Shown piece by piece: positions 1 through 53,838 of a stretch of 53,838 nt of DNA. Under the pieces are notes generated by a model. The model ran no database searches and was not told where the DNA came from. It saw nothing but the letters and a program-made list of their open reading frames with translations. Location: NCBI GenBank assembly GCA_903842025.1, contig CAIMKX010000042.1, forward strand, positions 1 through 53,838, in the 5' to 3' direction. Made by a program: the position numbers and the translations under genes. Every line of letters starts with the position of its first letter. The stretch's first letter is position 1. The stretch comes from an uncultured bacterium. Lineage in GTDB: Bacteria > Patescibacteriota > Minisyncoccia > Phycocordibacterales > PALSA-1337.

Positions 1-363
1 ACCCGATTGGTTGCGGGACTCTGGAAACATGGATTTATTTACCTCAAAATGACTGACGGAAATGAAAAACTGTCATCGTATCTAACTAAGTATATGGCCA
101 AATCATTCATAGATCGCAGGTTGATGAATCAGAAGGCATATGTCTGCTCTAGAAATCTTATTCGTCCTCAAATTCAAGGCGGAATATCAAATTTTGGTAT
201 AGATGTACTTCTAGAAGAATTCGGCGTTGCCACTCCAGAAATCGATAATTCGTATGACACACACTGGTTGGGCAAAGCTCGTCACAGAATCTACAGACTC
301 TCCACAGAAAATCCACTGAAAAAATTGTCAGAAGAAAATATTGAGAGTAAACTTACACCATGA
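1..363 (+). CDS. Rolling-circle replication initiator-like protein, C-terminal part (5' end outside the window)
   Basis: WKHGF...YLTKYMAK resembles the YxxKY catalytic motif of HUH Rep proteins. Stop overlaps the recombinase start (ATGA). Confidence 0.6.
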   Translation, partial: TRLVAGLWKHGFIYLKMTDGNEKLSSYLTKYMAKSFIDRRLMNQKAYVCSRNLIRPQIQGGISNFGIDVLLEEFGVATPEIDNSYDTHWLGKARHRIYRLSTENPLKKLSEENIESKLTP

Positions 364-1830
364 AATATATTATTTACTGCCGAAAATCCACTGATACCGA
401 AGACAAGCAGGTTCTCTCGCTTGATTCACAGGAAGCTGAGCTGAAGAGGTTGGCAGAGACTTTGAATTTGTCCGTTGTTGAAACCCTCCGCGAAAGCCGC
501 TCTGCAAAGGAACCCGGCAGGCCTATATTCAACCAAATGATTGCATCAATTAACGCCGGCAAGGCTGACGCTATTCTCTGCTGGAAAATAGATCGCCTTA
601 CACGCAACCCCGTCGATGGTGGCCAAATTCAATGGCTACTGCAAAATGGAAAAATTCAGTGTATCCGAACATTTGAAAAGAATTTCCTGCCATCAGATAA
701 TGTTCTCCTCATGAGCATTGAACAGGCTATGGCTAGCCAATACATTAGGGACTTAAGTGTAAACGTGAAGAGAGGCAACAGAGCCAAACTTGAACGCGGT
801 GAATGGCCCAATCACGCACCATTCGGCTATTTGAACGACAAAGCTACAAAGAAGGTCGTCATTGATCCGAAGCGTGGACCATATGTGAAGCGCGTCTATG
901 AGTTATATATCACCGGCTCACATAGCTTGAAAGATATCGCTGAAATTCTTTACAAAGAAGGATTACGAACAGCCTCCGGCTACAAAGTCTTTCAAAATCA
1001 GATTCACCGGATTCTTAACAGCAAATTTTATCTCGGCCTCATGGAGCGCGATGGTAAAGTCTATGAGGGTAAACATCCGGCACTAATCACCCGCGATGTA
1101 TTCGATATGGCGCAGGACATTCTTCATGGCCGTCTCCACTCGAGGCACAGAACTCATTTCTATTCAGCTCGTGGATTCCTCATTTGCGGCACCTGTGGAT
1201 GTATCATAACCGCCGAAACACAAAAAGGCTTTTCTTACTATCACTGCACCAATGGCAAAGGTATCTGTGATCAAAAGAAGAATTTTATGCGTTCTGAATT
1301 CATCGACAATCTGCTCTCCGACATCTTCCAGGAACTGAAAATTGAACCCGAACTTATCGAGCTCTCATTCGAGGCCTACAAAGCCCAGAATCAGTCAAAA
1401 TTGGCCTATACAGCTACTTCTACATCCAACTTGAAGTCTGAACTGTACGGACTACCTGCGAAGGAATCCATGCTTACCGACAGTTATACTTCACAAGTCC
1501 TTCGCAAGGATTTATATGAGGAAAAAATGCGTGAGATTGCTAATCGCAAAGTTGAACTTGAAAAGCAGATCAAAGAAATTGAAAATGGATCAGTGCCGGA
1601 AGTTACTATCGAACGGATCAAAAATGTATTTCTAGATTGCAACAAAGCCGCCGATTCTTATTTACAAGCTACGGATGAAGTAAAACGCAGAACTCTGGAA
1701 AAATTACTTTCGAACGCAATCATCAAAAACAAAACTGTGGCTAAGTACAGCTTCAAAAGTCCTTATGAGTTAGTCGCAAACATACCCAAAAACGCCACTA
1801 TTTCTCAAATGCTGCGGGACTTGGACTCGA
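1..1830. mobile_element. Right end of an integrated Rep/serine-recombinase element (plasmid- or phage-like) at the tRNA-Gln 3' end
   Basis: Rep-like gene plus integrase converging on the tRNA 3' end. The other att site is outside the window, so the boundary is approximate. Confidence 0.65.
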
Positions 1831-1871
1831 ACCAAGATAACATCCTCCAGAGGGATGTGTCCTACCATTAG
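360..1871 (+). CDS. Large serine recombinase/integrase
   Basis: YCRKST catalytic Ser, DRLTR, recombinase domain (APFGY), Zn ribbon CGTCG...YYHC, coiled coil. The last ~20 codons are the antisense of tRNA-Gln. Confidence 0.92.
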   Translation: MKYIIYCRKSTDTEDKQVLSLDSQEAELKRLAETLNLSVVETLRESRSAKEPGRPIFNQMIASINAGKADAILCWKIDRLTRNPVDGGQIQWLLQNGKIQCIRTFEKNFLPSDNVLLMSIEQAMASQYIRDLSVNVKRGNRAKLERGEWPNHAPFGYLNDKATKKVVIDPKRGPYVKRVYELYITGSHSLKDIAEILYKEGLRTASGYKVFQNQIHRILNSKFYLGLMERDGKVYEGKHPALITRDVFDMAQDILHGRLHSRHRTHFYSARGFLICGTCGCIITAETQKGFSYYHCTNGKGICDQKKNFMRSEFIDNLLSDIFQELKIEPELIELSFEAYKAQNQSKLAYTATSTSNLKSELYGLPAKESMLTDSYTSQVLRKDLYEEKMREIANRKVELEKQIKEIENGSVPEVTIERIKNVFLDCNKAADSYLQATDEVKRRTLEKLLSNAIIKNKTVAKYSFKSPYELVANIPKNATISQMLRDLDSNQDNILQRDVSYH

Positions 1872-1882
1872 ACGATCCCGCA
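1812..1882 (-). tRNA. tRNA-Gln(CTG)
   Basis: TGCGGGA/TCCCGCA acceptor stem, CATCC-CTCTGGA-GGATG anticodon arm, GGTTCGAGTCC T-arm. No encoded CCA. Confidence 0.95.
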
Positions 1883-1915
1883 ATATATTTCATCGCGCTT
1901 CGAGCGAAGCGAGAA

Positions 1916-1936
1916 GCCCCGAGCTTGTCGAGGGGC
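1916..1936. repeat. Short REP-like palindrome CCCGAGCTTGTCGAGGG (second copy at 51575-51595)
   Basis: Identical 17-bp core in both copies, each just upstream of a stable-RNA gene (tRNA-Gln, tmRNA). Confidence 0.7.
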
Positions 1937-1989
1937 ACATTGCAGAATACCGCAAAATAGGCTATAAAACAACCAGAAAGGAGGGTGCT

Positions 1990-2637
1990 ATGTTGCCAAC
2001 GATCAAGCCCGAAAAAATCATTCCGGGAGAGAATGACGGTGTCTCCGCCAGACGGTTTCTCTTGAAAGAAGATCTTGTTGAGCTCTTTGAAAGGAAAGAC
2101 ATCCCCTATCAAACTTGGGGATCGGGAACGTCAGATTCGTTGGAAAAGCTCCTGACGACCCTGACCAGATGCCAGGTAACGCTCGATCAGAGCGCCGCCA
2201 CGCCATTGTTGACAGTCGACAACGCTGTCGTCATCGTCAAGTATCTCGGTTTATTGCATTGGTGGGAACTTGTCGAGACAAAGCAGGTCTTTCACAATGG
2301 ACAAGTTCGGACCAGGAACTTCAATGGCATTTCCGAGACAATGCACGAGACCGAGAATATCGATGCGGAAGGCATGGAAAAAGCCGCTCGCCGAGCGCTC
2401 GTTGAAGAGCTTGACCAAGATAAAAACGGCTTTGAAAATCCTCGTAACTATGAGCTTATCAAGTGGGACGAGGGAGTCATCGGTCCACAAGAGTCGGAAA
2501 AATGGCCTGGTTTGGACGCGGTCTTCCGTAGACACATATATTTGTGCCTCATCAGACGGAAACTTTTCCGCCGCAAAGGTTACTGTGAAGTTCAGGGTGA
2601 CAAAACCACGTACTTTGAATGGAAACAGATCGTCTGA
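1990..2637 (+). CDS. Hypothetical protein, possibly a degenerate NUDIX fold
   Basis: GGAGGG RBS before ATG 1990. AARRALVEEL resembles part of a Nudix box. Confidence 0.65.
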   Translation: MLPTIKPEKIIPGENDGVSARRFLLKEDLVELFERKDIPYQTWGSGTSDSLEKLLTTLTRCQVTLDQSAATPLLTVDNAVVIVKYLGLLHWWELVETKQVFHNGQVRTRNFNGISETMHETENIDAEGMEKAARRALVEELDQDKNGFENPRNYELIKWDEGVIGPQESEKWPGLDAVFRRHIYLCLIRRKLFRRKGYCEVQGDKTTYFEWKQIV

Positions 2638-2648
2638 GATTCGAGACA

Positions 2649-2697
2649 GCCCGCCTTTCACTTTTCTTTATGAGAAGAGTGGGATGCGGGCTTTTTT
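2649..2697. terminator. Hairpin terminator between convergent genes
   Basis: AGCCCGC...GCGGGCT stem followed by a T-run. Confidence 0.6.
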
Positions 2698-4681
2698 ACA
2701 TCACTTCCCTGGCGCTCTCATTGACCACCTCTTCGGCGATTAGCGATATTTCCTTATTCTCAACCTTGACCTTCTTTTGCTCGCGTTCCTTGGAAGCTTT
2801 GATGAATTCCGTAAAGAGCGGGTGCGGTGCAAGCGGGCGCGCCAGGAATTCGGGATGGAACTGGGTACCAAGGAAGAATGGGTGGACAGATTTTGGCAAT
2901 TCAGCGATTTCCATCAGCACTCCATCCGGCGATTTACCGGAGAATACCAAACCACCTTTCTCCAGCTGTTTAATATACTTCGGATTGACCTCATACCTAT
3001 GCCTATGCCTTTCTTGAATCGTCAACGCCGGCGCTAGTTGTAATCCTTTAGTTTGATTTTTTGACTTTGGATTTGATTTGATATTTGTAATTTGGATTTT
3101 GCTTGCCCTTCGTAGCTCGCTTTGGGCGAGCGAAGAAGGGACTTTTGCGTTAAAATACGCCTCATTCGCAATCGTCCCCCTCGTCAGTTTGGCCGTATAT
3201 CTCCCCAACCTCATGCTCCCCCCATAGTTCCCCTCGGCAATCTTCTTTTTCTGATCCGGCATAATGTCGATAATGAGATGCGGCGCTTTCGGATTGATCT
3301 CGGCCGTCTGCGCTCCACCAAGCCCAAGAACATTCCGGGCATATTCGATAGTCATGAGTTGCATGCCGTAACAAAGACCGAAATATGGAATATTGCGCTC
3401 GCGAGCATAACGAATAACATTCAGTTTTCCTTCTATGCCTGACTCGCCAAATCCGCCAGGTACTATGATACCGTCCATGTTATCAAGTTGCGAATAAGGA
3501 GAATCACTAGAGGTAGGAGGTAAGAGATAAGAGTTAAGATTTTCAGGCTCTGAATCTGAACTCTGTGATTTATTCTTACCTCTTACCTCTAACCTCTTAC
3601 CTCCCTTCCCTTCAAAATCCCTCGCATTCACCGTATGTATTATCGGCTTCACTCCACAAGCGTACGCCGAAAACTTAATAGCTTCCAAAACTGAAATATA
3701 AGAATCTGAGAGAATGAAATCACCCGTATTGAAATATTTGCCCACAATGGCGATATTGACCGTGTGCTTGGTGTGATTCTTGATGCCACGTGCCATCTCT
3801 TTCCAGGCTTTGAATGTCTCATTCGGCTTCGTAACTGGCAGACCGAACGACTCCAGGATGATCTCGCCCAAATGATCGTGCTCAAAATTTATCGGCACAT
3901 CATAGATACTCTTGATATCGGGTGCGGAAATGACCCGATTGGCCGGAATGTTGCAGGCCGTAGCGATCTTTTCCTTGCGGCGTTCATCGAGTGGGTACGC
4001 GGCCCTTGCGATTATGATATCCGTCGTCACGCCATACGAAGCCAGGTGATAAACGGCGTGTTGGGTCGGTCGAGTCTTCATCTCACCGAGCGTTCCGGGG
4101 ATCGGCAAATATGAGACCATAATGAAAAGAACGTCATTGGGATGACGGATCTTGAGGACGCGGGCCGCTTCGATGAACATCACGTTCTGGTAGTCACCGA
4201 CTGTGCCGCCGATCTCGATGATGGAGATATCGGATTTGTTCAGTTTGGCAGAATTTTCGAAGCGGCTGACTATCTCATCCCTGATATGCGGCACCGCCTC
4301 GACGCACTTGCCACCGTACTCCAAGGCCCTTTCCTTCTCGATGACATGCTTGTAGACCATGCCGCTCGTAATATAGTCCGTGGCCTGCAAATCCCTATTA
4401 AGAAAACGCTCGTAGTTGCCCATATCTTGATCGGTCTCCAACCCTGAATTCAAAACAAAAACCTCACCGTGCTCGGTGGGGTTCATTGTGCCAGCGTCTA
4501 CATTGAGATATGGATCGACTTTGACTAGATTGACCTTGAAGCCCTTGGCCGAGAGCAAAGTTCCGATCGATGAAGCGGCGATCCCCTTGCCCACGCCTGA
4601 CATCACACCGCCGATGACAAAAATGTATTTATGGTGATGTTTTGGTTTCTGTAAAAGACCGATGGATTTTTTTGATTTCAT
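2696..4681 (-). CDS. pyrG: CTP synthase with two repeat-derived in-frame insertions
   Basis: GGVMSGVGKG, DPYLNVDAGTMNP, GLCYGMQ, ERHRHRYEVN, QFHPE. At 661 aa it is longer than the usual ~540. Confidence 0.98.
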   Translation of the reverse strand: MKSKKSIGLLQKPKHHHKYIFVIGGVMSGVGKGIAASSIGTLLSAKGFKVNLVKVDPYLNVDAGTMNPTEHGEVFVLNSGLETDQDMGNYERFLNRDLQATDYITSGMVYKHVIEKERALEYGGKCVEAVPHIRDEIVSRFENSAKLNKSDISIIEIGGTVGDYQNVMFIEAARVLKIRHPNDVLFIMVSYLPIPGTLGEMKTRPTQHAVYHLASYGVTTDIIIARAAYPLDERRKEKIATACNIPANRVISAPDIKSIYDVPINFEHDHLGEIILESFGLPVTKPNETFKAWKEMARGIKNHTKHTVNIAIVGKYFNTGDFILSDSYISVLEAIKFSAYACGVKPIIHTVNARDFEGKGGKRLEVRGKNKSQSSDSEPENLNSYLLPPTSSDSPYSQLDNMDGIIVPGGFGESGIEGKLNVIRYARERNIPYFGLCYGMQLMTIEYARNVLGLGGAQTAEINPKAPHLIIDIMPDQKKKIAEGNYGGSMRLGRYTAKLTRGTIANEAYFNAKVPSSLAQSELRRASKIQITNIKSNPKSKNQTKGLQLAPALTIQERHRHRYEVNPKYIKQLEKGGLVFSGKSPDGVLMEIAELPKSVHPFFLGTQFHPEFLARPLAPHPLFTEFIKASKEREQKKVKVENKEISLIAEEVVNESAREVM

Positions 4682-4722
4682 GGGGATATTCTAATAAAAG
4701 GCGGAGAGAATGTCCACAGGAG

Positions 4723-4885
4723 AAAATCCCCCTCTCTTCGCCATGTTCGATACCTCCAGATTCAATCAGAAAATCCCCCGCCTCGCTCCGCTCGGCACCC
4801 CCTTTTTCAAAGGGGGTGGCCGATAGGCCGGGGGATTTTTAGATTGAATCCGGGATGCGGAACAGAGCAAGGCGGAGGATTTTTT
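4723..4885. repeat. Family-A palindromic element (AAAATCCCCC...CCCCCTTTTTCAAAGGGGG...GGGGGATTTT), no core
   Basis: Nested inverted repeats, including GATTCAATC/GATTGAATC at 4759-4850. Confidence 0.85.
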
Positions 4886-4993
4886 AAATAAAAAAGTCCC
4901 CGGAATCATCCAGGGGCTTGTACAAACTCCACTAGCTAAGGTTCTCTTGGTACTAGCCGGTGGCCGTGCTGTCCTTCGTGGCGGTGTCGGGTG

Positions 4994-5028
4994 TTCAACA
5001 CTGGATTCCCGCTTTCGCGGGAATGACA
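4994..5028. repeat. dRS3/RPE-like palindromic arm CTGGATTCCCGCTTTCGCGGGAATGAC
   Basis: ATTCCC-N8-GGGAAT. Matches the arms at 17190-17384 and 52209-52422. Confidence 0.8.
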
Positions 5029-5079
5029 AACAAGACGGTTTCTGCTATTCCCTAAAACCTACCACCTAAAAACTAGTCC

Positions 5080-6036
5080 CTAAACTTTAAGGTACCTCCT
5101 CGCCGCTATATAACTCGACACTCCTCCTAATAGAACTCCTGCTCCCATAATAATGCCGAATATCTGGCCGAAGTTTTGATTAAAATAGGTTGAAAGAACA
5201 TTGACGATAAGCTCGAAGTCAGCCGCCACCTGAACGCCGGCAAAGCGCAATAAAACCGTATCACTCCAGTAGGCAAAAGAGGCCATGACAACAAGCGTGA
5301 TCACCGCCGCCACAATGCCGTACATTATTCCGGAAACGACCAACGGACCGCGCACGTAAATATTGCTGGCGCCGACCAGCTTCATGACTGAGATTTCATC
5401 CTTGGCCGTGAAGATAACCAGGCGAATCGTGTTGAAAACAACGATTATCGCCACCGCCACCAAAAGAATGGCGATGATCAAGCCAGATTTCTCAGCCAGA
5501 GGAATAATTCTGCTAAGACGATCTATAATGAGCTTATTTTGCTCATAATTGATCTTGCTTATGAGAGGCGTGCCACTGGCATCGGCCGGACCCTTGTCGT
5601 TGAGGAAAGTGGCGATATTGCCGTATTGACCGGGATCTTTGGCTTTGATATTGATCGAAGCGGGAAAAGGATTGTCGCCGATCTCCGTCAAGCCTTGCAT
5701 GATAAGAGAATTATTCTGCCATTTGGTTTTGAAAGCAGTCAAAGCCTGGTCTCGGGAGATATATGTCGTCTTGGCCACTTCCGGCAAGGCCTCAATATCT
5801 TTTTGCAAAGCCAAAATGTCGCTCTCCTGGGCTGACAGAGAAATATAAACGTTGATGTCGACCTTGTCTTTGACGTCGGCGATCAAGGCTCGACCGAAAG
5901 CGCCCGTAAAGATTATGAGACCGAAAGCACACAAAGAAAGCGTTATTACAACTATAGAAGCAAAAGAAAGGAAGCCGTTACGCCAGAAGTTGACGAAACC
6001 CGTTCGTGTTATTCTTTTTATGGTTGTAAGAATCAT
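5080..6036 (-). CDS. ftsX: Cell division permease FtsX
   Basis: NFWRN N-terminus, extracellular domain, NTIRL...EISVMKLVGA. Downstream of ftsE. Confidence 0.95.
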   Translation of the reverse strand: MILTTIKRITRTGFVNFWRNGFLSFASIVVITLSLCAFGLIIFTGAFGRALIADVKDKVDINVYISLSAQESDILALQKDIEALPEVAKTTYISRDQALTAFKTKWQNNSLIMQGLTEIGDNPFPASINIKAKDPGQYGNIATFLNDKGPADASGTPLISKINYEQNKLIIDRLSRIIPLAEKSGLIIAILLVAVAIIVVFNTIRLVIFTAKDEISVMKLVGASNIYVRGPLVVSGIMYGIVAAVITLVVMASFAYWSDTVLLRFAGVQVAADFELIVNVLSTYFNQNFGQIFGIIMGAGVLLGGVSSYIAARRYLKV

Positions 6037-6060
6037 AGTGCTAATTATACAGAAATTTAC

Positions 6061-6276
6061 CTAATTGACCTAATTATCTAATTTCTAAGAAATGAACCAA
6101 GCACCAATGTCTAATCACGGACTTTTTTATATATAATTGGTCGGGTAACTTCATCTTTGGTAACAGAATTACAACACCTAATAGCGGCTTCACCAAATTT
6201 TGCCGTTCTTTCTTCTAAGTCGTATTTCTTTTGGTCATTGGTCATTTCTTAGAAATTAGATAATTAGGTCAATTAG
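6061..6276. mobile_element. Heptamer-repeat TIR mini-element carrying a four-helix-bundle gene remnant
   Basis: 35-bp perfect inverted repeat CTAATTGACCTAATTATCTAATTTCTAAGAAATGA at 6061-6095 and 6242-6276, between ftsE and ftsX. Confidence 0.75.
6111..6245 (-). pseudogene. Internally deleted four-helix-bundle protein (23S rRNA IVP / Avd-like family), 44 aa
   Basis: Hand translation gives MTNDQKKYDLEERTAKFGEAAIRCCNSVTKDEVTRPIIYKKVRD*. YDLEERTAKF matches this family's N-terminus; the QLxRA/SIGAN core is missing. Confidence 0.75.
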
Positions 6277-6280
6277 AAAT

Positions 6281-6961
6281 TTACAAAATGTACTTCCCCT
6301 CCCTATCATCTTTAATCACCTTCCCCTTATCCATCGTTATAATTCGGCCGCCGACGGTATCGACAACTCCCTTGTTGTGCGTGGTGAGAAGGACGGTCGT
6401 GCCCAACTCGTTGATTTTTTGCAGAATCCGGACGATCTCATAGGTGTTGGCCGGATCGAGGTTACCAGTCGGCTCGTCGGCTATGACGATATCCGGCTGG
6501 GTGACGATCGCCCGCGCGATGGCCGCTCGCTGGCGTTCACCGCCGGACAATTCACTGGGAAAATTCCAGATCTTGTGGCCCAGATTGACCAATTCGAGGA
6601 CGCGCGGAACGTCTGAAGCCACTTCACCGTCAGTTTTGCCGGAAGCTTCCATGGCAAAGGCAATATTCTCATAAATAGTCTTATTAGGAATAAGCCGGTA
6701 ATCCTGGAAAACCGTGCCGATGCGGCGTCTCAGCTTGGTCATATCGCGCTTTCCCAATCGATGGACATTGAATGATTCCAGGAAAACCGCTCCGGCGCTC
6801 GGCCATTCCTCGCCGATCAGCATCCTCATTAGGGTGGTTTTGCCTGCGCCGGAAGCGCCTACAATAGTCACAAACTCCTTGGGTTCAACACCAAAACTAA
6901 CCTCGTCCAAAGCCACCGTTTTGTCGGGGTAGACTTTGCTAACCTTATCGTAATATATCAT
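6281..6961 (-). CDS. ftsE: Cell division ATP-binding protein FtsE
   Basis: GASGAGKT, VFQDYRL, LSGGE, ADEPTGNLDP. Confidence 0.95.
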   Translation of the reverse strand: MIYYDKVSKVYPDKTVALDEVSFGVEPKEFVTIVGASGAGKTTLMRMLIGEEWPSAGAVFLESFNVHRLGKRDMTKLRRRIGTVFQDYRLIPNKTIYENIAFAMEASGKTDGEVASDVPRVLELVNLGHKIWNFPSELSGGERQRAAIARAIVTQPDIVIADEPTGNLDPANTYEIVRILQKINELGTTVLLTTHNKGVVDTVGGRIITMDKGKVIKDDREGKYIL

Positions 6962-6986
6962 TCAATGAGTATAACAAAATTGGTAC

Positions 6987-7297
6987 AAAAAATCCCCCGC
7001 TTCGGCAGTCAACCCCTTGATTCAATCTGAAAATCCCCCGTCCTTCGGCTCCGCCTCAGGACACCCCCTTTTCCAAAGAGGGATCCTCCATCGAACCATA
7101 TTTATAATATAACTCGCCATGACTTTAATCACTCTTTGTGTTTCGTAATTCAAAGTATTTGAACAATAGCGTCATGTATTACATTAGCTGTACGTTGGTG
7201 GATCCCCCTTTGGAAAAGGGGGTGCCCCGACCAACGGGAGGGGTGGGGGATTTTTTGAAAGATAAAGGGGGTGCCCCGTAGGGGCGGGGGATTTTTA
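6987..7297. repeat. Family-A REPIN-like element with conserved ~125-bp core (copy 1)
   Basis: CCCCCTTT/AAAGGGG arms flank core 7081-7206, which is homologous to 10453-10583 and 31366-31497. Overlaps the prfB stop. Confidence 0.88.
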
Positions 7298-8182
7298 GAT
7301 ATCCCGTTCCGCCTCAATAAACTCCCCTATTTCTCCTTCCAAAACCTTATCAACCTGACTGGTCTCAAAATCTGTCCGATGATCCTTGACCATCTTGTAA
7401 GGATGCAAAACGTAGGAACGTATCTGATTGCCCCATTCGATAGAAGTTGTTGAGGAGATCTGCATACCGCGCTCCTTGGCGATCCGCACATCTTCACTGT
7501 GTTTCCAGAGTTTGCCGCGTAATATTTCCAGGGCTTTTTCCCTATTTTGGGCCTGCGAACGCTCGGAAGTGACATGAATGGAGATACCGGTCGGTTTGTG
7601 GACCAAACGGACGGCCGTCTCCCTTTTGTTGACGTTTTGGCCGCCAGGCCCGCCAGACTTGGCGATGCTAATTTCTAAATCGCTTTCGTTGATGACAATG
7701 TCGCTGGCTGAAGCTTTTTCAAGCTTGGGAACGACTTCAACCATTGAGAAAGAAGTATGACGTTTCTCATTGGCATTAAATGGTGAGATCCTGACCAATC
7801 GATGGACACCGGATTCATTCTTCAAAGTACCATATACATTCTTACCCGAAATTTCGACCGTGATATTACGATATCCACCATGATCATTTTCATTGCTGTG
7901 AATAACGCTCCAACCCCAACCCTTTCCTTCGCAATACTTCCGGTACATTCTGACAAGCATAGATGAGAAATCCTCGGCATCATCACCGCCGGCGCCGGAG
8001 AGGATTGTTACAATAGCTTCGCCTTTGTCGTATTTGCCAATACCTTCCAGACTGTCTTTCAGATTGGCTAGCTCTTTAATCGTTGCCTGAGCTTTTTCCT
8101 TGTCCATCCAAAAATCCCCCGCGGACATGGCAGTCTCAATTTCGGCGATCCTTTCTTGAATTTTGGCTTTATCTTGGTTCAT
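7295..8182 (-). CDS. prfB: Peptide chain release factor 2, compact form
   Basis: SPF motif (VRISPFN), [18 protein letters not shown] at 8182 preferred because the TTG start at 8194 overlaps a tRNA. Confidence 0.93.
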
Positions 8183-8188
8183 TAAGAG

Positions 8189-8261
8189 AGCCAAAGGTCG
8201 GGATTGAACCGACGACCCCCGCTTTACGAAAGCGGTGCTCTACCAACTGAGCTACTTTGGC
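8189..8261 (-). tRNA. tRNA-Thr(CGT)
   Basis: GCCAAAG/CTTTGGC acceptor stem, CCGCT-TTCGTAA-AGCGG anticodon arm. Confidence 0.95.
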
Positions 8262-8415
8262 GAAAGAGTCACCAAGTTTTGACTCAAGAAGAGTGCTACA
8301 TGAACAGCTGTTTTAGTGTCGATATCCACGGTATTAACATCCTACACCGACTACCACTTGAATCATGCCCGTTGGGTATCTAATCCATCAGACATTTTAA
8401 TCTTGGTGACTTTTC
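8262..8415 (-). ncRNA. ssrS: Probable 6S RNA-like structured RNA
   Basis: Closing stem GAAAAGTCACCAAG/CTTGGTGACTCTTTC, a large central bubble and an apical irregular stem. G-U pairs work only on the minus strand. Confidence 0.55.
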
Positions 8416-8446
8416 AATACTATCAGTGCTTACCCGAGACTTCAAG

Positions 8447-8706
8447 AGCCGACGTCCGGGATTGAACCGGAGACCTCGCCATTCGTTTACACCTCACCTT
8501 ACGGGAGGACTAGACTGTATCTTTCTCCAAATCTTTTGGAGACCCTTGTCAGTCGTTCGGGCCCAATCTGTTGGGCCACGGTCTTATCCATTACAAAAGG
8601 CTCTGGACTTTAACCGTTATTCGGGATTCATCTTGACGTTACCGTCAGGATGGGCAGGGTCTTACGACCTACCAATGGCGTGCTCTACCAACTGAGCTAC
8701 ATCGGC
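8447..8706 (-). tRNA. tRNA-Thr(GGT) split by a group I intron (exons 8671-8706 and 8447-8483)
   Basis: Joined exons give the anticodon arm CGCCA-TTGGT|AA-TGGCG, with normal D, T and acceptor arms. Confidence 0.92.
8484..8670 (-). ncRNA. Group I intron, 187 nt, at tRNA position 36/37
   Basis: 5' exon ends in U, intron ends in G. P1 with a U-G pair and GUAA loop, P2 with a GUAA loop, P7 GACUG/CAGUC with J8/7 AAGAUA, P8, P9. Confidence 0.9.
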
Positions 8707-8735
8707 TTATGATTAACTAATTCAAAGAACTCGAG

Positions 8736-8809
8736 CGCGCCCGATGGGGCTCGAACCCACGACCTCTCCCGTGACAGGGGAGCGTTCTAGCCAACTGAAC
8801 TACGGGCGC
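8736..8809 (-). tRNA. tRNA-Asp(GTC)
   Basis: GCGCCCG/CGGGCGC acceptor stem, CTCCC-CTGTCAC-GGGAG anticodon arm. Confidence 0.95.
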
Positions 8810-8856
8810 ATGAACACTAATGTACCAGAATTGAGCCAAAAAACAAAGGGTTGCTG

Positions 8857-8930
8857 TGCCGATGCCTGGACTCGAACCAGGGACCTTCTCTTTATGAGTG
8901 AGATGCTCTAGCCACCTGAGCTACATCGGC
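8857..8930 (-). tRNA. tRNA-Met(CAT), probably elongator
   Basis: GCCGATG/CATCGGC acceptor stem, loop CTCATAA, A31-A39 mismatch. Ile2 is less likely because tRNA-Ile(TAT) is present. Confidence 0.85.
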
Positions 8931-9027
8931 GTTAAACGTTACACTACAATACAATAGACGAAAAACGGCTCCTGTGCAAATCTCCCATTGCTTAAATTAC
9001 CGCTTTATGGCAAAATGTACCGAACAT

Positions 9028-9099
9028 CGCGGGGTAGAGCAACGGTAGCTCGTCAGGCTCATAACCTGAAGATTGTCGGTTCGATTCCGGCCCCCGCAA
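9028..9099 (+). tRNA. Initiator tRNA-fMet(CAT)
   Basis: CGCGGGG/CCCCGCA with the C1-A72 mismatch, TCAGG-CTCATAA-CCTGA anticodon arm. Confidence 0.93.
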
Positions 9100-9103
9100 C
9101 AAG

Positions 9104-9688
9104 TTATTGAGTAATTTCTGGGTGTGCTTTTAAGTATTCATCTCGAACATGTGTACCGAGAGTTTGAGCCGTATTTGGTAGATTCCGAGTAGGATTGTTA
9201 TAGAAGAATTGTTTCAGAAAGTTCATATATTCCCTATCGTACAGAGCATAAATAGATTTTGTTGCCGATGTCTCCACATCATATTTAACCTTAGGATGTT
9301 CGCTATCAATAAAAGAGAAGAAATCATCTCGGTGATCATTGAACGCAGATAAAAATCCTATTGTTTCGACAAACTTCTTTCCAGCATCAGTTAATTGAAC
9401 AGGACTATATGCCTGTAATTCAGTATGATTGAACCCGCCTTGATTTTTTATCAGAAAATCACAGACTACTTTTACATTTGTTTTTATCTTTTCAGACGTT
9501 TTTACAAGCCCATCGAGAACTTGTAATTTTCTACCGATATATATGAATCCAGCGATTAATGAAACCACACCAATCGTCGTGATAACATCAAAAAAAGAAA
9601 CCGAAAATGCTTGAACTGCAGGAACAGCTTGTGTTACCTGTTGAGAACTCTGCATCGTGGATGAAGTAAGAATATTTGATGTCGCCAT
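9104..9688 (-). CDS. Hypothetical single-pass membrane protein, AT-rich
   Basis: 194-aa ORF with one hydrophobic segment. Stop abuts the tRNA-fMet 3' end. Confidence 0.75.
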   Translation of the reverse strand: MATSNILTSSTMQSSQQVTQAVPAVQAFSVSFFDVITTIGVVSLIAGFIYIGRKLQVLDGLVKTSEKIKTNVKVVCDFLIKNQGGFNHTELQAYSPVQLTDAGKKFVETIGFLSAFNDHRDDFFSFIDSEHPKVKYDVETSATKSIYALYDREYMNFLKQFFYNNPTRNLPNTAQTLGTHVRDEYLKAHPEITQ

Positions 9689-9791
9689 AATATTACAATC
9701 ATATCACGCCCATTAGGCGCAAGCATCACAAAACTGTTTATTTCCTGTTTACAATTATCTTTTTGTTTCTATATTTGGAATGGAACATAAC

Positions 9792-10382
9792 CTAGATGTA
9801 GTAAAACTCCTCGAACACCTTCCTGTACATCCCTATCACCCTTTTGGCCTCGATCTGATTCAAGGCAAACCCAGGTTCATGGGCGATCTGATTCCTGACC
9901 TTATGGGCTTCCCAGGCTTCGTTCAATGACTTCATATCGCCAGGATTGACCCTCTTCAATTTGTCGCCGATGCTCTCGCCTTTGTAGCCGAGTTTGGTCA
10001 ATAGATCGTCGAGGATAATATCAGCTTCAATAATCCCCTGCTTCCAGTCATTGGGATTGTCCGACTCGACATGCCTGGTAGCATTTTCCCAGCGATGAGC
10101 CATGACCGTATCTCCCGTCTCGACAGCGTCAAAAGCCGGCTCCACTTTGAGGTCATGGATCTGGGCCTCCTTTTTGCGGATCCGTTTCAAACCTTCAACG
10201 CAATAGACAATTCCGATTATGAAAAAGACCGAAAGTGGAATCGAGATCCCCACAAGGAAACCGTAAAAAGCCTTGAGGAATGAAACTACAGCCGGGAATG
10301 AATCAACGAGCCAATGAAAGGCCGAGACTAGCCAAGGGGAGAAATCCGGCAAAGGTGGCGAGTAATGAGCAGTGTCGGGCAT
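9792..10382 (-). CDS. Conserved hypothetical membrane protein with a HEPN-like helical C-terminus
   Basis: TATAAT 6 nt before ATG 10382. One TM; WKQGIIEAD...AHKVRNQIAH. The ORF-track N-terminal extension is repeat DNA. Confidence 0.85.
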   Translation of the reverse strand: MPDTAHYSPPLPDFSPWLVSAFHWLVDSFPAVVSFLKAFYGFLVGISIPLSVFFIIGIVYCVEGLKRIRKKEAQIHDLKVEPAFDAVETGDTVMAHRWENATRHVESDNPNDWKQGIIEADIILDDLLTKLGYKGESIGDKLKRVNPGDMKSLNEAWEAHKVRNQIAHEPGFALNQIEAKRVIGMYRKVFEEFYYI

Positions 10383-10410
10383 GGGATTATTATAGCGCGA
10401 ATGTTCAAAT

Positions 10411-10636
10411 AAAAAATCCCCCGGCCTGCCGGCCACCCCCTTTTTCAAAGGGGGATCCTCCATCGAACTACATTTTTAATATAACTCGTTGTGACTCTAA
10501 TCACTCTTCGTGTTTGATTTTAACCCAGAGAGTAATTAAGCAGTAGCGACATATATTACATAAGCTATACGTTGGTGGATCCCCCTTTGAAAAAGGGGGG
10601 TGTCCTGAGGCGTAGCCGAAGGACGGGGGATTTTTT
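10411..10636. repeat. Family-A REPIN-like element with conserved core (copy 2)
   Basis: AAAAAATCCCCC...GGGGGATTTTTT termini, core 10453-10583. Confidence 0.9.
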
Positions 10637-10637
10637 A

Positions 10638-12089
10638 TTATTCACTCCCCAAAAACTCCTTCCCCGCCCTGAATATAGTTTCCTCAGCTCCATGCGTCGC
10701 CGTCAACTGAAGTCCGATCGGCAAATCTTTGCCATCTTTCTTGGCGAATCCACATGGAACGGATATCGCCGGCATTCCGGTAATATTGGCGGTGACCGTG
10801 AAAATATCCTCCAAATACATCGAAAGTGGATCGCTGGTCTTTTCACCGATCTTGAAGGCTGGCGAAGGCGCCGTCGGTGTCGCTATCAAATCTACTGATT
10901 CAAAAGCCTTCAGAAAATCATTGGTAATCATCCGACGCACGGCATTGGCTCGATTGTAATAAGCGTCGTAATAGCCTGAAGAAAGAACGTAGGTACCTAG
11001 AAGTATTCGACGAATAACTTCGCGACCCAACCCAGCCTTCCTTGTCTTGAAATAGTCCTCGATACCGTCCTTACCGTCGACATGCAAACCAAATCTCATT
11101 CCATCGTAGCGCGCCATGTTTGAGGAAACTTCCGCCGGCATCACGATATAATAAACCATGAGAGCGTAGGAAATATTCGGCAATTTTACCTCTTTTATCT
11201 CATAGCCTTTTTCCTTGAATTGAACCAGGGATTTTTCAAAAGCCTCCATAACCGATTTATCAATCCCATCACCGCCCAGGAAATGCCTTGGAACGCCTAT
11301 TGTTGGTTTTCGGTCGCCGCTTTGATATTTGATATTTGATATTTGATATTTGTACGTCTGTTCATCTATCGTTGTGCCATCCTTAATGTCTTTCCCGCGA
11401 ATGGCATTGAATACTATTTCGCAATCGGAAACCGTCTTACCGATCGGACCGATCTGATCCAACGAAGAACCCATCGCCATCACACCATACCGCGAAACCG
11501 CCCCATAAGTCGGTTTGAGCCCAACCACACCACAGAAGCTTGCCGGTTGGCGTATGGAACCCCCTGTATCCGATCCAAGAGCAAATAAAGCGCCATCCAT
11601 AGCAACAGCCGCCGCTGAGCCACCGGAAGAGCCTCCTGCGACCCTATTCAAGTCCAAAGGATTTTTGGTCACGCCATAGGCAGAATTTTCCGTCGAACCG
11701 CCCATGGCAAATTCATCCATATTTGTCCGGCCAAGAAAGACGACGCCTTCCGCCTTCAATCTTGAAGTCACTGTCGCGTCATAAGGAGCACGATATTTTT
11801 GCAGAATATTTGACGCGGCGCTGGCAATCTGGCCTTGGATCAAAATATTGTCTTTTATACCGCACGGAATCCCCGTAAGCATTCCGCCTTTTCCGGATTT
11901 AATTATCTTATCAGCCGCTTTTGCCGATTCAATTGCCACATCAAAAACTTCCAAATAAGCATTGACATCCTTGTTCTTTTTCTTTATTTCATCCAAATAG
12001 GCTTGAGTCAATTCGACAGCGGTAAAGTCCCCTCTTTTCAGTGCTTCATGGGCTTTTAATATTGTTAGATCTTTTAAATTAATCTTCAT
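10638..12089 (-). CDS. gatA: Glu-tRNA(Gln) amidotransferase subunit A
   Basis: GIKDNI, DEFAMGGS, GGSSGGS, GSDTGGSIRQPA, RRILLGTY. Confidence 0.98.
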   Translation of the reverse strand: MKINLKDLTILKAHEALKRGDFTAVELTQAYLDEIKKKNKDVNAYLEVFDVAIESAKAADKIIKSGKGGMLTGIPCGIKDNILIQGQIASAASNILQKYRAPYDATVTSRLKAEGVVFLGRTNMDEFAMGGSTENSAYGVTKNPLDLNRVAGGSSGGSAAAVAMDGALFALGSDTGGSIRQPASFCGVVGLKPTYGAVSRYGVMAMGSSLDQIGPIGKTVSDCEIVFNAIRGKDIKDGTTIDEQTYKYQISNIKYQSGDRKPTIGVPRHFLGGDGIDKSVMEAFEKSLVQFKEKGYEIKEVKLPNISYALMVYYIVMPAEVSSNMARYDGMRFGLHVDGKDGIEDYFKTRKAGLGREVIRRILLGTYVLSSGYYDAYYNRANAVRRMITNDFLKAFESVDLIATPTAPSPAFKIGEKTSDPLSMYLEDIFTVTANITGMPAISVPCGFAKKDGKDLPIGLQLTATHGAEETIFRAGKEFLGSE

Positions 12090-12157
12090 TTTTTAAATCC
12101 TTTATCTTGAGCTTTTTATCTAAATTCAAAATTCCAACTTCTTATCTCCTGCGATTT

Positions 12158-12198
12158 CCTAGTTCCTAGTCCCTAGTCCCTAAAAACTAGTCCCTAAC
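12158..12198. repeat. Heptamer tandem repeat (CCTAGTC/CCTAAAA); related arms at ~5050-5085 and 17132-17162
   Basis: cctagtt cctagtc cctagtc cctaaaa actagtc cctaact. CTAAAAACTAGTCCC is shared by the three sites. Confidence 0.75.
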
Positions 12199-12492
12199 TC
12201 AATCCTGTTCAATAATCTTCTTAACCGCCACAAACTCCCCCACCATTTCCGGCGCCTCAGCCATCAGCCTATCCCGATCCTCTTTCGAAATCGGTTCCGC
12301 TAGGTCTCTCCTCGAGACGTTCTTGACCGCCCCCACCCGGTCTTCGGCCGCCGTGGAGACTTTCACTTTCTTCAATTGGTCGACGTAAGCAAGGATGGAA
12401 TCGAATTCTTTGATGAGGGATTTTTTGTCCTCCTCGGCGAGCTCGATGCGCGAGAGAACCGCCAAATGCTCCAATTCTTTGATCGTTATCAT
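12199..12492 (-). CDS. gatC: Amidotransferase subunit C
   Basis: ITIKELEHLAVLSRIEL...ILAYVDQL. TACAAT 6 nt before ATG 12492. Confidence 0.93.
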   Translation of the reverse strand: MITIKELEHLAVLSRIELAEEDKKSLIKEFDSILAYVDQLKKVKVSTAAEDRVGAVKNVSRRDLAEPISKEDRDRLMAEAPEMVGEFVAVKKIIEQD

Positions 12493-12530
12493 ATTGGGAT
12501 TGTAACAGTGATGAAGATTTGCGGCAAGCG

Positions 12531-14719
<2,189 letters not shown>

Positions 14720-14733
14720 CTAAGAATAGCATT

Positions 14734-15366
14734 TTATCCCTTGTATTCCAGCCTGATCGTTCTTTCCACAGCGCGAGCGTTTGGAGTGCTGTTCGGTCCG
14801 GCGCATGGACCGCTATCGGCCAGATTGTATCCGCTGGAATCGATGACTGTTTTATGTTTCGGATTATAGTGATTGTCAAAATAATATCCGTCAGTTATGA
14901 CAATCCTGGCGCAGGTATTATTGGAAAAATTGATCTGCAACGGACTGTTTGTCTGATAGACATTGAATTTTGTGCCGTCAAATGTCGTATTTCCAGGCAG
15001 GTTGTTGATGATCTGCGGAATAAAATGCATGTCTAACACGTCTGATGCGGGAATCGAGTGGAAGCTCGATTCGGCATCGGGAACAGGCGAAGGCGAAGGA
15101 TTGGGATTGGCGCAGTAGATCATGGCGTCCAACGGATATCCATCATCGGTGGAAGTGGCCAGAAGATTGCCCCTGTATCCGTTGAAAGCTTCCACGGCGC
15201 ACTGGATCCCGCCGTCGGCGGCATAGACCGCCACGGTCGAATCGCGGGCCAAGGAAGAAAGGATGAACTGTTTGCGGCTAACCGAAAGGATGAAGGCGGC
15301 AATCGACAAAACCACACTGGAGATGATAACCGCAAAAAGAAGCGTGTATCCTTGTTTGTTGTTCAT
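14734..15366 (-). CDS. Minor pilin, PilX-like
   Basis: G|YTLLFAVII class III signal lacking E5; AVYAADGGIQC. Confidence 0.8.
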   Translation of the reverse strand: MNNKQGYTLLFAVIISSVVLSIAAFILSVSRKQFILSSLARDSTVAVYAADGGIQCAVEAFNGYRGNLLATSTDDGYPLDAMIYCANPNPSPSPVPDAESSFHSIPASDVLDMHFIPQIINNLPGNTTFDGTKFNVYQTNSPLQINFSNNTCARIVITDGYYFDNHYNPKHKTVIDSSGYNLADSGPCAGPNSTPNARAVERTIRLEYKG

Positions 15367-15367
15367 A

Positions 15368-15814
15368 TTATCTGGTGTAATAGGATATCAATTCCTGAAG
15401 CCTGACTTGATTGCCGACGGTACCGGTTTGCCAGCTGACGACGACTGTTGCCAGTACTTGGTAATAGCTAACCCATTGATAATTATAATATCTTGTAAAA
15501 CCGGAAGGTAAAGCTCCTAATGCAGTGATCTGACAAGTCAAAGTTGGCGATGCGCAATTATCGAAGACCGCTGGGTGACTATTGCCGTTCCAAGCACCCC
15601 AATTTGAAGACGTATCCTTATTATCCTTAAGATTATTGATGTACTCCAAACCTTCCTGGGCCAGATTGAAGGCAATGGTCTGTTTTTTGGCGTCGATGGC
15701 CGCCCGGTAGGCTTTGTTGGCGACCGTCAAAGGGCCAACAACCGCCACCATCAGGATGGCAATGGCCACCAAGGTCTCGACCAGCGTAAATCCTTTGTTT
15801 GAAATTATTCTCAT
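15368..15814 (-). CDS. Minor pilin, PilV-like
   Basis: KG|FTLVETLVAIAI...LAQEGLE. Confidence 0.88.
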   Translation of the reverse strand: MRIISNKGFTLVETLVAIAILMVAVVGPLTVANKAYRAAIDAKKQTIAFNLAQEGLEYINNLKDNKDTSSNWGAWNGNSHPAVFDNCASPTLTCQITALGALPSGFTRYYNYQWVSYYQVLATVVVSWQTGTVGNQVRLQELISYYTR

Positions 15815-15819
15815 GAATA

Positions 15820-16461
15820 TTAGTTCGATATCCTTTGCGATATGGCCGTGCGGACATCGAAGGATTCCCTTTCGCTGGCTTTGACTCCGGCGTAGCCGAC
15901 CAACCTGATCGAAACCAAGGGATAGCTCACACCTTCGGTCTTGGAAAGATCATAATCTGTGAGTACGGTACTGACCTCGTCAAACATCTTGGCGTCATTG
16001 GAAGTGATCTCACTGCCACATATAGTCTGCTGGGATTTGCGGAAACTCCAATTATTGTCCCGTATGAACCAATAGGCATATATCAGGGCGCAACTGGGAT
16101 TGGCAGGATCAGTCTTTGTGGATTTGAAAAAAATGCCCTGATCGCGGCCATCTTGAGTGGCGGAATGACAGGGAACAATCGGTAGTGTTGAAAGATTAGA
16201 TCCAGTAAATGAATAACCATTCACATCATGCGTATAAGAGGCGCAGGTGTAATTTGTCCCCACCCGCATTTCCCGGGATATGGACTCCAAGGCAAAACTC
16301 ACATTGTTCATGGCCGACTGCAGGGCTTGGGCCGACCTGTTGAGGCTGGTCATCCTGACCAGAGCTCCGATAGCTATCACGGCCGCCACGGAAAAGACGC
16401 CCAAGGAAACCAGCATTTCCAGCATCGTAAAACCTCTTTGAGTTGATGATTTTTTATACAT
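15820..16461 (-). CDS. Minor pilin, PilW-like
   Basis: RG|FTMLEMLVS...ISREMR. Confidence 0.88.
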   Translation of the reverse strand: MYKKSSTQRGFTMLEMLVSLGVFSVAAVIAIGALVRMTSLNRSAQALQSAMNNVSFALESISREMRVGTNYTCASYTHDVNGYSFTGSNLSTLPIVPCHSATQDGRDQGIFFKSTKTDPANPSCALIYAYWFIRDNNWSFRKSQQTICGSEITSNDAKMFDEVSTVLTDYDLSKTEGVSYPLVSIRLVGYAGVKASERESFDVRTAISQRISN

Positions 16462-16467
16462 GGATTT

Positions 16468-17100
16468 TTAACTTCCGTTCCGGACCACGATCTGGCCCAC
16501 ATTGAAAACCTGAATCCGTTTGATCGCCGAACTGTCACCGGAAATAAGCTCGATTTTTCCCTCATTTTTTCCGCAACCGCTCGAGGCCGGGGAGACAATC
16601 TTATAGCAAATAATGGCCATCGGTTCCGGACGCTCAAAAGAGATATCGAGGACATCGACTGGATTGTAATCCGAACTATTTGACTCGCGATAATAGAGTT
16701 GGTTGATCTTCGCCCCATGTTTCAGGTAATATCTGTTTTCGATAAGATCATCACCAAGAGTTCCGTTATGGTCATAGTCAAAATAACCATTGTTATTGAG
16801 ATCGGCAAAGAGAATGAAATTGTCGTTGGAACTTTTGTCAAAATGCACGCCGTAAGCGGCTTTGAAATTGATGGGAGTATCTTGGGCCACCCTGACGCTG
16901 ATGCCGTATGTCTGGGCCTGACGGATAGTGAGGGCGATATCGTAAGCCAGATTGGAAAAGAGCGTGCCGGAATAGTAGCTATTGTATCTGTAGAGGACTA
17001 GGGCCGTCATGAAGACGAATATCCCCACGGTCACCATCAGTTCTATGATGGTGAAGCCCTTGCGCCTCGACGGGGGGTTTGTTTGGGAAGAAAGCATCAT
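16468..17100 (-). CDS. Minor pilin, FimT/GspH-like
   Basis: KG|FTIIELMVT...IRQAQ...YGVHF. Confidence 0.88.
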   Translation of the reverse strand: MMLSSQTNPPSRRKGFTIIELMVTVGIFVFMTALVLYRYNSYYSGTLFSNLAYDIALTIRQAQTYGISVRVAQDTPINFKAAYGVHFDKSSNDNFILFADLNNNGYFDYDHNGTLGDDLIENRYYLKHGAKINQLYYRESNSSDYNPVDVLDISFERPEPMAIICYKIVSPASSGCGKNEGKIELISGDSSAIKRIQVFNVGQIVVRNGS

Positions 17101-17189
17101 GATTATTATAGCAGATTGGGCAATTGGGGGCAGGGACTAGTTTTTAGGGACTGGGGACTAGTATTTGATCAAAAAGAAGATTTTGCGTT

Positions 17190-17384
17190 TGTCATTCACG
17201 CGAAGGCGGGAATCCAGTGTTGAATACCCTAATTGAAAATTAAAAAATCAAAATGGAAAATGACAAGGCAAAAGTTAAAATGAAATCGCATTTGTAGCAG
17301 ACATTTTACATTTTAAATTGTCATTTTCCATTTTGATATTTAAATTTTGCATTATCCTGGATTCCCGCCTTCGCGGGAATGACA
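17190..17384. repeat. dRS3/RPE-like inverted arms enclosing a heptamer-type inverted repeat
   Basis: GTCATTCACGCGAAGGCGGGAATCCAG...CTGGATTCCCGCCTTCGCGGGAATGAC, with inner TCAAAATGGAAAATGACAA / TTGTCATTTTCCATTTTGA. Confidence 0.85.
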
Positions 17385-17402
17385 ATTCAAATGCCCTCCC
17401 GA

Positions 17403-18188
17403 TTACGAAAACAAAAGACTCAAATCCATCACTTGTAAACCAAATAGCAGAACCAAATACATTCCCAGTATCAAATACGGCCCAAACGGTATTTCCGTCC
17501 GCGGTTTGAACTTCTTTTGGGTGGCGTAAAGCCAGGCAATGGAAATAACCGCCGCTATCCAGAAAGCCAGGACAATGGCATTGATTCCCTCATTGAGACC
17601 CAATAACCAACCAATACCAAGAACCAATTTGGCGTCGCCCAGACCCATCCAAGTTCCTTTTGAGAAATACCAGATCGAGGCGAATGGCAAGGCCAGGATC
17701 GGTCCGGCCAAGACCGCCAGCCATGTCGTGCCGTGAATCAAAGAGGAACCGCCGACAAATAGATTCAACAGACTGACCGCGCCGAAAGTGTAAACCAGCG
17801 GGTTGGGTATTATTTTGTGCTTGATGTCATAAACGGAAATGACAAGAAGTAAGCAAGTAATTAGTAAGTAAATAAATGTGGTAATACCTTGAAGCAAAGC
17901 CACCGGCGGGAAAGTGTAGAAGATCAGGACGAAGAATACGCCCGCCAAGAATTCCACCACCGGATACTGCCAGGAAATCTTGCTCCGACATTTCCGACAA
18001 GATCCACTTTGGATTAGAAAGCTTAATATTGGAATCAATTCCTGCCAAGTCAGAGTCTTGCCGCAGGCCATACACATTGAGCGACCGTTTATACCCTTCC
18101 CTGTGTTGAATCTGATGGCGACTACATTGAGGAAACTGCCGATGATCGTTCCGGCGATGAAGGAGAAGATCAGCAAAAGAGTATCCAT
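17403..18188 (-). CDS. pilD: Prepilin peptidase (A24)
   Basis: GSFLNVV, RSMCMAC, CRKC, YDIKHKIIP, GLGDAKL, IPFGPYL. Confidence 0.95.
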   Translation of the reverse strand: MDTLLLIFSFIAGTIIGSFLNVVAIRFNTGKGINGRSMCMACGKTLTWQELIPILSFLIQSGSCRKCRSKISWQYPVVEFLAGVFFVLIFYTFPPVALLQGITTFIYLLITCLLLVISVYDIKHKIIPNPLVYTFGAVSLLNLFVGGSSLIHGTTWLAVLAGPILALPFASIWYFSKGTWMGLGDAKLVLGIGWLLGLNEGINAIVLAFWIAAVISIAWLYATQKKFKPRTEIPFGPYLILGMYLVLLFGLQVMDLSLLFS

Positions 18189-18194
18189 TTGTTT

Positions 18195-18692
18195 TTATTT
18201 CGGACCGATGCAGTACAAAGTAGTGGTATTACAGTCGATGTAAGGAGAATATCCGCTCGAAGAGTGCTGCAATGTCATGCCGAGTGAATTCTTTAAGACG
18301 TCATTATTGGACTGCTCCAAAGTCGCCTGCAAAATATAATCACTGGTACCATTCACGGAATATACATAAGAACCTGAACTTGGCGGAGTCGGAATCACAG
18401 AAATGTATTGGGATAATGAAACACTTGAAGCTCCTGATGGACAACCGTCAGGCTGCGATAAGACTTCTGTCGGTGTCGCATAATGAGCGGCATCAGGATA
18501 CTGTCCACACCGGTCAAAATACTGCTCCAAAGCCAACTGGATCTGTCCGAGGTCGGAAACCCGCCTGGCATCGCGGGACTTCACTCGAGCGCCCATGATA
18601 TTGTTCAAGATCATGCCGGTCAGGATCGCGATGATGGCCACGACGACTAATAATTCGATGAGCGTAAAGGCGCGGTTGTGAGTTGTTTTCAT
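18195..18692 (-). CDS. Type IV pilin (GspG/PilE-like)
   Basis: A|[13 protein letters not shown]...RDARRVSDL. TATAAT 6 nt before the ATG. Confidence 0.9.
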   Translation of the reverse strand: MKTTHNRAFTLIELLVVVAIIAILTGMILNNIMGARVKSRDARRVSDLGQIQLALEQYFDRCGQYPDAAHYATPTEVLSQPDGCPSGASSVSLSQYISVIPTPPSSGSYVYSVNGTSDYILQATLEQSNNDVLKNSLGMTLQHSSSGYSPYIDCNTTTLYCIGPK

Positions 18693-18750
18693 AGCCAAAT
18701 TATAGCGCCAAGTGAGGATTTATGGAAGCAAGCTTTCATATAATCCGCCT

Positions 18751-19299
18751 TTACTGACAGGTGATGGTCAAAGGGCTGATTGTGTAATCGTTCTGGAGAG
18801 AATTGCCCGTTGAATCAAGACAAAAGAAGGTTCCCGTTCCCTGGCTCAACTTGCCGTACAAAGCGTAGGCATTTACCGAGCCAGTTATACTACTTCCTGT
18901 CACAGCTACCCCTGCCGGGTAAACAGCGATAAATTCCGGAAAAGCTCCCACCCAGCCATTAAAACTAAATCCGCTTGCTCGCGTTGTCGAAGCGGTACTG
19001 CTAGCTGTATTGTTATGGAGATCGGCAAAAATAATATTGTAGTTGATATTGGAGTTCCCGAGACTTGTAATCGCGTTCCCGCTGGCCGTAAAGCTGTTGT
19101 TATAGTTGATACCATATTCGCTTTCTATTTGAACGCGAAGTTGCTGAACATCGGCGATTACATGGGAATCCTTGGCTCTGGTCCTGGCCGAATTGATAGC
19201 AACCAAAACAATAGATGAAAGTATGCCGATAATGGCGATGACTACGAGAAGTTCGATGAGGGTAAAAGCACTTTGGGCGCCAGCGAGTTTTTTATTCAT
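18751..19299 (-). CDS. Type IV pilin, paralog of the 29355-29849 pilin
   Basis: A|[18 protein letters not shown]...FCLDSTG...C. Confidence 0.9.
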   Translation of the reverse strand: MNKKLAGAQSAFTLIELLVVIAIIGILSSIVLVAINSARTRAKDSHVIADVQQLRVQIESEYGINYNNSFTASGNAITSLGNSNINYNIIFADLHNNTASSTASTTRASGFSFNGWVGAFPEFIAVYPAGVAVTGSSITGSVNAYALYGKLSQGTGTFFCLDSTGNSLQNDYTISPLTITCQ

Positions 19300-19357
19300 G
19301 GCAATATGGTACCACAATTCGGCAAATAGATATCCACAGCGGTCACTAGACCTGATG

Positions 19358-20107
19358 CTAATTCTTCAGAAAAAAACGTCCGATGCTTATGCAATGCCGA
19401 AATAACTGTTTATTCAAACCCTTGGAACTAATTCTGGCGTAATCATGATAGACAATGGAATCAGGCCAAAAAACCGTTGAGTAGCCAACCTGCTTGGCCC
19501 GATAACAAAAATCAGTATCTTCATAGCCAAAGAAATATTTTTCATCCAGCGGGCCTAGCTTATCGAAAAGTCTTCGCCTGATGATTTGGCAGGCGCCGAT
19601 AGCCCAATCAACTTCTTTGATTGTTGATAAATCCTGAACGATGTATTTTCTGTACCAGGAAACGTTTGGGAATAACTTATAAAGTTTGGTTCCCCGCCAG
19701 AATAATGCCGCAAAAGTCGGAAAGGATCGCATAGATTCTTGAATAGTACCGTTTGGATTCAAAATTCGCGGTGCGATTATGCACACATTTGGATTGTTTT
19801 GAAAATATGATTCTATAGCGACCAGGTCCAATCTATCAATCCAAGCATCGTCATCAAGAAACATTAAGTAATCCTTGCTCGCTTTCTTGATACCAATATT
19901 CCTTGCTCCGGCCACGCCGAGATTGGTGGGTAATATTACCGATTCAATATTTCGTCTGGCTTTCAGGTAATCACCAGTGCCATCATTTGAGCCATTATCA
20001 ACCACGATAATTTGACATCCATTTAATGTCTTTTTCACCGAATCGAGGCAACGCATGAGTTTGTCCAGACGGTTACGGGTTATAACTACAACTGAAAGAT
20101 TTGTCAT
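19358..20107 (-). CDS. Glycosyltransferase family 2 (rhamnosyltransferase-like)
   Basis: VVDNGSNDGT, FLDDD, GACQ, YEDTDFC. Confidence 0.9.
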   Translation of the reverse strand: MTNLSVVVITRNRLDKLMRCLDSVKKTLNGCQIIVVDNGSNDGTGDYLKARRNIESVILPTNLGVAGARNIGIKKASKDYLMFLDDDAWIDRLDLVAIESYFQNNPNVCIIAPRILNPNGTIQESMRSFPTFAALFWRGTKLYKLFPNVSWYRKYIVQDLSTIKEVDWAIGACQIIRRRLFDKLGPLDEKYFFGYEDTDFCYRAKQVGYSTVFWPDSIVYHDYARISSKGLNKQLFRHCISIGRFFLKN

Positions 20108-20143
20108 GTTTAATAAAGCGATTATATCATGTACTATATGGGC

Positions 20144-20971
20144 ATGAATGAAAAGCCCCTGAAGACCATCGAACCACGAGTCGGATTCAATCCCTTTATC
20201 GAGATTGGTGATGTTTGGCGGCATCGCGAGCTTCTATATTTATTGGCTTGGCGAGATTACAAAGTTCGCTATCGCCAAACGATCATCGGCATAGCCTGGG
20301 CCATATTCCAGCCACTGATGGCCATGCTGGCTTTCGTCTTTATTTTTGGCAAATTCAACCAAATTACCGATAATGGCATCAATTATGCGCTCTTCGTCTA
20401 TTCTGGTTTGGTAATCTGGCAGTTCTTCTCAAATTCCGTAAGCGAAGCCAGCACTTCCCTAGTCCAATCGAGTCAGATGATCACCAAGATCTATTTTCCT
20501 CGAATTATTGTGCCACTGGCCAAGATCGTCACTCAGTTCATTGACCTGGGATTATCTCTAGTAATTCTGGCGGCTCTCATGATCTATTTCCACTCTTTTC
20601 CAACCTTCGTCGGTCTAATTTCAGTAATTCCAATAGTAATTCTACTGGGAATTGTTTCGGCAAGCATCGGTATCATCTTGTCTGCTTTTAATGTCAAATA
20701 TCGTGACGTTCAATACGCTCTACCCTATTTCATCCAAATGGGACTGTTCTTTAGTCCGGTAATCTATTCATCGGCCAGTCTTGGCAAATATCAGTGGCTT
20801 TTGAATCTGAATCCGATAACCGGGATCATTAACGCTTTCCGATCCGCCTTATTTTCATTACCGGTTTCCTGGACATCAATAGGAATTTCCTGTCTAATTA
20901 CCCTGATGTTGTTTATGGCCGGAATGTATTATTTTATGAGGGCGGAAGGAGCTTTTTCGGATGTGATATAA
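20144..20971 (+). CDS. wzm: ABC-2 glycan exporter permease
   Basis: RDYKVRYRQT, KIYFPR, SPVIY, LNP. Confidence 0.93.
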   Translation: MNEKPLKTIEPRVGFNPFIEIGDVWRHRELLYLLAWRDYKVRYRQTIIGIAWAIFQPLMAMLAFVFIFGKFNQITDNGINYALFVYSGLVIWQFFSNSVSEASTSLVQSSQMITKIYFPRIIVPLAKIVTQFIDLGLSLVILAALMIYFHSFPTFVGLISVIPIVILLGIVSASIGIILSAFNVKYRDVQYALPYFIQMGLFFSPVIYSSASLGKYQWLLNLNPITGIINAFRSALFSLPVSWTSIGISCLITLMLFMAGMYYFMRAEGAFSDVI

Positions 20972-21016
20972 ATATAAGGTCACAATTTGTGACCTTAAAG
21001 AAATACGACAAACTAC

Positions 21017-22243
21017 ATGAAACCAATCATCGAAATAACCGGCCTAGGGAAAAAATACCCCATTATCCACGAGAAAGCCTGTTATGGGACTTTGCGCGAC
21101 ACTATAATGAATTCGTTGCACCATCCGTTTGCCTCAAAAAAAACCCATGAATCTTTCTGGGCTTTGAAAGACATCAATCTGACCGTCAACCGCGGCGACA
21201 TTGTCGGCATCATCGGCCGGAATGGCACCGGCAAATCCACTCTATTAAAAATCTTGTCAGGCATAACCAAACCGACGGAAGGCAAAGTCAAACTCTGGGG
21301 ACGCGTTTCTTCCCTACTAGAAGTCGGCACGGGCTTCCATCCAGAATTAACCGGCCGGGAAAACATCTACCTGAACGGTGTTATTCTCGGCATGACCCGC
21401 AAAGAAGTGTCCAAAAAATTCGATGAAATCGTGGCCTTCGCCGGCATTGAGAGGTTCCTCGACACTCAAGTCAAACACTACTCAAGCGGCATGTATATGA
21501 GACTAGCTTTCTCCGTGGCGGCACATCTAGAACCGGATATCCTGATCGTCGACGAAGTCCTGGCTGTTGGAGACGCCGAGTTCCAAAAGAAGTGTCTGGG
21601 AAAAATGGAGGAGGTATCAAAAGAGCAAGGAAGGACGGTGATATTTGTGAGTCATAATCTCGATGTCGTTCAATCCATAAGCCAAAAAGTTGCTTACATT
21701 TCTGATGGACACATCAAGCAAGTCGGAAAAACAATTGAGACTGTCGATGCATACATGAGCGACACTGTTTCATATCAGGCCAAAGATTTCGAAACAAAAA
21801 ACAAGTCCGCTTTCATTTCAAAAGTAAGAATATCTGACGAAAACGGCAATCCGTCCTCAAACCTACCAATCAGTTTATCTTTTACTATTGATATCGAATA
21901 TACCGTAACAAATAAACTAGAAGCTGTTCTCTGTTTTCTTTTCTTTGCCGATTCAAAGATTCTTTACGCAGTCACTGAAGCAGATAAAGAGGGCAAGCTT
22001 AGATTATACATGCCGGGAAAATATAGAGCAACGCTCAAAATACCTGAATTTTTCTTCAATGTTGGGACATACAGACTTGATATCAGCATTCAAGTACCAA
22101 GCATAGAATATCTTGACACCAAAGAGGGTTTCAATTTTAGAATCATAAGCGATAGTCGCGATAAGCGGAACCAGCTGTTTGGCGGTAAAGTCTATGGCCA
22201 CATGGCTTCCCTGTTGCCGATTGAGACAAAAAAACTCCAATGA
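21017..22243 (+). CDS. wzt: ABC glycan exporter ATPase with a C-terminal Wzt_C domain
   Basis: GRNGTGKST, YSSGM, DEVLAVGD. Confidence 0.93.
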   Translation: MKPIIEITGLGKKYPIIHEKACYGTLRDTIMNSLHHPFASKKTHESFWALKDINLTVNRGDIVGIIGRNGTGKSTLLKILSGITKPTEGKVKLWGRVSSLLEVGTGFHPELTGRENIYLNGVILGMTRKEVSKKFDEIVAFAGIERFLDTQVKHYSSGMYMRLAFSVAAHLEPDILIVDEVLAVGDAEFQKKCLGKMEEVSKEQGRTVIFVSHNLDVVQSISQKVAYISDGHIKQVGKTIETVDAYMSDTVSYQAKDFETKNKSAFISKVRISDENGNPSSNLPISLSFTIDIEYTVTNKLEAVLCFLFFADSKILYAVTEADKEGKLRLYMPGKYRATLKIPEFFFNVGTYRLDISIQVPSIEYLDTKEGFNFRIISDSRDKRNQLFGGKVYGHMASLLPIETKKLQ

Positions 22244-22286
22244 GATTATTATCCTTTATAATTGTTCTGGCGCACACGACTCAACC

Positions 22287-24306
22287 ATGAAAGACAAACC
22301 AATCGACATTGTCTTCTCTTCAGATAGCCGATACGCACAACATCTAGGGGTGGCTCTTATTTCCATATTTGAAAATGCCAAATCGTCGACACAGATTCGC
22401 ATCTACGTCATCGACAATGGGATTCATGAAACTGATCGCCTTAAACTGAAGAAAATTTCGGAGAAATATTGTTTTCAATTAGTATTCACCCCTGCAAAGA
22501 AAAAATATTCCTCAGCCTATCAAAAAATGTTTATCCCTGAGTATTTTCCTTACCTTGATAAAATCCTGTATCTGGATTGTGACATTGTGGTCATGGAGGA
22601 TATTGAGGAATTATGGAAGATCGATGTTTCTTCTCATTATCTAGCGGCAACCAAAGACGATTGGGCTGCAAATCAGCTCGTGTTGGCCAAACTAAAAAGC
22701 CAAAACTATTTTAACTCTGGCGTCATGTTGCTGAACCTCAAGAAATGGCGAGGGGACAATATCACGGACAAGATCGAGGATACCGTGATAAGTGAATCAT
22801 ACAACCATATCTTTTTTGAGCAAAATGCGATTAATACTGTTATTGGTGATGAATTCATTCAACTAGACCCTAAGTATAATCAACTTCCCCACCTCATTAT
22901 GCAAAAACCAATAATTGTTCATTTTGCCGGTCATAAACCATGGGTACATTCCTGTGAACATCCGCAAAAAAAAAATCTATTTCAAATTCAAAAAAATCAG
23001 TCCGTGGAGATGGGTCAGCTTTTTTAACGGCAATTTTCAAAATGCCAAAAAATATTACCTCGAATTACTATTATCGGAATCCGCACTTGATCTATACATT
23101 AAAACCAGAACTTTATTTACAGGAATTCGGACAAAAATTGGCGTATTTCTCAAATCCAAGATAAGGCCCGAATTGCGAAGAATCGTTCTGACTGTTTATT
23201 CTGTCATTCAAATTGCAGAAACAATATTTTTGAGAGCTTTCACCAAAGAAACAGACGGTCTTGTCGTGATTCGAACTGATCATATCGGAGATTTCATCTT
23301 GTTCTTGCCGACATTTAGACTTTATAAAAGTGCCTACCCGGGCAAAACGATCACCTTGATTGCAAATCAAACCTGCCGCGAACTGATCGAGCGATTTCGC
23401 CATTCCAATATTTTCGATAAAATCATTTATTTGGACGAGAATAAATACAAGAGAAACATATATTATAGAATGGCATTCACTTACAGATTGGCCAAATTCT
23501 CCTACGAAACTCTGATCAATCCGATATATTCAAGGACTGAGGAAATAGATTTGATCGTTCGACTGGTTTCGAGCAGATCCAAGTCTGGCTTTGAATGCAA
23601 CAAGTTAGATTCTATCTACACCAAACTTTGTCCGGCTCCAGATACAGTCAAATCAGAAGTTGAAATAAACACGATTTTCGCCAAATTCCTCGGCATAACA
23701 CCGATCGGCGATCTGTTACCCTGTCTTGATATTGATCTGAATGACCAAAAAAGTGCAGATCGAATAATCGGCATAAGCAATATTCCCGATAAATATTGCA
23801 TTCTTTTCCCTGGTGCCGCGCTTCGTTATAAAATCTGGCCTCTTCATAAATATGTCGCTGTCGCAAATTTTCTTGTATCAAAGGGAATTACACCGGTAAT
23901 CTGCGGCTCGATAGACGAGCTTCCCATGGCCAGGGAAATCTCAAACGCTTGCACGGGATGCATTGTCATCAACGGTCAAACCGACATCTGGACACTGGCG
24001 GCCATTCTGAAACAGTCGAGGTTTTATGTTGGAAGCGACACGGGTATAATGCATCTGGCTGCTTCCGTAAAGACCCCGGTAATTTGCCTTATGGGCGGAG
24101 GATATTTTGGACGTTTTTTTCCTTATGGAGATCCGAAAACCAACAGGATGGTTTACGATTATCACATGAAATGCAAAAATGACGGCTGGGCCTGCGTCAC
24201 TGATCAAAATAAACCGGCTCCGTGTATCGCAGGGATTATAGTCGAAAACGTAACCGCTGAGATAGATTCTCTACTCACAATTCTCGATAATAAACATGAA
24301 TCCTAA
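22287..24306 (+). pseudogene. GT8-GT9 fusion glycosyltransferase, frameshifted at an A10 tract (22966-22975)
   Basis: GT8 motifs (YLDCD, YFNSGV, HFAGHKPW) continue as HPQKKIYFKFKKISPW into the GT9 frame (DHIGD, GSDTGIMHLA) if one A is removed. Confidence 0.8.
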
Positions 24307-25139
24307 ATTTTCCATAATCACTTGTACGAAAGATAGCGAACAATATCTGGAGCAAAACATCAAAAGCGTCTCTGAACAAACATTTAACGACTTTGAACAT
24401 ATCCTTGTCGACGGCCAATCATCGGATAAAACAATTGAAATAATTTGCAAATATCAAAATCAATTTCCCGATAGAGTCATTTCGATTATCCGATCTCCAA
24501 AAGGCATAGCCGATGCTATGAACGAAGGTATAAAGAGGGCAAAAGGTGAATACATAATCTGCTTACATTCCGACGATTTATTCAATGATAAAAACGTATT
24601 GAAAGATACCGCAGAATTCTTAAAAAAACATCAACCTGATTGGACCTATGCCAAAGAAATGCTTATAGATTCTAATGGAAAAGAAATTAAGCTTTTCATA
24701 AATATGAATCTATTCAGATCTGGAAGTGAAAGATTTTTTAGCAAATATCTTCTTAAATATTTCAATTTCGTCAGACATCAGTCGGTCTTCATAAAAAAAA
24801 GATGTTTTTAACCGCTTTGGTCCATTCGATGAAACGTTTAGGATCGCCATGGATTATGAATACTGGCTTCGAATCAAAAATAGGACTGATTGGATATTTT
24901 TTGATAGAATTGTCGACAATTTCAGGAAACACGACAAAGGAGCTTCATCTTCCCCTTTTACCAGAACAGATTCTCATCTAGAAGAAATGCAGGCCGGTAA
25001 AATGTACATGAATTGGTTTGAATTTTACGTATTGCGTTTTATTTTCAAAATTCTCGCCAAAGTGGCTGATGAAGCAAAAGAGCAGATCGAGCTTTATAAA
25101 GCTTTTCGCAAAGCTGTCATTGGTAGAAGACAACTATGA
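24296..25139 (+). pseudogene. GT2 glycosyltransferase, frameshifted at an A8 tract (24793-24800)
   Basis: Removing one A gives HQSVFIKKDVFNRFGPFDETFRIAMDYEYWLR and joins ORFs 24296-24811 and 24849-25139. Confidence 0.85.
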
Positions 25140-26443
25140 AAACAAAGAGACTACAAATTTCGACTATAGACTTAACAAGCCTAACTTTGGCATTTTGTCT
25201 CTCCTTTTTTCTCCGTTCATCCCCTCTTTCTCTCAAATATTTCGGCCCAATTAATTTCAGCACCACTTCTTATCTTATTTCCTTTGTAACCACTTCCCTC
25301 CTCCTCCTAATAATCTTCGGCACCTTCAAACTCTACCAGATCCGCCTCATCGAACTATCCGCCCGTATCTTCACGGTCCTCAAAGCTCTGGCAGTCTGGA
25401 CATTCATTACCGCCACTTTGATCTATGTTCTCAAGTTTGATTTCTCCCGCGGTTTATTCTTCATGACGGTTGCCTTAACGACAGTATTCATCTGTCTGGC
25501 CCGCTTCTTCCTGTTCAAACATCGTCAGAAAAAGTCAAAAGGCGATAATATTGAAGCGATAATCATCGGGACTGGCGATAGAGCAAGCAGCATTGAAAGG
25601 CAGATCAAGGAAACATTGCCGAATTCAAATTGCAAAAAGTTGGACTTTTCAAATAATAAAACGTCTGATTATCTTGTTTCTCACGCCTCGGCCGACATTT
25701 TCATTGCCGACGAACTCCTATCGCGTGACAAAGTCCTTTCTATTCTAGTTGATGAAAGGTTCAGTCACCACAGTTTCCGAGTCGTCTTGGACGTTTTTCG
25801 GCTGGCTACAGGTGAGATACACCTCAATGACATTGATGAAATTCCTTCAATAGCCTCCAGGAATGAACCTCATTCGGCTTTTAAAATGACAAAAAAAGCG
25901 CTTGATTTGGTCGTTTCTATTACCGGTCTGATCATAACTTCACCGCTCTGGATTCTGATTGCAATCTTGATCAAGCTCGATTCCAAAGGTCCGGTTCTTA
26001 TTAAACAATCCCGGGTCGGCTGGAATGGCCAGCCGTTTACGATTTTCAAATTTCGGACAATGCGTTGTGACGTGCCGCTTTATCAATTGGCGCCACACGA
26101 TCAAACAGATTTTCGCATCACTAGAATCGGTAGATTCCTCCGCCGTTTCAGCCTCGACGAACTTCCACAATTATGGAACATCTTCAAAGGTGAAATGAGC
26201 CTAGTCGGTCCGCGCCCAGAAATGGAGTTTATTGTAAAAAATTACCAGCCTTGGCAGAATTTCCGCCTCAAAGCCAAACCTGGCCTGACCGGCCTTTGGC
26301 AAATCCTAGGGCGCAAAGACATTCCCCTCCATGAGAACCTCGAATACGATTTCTACTATGTCACCAATAGGAGCCTGCTTCTTGATTCGACAATAATTTT
26401 GAAGACAATACCGGCAGTATTATTTGGCAGAGGGGCGTATTGA
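25136..26443 (+). CDS. Polyprenyl-phosphate glycosyl-1-phosphate transferase (WcaJ/WbaP family)
   Basis: 4 N-terminal TMs, FKFRTM, SLDELPQ, MSLVGPRP, PGLTGLWQ. Confidence 0.93.
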   Translation: MKTKRLQISTIDLTSLTLAFCLSFFLRSSPLSLKYFGPINFSTTSYLISFVTTSLLLLIIFGTFKLYQIRLIELSARIFTVLKALAVWTFITATLIYVLKFDFSRGLFFMTVALTTVFICLARFFLFKHRQKKSKGDNIEAIIIGTGDRASSIERQIKETLPNSNCKKLDFSNNKTSDYLVSHASADIFIADELLSRDKVLSILVDERFSHHSFRVVLDVFRLATGEIHLNDIDEIPSIASRNEPHSAFKMTKKALDLVVSITGLIITSPLWILIAILIKLDSKGPVLIKQSRVGWNGQPFTIFKFRTMRCDVPLYQLAPHDQTDFRITRIGRFLRRFSLDELPQLWNIFKGEMSLVGPRPEMEFIVKNYQPWQNFRLKAKPGLTGLWQILGRKDIPLHENLEYDFYYVTNRSLLLDSTIILKTIPAVLFGRGAY

Positions 26444-26448
26444 AAGAT

Positions 26449-26901
26449 TCACTTGTCTTCACTATCAACGAAAGGTTTAATGAATTTTTCGACCAGAATC
26501 TTAAAATAGACCTTGTACAACTCAAAAAACTTTCTTGTTGAGATTACCACCTGGTCCGGAGATAGTTTGTCGTAATCATGAGTAATTTGATTGCGAACTT
26601 TCGCTGATTCCGCTATTTTGTCCGCTAAATCCTGATCTATTATATTTAATGGCACTAATTCATAGAAGGAAGACTTCGATGAATCTGGAACAGTGCCGCC
26701 AAGTTGGTAAATCAGAATCGCGTTTATATCTACCGCTTCATCAACAACCAGCTGAAAAATCCTCTCGATTGAATAAAGCTTGTCTTTATTATCAAGTATT
26801 TGCTTGTTATCCAAAATCAAATATGACTGGAGCTCCGCCAAATAGCCCTGTAAGAGCAAAATTTTTCTATCAAGAGTCTTTTTTACATCTTCATTTATCA
26901 T
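26449..26901 (-). CDS. hepT: HEPN/DUF86 toxin
   Basis: RNQITHDY (RX4H) motif; overlaps the MNT gene. Confidence 0.88.
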   Translation of the reverse strand: MINEDVKKTLDRKILLLQGYLAELQSYLILDNKQILDNKDKLYSIERIFQLVVDEAVDINAILIYQLGGTVPDSSKSSFYELVPLNIIDQDLADKIAESAKVRNQITHDYDKLSPDQVVISTRKFFELYKVYFKILVEKFIKPFVDSEDK

Positions 26902-27290
26902 AGCTGTTCAGCCCATTCAACAAGCCTTTTTTGGCCAAGCTTGCGTAACCAAGCAGTATCCATCCAAACCCAAATAGCATAGAATTTCCATCGAAGAAAC
27001 AATGCGGGCTCGCGTTCATACAGAAGCTTACCATCTACAACTATCGCTCTCATAAGAGTCGGCGATGCCCTACTCAGATCAACGGCAGTAACATCCGTCC
27101 TGCCGAAGGCATTGTCGAGATCAGTCATCACCCTTACTATATCAAATTTGCCCTTGCTGATAACCCCGACATCAACATCACTCTTTGGATGAGTCCTGCC
27201 GGTAGCTTGCGAACCGAAAAGAACGACGAAATCGAGTCCGTGTTTTATGGCCACTTCCGCGATTTTGGGTTTTACAGCTTCGATATCCAT
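26898..27290 (-). CDS. mntA: Minimal nucleotidyltransferase antitoxin
   Basis: LFGSQATG...SDVDVG. Confidence 0.88.
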   Translation of the reverse strand: MDIEAVKPKIAEVAIKHGLDFVVLFGSQATGRTHPKSDVDVGVISKGKFDIVRVMTDLDNAFGRTDVTAVDLSRASPTLMRAIVVDGKLLYEREPALFLRWKFYAIWVWMDTAWLRKLGQKRLVEWAEQL

Positions 27291-27325
27291 GCCACAACTA
27301 TAACACACTTTTAAGACAAAATCTT

Positions 27326-29239
27326 TTACCTGCTCTTTTCGATTTTATCATTGAAATCGTTGAGTTTTATCAGATTTTCATCAATTGTCCCTGAATTGGG
27401 ATCACTCTTGAACCATAGGGCCTTTTCATACTTGGCATAAATCGGCAGTACCTCATTTATCACATACAAAGCCTCATCATATTTGCCATTTTTTACATCC
27501 AATTCAACCAGCCTGACTTGAGCGTTGAGATCGCTAGCCGGAAAATATTTGATGGCATTCAATAAGTTTTCCCTGTAATTGGTCGCGTCGCCAGCCGCTT
27601 CATATACAACAGCCTTGGCCAGATAATATGACCCGCTTTGAGGGAAAATGTTGATCGCTTTGTTGATGCAATTCAAGGCCGCCACATAATTCTTGGTCAA
27701 GAAATAAACCCGCCAAAGGTCATACCAAGTCGTCGGATCATGAGAATTGATCGAGGCAGATTCAAAATAACTATTGATGGCATTATCAGCATCCCGATTG
27801 GTCAATAGATAAATATCGCCTTTGGCCCGAGCCATATCGGATCTAAGAAGCTGAATTGAGATGATTGATGCGCCGATGATTAAAATAACTAATATGTAAA
27901 CAAGCCATTTTGGCAAATAGGAAACCGACGCACTATTATCTTTCTCATTGTTGTAATCGGTTACGCCTCTAACTTTCTCATTTTTATAATCGGTGGCGCG
28001 ATCATTCAATAAGAATCCATATAATAAACCGGCAAAGACAAAGAATATCAACAGTAAATTGTTCACGCCCCAATCAAAGTCCGTCAGTCCATGAATAGTA
28101 CCAGCGATTAAGGCGGCGTAAATGCTTACAGCCAACCAAGAGAATCTCCGGCGCCTGATAATTAGACCGCGCATTTGCCAGAACAAAGACGCTATAAATA
28201 TCACAAATATCGTCGTAACAATTAACCCCTGCTCAACCAACATCTTGAGTAGCCAGTTGTGTGGATCAGCAAATGAACCGTAGTTCGGATCAGTCTTGTA
28301 TATTCTGAGAGCACTGCCGTAATTCCCCACCCCAAAGCCCGTAAAAGGCTTCTGCAAGAATGTATGCCAGGCATCGTTGAAATAGTGCAGCCTGGCGGTA
28401 AAAGCATTGGTTTCCGCGTCTTGCATGGAAAATACGGCAGCATCGGATAGTTGAGCAGGTTTGGTGTTGAGTTTGGCGAGGAACCAAATTCCAACCGTTA
28501 TTAAAAGAGTTAAAATCAGCAGGATTAGAATTCCCCGCCATTGTCCAAAAAATCCCCCACTCCTCCCTATCAGTCGGGGCAACCCAGTGGACCTGAGCAA
28601 AGCGAAGGAACGGGGGATTTTTGAAAAAACCATTGCACTCACGATCACCCCCGCCACAATCGACACCCAAGTCCCCCTGGAATAAGTCAGTATCAAACTG
28701 GAAAATATTATTGAACCGGACAAGAGCCATAAATACTTTTGCCATTTTGTTTCTTCTGAAAAGATTAAATAGACGCTCAAAAAGAACGGGATTATCAGGA
28801 ATCCCCCGTAAACATTGTGAGTACCAATAAAACTGTTCAACCTGGTATACGAGGTCAGACCTAGTAAAATGAAATTGTAAATCGAAGCAATTCCGAAACC
28901 GGCGGTTAATATGACAAATACTTTTGAGATGTTTGCAATAAATTTATCTTCTTTAGCCAAACATTGGCAGAATAGGAATACGCCCAAATACCCCAGCCAC
29001 CAAATGATTACAGGAACTGAACGGACGAAAACTTGGGAAAACGGCAGAAATATTAGTAAGAAGACGAAGAATGCAATAAAGGCTATATTCGGGATTGTAC
29101 GCTGAATACGTCGATCAAAGCGACTAGCCACAAAGAGGAGAAGTGTTGTAATAAAAACAACATAAATTGCAAGCGAATGAAAAGTGCCACTTAAAAGAAA
29201 TGGTACTAGAAGCAACAGAAGAGTGGCGATAAATGTCAT
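27326..29239 (-). CDS. O-antigen-ligase (Wzy_C) family protein with C-terminal TPRs; probable protein/pilin O-oligosaccharyltransferase
   Basis: Multi-TM, TYSRG, PFTGFGVGNY, DPHN, TPR-like tail. Directly downstream of the major pilin. Confidence 0.85.
   Translation of the reverse strand: MTFIATLLLLLVPFLLSGTFHSLAIYVVFITTLLLFVASRFDRRIQRTIPNIAFIAFFVFLLIFLPFSQVFVRSVPVIIWWLGYLGVFLFCQCLAKEDKFIANISKVFVILTAGFGIASIYNFILLGLTSYTRLNSFIGTHNVYGGFLIIPFFLSVYLIFSEETKWQKYLWLLSGSIIFSSLILTYSRGTWVSIVAGVIVSAMVFSKIPRSFALLRSTGLPRLIGRSGGFFGQWRGILILLILTLLITVGIWFLAKLNTKPAQLSDAAVFSMQDAETNAFTARLHYFNDAWHTFLQKPFTGFGVGNYGSALRIYKTDPNYGSFADPHNWLLKMLVEQGLIVTTIFVIFIASLFWQMRGLIIRRRRFSWLAVSIYAALIAGTIHGLTDFDWGVNNLLLIFFVFAGLLYGFLLNDRATDYKNEKVRGVTDYNNEKDNSASVSYLPKWLVYILVILIIGASIISIQLLRSDMARAKGDIYLLTNRDADNAINSYFESASINSHDPTTWYDLWRVYFLTKNYVAALNCINKAINIFPQSGSYYLAKAVVYEAAGDATNYRENLLNAIKYFPASDLNAQVRLVELDVKNGKYDEALYVINEVLPIYAKYEKALWFKSDPNSGTIDENLIKLNDFNDKIEKSR
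28547..28622. repeat. Family-A palindromic element in frame within the OTase gene
   Basis: AAAAAATCCCCC...GGGGGATTTTT termini; encodes KIPRSFALLRSTGLPRLIGRSGGFF. Confidence 0.8.
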
Positions 29240-29302
29240 TGATTTGATCGGTTAAATTTGTATTCTTTGAATACTATCATTAAATTATTCATAAAGCTTA
29301 TA

Positions 29303-29334
29303 CAAAACAACCTCTCAAACGAGAGGTTGTTTTG
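29303..29334. terminator. Terminator after the major pilin
   Basis: CAAAACAACCTCTC-AAAC-GAGAGGTTGTTTTG, a perfect 14-bp stem. Confidence 0.8.
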
Positions 29335-29354
29335 CGAACAAAATCAAGCGAGAT

Positions 29355-29849
29355 TTAGTTTCCGGCTGTCGGACAAGAAGAAGCGTTGTGAGCAATTGCA
29401 GACTGATTTGTTCCACCAGTAGAGTCAATACAGAAATACTTTGTTTGACCCGTACTTGGCAAAGCCCCATAAATAGCATAGGTCTTTACAGGTGCCGCAT
29501 CGGTTACTGCAAACAACATACCACCATTATTACTTGCATCAGTTAACAGTGCGCTAATAACATTCCAAGCCAGAGTTGTACAAGGAGCTGTACCAGAAGT
29601 GCAAAGCCCATTACCATTTGCCCAAGTCGTTGGCGTAACGTTTGCCGCAAGTGCCTGAGCATAGTCTGTGCCACTATAAGATGATTCTGCCTGAGTTCTA
29701 AGCTGTTGAACACTTGAAATAATCCTAGAATCCTTGCCCTTGTTCCTAGCCGAATTCAAGCTCACGAGAACGACGGAGGCCAAGATGCCGATGATGGCGA
29801 TGACGACGAGGAGCTCGATGAGGGTGAAACCTTTTGTATACCTTCTCAT
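29355..29849 (-). CDS. pilA: Probable major type IV pilin
   Basis: KG|[20 protein letters not shown]. Has its own leader and terminator; 4 Cys. Confidence 0.85.
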
Positions 29850-29969
29850 AGTATATTTATAATTAAGTTACTAATCTATTAATAACGAACCTTTGATGAG
29901 GTTGTTGGGATAATTGTATCATTTTCCTGGGAAATATAGGCGCAACACAGGCTGTGGATAACGGGAGGA

Positions 29970-30040
29970 TAGAGGTAAGAGGTAAGAGATAAGATAAATC
30001 GCATTAAATCTTAACTCTTACCTCTTACTTCTTAACTCTT
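29970..30040. repeat. Heptamer (TAAGAGG/CCTCTTA) inverted-repeat element
   Basis: Tandem 7-mers in inverted orientation around AAATCGCATTAAAT. Confidence 0.85.
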
Positions 30041-30047
30041 GGCTCTC

Positions 30048-31259
30048 CTACTGCGCCCCTGCAATATTATAAATAGGTACGAGCACTGAAGCTAGAAGGA
30101 CGGCCACGCCGCCGCCCAGGAGGACGATCATGGCTGGTTCGATGAGAGAAACGAGCGAATCGACGGCCGTGGTCACTTCACGGGTATAGAAGCCGGCCAA
30201 GGTCTTCAAGATCTGACCGACCTCGCCGGTTTCTTCACCGACTTTGGTCATTTGGACCAAAATGCCGGGAATCTCGTGAGGATTGTTGGAAAGGGATTCT
30301 GACAAGGTCTTGCCGCCTTTGACCGACTCGACGGCGTTCATCATAATCTGCGAATAGATCTTGTTGTTGATGATATTGGCTGTCAGCTCCAAGGCACGAA
30401 TGATCGGGATGCCGGAGGAAAGCATCGTGTTCATATTATCGGCAAAGCGGGACAGGTAGAGTTTGCGGTAAAGAGTGCTGATGTACGGGATATTCATCTT
30501 GAAATGGTCAAAAGCATAGCTTCCGGAAGGAGTGCGAATATAGCGGATCAGGAAGAACACCACCACGACCAAAATGCCGAAAATGAAGAACCCATAACTG
30601 ACCAGGAAGTTGCTGATGCCCATGATGATGACCGTGTAAAATGGCAAAGCCACGTTGGACTCGGTCAAGATGCCGCTGATCTTCGGGATAACCACCGTAA
30701 ACATCAGGATCATGACAGTCAGGAATGTGACGACGACGAAGGCCGGATAGATGAGGGCGCCGCGGACCTTGGAATTGAGTTCGTAGGAGCGATCGAGATA
30801 TTGGGCCAGATATTCAAAGACTTCGTTCAACTTGCCCGACTCTTCGCCGGCCTTGACCATGCTGACGTAGAACTCATTGAAGATCTTGGGATGCTTGGCT
30901 AGAGCCGCCGAAATGGAAGCGCCGCTTTGGAGATCGTCGGCCACATTGCCTAGCTGGACACGCAGGACATTGTTTTCCGTCTCCCCCGCCAGAAGGCGGA
31001 AGACTCTCAAGGCCGAAACCTGGGCCTCGAAAAGGGTGGAGAGTTGGCGGGAAAGGATGACGATATCCTTGTTGCTGACCCTGTCAAGCATAGAGATCTT
31101 CTTTGACAGAAAGGATGACTGGGTTTCCGCGCCCTTGATACCGGCCAAGACCAAGCCCCTTCTCTGCAAGGAAGAAATAGCAACATCGACGTTGATGGCG
31201 TCTATCGAGCCTGATTTCTTGGCTCCTGTTTCATCGATGGCTTCGTAGTTGAAGAGCAT
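30048..31259 (-). CDS. pilC: Type IV pilus platform protein
   Basis: RQLSTL, AGEESG, ALIYP, GEETG, LIEP. Confidence 0.95.
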   Translation of the reverse strand: MLFNYEAIDETGAKKSGSIDAINVDVAISSLQRRGLVLAGIKGAETQSSFLSKKISMLDRVSNKDIVILSRQLSTLFEAQVSALRVFRLLAGETENNVLRVQLGNVADDLQSGASISAALAKHPKIFNEFYVSMVKAGEESGKLNEVFEYLAQYLDRSYELNSKVRGALIYPAFVVVTFLTVMILMFTVVIPKISGILTESNVALPFYTVIIMGISNFLVSYGFFIFGILVVVVFFLIRYIRTPSGSYAFDHFKMNIPYISTLYRKLYLSRFADNMNTMLSSGIPIIRALELTANIINNKIYSQIMMNAVESVKGGKTLSESLSNNPHEIPGILVQMTKVGEETGEVGQILKTLAGFYTREVTTAVDSLVSLIEPAMIVLLGGGVAVLLASVLVPIYNIAGAQ

Positions 31260-31314
31260 GGTGGTTATTATAACTTATTTTTATCCTACCAGCGAAGGTG
31301 TCAAGTGTATTACT

Positions 31315-31540
31315 AAAAATCCCCCGCCCCTCGCTTCGCTTCGGGGCACCCCCTTTTCCAAAGGGGGATCTTCCAACGTACAGCTAATGTAATACATGTC
31401 GCTATTATTTAATTAATCTTCGGGTTTAAAATCAAACACAAAGAGTGATTAGAGTCAGTGCGAGTTAAATTAAGAAAGTGGTTTGATGGAGAATCCCCCT
31501 TTGGAAAAGGGGGTGCCCCGTAGGGGCGGGGGATTTTTTT
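31315..31540. repeat. Family-A REPIN-like element with conserved core (copy 3, inverted)
   Basis: Core 31366-31497 is the reverse complement of the cores at 7081 and 10453. Confidence 0.9.
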
Positions 31541-31560
31541 ATTTGAATAACATTCAACTC

Positions 31561-32619
31561 CTACAGCATCCTCTCCAGATTCTTCGGATTCAAGGAATTC
31601 TGATAGGCGCTTTCGACCGAGATCTCCCCCGCCCGGACCAACTCCGCCAAGGAACGGTTCATGTCGATCATGCCTTCCTGGGAACTGGTTTCAATGACCG
31701 TATTGAGTTCATGAGTCCGGCGTTCGCGGATAAGGTTGGAAATGGCGGTATTGTTGATGAGAAGCTCATAAGCCGGGATGAGACCGCCGGAAATGCGCGG
31801 GATCAGGCGCTGGGAGAAGATTCCGGAGAGCGAACCGGCCAACTGGACACGGATCTGATCCTGCTGATTTGGCGGGAAAGAGTCGATGATACGGTCGACG
31901 GTCTGGGCGGCATTGTTGGTGTGTAGCGTAGAGAGAATAAGGTGACCGGTTTCGGCGGCGGTCACGGCCGTGCCGATGGTGATGATGTCGCGCATTTCAC
32001 CGACCATACAGACATCGATGTCCTGGCGGAACATGGCCGTCAGGGCGTTGCTGAAATCAGGCGTGTCGATCCGGACCTCACGCTGGTCGATGACCGACTT
32101 TTTGGAAGTGAAGAGGAATTCGATCGGGTCTTCGATAGTCAGGATATGCTCCGACCTGGTCTGGTTGATGATCTCCACCATGGTCGCCAAAGTCGTGGTC
32201 TTGCCCTGGCCGATCGGGCCGACGGCCAGGAAGAAGCCTTGCCGCTTCCGGGTGAAAGTCTCGAGGATCGGCGGAAGGTTGAGCTCGGCCAAAGTCTTAA
32301 TGTTCTTCGGAATGAGGCGCAAGGCAATGGAAGGCACGCCCTGATGGAAGAAAACGTTGCCGCGGAAGCGGGCATTGGTCAGGCTATAGGAAAAGTCTAC
32401 GCTTTTTTCCTTTTCCAGCAATTCCTTGTTGGCCGGAGAAAGAAGGGCGTTCAGGAAGCCTTTCATGTCAGCTTCGGTCAGGACCGGCTTTTTGAGAAGC
32501 GGAATGAGGTTGGATGAGACGCGGATGATCGGATTGCGTCCGAAGGAAAGGTGGAGATCCGAAGCGCCTTCCTTCAGGATGTGATTTACGAGGTCCTCGA
32601 GTTCGTTTTTGTATTCCAT
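31561..32619 (-). CDS. pilT: Pilus retraction ATPase
   Basis: ASDLH, GPIGQGKTTT, TIEDPIE, GEMRD, AETGH, STLHTN. Confidence 0.95.
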   Translation of the reverse strand: MEYKNELEDLVNHILKEGASDLHLSFGRNPIIRVSSNLIPLLKKPVLTEADMKGFLNALLSPANKELLEKEKSVDFSYSLTNARFRGNVFFHQGVPSIALRLIPKNIKTLAELNLPPILETFTRKRQGFFLAVGPIGQGKTTTLATMVEIINQTRSEHILTIEDPIEFLFTSKKSVIDQREVRIDTPDFSNALTAMFRQDIDVCMVGEMRDIITIGTAVTAAETGHLILSTLHTNNAAQTVDRIIDSFPPNQQDQIRVQLAGSLSGIFSQRLIPRISGGLIPAYELLINNTAISNLIRERRTHELNTVIETSSQEGMIDMNRSLAELVRAGEISVESAYQNSLNPKNLERML

Positions 32620-32624
32620 GATAG

Positions 32625-32736
32625 TAGAGTTAAGAGGTAGGAGTTAAGAGATTAGATACCTGCTAATAATTTTTTTGATTTATATAATAGTATTTGTTAA
32701 ATGCGATTAAATCTTAGCTCTTACCTCTTATCTCTC
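32625..32736. repeat. Heptamer (TAAGAGN) inverted-repeat element
   Basis: agagttaagaggtaggagttaagag...TGCGATTAAAT cttagctcttacctcttatctct. Confidence 0.85.
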
Positions 32737-32742
32737 TGTTAT

Positions 32743-33141
32743 TTAACTCTTCTTGCTCGAGCATATCTTCTCCACCTCCTTCAGGACTTCCGAAGGGATC
32801 GTCGTCGCTTTGACTATGTATCCGTCGACGTTCATCTTCCTAGCGCGGGCGACGTCATCAGGAGAACCTTGGTTGGTGAGCATGATGATAACCGCCTGAG
32901 GGACCAATTTCTCCGTCCGAACGGCCGTCACCATTTCGAGGCCGTCCATGGTCGGCATGACGATGTCGGCCATGATAATGTCCGGAACGTAGCCGTCACG
33001 AAGCATTTTCAACCCGACCGTGGTCGAATCGGCGGTCTTGACTTCATAGCCGGCCTTGCCAAATTTGAGGCTGTACATGTCGAGAAGGAATGTGTCGTCA
33101 TCGATGAGGAGAATCTTCTTTTGGTTGGGTTGGTCGGCCAT
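32743..33141 (-). CDS. Single-domain response regulator (receiver)
   Basis: ILLIDDD, DIVMPTMDG, MLTN, YIVK. Confidence 0.93.
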   Translation of the reverse strand: MADQPNQKKILLIDDDTFLLDMYSLKFGKAGYEVKTADSTTVGLKMLRDGYVPDIIMADIVMPTMDGLEMVTAVRTEKLVPQAVIIMLTNQGSPDDVARARKMNVDGYIVKATTIPSEVLKEVEKICSSKKS

Positions 33142-33208
33142 GGGATTGTTATGTATCGGATACTATTATACAGCGTAAACGCCTGGCGTGTCATCCCCAG
33201 TGGAAGAA

Positions 33209-33291
33209 TAGAGTTAAGAGGTAGGAGATAAGAGTTTAGATTTAATCGCAGTGTGTTTATCTTACCTCTTATCTCTTAACTCTTACCTCTA
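33209..33291. repeat. Heptamer (TAAGAGN) inverted-repeat element overlapping the pilB stop
   Basis: Arms flank GATTTAATCGCA. Confidence 0.85.
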
Positions 33292-35028
33292 TAGCTTATT
33301 CACCTCCTCGAACGGTATCTTCTTCTCAAAAGCCTTGACGATAGCGCTCTCGCGCAAGGAAAGCATGCCTTTGGTCCTGGCAATCCCCAGAATCTCGCTT
33401 TCGACCGGATTGGTAAGAATGGCGTTTTCGATCTCCTTGTCCATCAGGAACATCTCGAAGACGGCCATGCGTCCGCGAGTGCCCTTCGGACAATCGGGTG
33501 TCTGTTTGATCTTGTAGACAGTATCGGAAAACGGTATCTCTTTCCGAAACTCAGACGGCAGATCGGTGAAATTCCTGTCGATAAGGGCCTTGATACTGCC
33601 GTCAACCTTGACCGGTTCGCCGCCGCCCGGACAGAGCAGGCCGACCAGACGCTGGGCGACAGCCAGGATCAGTGTCGGGGCGATGAGATAGGGGTCGACT
33701 CCCATATCAATGAGACGCGGAATGACACCGGCGGCGTTGTTGGTGTGCAAAGTGGAAAAAACCAGGTGACCGGTCAGGGCGGCCTGGACGGCCAGCTGGG
33801 CCGTCTCCTTGTCGCGGATCTCACCGACCATGATGATATCCGGGTCTTGGCGGAGCGTCGTACGCAGACCGGAACTAAAATCGTAGCCGATCTCCGGCCG
33901 GACCTGCGACTGGCTGACGCCTTCGATCTGGTATTCGACCGGGTCCTCCAAGGAAAGGACGTTATAGCTTTCGCGATCGACTTCATTCAAGAACGAGTAG
34001 AGTGTCGTGGATTTACCGGAACCGGTCGGTCCGGTGATGAGAATGAGTCCGTAAGGAGCGTTCAAGGCTTTCTTGACCATGTCCAGATTGCGGTCGGACA
34101 TTCCCAGATCGACCAGGGTCCGGACGCCTTTGGCCTGGTCCAAGATACGCATCTCAACCTTTTCCCCATAATAGGCCGGAAAAGTCGAGACGCGGAAATC
34201 GATGCGGCGGCCGTCGATGCGAGCCGAAAAGCGCCCATCCTGCGGCTTACGCTTCTCATCCAAACGCATATTGGAAAGGACTTTGATGCGCGAAACGACC
34301 GCCGAGTGGACTTGAGGCGGCAAGACCAGGCTGGTGTTCAAAATGCCGTCGACGCGGAACCTGACGCGGACCTTGTCGCGCATATGCTCGATATGGACGT
34401 CGGACGCTTCCCCTTCAACGGCATAGCGGACTATCGTCGCCACTATCTTCACGACCGGGGCGTCCTCGACGATCATGGCTTCGCCCTCATCCTTGCCGCC
34501 GGGAGTCTTGGCGGCGGCGTTTCCCGGACCAGGCTTCTTGGCGACCGTCGTCGTCTCGATGGAAAGCTCTGTTTCTAGTTCTGACAAAGCCCGGGTGACT
34601 TCGCCAGTCAGGCCTTTGTACATTTCGATGACCTTGTTGAAATCCTCGACGGTGATCAGAAAGACGTTATAGGGGATGTTCTTTTTGGTCGCCAGGAAAC
34701 TCAAGGCGTCCCGCGCCTCCATGTTGTCCGGATCGACGATGCCGACCTCGAGAGTGTCTTCAACAAGGCCGATCGGCGCAAAGCGATAGTGTAGGGCCGA
34801 TTCTTCCGGAATATATTCCAAAATCTCGAAAGGGACGGTAATGCCCTCGAGCGAACGGACCGGAATGTTGAGGAATTCCCCGCGGGCGGCGACAATATCG
34901 TCCGGCTTGACCCCGTGGGCGATCAGGGCGTCGTCCAAAACGGCCCCGGCGGCCGTCTGTTTGCGGACCTCGCCAAGATCAGCCTTGGAGATCAGCTTTT
35001 TTGAAAGAAGGATGTCTAGGACTGACAT
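33289..35028 (-). CDS. pilB: Pilus assembly ATPase
   Basis: ASDVHIE, RFRVDG, PQDGR, GPTGSGKST, LRQDPD, ALTGH. Confidence 0.95.
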   Translation of the reverse strand: MSVLDILLSKKLISKADLGEVRKQTAAGAVLDDALIAHGVKPDDIVAARGEFLNIPVRSLEGITVPFEILEYIPEESALHYRFAPIGLVEDTLEVGIVDPDNMEARDALSFLATKKNIPYNVFLITVEDFNKVIEMYKGLTGEVTRALSELETELSIETTTVAKKPGPGNAAAKTPGGKDEGEAMIVEDAPVVKIVATIVRYAVEGEASDVHIEHMRDKVRVRFRVDGILNTSLVLPPQVHSAVVSRIKVLSNMRLDEKRKPQDGRFSARIDGRRIDFRVSTFPAYYGEKVEMRILDQAKGVRTLVDLGMSDRNLDMVKKALNAPYGLILITGPTGSGKSTTLYSFLNEVDRESYNVLSLEDPVEYQIEGVSQSQVRPEIGYDFSSGLRTTLRQDPDIIMVGEIRDKETAQLAVQAALTGHLVFSTLHTNNAAGVIPRLIDMGVDPYLIAPTLILAVAQRLVGLLCPGGGEPVKVDGSIKALIDRNFTDLPSEFRKEIPFSDTVYKIKQTPDCPKGTRGRMAVFEMFLMDKEIENAILTNPVESEILGIARTKGMLSLRESAIVKAFEKKIPFEEVNKL

Positions 35029-35049
35029 TTTTTGTATGGCCGAGCCGAA

Positions 35050-35397
35050 TTAATGCTTGACGCTAGAGGTCTGGGCCGAAGGATTGGTGACGCCGGGTAT
35101 CGGGGCAAAAGGATTGGGCCGACCGACCGGCAAGGTCGGCACTTCAACGGAATAATCCTTGAGCGTCATATAGGCCGTGTCGCTAAAGAGCGTGGAGTCG
35201 ATCTTGAGAGATTTTATTTCATTGAGAAGGCTGAAGACTTTCACTCCCACCACCTGGTTGTCAGCGTTGGTCTGGTCCAAGGTCGCCGTGCCGGTCGAAG
35301 TCGTGTTTCCTTGCCAATAGAAATATGCTACCAAAGCGACGACGACAATGCCGCCGATGATGTAATATTGTTTATTGGAGGATTTGGGATTATTCAT
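35050..35397 (-). CDS. Small membrane-anchored pilus accessory protein (PilP position)
   Basis: One TM and a GRPNPFAP motif; located between pilO and pilB. Confidence 0.75.
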   Translation of the reverse strand: MNNPKSSNKQYYIIGGIVVVALVAYFYWQGNTTSTGTATLDQTNADNQVVGVKVFSLLNEIKSLKIDSTLFSDTAYMTLKDYSVEVPTLPVGRPNPFAPIPGVTNPSAQTSSVKH

Positions 35398-35401
35398 GTG
35401 T

Positions 35402-36016
35402 CTATTGGCTCTTTAACCAGTAAGTCGTCAGCTCGACGCTCCAATCGTATATCCCGTCGTCATTGACCGTTACGGACAAATGCGTGACGTCCATAATGCG
35501 CAGGCTTGATTCCAGGTCCTGAAGAAGGCTGATGAACTGCTGATACGGGGCGCTCACTCCGAAGGTCACGGTAACCTTCTGGATAGTCGGCACCGGCACC
35601 GAATAGCCCGCTGCTGTGGCATTCGTAGAAGGAGCGGCGGCGCTTGCGTCCCTCGATGCGGGAGCGGCCGGAGCACCCGGACCGTTCGTCGCCGATTGGC
35701 TTGCGGCCTTGATGCCGGTCAAAGAAAGTCCGTGTTGGGTCGCTATATTGCTCAAGTCTATGACCAAGCGGATATTGTCCATGCCTTGCGGCAACATCCT
35801 TTCCAGGCGATTGCGGTTGACCTCGGAGATGTTGGTATAGTCATTGAGGACCTTGTCGCGGACCGTTATGAGCTCCTGAGCGCTGGCAATGGCCGCTTGA
35901 TATTGGTTGTTGACCGACCGGACGGCATTGGCTTCGGCCAGCATGCCGCTCGTCACCGTGAAATAGATGCCGATGGCCAAGATTATGAGGATTGTCGCGC
36001 TGACGTTTCTGTTCAT
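35402..36016 (-). CDS. pilO: Pilus alignment protein PilO-like
   Basis: TM, coiled coil, RMLP, YQQFISLLQDLESSLR. Confidence 0.85.
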   Translation of the reverse strand: MNRNVSATILIILAIGIYFTVTSGMLAEANAVRSVNNQYQAAIASAQELITVRDKVLNDYTNISEVNRNRLERMLPQGMDNIRLVIDLSNIATQHGLSLTGIKAASQSATNGPGAPAAPASRDASAAAPSTNATAAGYSVPVPTIQKVTVTFGVSAPYQQFISLLQDLESSLRIMDVTHLSVTVNDDGIYDWSVELTTYWLKSQ

Positions 36017-36017
36017 G

Positions 36018-36689
36018 TTAATTTGTCGACGGAGCGGTGCCTGAGGAGCCAGCCGCCGGACTGATCTCCTGCTTGTACAATAAACTGTCTTGGTCGACTG
36101 ACGCGCTCAAACCGAAGGACACAACGCCCTTGGCGTCGATCAACGGGTCGGACAAAGCCGGATCCTTGACAATGTTGGACAGGCCATATTGGGAAAGCTT
36201 CCCTAAAACATCCGACTGGAAAGCGACGGTAGCCAGGTTCGACCCGTAGCCCTTCATCGTCAGATCCAAACCGCTACCCTTTGCCGCGCCTTTGAGCTCC
36301 ATGGACAGGAAGCGGACGTTGATGACCGTGATCGGCTGAAGGACTTTGGCGAAAACCTGAGAAATCGCCACGTGGTTCCTGAGGATCTGTCGGGCCTGAT
36401 CGATCTGAGTATTGGCTTTTTTGAGCTGTTCGATGAGCTCGAGCTTGAACTGGCTCTCATTCTTGGCCAACTCGGTCTTGTAGTCTTCTTGGGCCTTCAC
36501 CAGATATTGTTTCCAGAGATAAACTCCGCCGACCGAGCCCAGAGAAACGACGAAAAGCAAAATGGCCAGACTCATGAAGATGCTCGTGCCGTGATGGACG
36601 ACTTTCGGCGCGGGGGCGCCGCCGATCCCGCCTATGGCCGGATATGCCTGCTTTTTCGGTATAAATGAAGTTTGGAATTTTGGTTCCAT
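36018..36689 (-). CDS. pilN: Pilus alignment protein PilN-like
   Basis: FQTSFIPK N-terminus, TM, coiled coil; follows pilM. Confidence 0.8.
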   Translation of the reverse strand: MEPKFQTSFIPKKQAYPAIGGIGGAPAPKVVHHGTSIFMSLAILLFVVSLGSVGGVYLWKQYLVKAQEDYKTELAKNESQFKLELIEQLKKANTQIDQARQILRNHVAISQVFAKVLQPITVINVRFLSMELKGAAKGSGLDLTMKGYGSNLATVAFQSDVLGKLSQYGLSNIVKDPALSDPLIDAKGVVSFGLSASVDQDSLLYKQEISPAAGSSGTAPSTN

Positions 36690-36748
36690 AAGGATTCAAG
36701 TTAAGTATAGCAGTTATGTGGAAATCAAGGGATGTGTATAACGGTTCT

Positions 36749-37846
36749 CTACTCGATTTCGGAGAGCCTTCGCAAAGCCGCTCCGATGGCCACGGTGAAT
36801 TCCGGACCGATATGGGAAAATTCGTCGGCCAGAATGGCCGGGGCTTCAAGCCGGGTGAAAGGATCGGCGTATTTGATCTCCGTCTGGAAACTGATCTTGG
36901 CCAGATCGGTAAAACCCTTGAGTTGGACTCCGCCGCCTGTCAGGATGATCCGGCTGACATTCTTGGCATATTTCTTCTGGTAGGCCAAGAGCGCGCTATT
37001 GGCTTCATAGAATATATAGTCCAGATTGACCGTGATGATCTCCGTCAACTCCTTGTATTCCGGTCCGCCCTTGAGGCCGTAGTTGCGCTTCATGCTTTCG
37101 GCCTCGGCCACGGTGATCGACAAAGCCTTGGACAGGGCCAAGGTAATGTCTTGACTGCCTTTGCTCACGATATGCGACGAGCGGAGCGCGCCATGCTCGA
37201 TGATGTAAAGTTTGGTCGAACGCGAGCCCATGTCGAAGATCATCGAAGTGCCGACGCCCTGATCGGTCAAGGCCCGGATCGAACTGAAGATCTCGATCTC
37301 GTAAAAACCGGGCTGAAGTCCGCCCGACATCATGACCGACTGGTACTGGTTGATGAAGTCATTGTGAATGGCCACTACCAGAACGTCGCGGCCGAGCTTT
37401 TCGGCTTTGGCTTTTTCGTCTTCGGAGGCGTAGGATTCCTCTTTGGGGATTATTGAATAATCCAAAAGGACTTCGCTCAAAGGCACCGGTATGTATTTCC
37501 TGGCCTCGATCGAGACAATATCGCCGACTTGCTTGTCCGGCACCGGAGGGATGGTGATGAAGGTTATGAGGCTGGCCGAAAGCGGCAAAGCCGTGCCGCA
37601 ATTGACGGTCGTCGTCTTGGACTCGCGCAAAATATCCTTGAGGGCTTCGACCAGTTTTTCCGGCGGCAAAGCCACCGACCGGCCGATCTCCAGTCCACCA
37701 TAAGGGCCGAGAGCCAATTCGCCGTAAGTTTGGAGGACGGCTCGTCCCCTTTTCTTCCTGATCTGGACCAGCTTGATGGCTGAAGAGCCGATATCTATCC
37801 CGAGAACGCTGGTTTCTTTTTTGAAAAATCTGGAAAAGAAAGACAT
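36749..37846 (-). CDS. pilM: Pilus assembly protein PilM
   Basis: GIDIGSSAIK, DMGSRST, LTGGG, AIGAALR. Confidence 0.95.
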   Translation of the reverse strand: MSFFSRFFKKETSVLGIDIGSSAIKLVQIRKKRGRAVLQTYGELALGPYGGLEIGRSVALPPEKLVEALKDILRESKTTTVNCGTALPLSASLITFITIPPVPDKQVGDIVSIEARKYIPVPLSEVLLDYSIIPKEESYASEDEKAKAEKLGRDVLVVAIHNDFINQYQSVMMSGGLQPGFYEIEIFSSIRALTDQGVGTSMIFDMGSRSTKLYIIEHGALRSSHIVSKGSQDITLALSKALSITVAEAESMKRNYGLKGGPEYKELTEIITVNLDYIFYEANSALLAYQKKYAKNVSRIILTGGGVQLKGFTDLAKISFQTEIKYADPFTRLEAPAILADEFSHIGPEFTVAIGAALRRLSEIE

Positions 37847-37874
37847 ATGGGTATTATATATTATAATTGCAATC
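37847..37874. promoter_or_regulatory. Back-to-back -10 boxes of the divergent pilM and comF genes
   Basis: TATAAT on the minus strand (37853-37858, 6 nt from the pilM ATG) and on the plus strand (37862-37867, 7 nt from the comF ATG). Confidence 0.7.
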
Positions 37875-38549
37875 ATGTCTCTAATAAAAGCCTTTTTGGA
37901 TACGATCCTGACCGCCCTCTTCCCTTTTTCAAACGCCGAAAAGGAGCTGTTCTCGTATTCTCCGGAGCAAGCCTACGATATCCTGCCAAAATCATTATTG
38001 CCGCCGATCGCGCGGGCCTATTCCGTCTTTGCCTACAAAGATCCGCGGGTCACCAAACTGGTTTGGAACATCAAATACAAAAAATCCTTACAAGCTGCCA
38101 CTATTGGAGCTTATGCTTTGCACAGAATGCTGGGCGAACTCAAAATCCCGTTAAAATTGATGCCGGATGAAAAGATTCTGATATTGCCGATGCCAATAAC
38201 AGCGAAACGCCGCCAGGAACGTGGATACAATCAATGTGAAATCATCGCCAATGAATTGAAAAAGTTTGATTCTTCAAATCGACTTGAAATAGTAAGCAAT
38301 TTGCTATTAAGAATTCATCACACTTCCCGACAGACTTTAAAAGACAGAAAAGAAAGGCTAATGAGCGCCAAGGGCATTTTCTCCATTAACGAAGACGTTT
38401 TGAAAAAATTCTCTTCCGATGAATTAATATATCGCACAGTTATCATTATCGACGATGTTATTACGACAGGAAGCACTATAAAGGAGGCGATGGAGACTGT
38501 CCAAACAGCGGGGTTTGGGAGAGTTTACGGGCTGTCGGTGGCACATTAA
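37875..38549 (+). CDS. comF: ComF family phosphoribosyltransferase-like competence protein
   Basis: ERGYNQ, IIDDVITTGST. No N-terminal Zn-finger cysteines. Confidence 0.9.
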   Translation: MSLIKAFLDTILTALFPFSNAEKELFSYSPEQAYDILPKSLLPPIARAYSVFAYKDPRVTKLVWNIKYKKSLQAATIGAYALHRMLGELKIPLKLMPDEKILILPMPITAKRRQERGYNQCEIIANELKKFDSSNRLEIVSNLLLRIHHTSRQTLKDRKERLMSAKGIFSINEDVLKKFSSDELIYRTVIIIDDVITTGSTIKEAMETVQTAGFGRVYGLSVAH

Positions 38550-38574
38550 GATTTTAGATTTGAATTGACGTTGC

Positions 38575-38683
38575 AAATTTCTAATTACCTAATTTCTAAT
38601 TGACCTAAGAAATGACCAAACTTCAATTGGAACTTGGTCATTTCTTAGAAATTAGGTAATTAGGAATTAGGAATTAGGAATTT
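38575..38683. repeat. Empty derivative of the 6061-6276 heptamer element, overlapping the tyrS stop
   Basis: TTGGTCATTTCTTAGAAATTAG at 38634-38655 is identical to 6238-6259. Only 14 bp separate the arms. Confidence 0.85.
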
Positions 38684-39891
38684 ACAATCACCTTCACAAA
38701 CCTCCTCTTCCCTATTTTGAGAATCAAAGTTTTATCTGGCAACAGATTGGGATCAGTGACCTTGGTGTCATCTTCAAATCGGACAGCTCCATTATCTACG
38801 AGACGCCTCCATTCGGCTTTGGAAGGAATGATGCCGGATTGTACCAAAACATCAGCCAGCGTCTCATTCTTGGAAATCTTGATCTCCTGAATGTCCTCCG
38901 GCACTCCGCCTTTGGAAAAAGTCGTGTCGAATGTTTCCTCGGCGGCCTTTGCGGCAGATTCGCCGTGATATATCTTTACAATTTCAAACGCTAACCGAGC
39001 TTTGATTATTTTTGGATTCTTGCCTTCCTGTAATTCATCCTTTATCTTGGAAATATCCTCAAGACTCATATAGGTGCAATCCGTAAATAGCTGAATTATA
39101 TTCTCATCAGCTTGAGCCATAACCTTGCCGAACATATCATTCGGCGTCGCATCCAAAAAGACACCTGTACCGAGGCTTTTGGACATCATTTTTTCGCCGG
39201 TCACAGGATTCTCAAGCAACGTTGTAATAAAGACAAATTTTTCCTTATTTTTGTATCTTCGCAAAAGAGTCCTGCCGGCCAAAGCGTTAAATTTCTGATC
39301 GTTGCCGCAAAACTCAACATCAATATCCAAATGGACGCTGTCGTATCCTTGCATCAGAGGATAAAAAAACTCATGAAGATAAATCGGTTTATTTTCTTTG
39401 ATTCTTTTTTCAAACATGTCACGCTCTAACATTCCCTGGACTGTGAAGTTTGAGGCAATATCTATCAACTCCTCAAACGTCAATTTGGAAAGCCAGTCAT
39501 GGTTGTAAACAATCTCCACAGGATTCTCTTTATCATCAAAGCTGATGATCGGGGAAAGTTGTTTGATCCATGTTTTTGTATTATCCACAACCTGTTGTCT
39601 GTTCAATTGAACCCGGGCGGCTGTTTTATCAGTCGGGTCGCCTATCCGAGCGGTAAAATCGCCGATAAGCAGGATTATCTGGTGACCCAGTTGCCTGAAT
39701 TTTTCCATGATCATATAATTCGTGGCATGTCCAAGATGAAGGGCTGGACCAGTGGGATCTGCACCGATATATATCCTTAGTTGCCGACCAGACAAAAGCT
39801 CCTTCTTTAAAAATTCTTTTGAGGGAATAATCTCGGCCACGCTTCGGCTTAAGATATCGTCAATTATCTTTTCGTCGGTTATCGTTTTCAT
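38674..39891 (-). CDS. tyrS: Tyrosyl-tRNA synthetase
   Basis: GADPTGPALHLGH, YPLMQGYD, MMSKS, S4 domain. TACAAT 7 nt before ATG 39891. Confidence 0.97.
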   Translation of the reverse strand: MKTITDEKIIDDILSRSVAEIIPSKEFLKKELLSGRQLRIYIGADPTGPALHLGHATNYMIMEKFRQLGHQIILLIGDFTARIGDPTDKTAARVQLNRQQVVDNTKTWIKQLSPIISFDDKENPVEIVYNHDWLSKLTFEELIDIASNFTVQGMLERDMFEKRIKENKPIYLHEFFYPLMQGYDSVHLDIDVEFCGNDQKFNALAGRTLLRRYKNKEKFVFITTLLENPVTGEKMMSKSLGTGVFLDATPNDMFGKVMAQADENIIQLFTDCTYMSLEDISKIKDELQEGKNPKIIKARLAFEIVKIYHGESAAKAAEETFDTTFSKGGVPEDIQEIKISKNETLADVLVQSGIIPSKAEWRRLVDNGAVRFEDDTKVTDPNLLPDKTLILKIGKRRFVKVIVNS

Positions 39892-39929
39892 ATTCCATAT
39901 TGTAATCGTTTTTGCCGTAATTTGCCACA

Positions 39930-40099
39930 GACGTAAGAACCTTTCACAAACTTTTTCACCTTGAGGATAATTTGCGACCAATGTACCATTGCATTTTCCA
40001 AAGGACGAGTGAATCCTTGGAGCGAGTCCTTTGTGAAAATGCCGGTACATTGGGAGCAAAGTCCGAGAGGTGAAAAAGTTTGTGAAAGGTTCTTACGTC
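39930..40099. repeat. 170-bp rod-like palindromic element
   Basis: 32-bp perfect IR GACGTAAGAACCTTTCACAAACTTTTTCACCT plus continued internal pairing. Confidence 0.88.
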
Positions 40100-40108
40100 A
40101 AATCAACC

Positions 40109-40393
40109 CTAAACCTTCGGAGTCTGATTGTTGGAATCAGTCGGCTTCGGTGCTTCGGCAAAACTGTGCCATTTGCCGACGACGAAGAACAAGTAGACTA
40201 ATTCGAGTATACCGATGGTATTAATGACCAACAGGGCTATGAACCACCACTTTTCACTGCGTCTGGCGGCATGCCAGAGAGCATAACCTTTGAGAACAAT
40301 GACTATAATGGCGATAATGGCGGCAATGAGACCCAAACCGAGAATTGCCCCGACACCAAGACCATAATTCTGGCCGTACCATGAATTCATCAT
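40109..40393 (-). CDS. DUF5652-like small membrane protein
   Basis: LKGYALWHAARRSEKWWFIALLVINTIGILELVYLF. Confidence 0.85.
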   Translation of the reverse strand: MMNSWYGQNYGLGVGAILGLGLIAAIIAIIVIVLKGYALWHAARRSEKWWFIALLVINTIGILELVYLFFVVGKWHSFAEAPKPTDSNNQTPKV

Positions 40394-40431
40394 AAAAGTA
40401 TAAATATATTAGTAATGGCGTCATTGTAGCA

Positions 40432-40470
40432 CAAAAAGGCCGTCCTGATTTTGTCGAGGAACGGCTTTTT
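40432..40470. terminator. Terminator hairpin
   Basis: AAAAAGGCCGT...ACGGCTTTTT. Confidence 0.65.
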
Positions 40471-40483
40471 TGTCTTAAACAAT

Positions 40484-41305
40484 TTAGAAGCCGAACAGTC
40501 GCATGAAGAACTGGCCGATACTTGAGAACATTCCCGGTGCTTTTTGATTTACGGAGGATTGGTCAATAATGACGGACGCTGTCACGGAATTATTATTTAC
40601 CGTACCCTGAATAACCACTTTGTCACCTACCGTGATCGCGGATAATGTAATGGTCTTCTGGCCTTCATAGACTTTGGCATTTGTAGCGTCGATCGTGTAG
40701 ACAATATTGCCCGAAGTCGTGACGGAAAGCGAAGAACCGCTGATGGTCGAGACTGTCCCGGCCACAACCGGTTGGCCGTTGCCGATCACCGGCAATGTCG
40801 TACTGCCCATCATGCCGTAACCGACGCCTTTGCCGTTATTTTCTGAATCGCGGTTGCCCATCATCCCGCCGATCGCCCCGTCAATAATAGTTGTTGCGAC
40901 AACATTTGTGCCATTCACTGTTCCTTGGGCGAAGATCATATCGCCGATCGCAATACTAGAAATCGTGCCGGCGACATTGTTCTTTTTAATGGCGGCATTG
41001 GTCGCATCAACTGTAAAACTGGTAACAGCGGTCGTGGAAGCAAAACCTTGATTTCCGCTGACCGTTATAATGTTGCCGCTGATCGACACGACTTTGCCGG
41101 AAACGCCCGGTTTCATCATCCCTTGCAAGACTCCGTTGCCGCTGGCATGGCCCATCATGCCGCGAACTTGACCGGACTTTGTTTGCCCCCGTTCATTGTC
41201 ATTACCCTGGCCATTTTCGTTAGCGGCCAATGCCGGAACAGCCAAAGCCAGGCTGGCCACCAACACCAAACCCGTCGTCAAAGAAACAAGCCTTTTTGTA
41301 TTCAT
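40484..41305 (-). CDS. Secreted protein with two DUF5666-like OB-fold repeats
   Basis: Signal peptide (AVPALA) and two repeats of G-V-SISG...VDATNA...GD...QGTVN. Confidence 0.8.
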   Translation of the reverse strand: MNTKRLVSLTTGLVLVASLALAVPALAANENGQGNDNERGQTKSGQVRGMMGHASGNGVLQGMMKPGVSGKVVSISGNIITVSGNQGFASTTAVTSFTVDATNAAIKKNNVAGTISSIAIGDMIFAQGTVNGTNVVATTIIDGAIGGMMGNRDSENNGKGVGYGMMGSTTLPVIGNGQPVVAGTVSTISGSSLSVTTSGNIVYTIDATNAKVYEGQKTITLSAITVGDKVVIQGTVNNNSVTASVIIDQSSVNQKAPGMFSSIGQFFMRLFGF

Positions 41306-41465
41306 TTTATTTGTACTTGGAATTAGTCGAATAAGGAAGGTTCGATAGGCCTTCGTTGTGTAAGTACGGCTAATAGGGTGTGAATGGTGCGACAAACCGA
41401 TATCTACTTTATGGGGTACATTTCATCAGCGGAGACGGTGGGATTTCTGATTACAGGTCTGGAAC

Positions 41466-42017
41466 CTATTTAACAACAAACTTTTTAACGGCGTAATCGT
41501 AGACTTCTTCCGGCCAATATTGCTTTTTCGATCCTGTATTGGTAGATAAACCAATAACTCTCGCGACATATTCTCCACAGTCTGTTCCGGAATCTATTTC
41601 GGAATTGAGTTTGCTTTCATCTACAATGATATCAATAAAAATTGCTTTCATTCCTACTAAAGTCTTCTCCTTTGAAACATCAAAATTAGTAATTGATTTA
41701 CGTCCGTAATTAAAGCACTCGTAAATTTTGTCCTTATGAATAATCCCCACATGCCAAAATCTGCCTACCATTTTTTCTAATGGAGGATAATCCTTCGGCC
41801 TAGTCTCAATAGGTAAAAAGAAGACAGACGCTTTTGAAACCCACTTTTCTGGTATAGAAAATTCTCCGGTATTGTCATTGAGTTTCATGGGGAATTGACT
41901 GACTCTAAGAAGGCCTTTCCTTATGTGCTTTACATCTGTAGCAACATTCATGAGTTGAATACTGTTCCTATCAAATGGACTAACTATGCTTTGGTAAACC
42001 AATTTCTTTTGTGACAA
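41466..42017 (-). CDS. Chimeric ORF: NYN C-terminal tail fused to a permuted papain-like (H...C) domain
   Basis: SQFP...IPEKW resembles a NYN tail. FWHVGII...DCGEYVARVIG has His before Cys. Confidence 0.5.
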   Translation of the reverse strand: MSQKKLVYQSIVSPFDRNSIQLMNVATDVKHIRKGLLRVSQFPMKLNDNTGEFSIPEKWVSKASVFFLPIETRPKDYPPLEKMVGRFWHVGIIHKDKIYECFNYGRKSITNFDVSKEKTLVGMKAIFIDIIVDESKLNSEIDSGTDCGEYVARVIGLSTNTGSKKQYWPEEVYDYAVKKFVVK

Positions 42018-42293
42018 TTCTGATAGGAGTGACCAGATCGGAATCGTTAGATATCACGACAGCCTTTTCAAAAAGTGTATGGTGCGCGTGTATATCCGCT
42101 GGCGATTGGGTCGATCTGGGTCTTTATCACTCATGTGAACCATTATAGGTGCCGTATAATACTTTATCTTGATGATCTAGTCTTGGGGGAAACGTAGTTT
42201 GCACATTTTCAATACATCTAGCCAACGATACGGAGTATCTTTGAGACATCCGTAATACAAATTGAAACCGTCAATATAAACATATATTTTCAT
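41840..42293 (-). pseudogene. NYN (PIN-like) domain RNase pseudogene
   Basis: MKIYVYIDGFNLYYG...QD*IIKIKYYTA, with TAG at 42177-42179, an internal deletion and frameshifts around AVVISNDSDL. Confidence 0.8.
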
Positions 42294-42447
42294 CGCACTA
42301 TTGTATTCCTACAATACAGAAACCGCAACACAAGATTGCGGTTTCGCGTTCTGCCACCGAAGCGACAAAAGGTATATCAATATACTATCAAATCAAAGAC
42401 AAAAGTCAAGCAAAATTGGTGTCTACTAAATGGGGTACACTTCATTG

Positions 42448-42534
42448 CGGAGACGGTGGGATTCGAACCCACGAGGGAGTTGCCCCCCTAACACCTTAGC
42501 ACGGTGCCGCTTTCGACCGCTCAGCCACGTCTCC
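42448..42534 (-). tRNA. tRNA-Ser(GCT)
   Basis: GGAGACG/CGTCTCC acceptor stem, GCACC-GTGCTAA-GGTGT anticodon arm, long variable arm. Confidence 0.93.
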
Positions 42535-42548
42535 ATGGGTCCGCCGTA

Positions 42549-42566
42549 TCCCGATGCACATCGGGA
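42549..42566. repeat. Short palindrome TCCCGATGNACATCGGGA (second copy at 46410-46429)
   Basis: Two near-identical hairpins, each next to a tRNA gene. Confidence 0.7.
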
Positions 42567-42629
42567 GAAGGCGACCAAAAGTCGATTTGAACATTCTGGC
42601 ACAAAAACAATTTATTATCAAAATTTCCC

Positions 42630-42815
42630 TTACTTTCTTGGGATGCCCAAATCCTTACAGATTTTCTTTGCAAGAAATTCATCTATCTCAGTATGTCTCG
42701 GAACTGACGATGTCCTTCTTGAAATAGAATTCATATATATCGAATGGCGCGCACCTTCACGTACAAGAAAACACTTGAACCGCTCAATATGGCGGATAAG
42801 ATCGGTAAGCTTCAT
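42630..42815 (-). CDS. hicA: HicA family toxin
   Basis: REGARHSIY, VPRHTEI, ICKDLGI. Confidence 0.9.
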   Translation of the reverse strand: MKLTDLIRHIERFKCFLVREGARHSIYMNSISRRTSSVPRHTEIDEFLAKKICKDLGIPRK

Positions 42816-42819
42816 AAGC

Positions 42820-43056
42820 TTAAGCTGGCAGAGTTATATTGATTAATTCACGGCGCGCGGAACTATTCTTCTTGAGTTGAGAACGCGAAGAAGCTCGGTT
42901 TGTTTCAAGAATAAGCAAGAGGGCTTCCTCCAGATTTTCACGAGCTTCCTTGATTGTCTTTCCTTGTGTATTTACCCCCGGAATTTCCTCAATCCAAGCT
43001 ATAAACCATTTTTTGGTTTTTTTATATATGGCTGTAAATTGATTTTTAGTGGTCAT
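42820..43056 (-). CDS. hicB: HicB family antitoxin
   Basis: IEEIPGVNTQGKTIKEARENLEEAL. Confidence 0.9.
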   Translation of the reverse strand: MTTKNQFTAIYKKTKKWFIAWIEEIPGVNTQGKTIKEARENLEEALLLILETNRASSRSQLKKNSSARRELINITLPA

Positions 43057-43116
43057 GAACCGATTATAACACAAAAAATACCTGGCATTCTTTCCCCCTC
43101 TCGTTATAATTACCCC

Positions 43117-45465
43117 ATGTCCATAACCCTTGCCACTCGCATATCCGAATACTTCCGCATCACCCCTGTCCAGAAGGCCGCTTTGAAGAGGCTTTCGATC
43201 AATACGATCGAGGATTTGCTTTACCATTTCCCCGTCCGCTACGGCGACACCGCCAAGACAAAGAATATCGATTCATTGGAGGCCGGCGAGACCGCCGTCA
43301 TCTTCGGCAAGATTAGCGGACTCAAGGCCGGCAAGGGTTGGAAGAGCAAAGTCACCATGGCTGACGGCTGCGTCGAAGATGAAAGCGGCAAGATTCACTG
43401 CGTCTGGTTCAATCAACCCTATTTGGCCAAGATGATTCCCGAAGGCTCGATGGTTCGGATTGAGGGCAAAGTCAGTCAGAGAAGAGAAGAAAACGGCCCT
43501 TTGTATTTTTCCAATCCCAAAGTTGAAGTGGTAAATCAGTTGCCGGTCGGCGTGGGCGATTCCCTCTTTGGTGACGGCAATGAAGCCCATACTCTCTATC
43601 CGGTTTATCCGGAATCGCGAGGAATAAGTTCCAGCTGGATCTATCACGCCCTGCAAAAAGTTTTCAAGAGCGGCTTGCTCGATACCATTCAAGAGATCAT
43701 CCCCGAAGACATTCTGGCCAAATACCATTTGCCAGGAGTCAAGACTTCCCTCATTTGGATCCATACGCCTTTGAATCATGATGACGCCCTCTCAGCCCGC
43801 AAACGTTTCTCTTTTGAGGAAATATTTCTGGTCCAGCTTGGCAAGAAGCAAGCTAGGAAGAAATACGAGGCTCATCCATCATTTCTGGTTGAGACTGATT
43901 TGGATAATGTGCAAGAATTCGTTCGGCGCTTCCCCTTCCAGGCCACACACTCCCAAACAACGGCTATCGAAACCATTGTCGCCGATATGAAGAAAGGCCA
44001 AGTCATGTCTCGCCTCCTCGAAGGCGACGTCGGCTCCGGCAAGACCGCCGTGGCGGCCGCGGCCGCTTATGCCGTCATGGTTTCTAGACCAAAGCCGGTC
44101 GGATTGGCCGGTTTCAATTCGGGCGGCGCCGTTACAAATTCAAGTGATGAAAAAAGTCTTTCCAATTCATTACGTTCCGGCAATCTCCAGATCGCCTACA
44201 TGTGCCCCACGGAAATCCTAGCCATCCAACATTTCGAATCTTTCATCAAATATTTCTCCTATATGCCCATTCAAATAGGGCTGATCACCGGCTCCGGTTG
44301 CCGCAAATTCCCTTCAAAGGTCAATCCAAAGGGTTGGACCGACATTTCCCGCACCCAACTTCTCCAATGGGTCGAAAACGGCGAGGTCGCCGTCCTAGTC
44401 GGCACCCACGCCCTCATCCAAAAGTCCGTTCAATTCAAGAATCTGGCGCTGGCCATCATAGATGAACAACATCGGTTTGGTACAGCGCAGAGAGCGAAAT
44501 TGGTCAAAAAATACCAAAATCCCCCACCCTTCGGGCACCCCCTTTTTCAAAGGGGGACCGCCGAGCGGGATTCCCCCTTTGAAAAAGGGGGTGCCGAGCG
44601 AAGCGAGGCGGGGGATTTTCTGACTTCCCCTCATCTTCTTTCCATGACCGCCACTCCCATTCCAAGAACTCTGGCTTTGACAATGTACGGCGATCTCGAT
44701 CTGACCTTACTGTCCGAATCTCCCGCCGGCCGCAAACCCATAATCACCGAACTGGTCCTTCCCGGCAAACGCGACGAGGTTTATGAAAAAATCAGGCAAG
44801 AATTAAAAGCCGGCCGTCAGATGTATGTCATTTGTCCCAGGATCAACGAGCCGGATCCCGACAAACAGGACGCCCTCATCGCCAAGTCAGTCAAGGAAGA
44901 GGTCAAACGGTTGAAAAGACTTGTTTTTCCGGAATACGAAATCAGCGTCCTCCACGGCAAGATGAAACCGCGTGAAAAAGATCTGGCCATGAATGACTTC
45001 CGTTCCGGCAAAACCAATATTCTCTGTGCCACATCGGTTATCGAAGTCGGGGTTAATGTCGAAAATGCCACGATCATCATCATCGAAGGCGCCGAGCGCT
45101 TCGGACTGGCTCAACTCCACCAATTGCGCGGCCGAGTCATGAGAAGCACTATTCAAGCCTATTGCTACGCTTTCACTGAAACCAATTCGGCCAAATCTCT
45201 GGAAAGACTCAAAGCTCTCCAGTCTTCGAAGAACGGCTTCGACCTAGCCGAGTTGGACCTATCGCTTCGCGGCGCTGGTGAACTTTCCGGCGGCCAACAA
45301 TGGGGCGTCTCCGACATCGCCATGGAAGCCTTGCGCAATTTGAAAATGGTTGAGGCGGCCAGAGAAGAAGCCGCCAAACTTATAGAAGAAGATGTTGAAC
45401 TGAATAAGTATCCGCTATTGAAGAAAAGTCTGGATGTTCATTTACTTAAGGCGCATTTTGAATAA
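43117..45465 (+). CDS. recG: DNA helicase RecG with in-frame insertions
   Basis: GDVGSGKT, IIDEQHRFG, MTATPIPRTL, QLRGRV. TATAAT 6 nt before ATG 43117. Confidence 0.97.
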   Translation: MSITLATRISEYFRITPVQKAALKRLSINTIEDLLYHFPVRYGDTAKTKNIDSLEAGETAVIFGKISGLKAGKGWKSKVTMADGCVEDESGKIHCVWFNQPYLAKMIPEGSMVRIEGKVSQRREENGPLYFSNPKVEVVNQLPVGVGDSLFGDGNEAHTLYPVYPESRGISSSWIYHALQKVFKSGLLDTIQEIIPEDILAKYHLPGVKTSLIWIHTPLNHDDALSARKRFSFEEIFLVQLGKKQARKKYEAHPSFLVETDLDNVQEFVRRFPFQATHSQTTAIETIVADMKKGQVMSRLLEGDVGSGKTAVAAAAAYAVMVSRPKPVGLAGFNSGGAVTNSSDEKSLSNSLRSGNLQIAYMCPTEILAIQHFESFIKYFSYMPIQIGLITGSGCRKFPSKVNPKGWTDISRTQLLQWVENGEVAVLVGTHALIQKSVQFKNLALAIIDEQHRFGTAQRAKLVKKYQNPPPFGHPLFQRGTAERDSPFEKGGAERSEAGDFLTSPHLLSMTATPIPRTLALTMYGDLDLTLLSESPAGRKPIITELVLPGKRDEVYEKIRQELKAGRQMYVICPRINEPDPDKQDALIAKSVKEEVKRLKRLVFPEYEISVLHGKMKPREKDLAMNDFRSGKTNILCATSVIEVGVNVENATIIIIEGAERFGLAQLHQLRGRVMRSTIQAYCYAFTETNSAKSLERLKALQSSKNGFDLAELDLSLRGAGELSGGQQWGVSDIAMEALRNLKMVEAAREEAAKLIEEDVELNKYPLLKKSLDVHLLKAHFE
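44516..44619. repeat. Family-A palindromic element in frame in recG
   Basis: AAAATCCCCC...CCCCCTTTTTCAAAGGGGG...CCCCCTTTGAAAAAGGGGG...GGGGGATTTT. Confidence 0.92.
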
Positions 45466-45497
45466 CTCCCTCTTTATTACCAACTAACTAAGAACGT

Positions 45498-45590
45498 ATG
45501 ACTACATTCACCTTGATCTGTGTCTTGCTCGTGAGCTACATAGCCGGTTTCACCACTGCCATGAATATGTACGATAAGGGGACGAATTAA
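45498..45590 (+). CDS. Putative 30-aa hydrophobic small protein
   Basis: MTTFTLICVLLVSYIAGFTTAMNMYDKGTN*, followed by a hairpin. Confidence 0.35.
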   Translation: MTTFTLICVLLVSYIAGFTTAMNMYDKGTN

Positions 45591-45650
45591 AAAACGCGCT
45601 AGCTTTTGGCTTCGCGCGTTGGACTTTGGTCATAATTGAATCGATGTGTT

Positions 45651-46244
45651 TCAATCAATGACCTCATATATTTCATGTGCCCACTTCTCGCCAGCCTCCC
45701 AATCCTGGTAGGCTTCAGCGTCTTTGCGCTTAAGCCACAGCTCGCGCGCCCTCTGTTCCAACTCTTCCCTTTTGATCAGGCGACCGAGTTCCTGATAAAG
45801 CTGTCTGCCGGCGTCGTTCCAATTGCTGACGCTCCGCTGATGTTCGAGTGCTGTCCAATTATGGTAGGCGGCATGCCTAACTTGGAAAGTAAACTGTTCC
45901 CTAGTCAAGGCGCTTCGCGCCCGATAAATACGATAGTAACTGATCAGGTCATCCTCTTCGACCAGTTTGCATAGAATGTTGATATGCTTCTGATGATTAC
46001 GACATACTCCGATGAAAATACTGATGCGAGAATCTTCTTGATAACCAAAGTGAAAACCTTTACCGAACATTTTGGCAACCCTGTCGGCCGCTTCGTTCTC
46101 AATAAAGGCTTTGATTCCGTAGGATGACACGCTCTCGTTACAGACAAAACAACCCAGTGTTTTGTTGCCATCAAATCCATGCGAAATGTCGAAGTATTCG
46201 TGACCTGCAGGTCTTTCTGGTTTTACCGACACCAACTGAATCAT
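45651..46244 (-). CDS. Hypothetical protein with a possible Zn site and two DUF2934-like repeats
   Basis: CFVC...CRNH; VRHAAYHNW...NWNDA and QRARELW...DWEAGE. Confidence 0.65.
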   Translation of the reverse strand: MIQLVSVKPERPAGHEYFDISHGFDGNKTLGCFVCNESVSSYGIKAFIENEAADRVAKMFGKGFHFGYQEDSRISIFIGVCRNHQKHINILCKLVEEDDLISYYRIYRARSALTREQFTFQVRHAAYHNWTALEHQRSVSNWNDAGRQLYQELGRLIKREELEQRARELWLKRKDAEAYQDWEAGEKWAHEIYEVID

Positions 46245-46438
46245 AATATCCCCCACTTCTTGGTTGTGTTTGAAGCATTGATCGCTTCCCACCTTGTTAA
46301 GTTTCCAACATTCTCTTTTGAATCCTAGAAGAAAACAAAAAATATGTCAATGCAACGTCTTTTGCCGAAGTTATAAATTCCGTTGTTTGAAAACGGCCTG
46401 CACTTCGAAGTCCCGATGAACATCGGGACGAAGTAGTG

Positions 46439-46512
46439 TCCGCCCTCCTGGACTCGAACCAGGGACCCTCGAGGTATAAGCTCGATGCTCTAACCAACTG
46501 AGCTAAGGGCGG
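46439..46512 (-). tRNA. tRNA-Ile(TAT)
   Basis: CCGCCCT/AGGGCGG acceptor stem, TCGAG-CTTATAC-CTCGA anticodon arm, discriminator A. Confidence 0.92.
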
Positions 46513-46541
46513 GTCCTATTATATTAGAGGAAAGATAAACA

Positions 46542-48482
46542 TTACACAATCATCGACGGTATCGCCTTGCTTGGCACCAATTCATCCTTCTTTTTGACAT
46601 AAATACCCTGAGCCGTGAGAATCTTCTCATAATCTTCCCTTTCGATGGTCTCAACTTCTATAAGTTTCTTGGCGATCGCCTCAAAGGCTTTTTTGTTGCC
46701 GGTCAAAGTCTTTTCCGCGACCGTCCGGGCTTCGCTCATGATCCTCGAGACTTCCGCGTCTATTTCCGCAGAAACTTTCTCGGAATATTCATGGTCAGAG
46801 ACGCCCATACCATAAAGAACCCTGCCTTGTAGACTCTCAAGAGCAACAGGTCCGATCTTTTCCGACATTCCGTAACGGGTGACCATGTCACGGGCCAAAG
46901 CGGTAGCGACACTCAAATCATTTGAGGCTCCAGTTGTCAGATCTCCGAACATCATCACTTCAGACACATAACCGCCCAGAGAAACAGCGATGTCATCGAG
47001 GAATTCCTTGCGCGACTGCAAGCGACGCTCTTCAAACGGGAGTTTGAGCGTGTAACCGGCAGCTCGGCCGCGAGAGATTATTGAAATCTTGTGGACTGGG
47101 TCAGCGTGAGGCAAGACTGAAGAGATAAGAGCATGACCGGCTTCATGATAGGCCGTAATCTCTTTTTCCTTGATGGACAGAATATGGCTGCGACGCTCAG
47201 GACCGAGCATGACTTTCTCAATGGAACGGATCAGGTCAAACTGACCGATCTTGGCCCGGTCTTCCCTGGCCGCCAGGATGGCCGCTTCATTCATGAGAGA
47301 AGCCAAGTCAGCTCCTGAAAAGCCAGGGGTTCTTTCGGCGACAATTCTCAAATTTACATCTTCAGCCAATTGCTTTTTGGCACAATGAATTTTGAGGATC
47401 TCCTCGCGGTCATTCCTGTCAGGCAAGTCAATGACGACGCGGCGGTCAAAACGACCTGGCCTAAGAAGAGCCGGATCCAAAACGTCAGGCCTGTTCGTCG
47501 CGGCCATGACAATAACCTTTTCATTGGGCTCAAAACCGTCCATTTCAACGAGGATTTGATTTAATGTCTGCTCACGCTCATCGTTACCTCCGCCGACACC
47601 GGAACCGCGCGCTCTCCCTACCGCATCGATCTCGTCAACGAAAACTATGGAAGGTGCCGCGTCCTTGGCCATCTTGAAGAGATCACGAACTCGCGAAGCG
47701 CCGACGCCGACGAACATTTCCACGAATTCTGAACCGGAAATTGAGAAGAAAGCCACGTTGGCTTCACCGGCCACCGCCCGAGCCAATAGAGTCTTGCCGG
47801 TCCCTGGCGCTCCCATGAGAATAACGCCTTTGGGAATTTCCGCCCCGATCTCGATGAATTTTTTGGGGTTCTTGAGAAAGTCGACAATCTCCAGAAGTTC
47901 CTGCTTGGCTTCCTTGGCACCTGCCACATCCTTGAAAGTCACTCTCTGTTTCGTATCGTCCGGCAAAGTGATCCGGGCTTTGGACTGGCCGAAGGTCATG
48001 GCCTGCATGCCGGCGCCGCGCATTTGGCGGGAGATGAACCAGACGAAGAATATCAGGAATATTACCGGGATCAGGAACGGCGCCAACTGGCTCGCCCAGA
48101 ACATGAAGCCGCTCGGCTCGCCTATCGTGATCGTCGTCGAGGCCATTTTCAAGGGCGCTACCCCCAAACGAGACAATGAATCTGTCAAAGAGGCATCTGC
48201 TTCCTTCTGAGCCGTCTTGACTGACTTGTCGGCATAGGTCGCCGTAACTTGGTCGCCGTTCAGCGTAATCGAAACGATAAGGTTCTTTTGGACTCCCGTG
48301 GCGATCTCTGAAAGAGAGACCGGCGTGGCCGAAATCGTCTTGGTTGAAAATTGCGCATAAACGGCCGCGATAAAGACGAAGGTCAAAACCACTATGGCGA
48401 TAAAATTCAGGAAACTGAACTTTTGCGGAAACAGGCCGTTTCCGGCCTCTTTTTTGGGCTTTTGGGCGTTATTGTCAGCCAT
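46542..48482 (-). CDS. ftsH: ATP-dependent zinc metalloprotease FtsH
   Basis: Two TMs, [15 protein letters not shown], second region of homology, HEAGH. Confidence 0.98.
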
Positions 48483-48521
48483 GGTCTGATTATACAGAAA
48501 AAAGCCGTAAAGGAAAGAAAT

Positions 48522-49799
48522 TTATGAAATATTATTGAATCTTTTTAGCGGTAGCTCAACCAAGACTTTTGTCCCCTTCTCCAGATTTGACTCTATGTTT
48601 ATCGTGCCGCCGTGCAATTCGATGACTTTCTTCGAGACATACAAGCCGACCCCGCTTTCATCCGGATCCATCTGGATCGCGTTGGATCCCCGATGCAGGC
48701 GGTCAAAGATATGTGGCATGTCGCTCTTCACAATGCCGATTCCGTTGTCCGTGATCTTCAACAAGGCCTTCTCGCCGTAGGCAGTGAGCGAAACATTGAC
48801 CAAGCCATTTTTGGTGTATCGGCAGGCGTTGTCGATGATGTTGCAGAGGGCCGCGTATAACTTGTCCTCATCGGCCTCCATGACCAAGGCGGCCGGCATA
48901 TCTAGACGGATCCCGGTATTGTTCCTCTTCTTGATGAAATCCAATTCGTCGGCGATCCGACGGATCATCGCCGTGAGATCCGTCGGCTTGTATTTGAGCG
49001 AGACGGACTTGTCGTCAGCCCCCTCCGCGGTCTCCAGCATCCCGTCGACTATCTCGATCGAATCCTTGACCCGCTCCAGGCTTTGGCCGACGATCTCCTG
49101 ATCCGGTTTTGCCAGGCTCGATTCCTGGTTCAAGGTCTCCAAAGCCCAACGAACGCCGGCAAGCGGCGTCCGCAATCGATGCTGGGCGACGCTCAAGAAA
49201 TCGGATTTCAAATGGTCGATATGGACGATCTCCTCCAGACGCCTGTCCGTCTCCTCCTTTTCGATCTTTTGATGGAGCGTCTCGACGACGATCCGGTACA
49301 TCAGGAAGGCGATCGATCCGATCAGGGCCGTCTGGGCCAGATGCTTGGAGATCAGATTGGGGTCGATCGCCGACCAAGGCTGAAGGAAAATGATCGCGGC
49401 ATACAGGATGACGACGAATATCCCGATGTTCCTGGTCAGTTTCTGGTCCAGATAGACGATCGAGGCGATGAAGGGGAAGATCAGCAGGAAGGAAAATGAG
49501 CTGTTGACCCCGCCGGTCATCACGATGACCATGATGAAAAGGAGAACGAACAGATAGCGGTTGATGTTGAAATAGATGTTCCTGTCGGTGATCTCGTGCA
49601 GGATGAGAAGCAGGGCGACGACCAGACCATAGGTGAGCAGGATCACCGTCATCAGCTGTTGCGGATATCCCACGACGATCCATTGGAGATTGTCCGGAAA
49701 CAAGTAGGCGGATATGCCGACCACCACCGGAGTGATGAGACCCACCAGCTCGACGCTGTAATAATGGGTATGCAGATGGAACGTCTTTTTGGAATTCAT
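48522..49799 (-). CDS. Membrane sensor histidine kinase
   Basis: Multiple TMs, H-box AQHRLRTPL, NIIDNA, DNGIGI, GVGLY. Confidence 0.92.
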   Translation of the reverse strand: MNSKKTFHLHTHYYSVELVGLITPVVVGISAYLFPDNLQWIVVGYPQQLMTVILLTYGLVVALLLILHEITDRNIYFNINRYLFVLLFIMVIVMTGGVNSSFSFLLIFPFIASIVYLDQKLTRNIGIFVVILYAAIIFLQPWSAIDPNLISKHLAQTALIGSIAFLMYRIVVETLHQKIEKEETDRRLEEIVHIDHLKSDFLSVAQHRLRTPLAGVRWALETLNQESSLAKPDQEIVGQSLERVKDSIEIVDGMLETAEGADDKSVSLKYKPTDLTAMIRRIADELDFIKKRNNTGIRLDMPAALVMEADEDKLYAALCNIIDNACRYTKNGLVNVSLTAYGEKALLKITDNGIGIVKSDMPHIFDRLHRGSNAIQMDPDESGVGLYVSKKVIELHGGTINIESNLEKGTKVLVELPLKRFNNIS

Positions 49800-49820
49800 G
49801 GGCTAATTATAGCCTATAAT

Positions 49821-50576
49821 TTACTTCTTCGAATCCCCTTTGATGGTCGCGATCGCTTCTTGTACCGTGGTCATGAACTGGGCCGGAAAGATTATCGTAG
49901 AATTTTTCTCCGTGGCGATCTCCGCCATCGTCTGCAAAGTGCGCAACTGCAAAGCCACCGGATGGGCAGAGATGAGATCCGCCGCTTCACCCAGTTTCTG
50001 CGCCGCCTGGAATTCGCCCTCGGCCGCCACGATCTTGGCCCGCCTCTCCCTCTCCGCCTCGGCTTCCTTGGCCATCGCTCTCTGCATATTGTCCGGTAAG
50101 GTAATATCTTTAATTTCAACAGCTGTTACCTGTGCACCCCAAGGCTCCGTGTGTGCGTCAATAACATCCTTAATCTGAATATTGATCTCCCCTGTCTGCG
50201 AAAGTAATTGATCCAATGAGAATTTTCCAACCACATTTCTAACGGTAGTCTGACTTATTTGATTCACGGCATCATAAACGTTCTCAATAGCCACTACTGA
50301 CTTCTTGGGATCGACGATATGATAATAAGCCACGGCGGCGATATCGATGGAGACATTGTCCTTGGTGATGATCTTCTGCGAAGGGATATTCATGGTAATA
50401 GTGCGCAAGGTCACCTTGGTCATTCTTTCCAAAATCGGTATGAGAATAATAAGCCCCGGCCCGCGCACGCCCGCGCATTTGCCCAGGAAGAAGATAACCC
50501 CACGGTCGTATTCTTTGACCACTTTGAGAGAAAGGGCCAAGAGAATGACGACGATGACGAATATGGTAAATAACAT
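49821..50576 (-). CDS. SPFH/stomatin family protein
   Basis: [34 protein letters not shown]. Confidence 0.95.
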
Positions 50577-50621
50577 AAGAGTAATGATTATTTGTAACTT
50601 ATTAAGTCTACCACAAACCGC

Positions 50622-50855
50622 TTAATACAATCCCCATTTCTTTTTGTCCAACCCAGACTGTTCAATAATTCCCTTGAGTGTGCGCGGTTTGATTGCAACA
50701 TTTCCATGCTTTGGCACACATGCTTGCCGTGCCTTTCCATCAATATAACCAACGTAGAAATAATGGCTTCCTTTGATGTGATTTAAGAAGAAACCATTTT
50801 CTCTCAGTACAGCAGTGACATCAGAGAATTTCCAGTTAAGAACACCTTTCGGCAT
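50622..50855 (-). CDS. hicA: HicA family toxin
   Basis: KGSH, VPKHG, TLKGIIEQSGL. Confidence 0.9.
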   Translation of the reverse strand: MPKGVLNWKFSDVTAVLRENGFFLNHIKGSHYFYVGYIDGKARQACVPKHGNVAIKPRTLKGIIEQSGLDKKKWGLY

Positions 50856-50864
50856 GATCTTGAA

Positions 50865-51167
50865 TTAGACCCTGGTAAAACCAAAAGATCTCACTTTGTA
50901 AGGACTTGGGATTGCTTTTCCAGTCACCAGAATTTTCCATAGATCTGAATATTCTTTAATAGGCTTCTGATTCAAAGGCGAAACACGCGTCCCCTTAAGC
51001 TTTTTTTGAGATTCGACATAGCCCTGAATTGCTTCATCCAAGTTGAATCTGACAACGTCCGCATCATCGGCTGATTCGACAATATTAAGCTCCAGTGCAA
51101 CACCATACCAGGTGTCACCATCTTTGAAGATAATACAGCGAATTGAGCCTTTTTTAGTCGTGTTCAT
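50865..51167 (-). CDS. hicB: HicB-like antitoxin
   Basis: WYGVALELNIVESADD...LDEAIQGY; adjacent to hicA. Confidence 0.75.
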   Translation of the reverse strand: MNTTKKGSIRCIIFKDGDTWYGVALELNIVESADDADVVRFNLDEAIQGYVESQKKLKGTRVSPLNQKPIKEYSDLWKILVTGKAIPSPYKVRSFGFTRV

Positions 51168-51197
51168 AAGGATAAACTAGCATAAGAACAATTTTTG

Positions 51198-51557
51198 TGG
51201 AAGTGGCGGGAATCGAACCCGCGTGCAAAGGATATGTTTCGAACGATTCTACGGCGGTAGAAAACTTTAAAGTTTAATGAATAGGCCAGGAAAGCTTACA
51301 AAACGCCTACTCACGATCTCTAGGCTTCGGAAAGCAAGGTGAGAAGCCCTACTCCCTACATCCAGATTATTACGCCTGCGAATAGGTCAGGATCCCCTAC
51401 TCGAGACGGCTCTTAAACAAGAGCGAATGCGAAATCCTTTGCTCCAAAATATGGAGACACGGTGTTTTTTGCATTTAGAGTTTCCATCAGATTTACGAGT
51501 TAATGGTGCTCGCGCCGCACGAACGGACATGATCAATTGTCGATACCGATCACCCCC
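51198..51557 (-). ncRNA. ssrA: tmRNA; tag ORF 51413-51472 = (A)AKNTVSPYFGAKDFAFALV*
   Basis: GGGGGTGA 5' end with G3-U, T-arm GCGGGTTCGATTCCCGC, resume context TAAAT-GCA. Adjacent to smpB. Confidence 0.93.
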
Positions 51558-51610
51558 GATTTGCGAAGCAAATCGTCCCGAGCTTGTCGAGGGACTGCTT
51601 CAAGAATTGT

Positions 51611-51691
51611 GAGGTAAGAGGTAGGAGATAAGAGGTAAGAATCATCGCATAACGCTTTTGTTCTTATCTCCTAGCTCTTACCTCTTACCTC
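51611..51691. repeat. Heptamer (TAAGAGG) inverted-repeat element
   Basis: gaggtaagaggtaggagataaga...ATCGCA...tcttatctcctagctcttacctcttacctc. Confidence 0.85.
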
Positions 51692-51699
51692 TTGCATTT

Positions 51700-52146
51700 T
51701 CAACGATCCCTAAACTCCCTCCTCACCGTCCTATCCGTCTCGCGCTTCTTGATGGTCTCCCGCTTGTCGAATTTCTTCTTACCCTTTACGACAGCCACCG
51801 AGACTTTGACGCGATTGCCCTTATTATATATTGAAATAGGCACGATTGTCAATCCTCGACCATCCTCGACATCCGCCAACTTTCTGATCTCATCCTTGGA
51901 AAGCAACAATCTGCGATTCCTTCTCGGTTCGTAACCTAGGGGCGTATTATTTTCCTGATATGGCGGAATAAAAATGTTCACCGCGAACGCTTCCCCGCCT
52001 CTCACGATCACATACGACCCTTCCAATGATCCCTGATTTTTCTTCAGCGACTTGACTTCATAGCCCAAAAGCTCGATTCCAGCCTCGAATTTTTCCATTA
52101 TTTCGTAGTTGAAATGGGCTTTTTTGTAATCAACGAAAGTTGTCAT
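51700..52146 (-). CDS. smpB: SsrA-binding protein
   Basis: FEAGIELLGYEVKSL, RRLLLSK, KGKKKFDKRETIK. Confidence 0.97.
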   Translation of the reverse strand: MTTFVDYKKAHFNYEIMEKFEAGIELLGYEVKSLKKNQGSLEGSYVIVRGGEAFAVNIFIPPYQENNTPLGYEPRRNRRLLLSKDEIRKLADVEDGRGLTIVPISIYNKGNRVKVSVAVVKGKKKFDKRETIKKRETDRTVRREFRDR

Positions 52147-52208
52147 GCCGAATATGATAGCACGCGCGCGGACTGTTGTGTCATGTCACTCTGAGAGGCT
52201 CTTTTATG

Positions 52209-52422
52209 TGTCATTCCCGCGAAAGCGAGAATCCCGGATATCACCAATGACAAAATCCAAATGACAAATTTCCAATCAAATCCAAAGCTCAAATGTCAAA
52301 ATTTGGATTTTGGGCTTTGACATTGATTTGTCATTGGGAATTTGAGCTTTGACATTCAACACTGGATTCCCGCTCATAGAGTCTGAGACTCTCAGAGTCG
52401 AATGACCTTCGCGGGAATGACA
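52209..52422. repeat. dRS3/RPE-like arms enclosing a heptamer-type inverted repeat
   Basis: GTCATTCCCGCGAAAGCGAGAAT...TTCGCGGGAATGAC, with inner CAATGAC/CAAAGCT-type 7-mers and an extra insert in the right arm. Confidence 0.85.
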
Positions 52423-52446
52423 AAGAAATGGTGTTATAATCGTCAT

Positions 52447-53529
52447 ATGCCCAATTCAACTAACTGGCGCCTCTACGCCGACAACAAAGACGCCTGGTAC
52501 GACATGCTCAATGACTGCGCCGCCGCAAAAGAAAGCATAGTCCTTGAACAATTCATCTTCATGAACGATGAGTTCGGACAGAAAATGCTCAATATCTGCG
52601 CCAATCGCGCCGCTGAGGGCGTCGAAGTCCGTTTCCTCTGGGATGCCGCCGGCAGTTTCACTTTTTGGGGATCCAACGTCGCCGAAGACCTCCGAAAAAA
52701 AGGTATCGAATTAGTTTTTTGGAAAACTCTGGTGCCCGGTTATTTCAGCCTGGTCAATTTCCGCTCTTGGTATTTCCGCAATCATCGCCGGACTTTGGTC
52801 ATCGACGGTAAGGTCGGCTACACCGGCAGCCTTTGCGTTGATGATCGATTCAAGAATTGGCGAGACACCAACGTCAGGGTCGAGGGAACGGTTGTTTCGC
52901 AGATGAAAAACGCCTTCGAAAGAATGTGGGCCAGGGCGCGCCAACAAAATAAATTACCCAAAAGAATATTATTGCCCAGACTGGCCGAATTCAAATACGT
53001 CACCAACTACCCCACCCCAGGACGTCGTCAGATCTATTCCGGCCTTTTGAAGGCTTTGCGCCAAGCCGAAAGTTGTATTTACATCACAACCCCTTATTTC
53101 GTGCCGACGCACCGCCTAGTCCGCACCATCAAAGCCGCCGCCAAGCGTGGCGTCCATGTCCGTCTCATAATACCGGAAAAATCCGACCATTATGCCGTCG
53201 ACTTGGCCGCTCGCGCCTATTTCCATTCGTTGCTTCAGGCTGGAGTCCAGATCTTCCTTTATTCCGGCAATATGATCCACAGCAAAGCAATAATCGTTGA
53301 TGGAACCTGGGCCACCGTCGGCTCCATGAATCTCGACAGTGCCAGTCTCCTGTACAATTTCGAAGCCAACCTAGTTACCACGAACGATAGATTCGCCAAC
53401 GAGCTCGCTGAACATTTCATTACTGACCTCAAGGATTCCAAGCCAGTCAACGCCGCAGAATGGCAAAACCGCTTTTTCCTGGAAAAAATCCCCGAAATAC
53501 TCATAAGATTAGTGACGAGGTTTTTGTAG
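52447..53529 (+). CDS. cls: Cardiolipin synthase (PLD family, ClsB-like, no N-terminal TMs)
   Basis: NHRRTLVIDG, TPYFVP, HSKAIIVDG, GSMNLD, NFEAN. Confidence 0.88.
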   Translation: MPNSTNWRLYADNKDAWYDMLNDCAAAKESIVLEQFIFMNDEFGQKMLNICANRAAEGVEVRFLWDAAGSFTFWGSNVAEDLRKKGIELVFWKTLVPGYFSLVNFRSWYFRNHRRTLVIDGKVGYTGSLCVDDRFKNWRDTNVRVEGTVVSQMKNAFERMWARARQQNKLPKRILLPRLAEFKYVTNYPTPGRRQIYSGLLKALRQAESCIYITTPYFVPTHRLVRTIKAAAKRGVHVRLIIPEKSDHYAVDLAARAYFHSLLQAGVQIFLYSGNMIHSKAIIVDGTWATVGSMNLDSASLLYNFEANLVTTNDRFANELAEHFITDLKDSKPVNAAEWQNRFFLEKIPEILIRLVTRFL

Positions 53530-53695
53530 GCGGGCCCTGTGCATCATACTTTCGAACCCTCTTCGCAGCGCCGCTGGAATTGACATTTGAATATCTGGCG
53601 AGGCGGCGCGAGAAAAGACGGCCGTGCGAGGCCCCCATAATTCGAGCACGGCCGATCGTGGGTGAGAAGGTATGATGCACAGGGCCCGCCTACAA
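53524..53695. repeat. Long palindromic element overlapping the cls stop
   Basis: 26-bp perfect IR TTGTAGGCGGGCCCTGTGCATCATAC. Confidence 0.85.
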
Positions 53696-53698
53696 TAG

Positions 53699-53838
53699 GT
53701 AACCCCTCACACCCCTCCTCGACCTAATCGCCGCCCTGTGAATAACAACACAGTTGTTTCGTTTCATCCATGTTAAAATATATGTCGTAATGAGTTTAAC
53801 TGACAACGAAATCAGAGAACGAATGGTTGAACTTCACA
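53699..53838 (+). mobile_element. Possible left end of an IS66-like element; ORF starts at 53790 (MSLTDNEIRERMVELH...)
   Basis: Begins GTAACCCCTCACACCCC (IS66 ends start with GTAA). Only 16 codons are visible. Confidence 0.35.

Follow-up and report, generated by a model that had tools for sequence, protein, structure and literature searches.

The element described here lies between ftsX and ftsE, both encoded on the minus strand, in a window (the whole stretch of DNA that was analyzed, 53,838 nucleotides) that is contig C42 of a 0.95-Mb genome with 56 contigs and 45% G+C. Its two arms, 6061-6095 and 6242-6276, are each 35 nt long, 100% complementary and 146 nt apart, and they are made of units of the CTAATTG/ACCTAATT/ATCTAATT/TCTAAGAA type, i.e., CTAATTN-like heptamers. 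An ORF of 44 aa is enclosed by this structure, and its ATG (6245-6243) falls within the right arm. The perfect 35-bp inverted repeat with an enclosed ORF, from which the original prediction started, is thus confirmed. The locus consists of the following features.

6281..6961, minus strand: ftsE, the upstream host gene, whose stop codon abuts the element end
6277..6284, unstranded: outer terminus AAATTTAC, partner of 6053-6060 in a direct repeat and part of the terminus found in about 20 copies
6242..6276, minus strand: 5' arm (5' relative to the remnant ORF), an inverted CTAATTN-type array ending in CTAAGAAATGA that holds the start codon of the ORF
6111..6245, minus strand: the 44-aa ORF, a remnant of a PF05635/TIGR02436 gene with an in-frame internal deletion, judged by BLASTP to G014:C71
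6096..6110, minus strand: 3' tail that follows the stop codon, ACATTGGTGCTTGGT..., with a homologous stretch at the corresponding place in a full-length relative
6061..6095, minus strand: 3' arm, perfectly complementary to the 5' arm
6053..6060, unstranded: outer terminus AAATTTAC, one copy of the direct repeat, which belongs to the usual end of the family, (G)CAAATTT / AAATTTG(C), and is not a proven target duplication
5080..6036, minus strand: ftsX, the downstream host gene, with a TATAAT-like box 8 nt ahead of its ATG

As RNA, the element has a predicted folding energy of -77.4 kcal/mol, against -41.1 +/- 4.5 for 200 shuffled sequences (z = -8.0), none of which was as stable (0/200). In addition to the arms, the tail at 6096-6110 forms an imperfect inverted repeat with the first codons of the ORF (6231-6241). 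Rfam contains no family matching the hairpins. No rRNA was found in the window and the element is located between protein genes, so it is not an insertion in rRNA.

Both ends carry the direct repeat AGAAATTTAC, which was considered as a target-site duplication and rejected as such, because AAATTT(G)C is the palindromic terminus of the element in about 20 copies; the AAATTT(AC) outside both arms is the usual end of the family and is not to be read as a duplicated target. Beyond this terminus, no consistent target duplication was seen across the approximately 20 CTAATT copies. Contigs assembled from four DNA runs, compared with positions 1-20000 of the window, break within the arms, and no filled/empty polymorphism at 6061-6276 was found among the joints listed from these runs.

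Origin of the short ORF and of its gene-less relatives

HMM scans (Pfam, NCBIfam) of the 44-aa peptide alone, by which the original prediction was to be checked, gave no family match, the only hit being DUF1694 with an E value of 0.12. For this reason, homology was shown through full-length relatives. When 61 genomes, the present one and its relatives, were searched in translation, the peptide matched the N-termini of ORFs of 120-143 aa in six other genomes, with best matches at 64%, 58%, and 50% identity; these longer ORFs score against PF05635. The closest relative, G014:C71 (L035), is 120 aa long and reaches 62.8 bits against TIGR02436 (cut-off 24) and 39.5 bits against PF05635 (cut-off 33.8). 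BLASTP aligns residues 1-43 of the peptide with residues 1-44 of this protein (61% identity over 43 residues, E 2e-18), and a second HSP, IYKKVRD, corresponds to the last seven residues of L035 (E 0.015). Besides L035, the translated search gave nine further matches in relatives.

Residues 1-38 of the remnant correspond to the N-terminus of the 120-aa protein; about 75 codons have been lost, with both ends kept and the reading frame intact. Further support was obtained at the DNA level, where the G014 gene has CTAATT-type arms and a stretch after the stop codon (ATTGGTGCTTG.TCATTTCTTAG) in common with the remnant. The homology at both ends, combined with the shared arms and 3' tail, argues for an internal deletion. 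The conserved core of the family (Q..R..S..N..E and a later E; four helices) is missing from the 44-aa ORF, its invariant columns being located in the deleted segment. Judged from its sequence, the ORF is what remains of a PF05635/TIGR02436 four-helix-bundle gene after an in-frame internal deletion, and not a functional member of the family. The suggestion of a four-helix-bundle remnant is in this way borne out by full-length PF05635/TIGR02436 members, and not by the peptide itself.

The second locus that had been pointed out, with a common 22-bp arm and 14 nt between its arms, also proved real. Exact matches to the 22-mer TTGGTCATTTCTTAGAAATTAG are located at 6238-6259 and at 38634-38655, with 0 such matches expected from 100 shuffles. 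The inner arms of the second locus, CTAAGAAATGACCAA and TTGGTCATTTCTTAG, are perfect, 15 nt long, and 14 nt apart, and its outer arms (38571-38599 and 38645-38673) are 29 nt long and 90% complementary. The entry for this copy is as follows.

38571..38673, unstranded: gene-less CTAATT copy between a comF-like and a tyrS-like gene, which keeps the start-codon region (ATGACCAA) and the 3' tail and is without the ORF body

In the nearest species, G078, to which the nucleotide identity is 72-80%, the comF-tyrS junction is occupied by an unrelated inverted-repeat element of 190 nt.

About 20 CTAATT hairpins, 100-135 bp in length, are present in the genome; all are intergenic and have common termini and inner ends, and many of the gene-less ones also have a loop sequence in common. 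Across copies the left arms are 0.78 identical, whereas the two arms of a single copy match at 0.67. Since the arms resemble each other between copies more than they complement each other within a copy, and since the loops are shared, the short copies would have been amplified as such. The gene-less CTAATT hairpins look like copies of a short master, rather than independent decay products or the excision footprints for which the empty copies had been taken.

Among the 61 genomes, a diagnostic CTAATT pattern is limited to G000 (5 hits), G014 (9), G021 (5), and G017 (1); one further hit with one mismatch, in G056, is probably due to chance. Intact cognate genes are present in G014 and G021, two of these four members of the genus. 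The cognate protein subfamily is absent from the genome studied here and about 20 short copies nevertheless remain, so that these copies may be old.

Other heptamer hairpins of the genome

The CTAATT hairpins are one part of a larger population. In a census of the genome, 64 inverted pairs with heptamer periodicity were counted, and these fall into at least six arm families, namely, CTAATT and at least five others. The members in the window other than the CTAATT copies are listed below.

17236..17348, unstranded: hairpin of AAAATGR heptamer units, another family of the same class
29971..30032, unstranded: hairpin of the GAGKTAA family, whose units also form the arms of the intact family gene on contig C35
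~32633-32735, unstranded: hairpin of the GAGKTAA family
33208..33292, unstranded: hairpin of the GAGKTAA family
51611..51684, unstranded: hairpin of the GAGKTAA family

The original prediction had regarded the many empty heptamer repeats of the window as footprints of the ftsE-ftsX element; this could not be upheld, because these repeats belong to other arm families (GAGKTAA, AAAATGR). Abundant arrays are found elsewhere too: in a gammaproteobacterial genome that has a cassette with GAGTGAG arms, this array occurs at more than 50 places, and a cyanobacterial genome contains a cluster of arrays. Genes for a LexA-like protein, a response regulator, a KsgA-like protein, and L29 were considered as alternative cargo and rejected, as they are ordinary genes between two separate hairpins (distant arm pairs).

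Heptamer hairpins are found within operons, including ribosomal-protein and cell-division operons. In addition, when the arm strand is read inward, all three frames are closed by stop codons in 29 of 91 arms (9.1 expected), compared with 11 of 91 when it is read outward (3.2 expected). Both observations would suit a reading in which the hairpins are RNA punctuation (processing, stability, termination, or all-frame stops) selected for the host, with the gene being incidental. The placement of three-frame stops was rejected as a general rule, since it holds in only a third of the inward-read arms. Moreover, with crude ORF calls, hairpins were not favored at gene ends relative to divergent spacers when placement was compared by spacer type (37/10/5 vs 484/109/115), the presence of hairpins is highly variable at orthologous spacers, many of which measure 6-22 nt in relatives, and the gene is conserved and always positioned exactly between the arms. 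The probability that the hairpins exist to serve the host in this manner is considered practically negligible.

Family genes and their arms in other bacteria

This genome has a single intact gene of the family, which is located on contig C35 between dnaB and recR and flanked by 32-nt inverted arrays of the GAGTTAA type. For a comparison with other genes, arms were scored by the ungapped inverted repeat between the two flanks, with a score of at least 12 taken as positive. This score was reached by 30 of 37 family genes of relatives; at other window settings it was reached by 27 of 37, compared with 21 of 822 ORFs of this genome that served as the control. Two low scorers in relatives, L031 and L032, with a score of 7 each, are weak Avd-like ORFs beside reverse transcriptase (RT) genes.

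The sample was extended across phyla by taking the best 80 of 601 relatives, one genome per species, of which 77 have both flanks; according to the record titles, they come from Patescibacteria, Bacteroidota, Acidobacteriota, Planctomycetota, Gammaproteobacteria, Clostridia, Cyanobacteria, and others. Among these best 80, 60 of 77 loci had a flank score of at least 12, a value that was reached by 7 of 231 cross-paired flanks. In an autocorrelation analysis, lag 7 came out strongest for 52 of 77 upstream flanks, 42 of 77 downstream flanks, and 4 of 77 control stretches. rRNA was found in the flanks at none of the 60 loci scanned (0/60). In a typical cassette, the final unit of the 5' array includes the ATG, and the 3' array directly follows the stop codon. 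A PF05635/TIGR02436 gene with inverted heptamer arms is, therefore, a general design in the relatives and in many phyla, as the original prediction had anticipated for intact genes of the family.

Each lineage of the gene has a unit of its own, those of 13 cassettes from two genomes (G039 and G021) being all different from one another. The number of flank 7-mers in common has a median of 21 at a protein identity of at least 70%, of 6.5 at 60-70%, and of 3-4 below. A correspondence between arm sequence and protein similarity is thus limited to identities of at least 70%; the proposal that the heptamer follows the protein phylogeny holds in this range and fails below it. The intact genes have dN/dS values of 0.05-0.14 in those six of nine pairs in which dS was not saturated, i.e., they are under strong purifying selection.

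The spacers that harbor these elements turn over within the genus. Over 30 genomes, the ftsE-ftsX spacer ranges from 6 to 247 nt, with 11 spacers of 22 nt or less and at least eight types of insert. CTAATT elements occupy it in G026, as a hairpin, and in G064, as a relic, whereas the sister species G078 has a hairpin of the AATAACC type there; in further members of the genus, other heptamer arrays and unrelated inverted-repeat elements are present. In a tree of FtsE and FtsX (two genes only), the three CTAATT occupants belong to three separately supported clades, whose other members do not have the element. Given the variable spacers and the three separate clades, the element is neither fixed across relatives, which would have spoken against the original prediction, nor simply orthologous.

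A comparable picture was obtained at the 29 dnaB-recR loci with both genes. Four contain intact cassettes, with three arm types, one a relic that has undergone an internal deletion and retains the last 13 codons, and two a one-armed relic; 13 spacers measure 55 nt or less and six have other inserts. The cassette at this site in G021 is of another protein subfamily. Hence both spacers, ftsE-ftsX and dnaB-recR, display full, deleted, relic, and empty states as well as differing arm types across the genus. The series from full to deleted to empty that had been postulated is real, with G014:C71, from another species, as the full member for the ftsE-ftsX element and dnaB-recR as a second series.

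In some species pairs, the cassettes are at orthologous sites and their synonymous divergence is saturated, which suggests long vertical retention instead of frequent movement. Gain, loss, and long retention all occur. Such old, orthologous cassettes and the repeated occupation of the conserved spacers ftsE-ftsX and dnaB-recR are what would be expected if the elements had no mobility of their own, and spread instead by homologous recombination via the conserved flanking genes after DNA uptake, with the arrays changing by replication slippage. The unit number and order do differ between the arms of one element and between copies, and the accessible text on Coxiella likewise describes a unit number that varies among strains (PMC4990558). 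This explanation leaves unexplained the approximately 20 dispersed, loop-sharing copies at unrelated sites of the 0.95-Mb genome, the different subfamilies at one site, and the nesting in G014, where the CTAATT cassette is inside an AATAACC hairpin. It is regarded as very unlikely.

Relation to known systems, mechanism, and significance

The closest likeness is with the intervening sequences in the 23S rRNA of Coxiella, Leptospira, and other bacteria. As described in the accessible part of a study on Coxiella, the 23S intervening sequence has a stem made of a 28-bp terminal inverted repeat and cut by RNase III, three tandem heptamers, varying in number among strains, precede its S23p ORF, the ORF has suffered deletions in some strains, and the element is called selfish (PMC4990558). 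The same text quotes older proposals that intervening sequences are transposition remnants, or else mobile elements with an ORF that serves mobility (PMC4990558). The features shared with the present element, as far as that text covers them, are the protein family, an ORF within a stem-forming terminal inverted repeat, heptamers before the start codon, ORF deletions, a selfish character, and a sporadic distribution (PMC4990558). IVP ORFs were also noted in rRNA insertions in the accessible part of a CPR study (PMC11270868).

In contrast to the rRNA insertions, the present element is located between protein genes and not in helix 9, 25, or 45 of the 23S rRNA, its arrays are longer and on both sides, and about 20 gene-less copies exist in one genome. 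What it has of an intervening sequence is the stem-forming inverted repeat and the S23p/IVP protein, as a remnant here and intact in G014:C71. By analogy, the element would be a non-rRNA variant of an S23p-type intervening sequence with MITE-like offspring, and RNase III would process it here as well.

MITEs and small hairpin repeats of bacteria, such as Correia/NEMIS, are short, intergenic, multicopy elements with long inverted ends, which arise by internal deletion from a longer coding element and are found in operons. Like these, the CTAATT copies are 100-135 bp long, intergenic, and multicopy, and their inverted ends are common to a longer coding element. No consistent target duplication was seen for them beyond the palindromic terminus. 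They differ from MITEs in that their ends are tandem heptamer arrays, not a unique inverted-repeat sequence, and in that the longer coding partner encodes only the four-helix-bundle protein, with no recognizable transposase. REP/BIME elements, with RAYT (Y1) transposases, are likewise abundant intergenic hairpins without target duplications. Here, however, no Y1 transposase was found in the genome, the arms are heptamer arrays, and the associated protein looks nonenzymatic.

Heptamer repeats outside rRNA have been reported as GGGAATC in Xanthomonas, GGGGAYT in Nostoc, and TAACTGA in Beggiatoaceae; according to the accessible text of these reports, they are intergenic, often in inverted pairs, and of unexplained function (PMC4692102, PMC4679880). 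Like the arrays described above, they are tandem 7-mers that often end just before a start codon, and no mention of a four-helix-bundle gene was found in the accessible text (PMC4692102, PMC4679880). The original prediction had called the system undescribed. This is only partly true, as S23p intervening sequences with a stem and heptamers are published (PMC4990558). In the openly searchable articles, no description of non-rRNA cassettes with heptamer arms, and no link of the PF05635 family to heptamer arrays outside rRNA or to hairpin offspring, was found; subscription journals and supplementary files may contain one.

On the whole, the locus is probably a decayed four-helix-bundle cassette of the intervening-sequence type with MITE-like relatives. 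The ancestral cassette would have been a selfish element, with a gene of about 120 aa from the PF05635/TIGR02436 family, a relative of Avd, fitted precisely between a pair of inverted arrays of degenerate 7-base units. It would be transcribed together with the host operon, here ftsEX, and its arms would pair into a duplex of at least 35 bp to be cut by the host RNase III, by analogy with the rRNA intervening sequences; a gene for RNase III is present in the genome. As published for the rRNA insertions, the cut may release or insulate the cassette RNA, and such processing would make insertions in operons and in rRNA tolerable. The ftsE-ftsX copy would now persist as a hairpin only. As a working guess, held with low confidence, new DNA copies could arise when the cognate four-helix-bundle protein recognizes the arm arrays, and gene-less copies could be mobilized in trans.

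Two observations bear on the form in which the arms pair. Among 240 arm mismatches, 84 are of the A.C type on the sense strand vs 41 that are G:U-compatible (naive p = 1.5e-4); this bias is opposite to the expectation for a stem of sense RNA, so a G:U wobble signal of such a stem was rejected. Compensatory maintenance of pairing was not seen in the gene-less CTAATT copies.

The mismatch bias is compatible with a DNA hairpin of the bottom strand, and would suit a DNA transposon, in line with the original prediction. In this model the arms are terminal inverted repeats, the short hairpins are MITEs, and the bundle protein serves the mobility of its element by binding to DNA or to the hairpin, perhaps with the help of a nuclease or recombinase of the host. 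This alternative would agree with several of the results: the gene and its arms go together in many phyla, co-resident paralogs in G039 and G021 differ from one another in unit sequence, both of the other genomes with intact cognate genes are rich in short copies, and the protein is under strong purifying selection. The arm sequence is also kept between cassettes with saturated synonymous sites, although the co-variation of arms and protein is explained equally well by co-inheritance. On the other hand, a helical bundle of 120 aa is without a known catalytic motif, no target duplication was found among the CTAATT copies, and about 20 short copies are kept here without the cognate protein. No cognate transposase was found in the genome, which has one rve and one DDE_Tnp_1 and neither a Y1 transposase nor TnpB. 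A DNA transposon is judged to be an unlikely alternative to the decayed intervening-sequence-type cassette.

The relationship with Avd raises another issue. PF05635 proteins and the Avd protein of diversity-generating retroelements (DGRs) are homologous four-helix bundles according to the accessible text of PMC10053308, and Avd profiles gave a weak bAvd match (31.1 bits) with the C35 protein, as well as a weak match of the Avd equivalog below its cut-off. Furthermore, the genome contains three RT genes (contigs C9, C38, and C50), each beside an Avd-like ORF. An Avd-like protein might then recruit an RT, such as that of a resident DGR, to copy the hairpin-ended RNA into DNA. No RT was found near the ftsE-ftsX locus or the intact C35 cassette, nor does any RT adjoin a cassette examined, and the Avd genes beside RTs are without arms. 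Across genomes, 16 have both a family gene and an RT, 12 the family gene only, 12 an RT only, and 20 neither, so that the two show no association. Among the other genomes with a family gene, 12 of 28 gave no RT match, including G051 and G053, for which the completeness is 100% and the number of contigs small. Retro-mobility is extremely unlikely on these grounds. In contrast to an Avd module, the cassette has no adjacent RT and no template or variable repeat, and it occurs in genomes without an RT; a DGR module was rejected as the identity of the element because no reverse transcriptase adjoins it.

The decayed cassette at ftsE-ftsX is itself a dead remnant, and its value is that of a key to an architecture that extends over the family. 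Heptamer repeats have long been a curiosity in bacterial genomes. Solved structures exist for the PF05635/S23p family and, to our knowledge, no function has been assigned to it since its discovery in rRNA intervening sequences. The locus joins the two, as in the phyla sampled the gene is mostly found between inverted arrays, with none of the 60 loci in rRNA, and in a very small genome the decay of such cassettes has left numerous hairpins within operons. Tentatively, PF05635 genes and inverted heptamer arrays might form one pan-bacterial class of mobile cassettes, of which the rRNA insertions would be the first noticed and an atypical case; a pentameric protein would recognize three to five units of its own arms, and gene-less offspring would account for much of the excess of heptamer repeats and of inverted heptamer pairs that has long been noticed in bacterial genomes. 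Two questions are thereby made directly testable, namely, the role of the protein and the origin of the heptamer arrays.

Heptamer hairpins and the genes beside them

The loop motif AATCGCA is common to hairpins of three arm families (GAGKTAA, AAAATGR and AGGGACT), which hints that one short core may underlie the differing heptamer arrays. These hairpins lie in the window and on contig C41 of the same genome:

Window 29971-30032, AATCGCA-loop hairpin
Window 33208-33292, AATCGCA-loop hairpin
Window 51611-51684, AATCGCA-loop hairpin
Window 17236-17348, AATCGCA-loop hairpin
C41:2303-2377, AATCGCA-loop hairpin

In a congener (locus L035, G014:C71, 382-951), an outer second inverted repeat built of AATAATC/AATAACC units encloses the full-length CTAATT cassette, and thus one heptamer element appears to have been inserted in the loop of another. 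The rpmC gene (ribosomal protein L29; C38:46591-46854) is immediately flanked by inverted GAGKTAA-type arrays, an arrangement resembling that expected around a cassette gene. A DDE_Tnp_1 transposase gene lies at the start of contig C47, and its end adjoins a CTAATT hairpin with a truncated left arm; a left junction similar to that of this hairpin, TTTCGTAATTCGGGGTAATTAC, was found again on C46.

C47:387-1100, DDE_Tnp_1 gene and CTAATT hairpin
C46:200-352, similar junction

In a set of 91 arm pairs, drawn from relatives and from other phyla, the transition mismatches that separate the two arms comprised 84 A.C versus 41 G:U on the sense strand, the former being twice as frequent, so that the wobble-compatible version lies on the antisense strand.

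Spacer boxes, palindromic repeats and RNA genes

In many genus members a TATAAT/TATACT-like box stands 6-9 nt upstream of the ATG of ftsX and recR; it occurs in the window and, among relatives, in the spacers at ftsE-ftsX and dnaB-recR (L044-L073 and L177-L206). This placement suggests internal promoters whose mRNAs would be leaderless or nearly so. The inserts in both spacers are placed after the upstream stop codon and before this box. Two further abundant palindromic families, with cores TGTCATTCCCGCGAAAGCGGGAATCCAG and CACCCCCTTTTTCAAAGGGGGAT and no relation to the heptamers, occur in dozens of copies across the genome, including many other contigs, and are also present in the ftsE-ftsX spacer of relatives. 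The window also encodes a tmRNA gene and a tRNA gene cluster, around which the public-run contigs break and then rejoin.

Window 6037-6060, promoter-like box before ftsX
Window 4766-5029, 7017-7317, 10436-10599, 31342-31520 and 44534-44595, non-heptamer palindromic repeats
Window 51195-51557, tmRNA gene
Window 8189-9099, tRNA gene cluster

Reverse transcriptases with Avd-like neighbours

The 0.95-Mb genome contains three reverse-transcriptase genes, with ORFs of 338-365 aa:

C50:6517-7131, reverse strand, locus 1
C9:25084-25692, reverse strand, locus 2
C38:15492-16103, forward strand, locus 3

Each has a weak PF05635 (Avd-like) match within ~0.5 kb, in divergent orientation, and these pairs look like three putative DGR-type modules.

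What the first reader, a model, noticed from the sequence alone, without database searches (positions are those of the whole stretch)
8447..8706. Very small (187-nt) group I intron in tRNA-Thr(GGU) at position 36/37
Seen: the exons join into a normal tRNA-Thr. The intron has a U-G P1, GNRA-capped P1/P2, P7 GACUG/CAGUC and a terminal G, with no homing endonuclease. Known: the classical bacterial tRNA group I introns are in Leu(UAA), fMet, Ile(CAU) and Arg(CCU), and the compact Azoarcus model intron is about 205 nt. CPR genomes are intron-rich, so this host tRNA may already be reported. Standard tRNA finders may miss the gene.
Basis: partly seen in the sequence, partly recalled or inferred. Interest (0 to 1): 0.7.

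Follow-up and report, generated by a model that had tools for sequence, protein, structure and literature searches.

The report
Group I intron in tRNA-Thr(GGU)
The only threonine tRNA(GGU) gene of this tiny-genome bacterium is split just after its anticodon by a well-conserved 187-base self-splicing-type (group I) intron, one copy of a large family that is common in such bacteria, so it is a real annotation catch and not a new kind of element.

Summary
Confirmed. On the minus strand, window 8447-8706 is a tRNA-Thr(GGU) gene. Its exons (8706-8671 and 8483-8447) are separated by a 187-nt intron (8670-8484) inserted between nucleotides 36 and 37.

At least 38 of 200 related genomes carry a homologous intron at the same site. 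Many others have the same exons joined directly. On 37 aligned copies, 96% of cells in a P1-P9 group I fold are paired, and 32 of 51 pairs show compensatory changes. A U.G pair marks the 5' splice site, and all 38 copies whose intron 3' end was read end in G.

The genome has no intron-less Thr(GGU) gene, yet ACC and ACU make up 57% of its Thr codons. The intron must therefore be removed.

Rfam (13.2 bits, cut-off 50) and default ARAGORN both miss it. There is no endonuclease gene in or beside it.

It is not exceptional within its family: 151 distinct copies span 158-266 nt. This scan has noted the same intron at least 31 times on other DNA, and a 2020 preprint catalogues 21 classes of intron-split tRNA genes.

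Added here: the L2 loop and P8 receptor co-vary, one 158-nt copy lacks P9, and close relatives sit inside phage head and tape-measure genes. Splicing itself was not shown.

The parts
8447..8706 (-). Whole interrupted tRNA-Thr(GGU) gene (260 nt); no encoded CCA
   Evidence: ARAGORN -i; sequence
8671..8706 (-). 5' exon, tRNA nucleotides 1-36, ending in anticodon GGU; U36 (8671) is the -1 nucleotide
   Evidence: 100% identical to the 5' half of intron-less genes in relatives
8484..8670 (-). Group I intron, 187 nt
8447..8483 (-). 3' exon, tRNA nucleotides 37-73
8653..8673 (-). P1: exon GGU (8673-8671) plus intron AG.. pairs with ..CUGCC (8657-8653); U36.G wobble at the splice site; extension hairpin capped by GUAA
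   Evidence: the U.G and the two G-C pairs are invariant in 37 of 37; the two extension pairs co-vary (A-U/G-U/U-A; G-C/A-U)
8629..8652 (-). P2 hairpin, about 10 bp, with GUAA tetraloop L2 at 8642-8639
   Evidence: 8 of 9 pairs have compensatory changes. L2 is GNRA in 137 of 141 family members
8623..8625 (-). P3 5' strand, CCC (pairs with 8543-8545)
   Evidence: 100% of cells paired, 2 of 3 pairs with a two-sided change (CUC/GAG, CCU/AGG)
8543..8545 (-). P3 3' strand, GGG; forms the P3/P7 pseudoknot
8578..8617 (-). P4 (ACGGUU 8617-8612 with GACCGU 8583-8578) enclosing P5 (UCCA 8607-8604 with UGGA 8590-8587) and L5
   Evidence: P4 invariant in 37 of 37; all 4 P5 pairs co-vary
8560..8577 (-). 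P6 hairpin, GGCCCAA/UUGGGCC
   Evidence: 6 of 7 pairs with compensatory changes
8550..8554 (-). P7 5' strand, GACUG; presumed guanosine-binding helix
   Evidence: invariant in 37 of 37. The role in G binding is inferred from knowledge of group I introns
8513..8523 (-). J8/7 (AAGAUA, 8523-8518) plus P7 3' strand (CAGUC, 8517-8513)
   Evidence: This is the stretch of the core that Rfam RF00028 aligns with high posterior probability; it is nearly invariant in A1
8524..8542 (-). P8 hairpin, UCUCCAAA/UUUGGAGA, with a CC:GG step; proposed receptor for L2
   Evidence: all 4 counted pairs co-vary. L2/P8 co-variation
8492..8508 (-). P9 hairpin with GUAA tetraloop L9
   Evidence: 4 of 5 pairs co-vary. 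One 158-nt family member (L081) has no P9
8509..8510 (-). P9.0 5' strand, GU; pairs with AC at 8486-8485 just before the terminal G
   Evidence: G-C 28 / A-U 7 / G-U 2, and U-A 28 / C-G 7 / U-G 1 / gap 1, of 37
8484..8484 (-). Terminal G (omega G) before the 3' splice site
   Evidence: G in 38 of 38 homologues, found with a pattern that did not ask for it

Best explanation
This is a functional, ORF-less group I intron of the compact bacterial tRNA type (IC3-like, Azoarcus-like). It interrupts the genome's only tRNA-Thr(GGU) gene between U36 and A37. Proposed mechanism, step by step. (1) The tRNA is transcribed, probably together with the adjacent same-strand tRNA-Met, tRNA-Asp and tRNA-Thr(CGU) genes (inferred). 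(2) The intron folds into P1-P9. A 3-nt guide GCC pairs with the anticodon GGU and places U36.G at the 5' splice site. P3/P7 form the core pseudoknot. The L2 GUAA tetraloop docks on the CC:GG step of P8. These helices are supported by co-variation; the docking is inferred from loop/receptor co-variation. (3) A free guanosine bound in P7 attacks after U36 (inferred from group I chemistry). (4) The terminal G, positioned by the 2-bp P9.0, replaces it. The exons are held together by the tRNA anticodon stem and are ligated, giving a normal tRNA with the anticodon loop UUGGUAA. The pairing is shown; the chemistry is inferred.
For: Same-site homologues occur in at least 38 of 200 relatives: 19 of 92 in the same genus, 5 of 28 in other genera of the family, and 14 of 80 in other families of the order. 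Precise intron-less alleles also exist; 5 of 5 that I fetched read GGT|AA with nothing between. All 38 homologues whose intron 3' end was read have U at -1 and G at the intron's end. On 37 aligned copies, 96.3% of cells pair, against 32-45% when the partner columns are slid. 32 of 51 pairs have two-sided changes, and 0 of 500 shuffles reach any of the five measures. RNAalifold finds the same helices unaided. P9.0 co-varies. L2 and P8 co-vary as a tetraloop and its receptor would. The single-sequence MFE fold recovers P1, P2 and P4-P9 with z = -6.1. The genome (99.3% complete) has Thr(CGU) and Thr(UGU) genes but no other Thr(GGU) gene and no second copy of the intron. ACC (32.7%) and ACU (24.6%) are the commonest Thr codons in 367 long ORFs. 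The family is widespread: at least 120 loci in the one-genome-per-species collection, 117 of them with Thr(GGU)-type exons, and 8 of 150 genomes drawn evenly from the phylum.
Against: Splicing was not observed. The Rfam group I model scores 13.2 bits against a cut-off of 50. P3 is only 3 bp and the exon part of P1 is only 3 bp, so folding may need help. P4 and P7 never vary in the 37 copies, so they carry no co-variation evidence either way. I did not compare the intron directly with an authentic IC3 intron sequence, so the subgroup assignment rests on architecture and on recalled features.
Confidence: 0.88

Rival explanations
1. It is a genuine group I intron, but it splices efficiently in the cell only with a protein helper (an RNA chaperone or a specific cofactor) and not autonomously.
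For: P3 is only 3 bp and the exon part of P1 only 3 bp. One family member has lost P9 altogether. Such trimmed peripheries often go with dependence on a helper; that link is my general knowledge of group I introns, not something tested here.
Against: Both stabilising tetraloops (L2, L9) are kept, and L2/P8 co-vary. From recall, the similarly small Azoarcus intron self-splices well. No candidate cofactor gene lies next to the intron.
Confidence: 0.1
2. The gene is dead: a decayed intron or other insertion has inactivated tRNA-Thr(GGU), and ACC/ACU are read by another tRNA.
For: Thr(UGU) and Thr(CGU) genes exist in the genome. No RNA evidence of splicing was obtained.
Against: The core is invariant and the helices keep their pairing through compensatory changes across families of the order, which implies selection on the RNA. 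The exons are intact and identical to those of intron-less genes. ACC is the commonest Thr codon, and from general knowledge it is normally read by a GGU anticodon.
Confidence: 0.02
3. It is an intron of another kind, either a protein-spliced bulge-helix-bulge intron or a group II intron.
For: None found.
Against: The site is 36/37, not 37/38, and no bulge-helix-bulge motif can be drawn at the junctions. At 187 nt the element is far too short for a group II intron, and Rfam returns no group II match. The P1-P9 architecture fits group I.
Confidence: 0.01

Closest known systems
[quoted passage not shown]
   Same: Both are ORF-less and about 200 nt. They sit in a bacterial tRNA anticodon loop directly after anticodon nucleotide 36, with U-1 and omega G. 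The exon part of P1 is very short. P2, P5, P6, P8 and P9 are simple hairpins with no P5abc-type extension, and L2 and L9 are GNRA loops. The class names and the IC3 assignment come from the preprint text. The structural details of Azoarcus are recalled, not tested here.
   Different: The host tRNA is Thr(GGU) and the guide is GCC. P3 is only 3 bp. Rfam RF00028 does not recognise the element (13.2 bits). The host organisms are Patescibacteria, not Proteobacteria. I made no direct sequence or model comparison with the Azoarcus intron, because I held no copy of it.
Group I intron-split bacterial tRNA genes catalogued by K. P. [quoted passage not shown]
   Same: The preprint extends the known classes from 4 to 21 and reports 0.49 interrupted tRNA genes per genome in metagenomic assemblies of unnamed phyla (whole main text read). 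In its nomenclature this intron would be Thr.5Ug.
   Different: The readable text never names Thr. Table 1 and Fig. 3, which list the classes, are images, and the supplements are closed. Several earlier notes of this scan say Thr.5Ug is listed there; I could not verify that. The preprint gives no structure, tertiary contacts or phage relatives for this family.
[quoted passage not shown]
   Same: [quoted passage not shown]
   Different: I saw only its entry in the reference list of PMC12641178. The preprint is not held, so I cannot say whether it covers Thr(GGU) 36/37 or another site.
[quoted passage not shown]
   Same: They are self-splicing IC3 introns in tRNA anticodon loops with a patchy distribution suggesting gain and loss (passages of PMC4033280 and PMC8450103).
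   Different: The insertion sites differ (Leu.3Ug, fMet.2Ug), as do the hosts. Some fMet introns carry an endonuclease ORF; this one carries none.

Membership tests
Group I intron (Rfam RF00028 Intron_gpI) | Score at or above the Rfam gathering cut-off (50 bits) | tested here: not met
   13.2 bits, E = 0.36-0.74. 0 of 20 family members reach the cut-off; 5 of 20 are listed at 16.3-28.6 bits. According to Williams 2020, none of the model's seed sequences was bacterial.
Group I intron (structural definition) | P1 formed by the 5' exon and an internal guide, with a U.G wobble at the 5' splice site | tested here: met
   GGU/GCC with U.G, invariant in 37 of 37; U at -1 in 38 of 38
Group I intron (structural definition) | Terminal G (omega G) at the 3' splice site, positioned by P9.0 | tested here: met
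   G in 38 of 38, found with a pattern that did not require it; the 2-bp P9.0 co-varies
Group I intron (structural definition) | Core of P3-P8 and P4-P6 domains with a P3/P7 pseudoknot, kept by compensatory change | tested here: met
   51 pairs in 10 helices, 96.3% of cells paired, 32 pairs with two-sided changes, 0 of 500 shuffles as high. P4 and P7 are invariant, so they are uninformative.
Group I intron (structural definition) | Conserved J8/7-P7 segment (classical 'S' element) | tested here: met
   AAGAUACAGUC is aligned to the RF00028 consensus AAGAUAUAGUC with high posterior probability; it is nearly invariant across 37 copies
Group I intron (functional definition) | Guanosine-initiated two-step self-splicing | not testable with these tools
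   No experiment was possible. Contigs of public RNA runs show the joined form, but so does a DNA run, so they tell nothing about splicing.
Subgroup IC3 (bacterial tRNA introns) | Located in a tRNA anticodon loop, ORF-less, compact, no P5abc or P2.1 extensions | tested here: met
   Site 36/37; single hairpins for P2, P5, P6, P8 and P9. The feature list for IC3 is recalled.
Subgroup IC3 (bacterial tRNA introns) | L2-P8 and L9-P5 tetraloop-receptor contacts | tested here: inconclusive
   L2-P8 is supported. When L2 is GAAA, a GCUAAG..UAUGC receptor-like P8 is present in 27 of 54 copies, against 0 of 83 with other GNRA loops. A CC:GG P8 is present in 64 of 83 against 1 of 54. The copies are related, so these counts overstate independence. 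L9-P5 was not tested.
Subgroup IC3 (bacterial tRNA introns) | Sequence or model similarity to authentic IC3 introns | not tested
Archaeal/eukaryal protein-spliced tRNA introns | Bulge-helix-bulge motif, canonical site 37/38 | tested here: not met
   The site is 36/37 and no such motif can be drawn at the junctions

The most novel reading that the evidence does not exclude
The tRNA-Thr(GGU) intron family is not confined to tRNA. It moves between Patescibacteria tRNA-Thr genes and structural genes of phages without any endonuclease of its own, recognising little more than a 3-4-nt target (GGU, or GGAU in one phage gene), for example by reverse splicing. On this reading phages are the vehicles that explain its patchy spread across genera and families. 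Four IMG/VR contigs carry introns scoring 87-123 bits with the Thr-family model, against 21-30 bits for other Patescibacteria tRNA introns. These phage copies sit in frame in a major-head-protein gene and a tape-measure gene, and in a tree they fall at two separate places inside the Thr-intron diversity.
Probability: 0.25. Interest if true: 0.55.

Novelty: new member of a known kind. Interest (0 to 1): 0.3.

Why it matters
Practical value. In a large share of Patescibacteria genomes, standard annotation silently omits an essential tRNA gene. At least 38 of 200 genomes in this order and 8 of 150 across the phylum are affected. This can be misread as a missing decoding capacity for ACC/ACU. The model built here (R1) finds the family at 122-209 bits, where Rfam gives less than 30.

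Value for RNA research. The family supplies about 150 natural variants of a ribozyme smaller than the Azoarcus model, including a 158-nt copy with no P9 and a natural swap of tetraloop and receptor. One carrier is a cultured bacterium, Niastella populi, in which splicing could be tested directly.

Value for evolution. Its relatives in phage genes give a testable route for the spread of introns that have no endonuclease.

None of this makes the element a new kind of thing.

Tried and rejected
1. Rfam RF00028 in the window's own genome gave a second, slightly better hit (C24:6017-6190, 17.9 bits). On reading, it is AT-rich and looks like coding sequence. The family model R1 finds nothing there. 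Rejected as chance.

2. ARAGORN -i labelled many family members as tRNA-Arg(gcg), His(gtg), Pro(ggg), Leu(gag), Phe, Gln or Ala. All 12 that I read are Thr(GGU) with the intron after GGU, so the labels are boundary artefacts. 117 of the 120 collection loci pass a Thr(GGU)-exon pattern. That pattern required TGGT before the intron and G at its end, so it cannot be used as evidence for U-1 or omega G.

3. Public reads. A joint that removes exactly the 187 nt is seen in contigs of three wastewater RNA runs (X9, X10, X15), but also in the DNA run X1. Relatives carry intron-less genes with identical exons, so this is no evidence of splicing. Two short RNA-run contigs cross an exon-intron border (8465-8529 and 8650-8700); they could be precursor RNA or DNA carry-over. 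No verdict on expression.

4. There is none. The neighbours are other tRNA genes, a release-factor gene, ftsE/ftsX-like genes, two unknown ORFs and gatA.

5. Promoter and terminator consensus scans of 8000-9200 gave nothing above chance.

6. Tree of the 37 introns against taxonomy. Genus g1 needs at least 5 label changes, of which 2 are forced by well-supported branches. However, 18 of 34 inner branches are unresolved and several rows sit on long branches, so this is only a weak hint of horizontal transfer.

7. Literature. Nine searches found no paper whose readable text names a group I intron in bacterial tRNA-Thr. This does not show that it is unpublished; see Closest known systems.

8. L9-P5 docking and P10 were looked at by eye only. 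No consistent P10 beyond one possible A-U pair was seen, and I make no claim about it.

Full report
WHAT IS THERE

The feature lies on the minus strand. Read 5' to 3' from 8706 to 8447, it is 36 nt of tRNA ending in ..CGCCA-UU-GGU, then 187 nt, then 37 nt beginning AA-UGGCG. Joined, the two outer parts form a regular tRNA-Thr(GGU): a 7-bp acceptor stem, D and T arms, a 5-bp anticodon stem and the loop UUGGUAA.

Default ARAGORN and Rfam at gathering thresholds report the neighbouring tRNA-Thr(CGU), tRNA-Asp and two tRNA-Met genes, but not this one. ARAGORN with its intron option calls tRNA-Thr(ggt) with a 187-nt intron at position 37.

IS IT A GROUP I INTRON?

The Rfam model alone would say no. 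RF00028 gives 13.2 bits against a cut-off of 50, although it aligns the J8/7-P7 segment AAGAUACAGUC and the GNRA-capped P9 convincingly.

The single sequence folds far better than shuffles (z = -6.1, 0 of 200 as good), and the MFE structure already shows P1, P2 and P4-P9. The decisive evidence is comparative.

A DNA search of 200 related genomes found the whole interrupted gene in at least 38 of them. These are 19 of 92 in the same genus, 5 of 28 in other genera of the family and 14 of 80 in other families of the order, at 67-90% identity. The figure is a lower bound, because 393 weaker matches were not listed. In many other relatives the two exon halves match at 100% and abut each other.

I fetched five such intron-less genes, and all five read GGT|AA with nothing between. 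In all 38 intron-bearing homologues whose intron 3' end was read, the insert lies at exactly that point and ends in G. The pattern I used did not require the G.

STRUCTURE

I aligned 37 copies with 8-nt exon flanks (alignment A1). I left out G088, which is cut by a contig end, and G086, which is 266 nt with an insertion.

RNAalifold predicts 48 pairs, 30 of them with compensatory changes. I then added P3 as a pseudoknot and counted a full P1-P9 structure:
- 96.3% of 1876 cells are standard pairs, against 32-45% when the 3' partners are slid by 1-3 columns.
- 32 of 51 pairs show two-sided changes.
- 0 of 500 shuffles reach the observed value on any of the five measures.
- P2, P5, P6, P8, P9, the P1 extension, P3 (CCC/GGG, also seen as CUC/GAG and CCU/AGG) and the anticodon stem all co-vary.
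- P4 and P7 are invariant, so they say nothing either way.

A 2-bp P9.0 just before the terminal G also co-varies: GU/AC, AU/AU, AC/GU.

The exon part of P1 is only GGU/GCC, with U36.G at the splice site. This is as short as the guide I recall for the Azoarcus intron.

A covariance model built from A1 (R1, 199 positions, 45 pairs) scores the window copy at 209 bits. It finds no other copy in the window or in the genome.

IS IT NEEDED?

The assembly (950 kb, 56 contigs, 99.3% complete) has Thr(CGU) and Thr(UGU) genes but no intron-less Thr(GGU) gene. ACC (32.7%) and ACU (24.6%) are the commonest threonine codons in 367 long ORFs. The intron must therefore be removed to give a working tRNA. That is inference; no splicing was observed.

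Contigs of public RNA runs do contain the joined form. So does a DNA run, and relatives carry intron-less genes with identical exons, so these data decide nothing.

HOW COMMON, AND IN WHICH GENES?

Nearly all are Patescibacteria MAGs, under names such as Paceibacterota, Kaiser-, Yanofsky-, Wolfe-, Taylor-, Komeili-, Uhr- and Peregrinibacteria, and many are labelled Saccharibacteria. A few are not: the cultured Niastella populi, a Pedobacter MAG and a Lachnospiraceae MAG.

ARAGORN labels many of these as Arg, His, Pro or Leu. The 12 I read are all Thr(GGU), so those labels are boundary artefacts. 117 of the 120 pass a Thr(GGU)-exon pattern.

Pooling all loci gives 151 distinct introns of 158-266 nt. 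At 187 nt, this one is ordinary for its family.

In an even sample of the phylum, 8 of 150 genomes carry it at 131 bits or more. Weaker hits of 21-30 bits are other introns, in tRNA-Tyr, tRNA-Asn and other tRNA genes.

None of 20 diverse family members reaches the Rfam cut-off.

(a) L2 is a GNRA tetraloop in 137 of 141 copies, and its identity tracks P8. With GAAA, P8 carries a GCUAAG..UAUGC motif like the 11-nt receptor in 27 of 54 copies, against 0 of 83 with other GNRA loops. With GUAA, GCAA and the like, P8 has a plain CC:GG step in 64 of 83 copies, against 1 of 54. This matches the tetraloop-receptor preferences I recall from Costa and Michel, and it argues for an L2-P8 contact as in Azoarcus. 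The copies are related, so the counts overstate independence.

(b) The shortest copy (L081, 158 nt) has no P9 at all.

(c) The same core occurs in four IMG/VR viral contigs, scoring 87-123 bits with R1, but not in a tRNA gene. One splits a major-head-protein gene after its fifth codon (phrog_9953, E = 1.6e-47). Another sits in a tape-measure gene, where removing it restores a frame of about 940 aa, and it uses the same GGU/GCC pairing. The remaining two contigs are identical to each other and have no PHROG match. In a tree, these phage copies fall at two places inside the Thr-intron diversity, with at least 2 changes forced by well-supported branches. Long branches and a 200-column alignment make this tentative.

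WHAT IS KNOWN

- Reviews name tRNA-Leu(UAA), fMet, Ile(CAU) and Arg(CCU) as the classical bacterial hosts (passages of PMC4033280, PMC8450103 and PMC3984707).
- Lui et al. 2021 remark that tRNAs of candidate-phyla-radiation genomes carry group I introns that hide them from detection, without naming which tRNAs (PMC8172020, passages).
- Williams 2020 (whole main text read) extends the list to 21 classes and built a bacterial tRNA-intron model. The table and figure naming the classes are images and the supplements are closed. The readable text never mentions Thr.
- A 2025 preprint on group I introns in Patescibacteria tRNA genes is known to me only by its title.
- This scan has itself noted the same intron on other DNA: 31 earlier notes hold the search words, and several state that the class is Williams's 'Thr.5Ug'. 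I could not check that statement.

VERDICT

This is a real, conserved and almost certainly functional group I intron, and a useful annotation catch. It is a further member of a known kind, not a novelty. The intron tree against taxonomy and the phage relatives hint at horizontal movement without an endonuclease. That is the most novel reading the evidence leaves open, at about one chance in four.

Noticed in passing
L185-L188 (IMG/VR contigs IMGVR_UViG_3300015613_000310, _3300002917_000010, _3300020570_000137, _3300042452_000346), intron near locus positions 2380-2590: Close relatives of the tRNA-Thr intron (87-123 bits with model R1) interrupt phage protein-coding genes: a major head protein gene after codon 5, and a tape-measure gene of about 940 aa. 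In a tree they fall inside the Thr-intron diversity at two places.
   Followed up: partly
window 6987-7300 and 10404-10640: Two copies (about 87% identical) of an intergenic element of about 230-300 nt. Each is internally palindromic, with G/C-rich hairpin ends. One copy lies between the ftsE-like and release-factor genes, the other just before gatA. It looks like a small repeated palindromic or MITE-like element.
   Followed up: no
L168/L179 (G218:C4:342909-343408): Two intron-containing tRNA genes in tandem in another Patescibacteria genome: Thr(GGU) with this family's intron (160 bits), and about 20 nt away a tRNA-Tyr(GUA) with a different group I intron (30 bits with R1).
   Followed up: no
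L081 (CAZCNP010000001.1:293730-294370): A 158-nt family member with no P9 hairpin. Its core is otherwise intact and P3 reads UCU/GGA. It is a candidate for a minimal natural ribozyme.
   Followed up: partly
L098 (Niastella populi NZ_LWBP01000002.1:12970-13610), L054 (Pedobacter MAG), L095 (Lachnospiraceae MAG): The family also turns up outside Patescibacteria, including in a cultured Bacteroidota species. L098 has Thr(GGU) exons and scores 168 bits with R1. L095 did not pass my exon pattern and was not examined further.
   Followed up: partly
window 46438-46512 (minus strand); whole genome: The genome has a tRNA-Ile(UAU) gene. ARAGORN finds no tRNA-Trp, Leu(CAA), Leu(UAG) or Pro(GGG) gene in the 56 contigs, and reports one odd tRNA with a 2-nt anticodon call. 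Some of the missing genes may also be interrupted or unassembled.
   Followed up: no
G200:C29:41613-41664: A 52-nt match (81%) to the intron core only (query positions 145-200), with no matching Thr exons listed. It may be a related intron in another gene.
   Followed up: no
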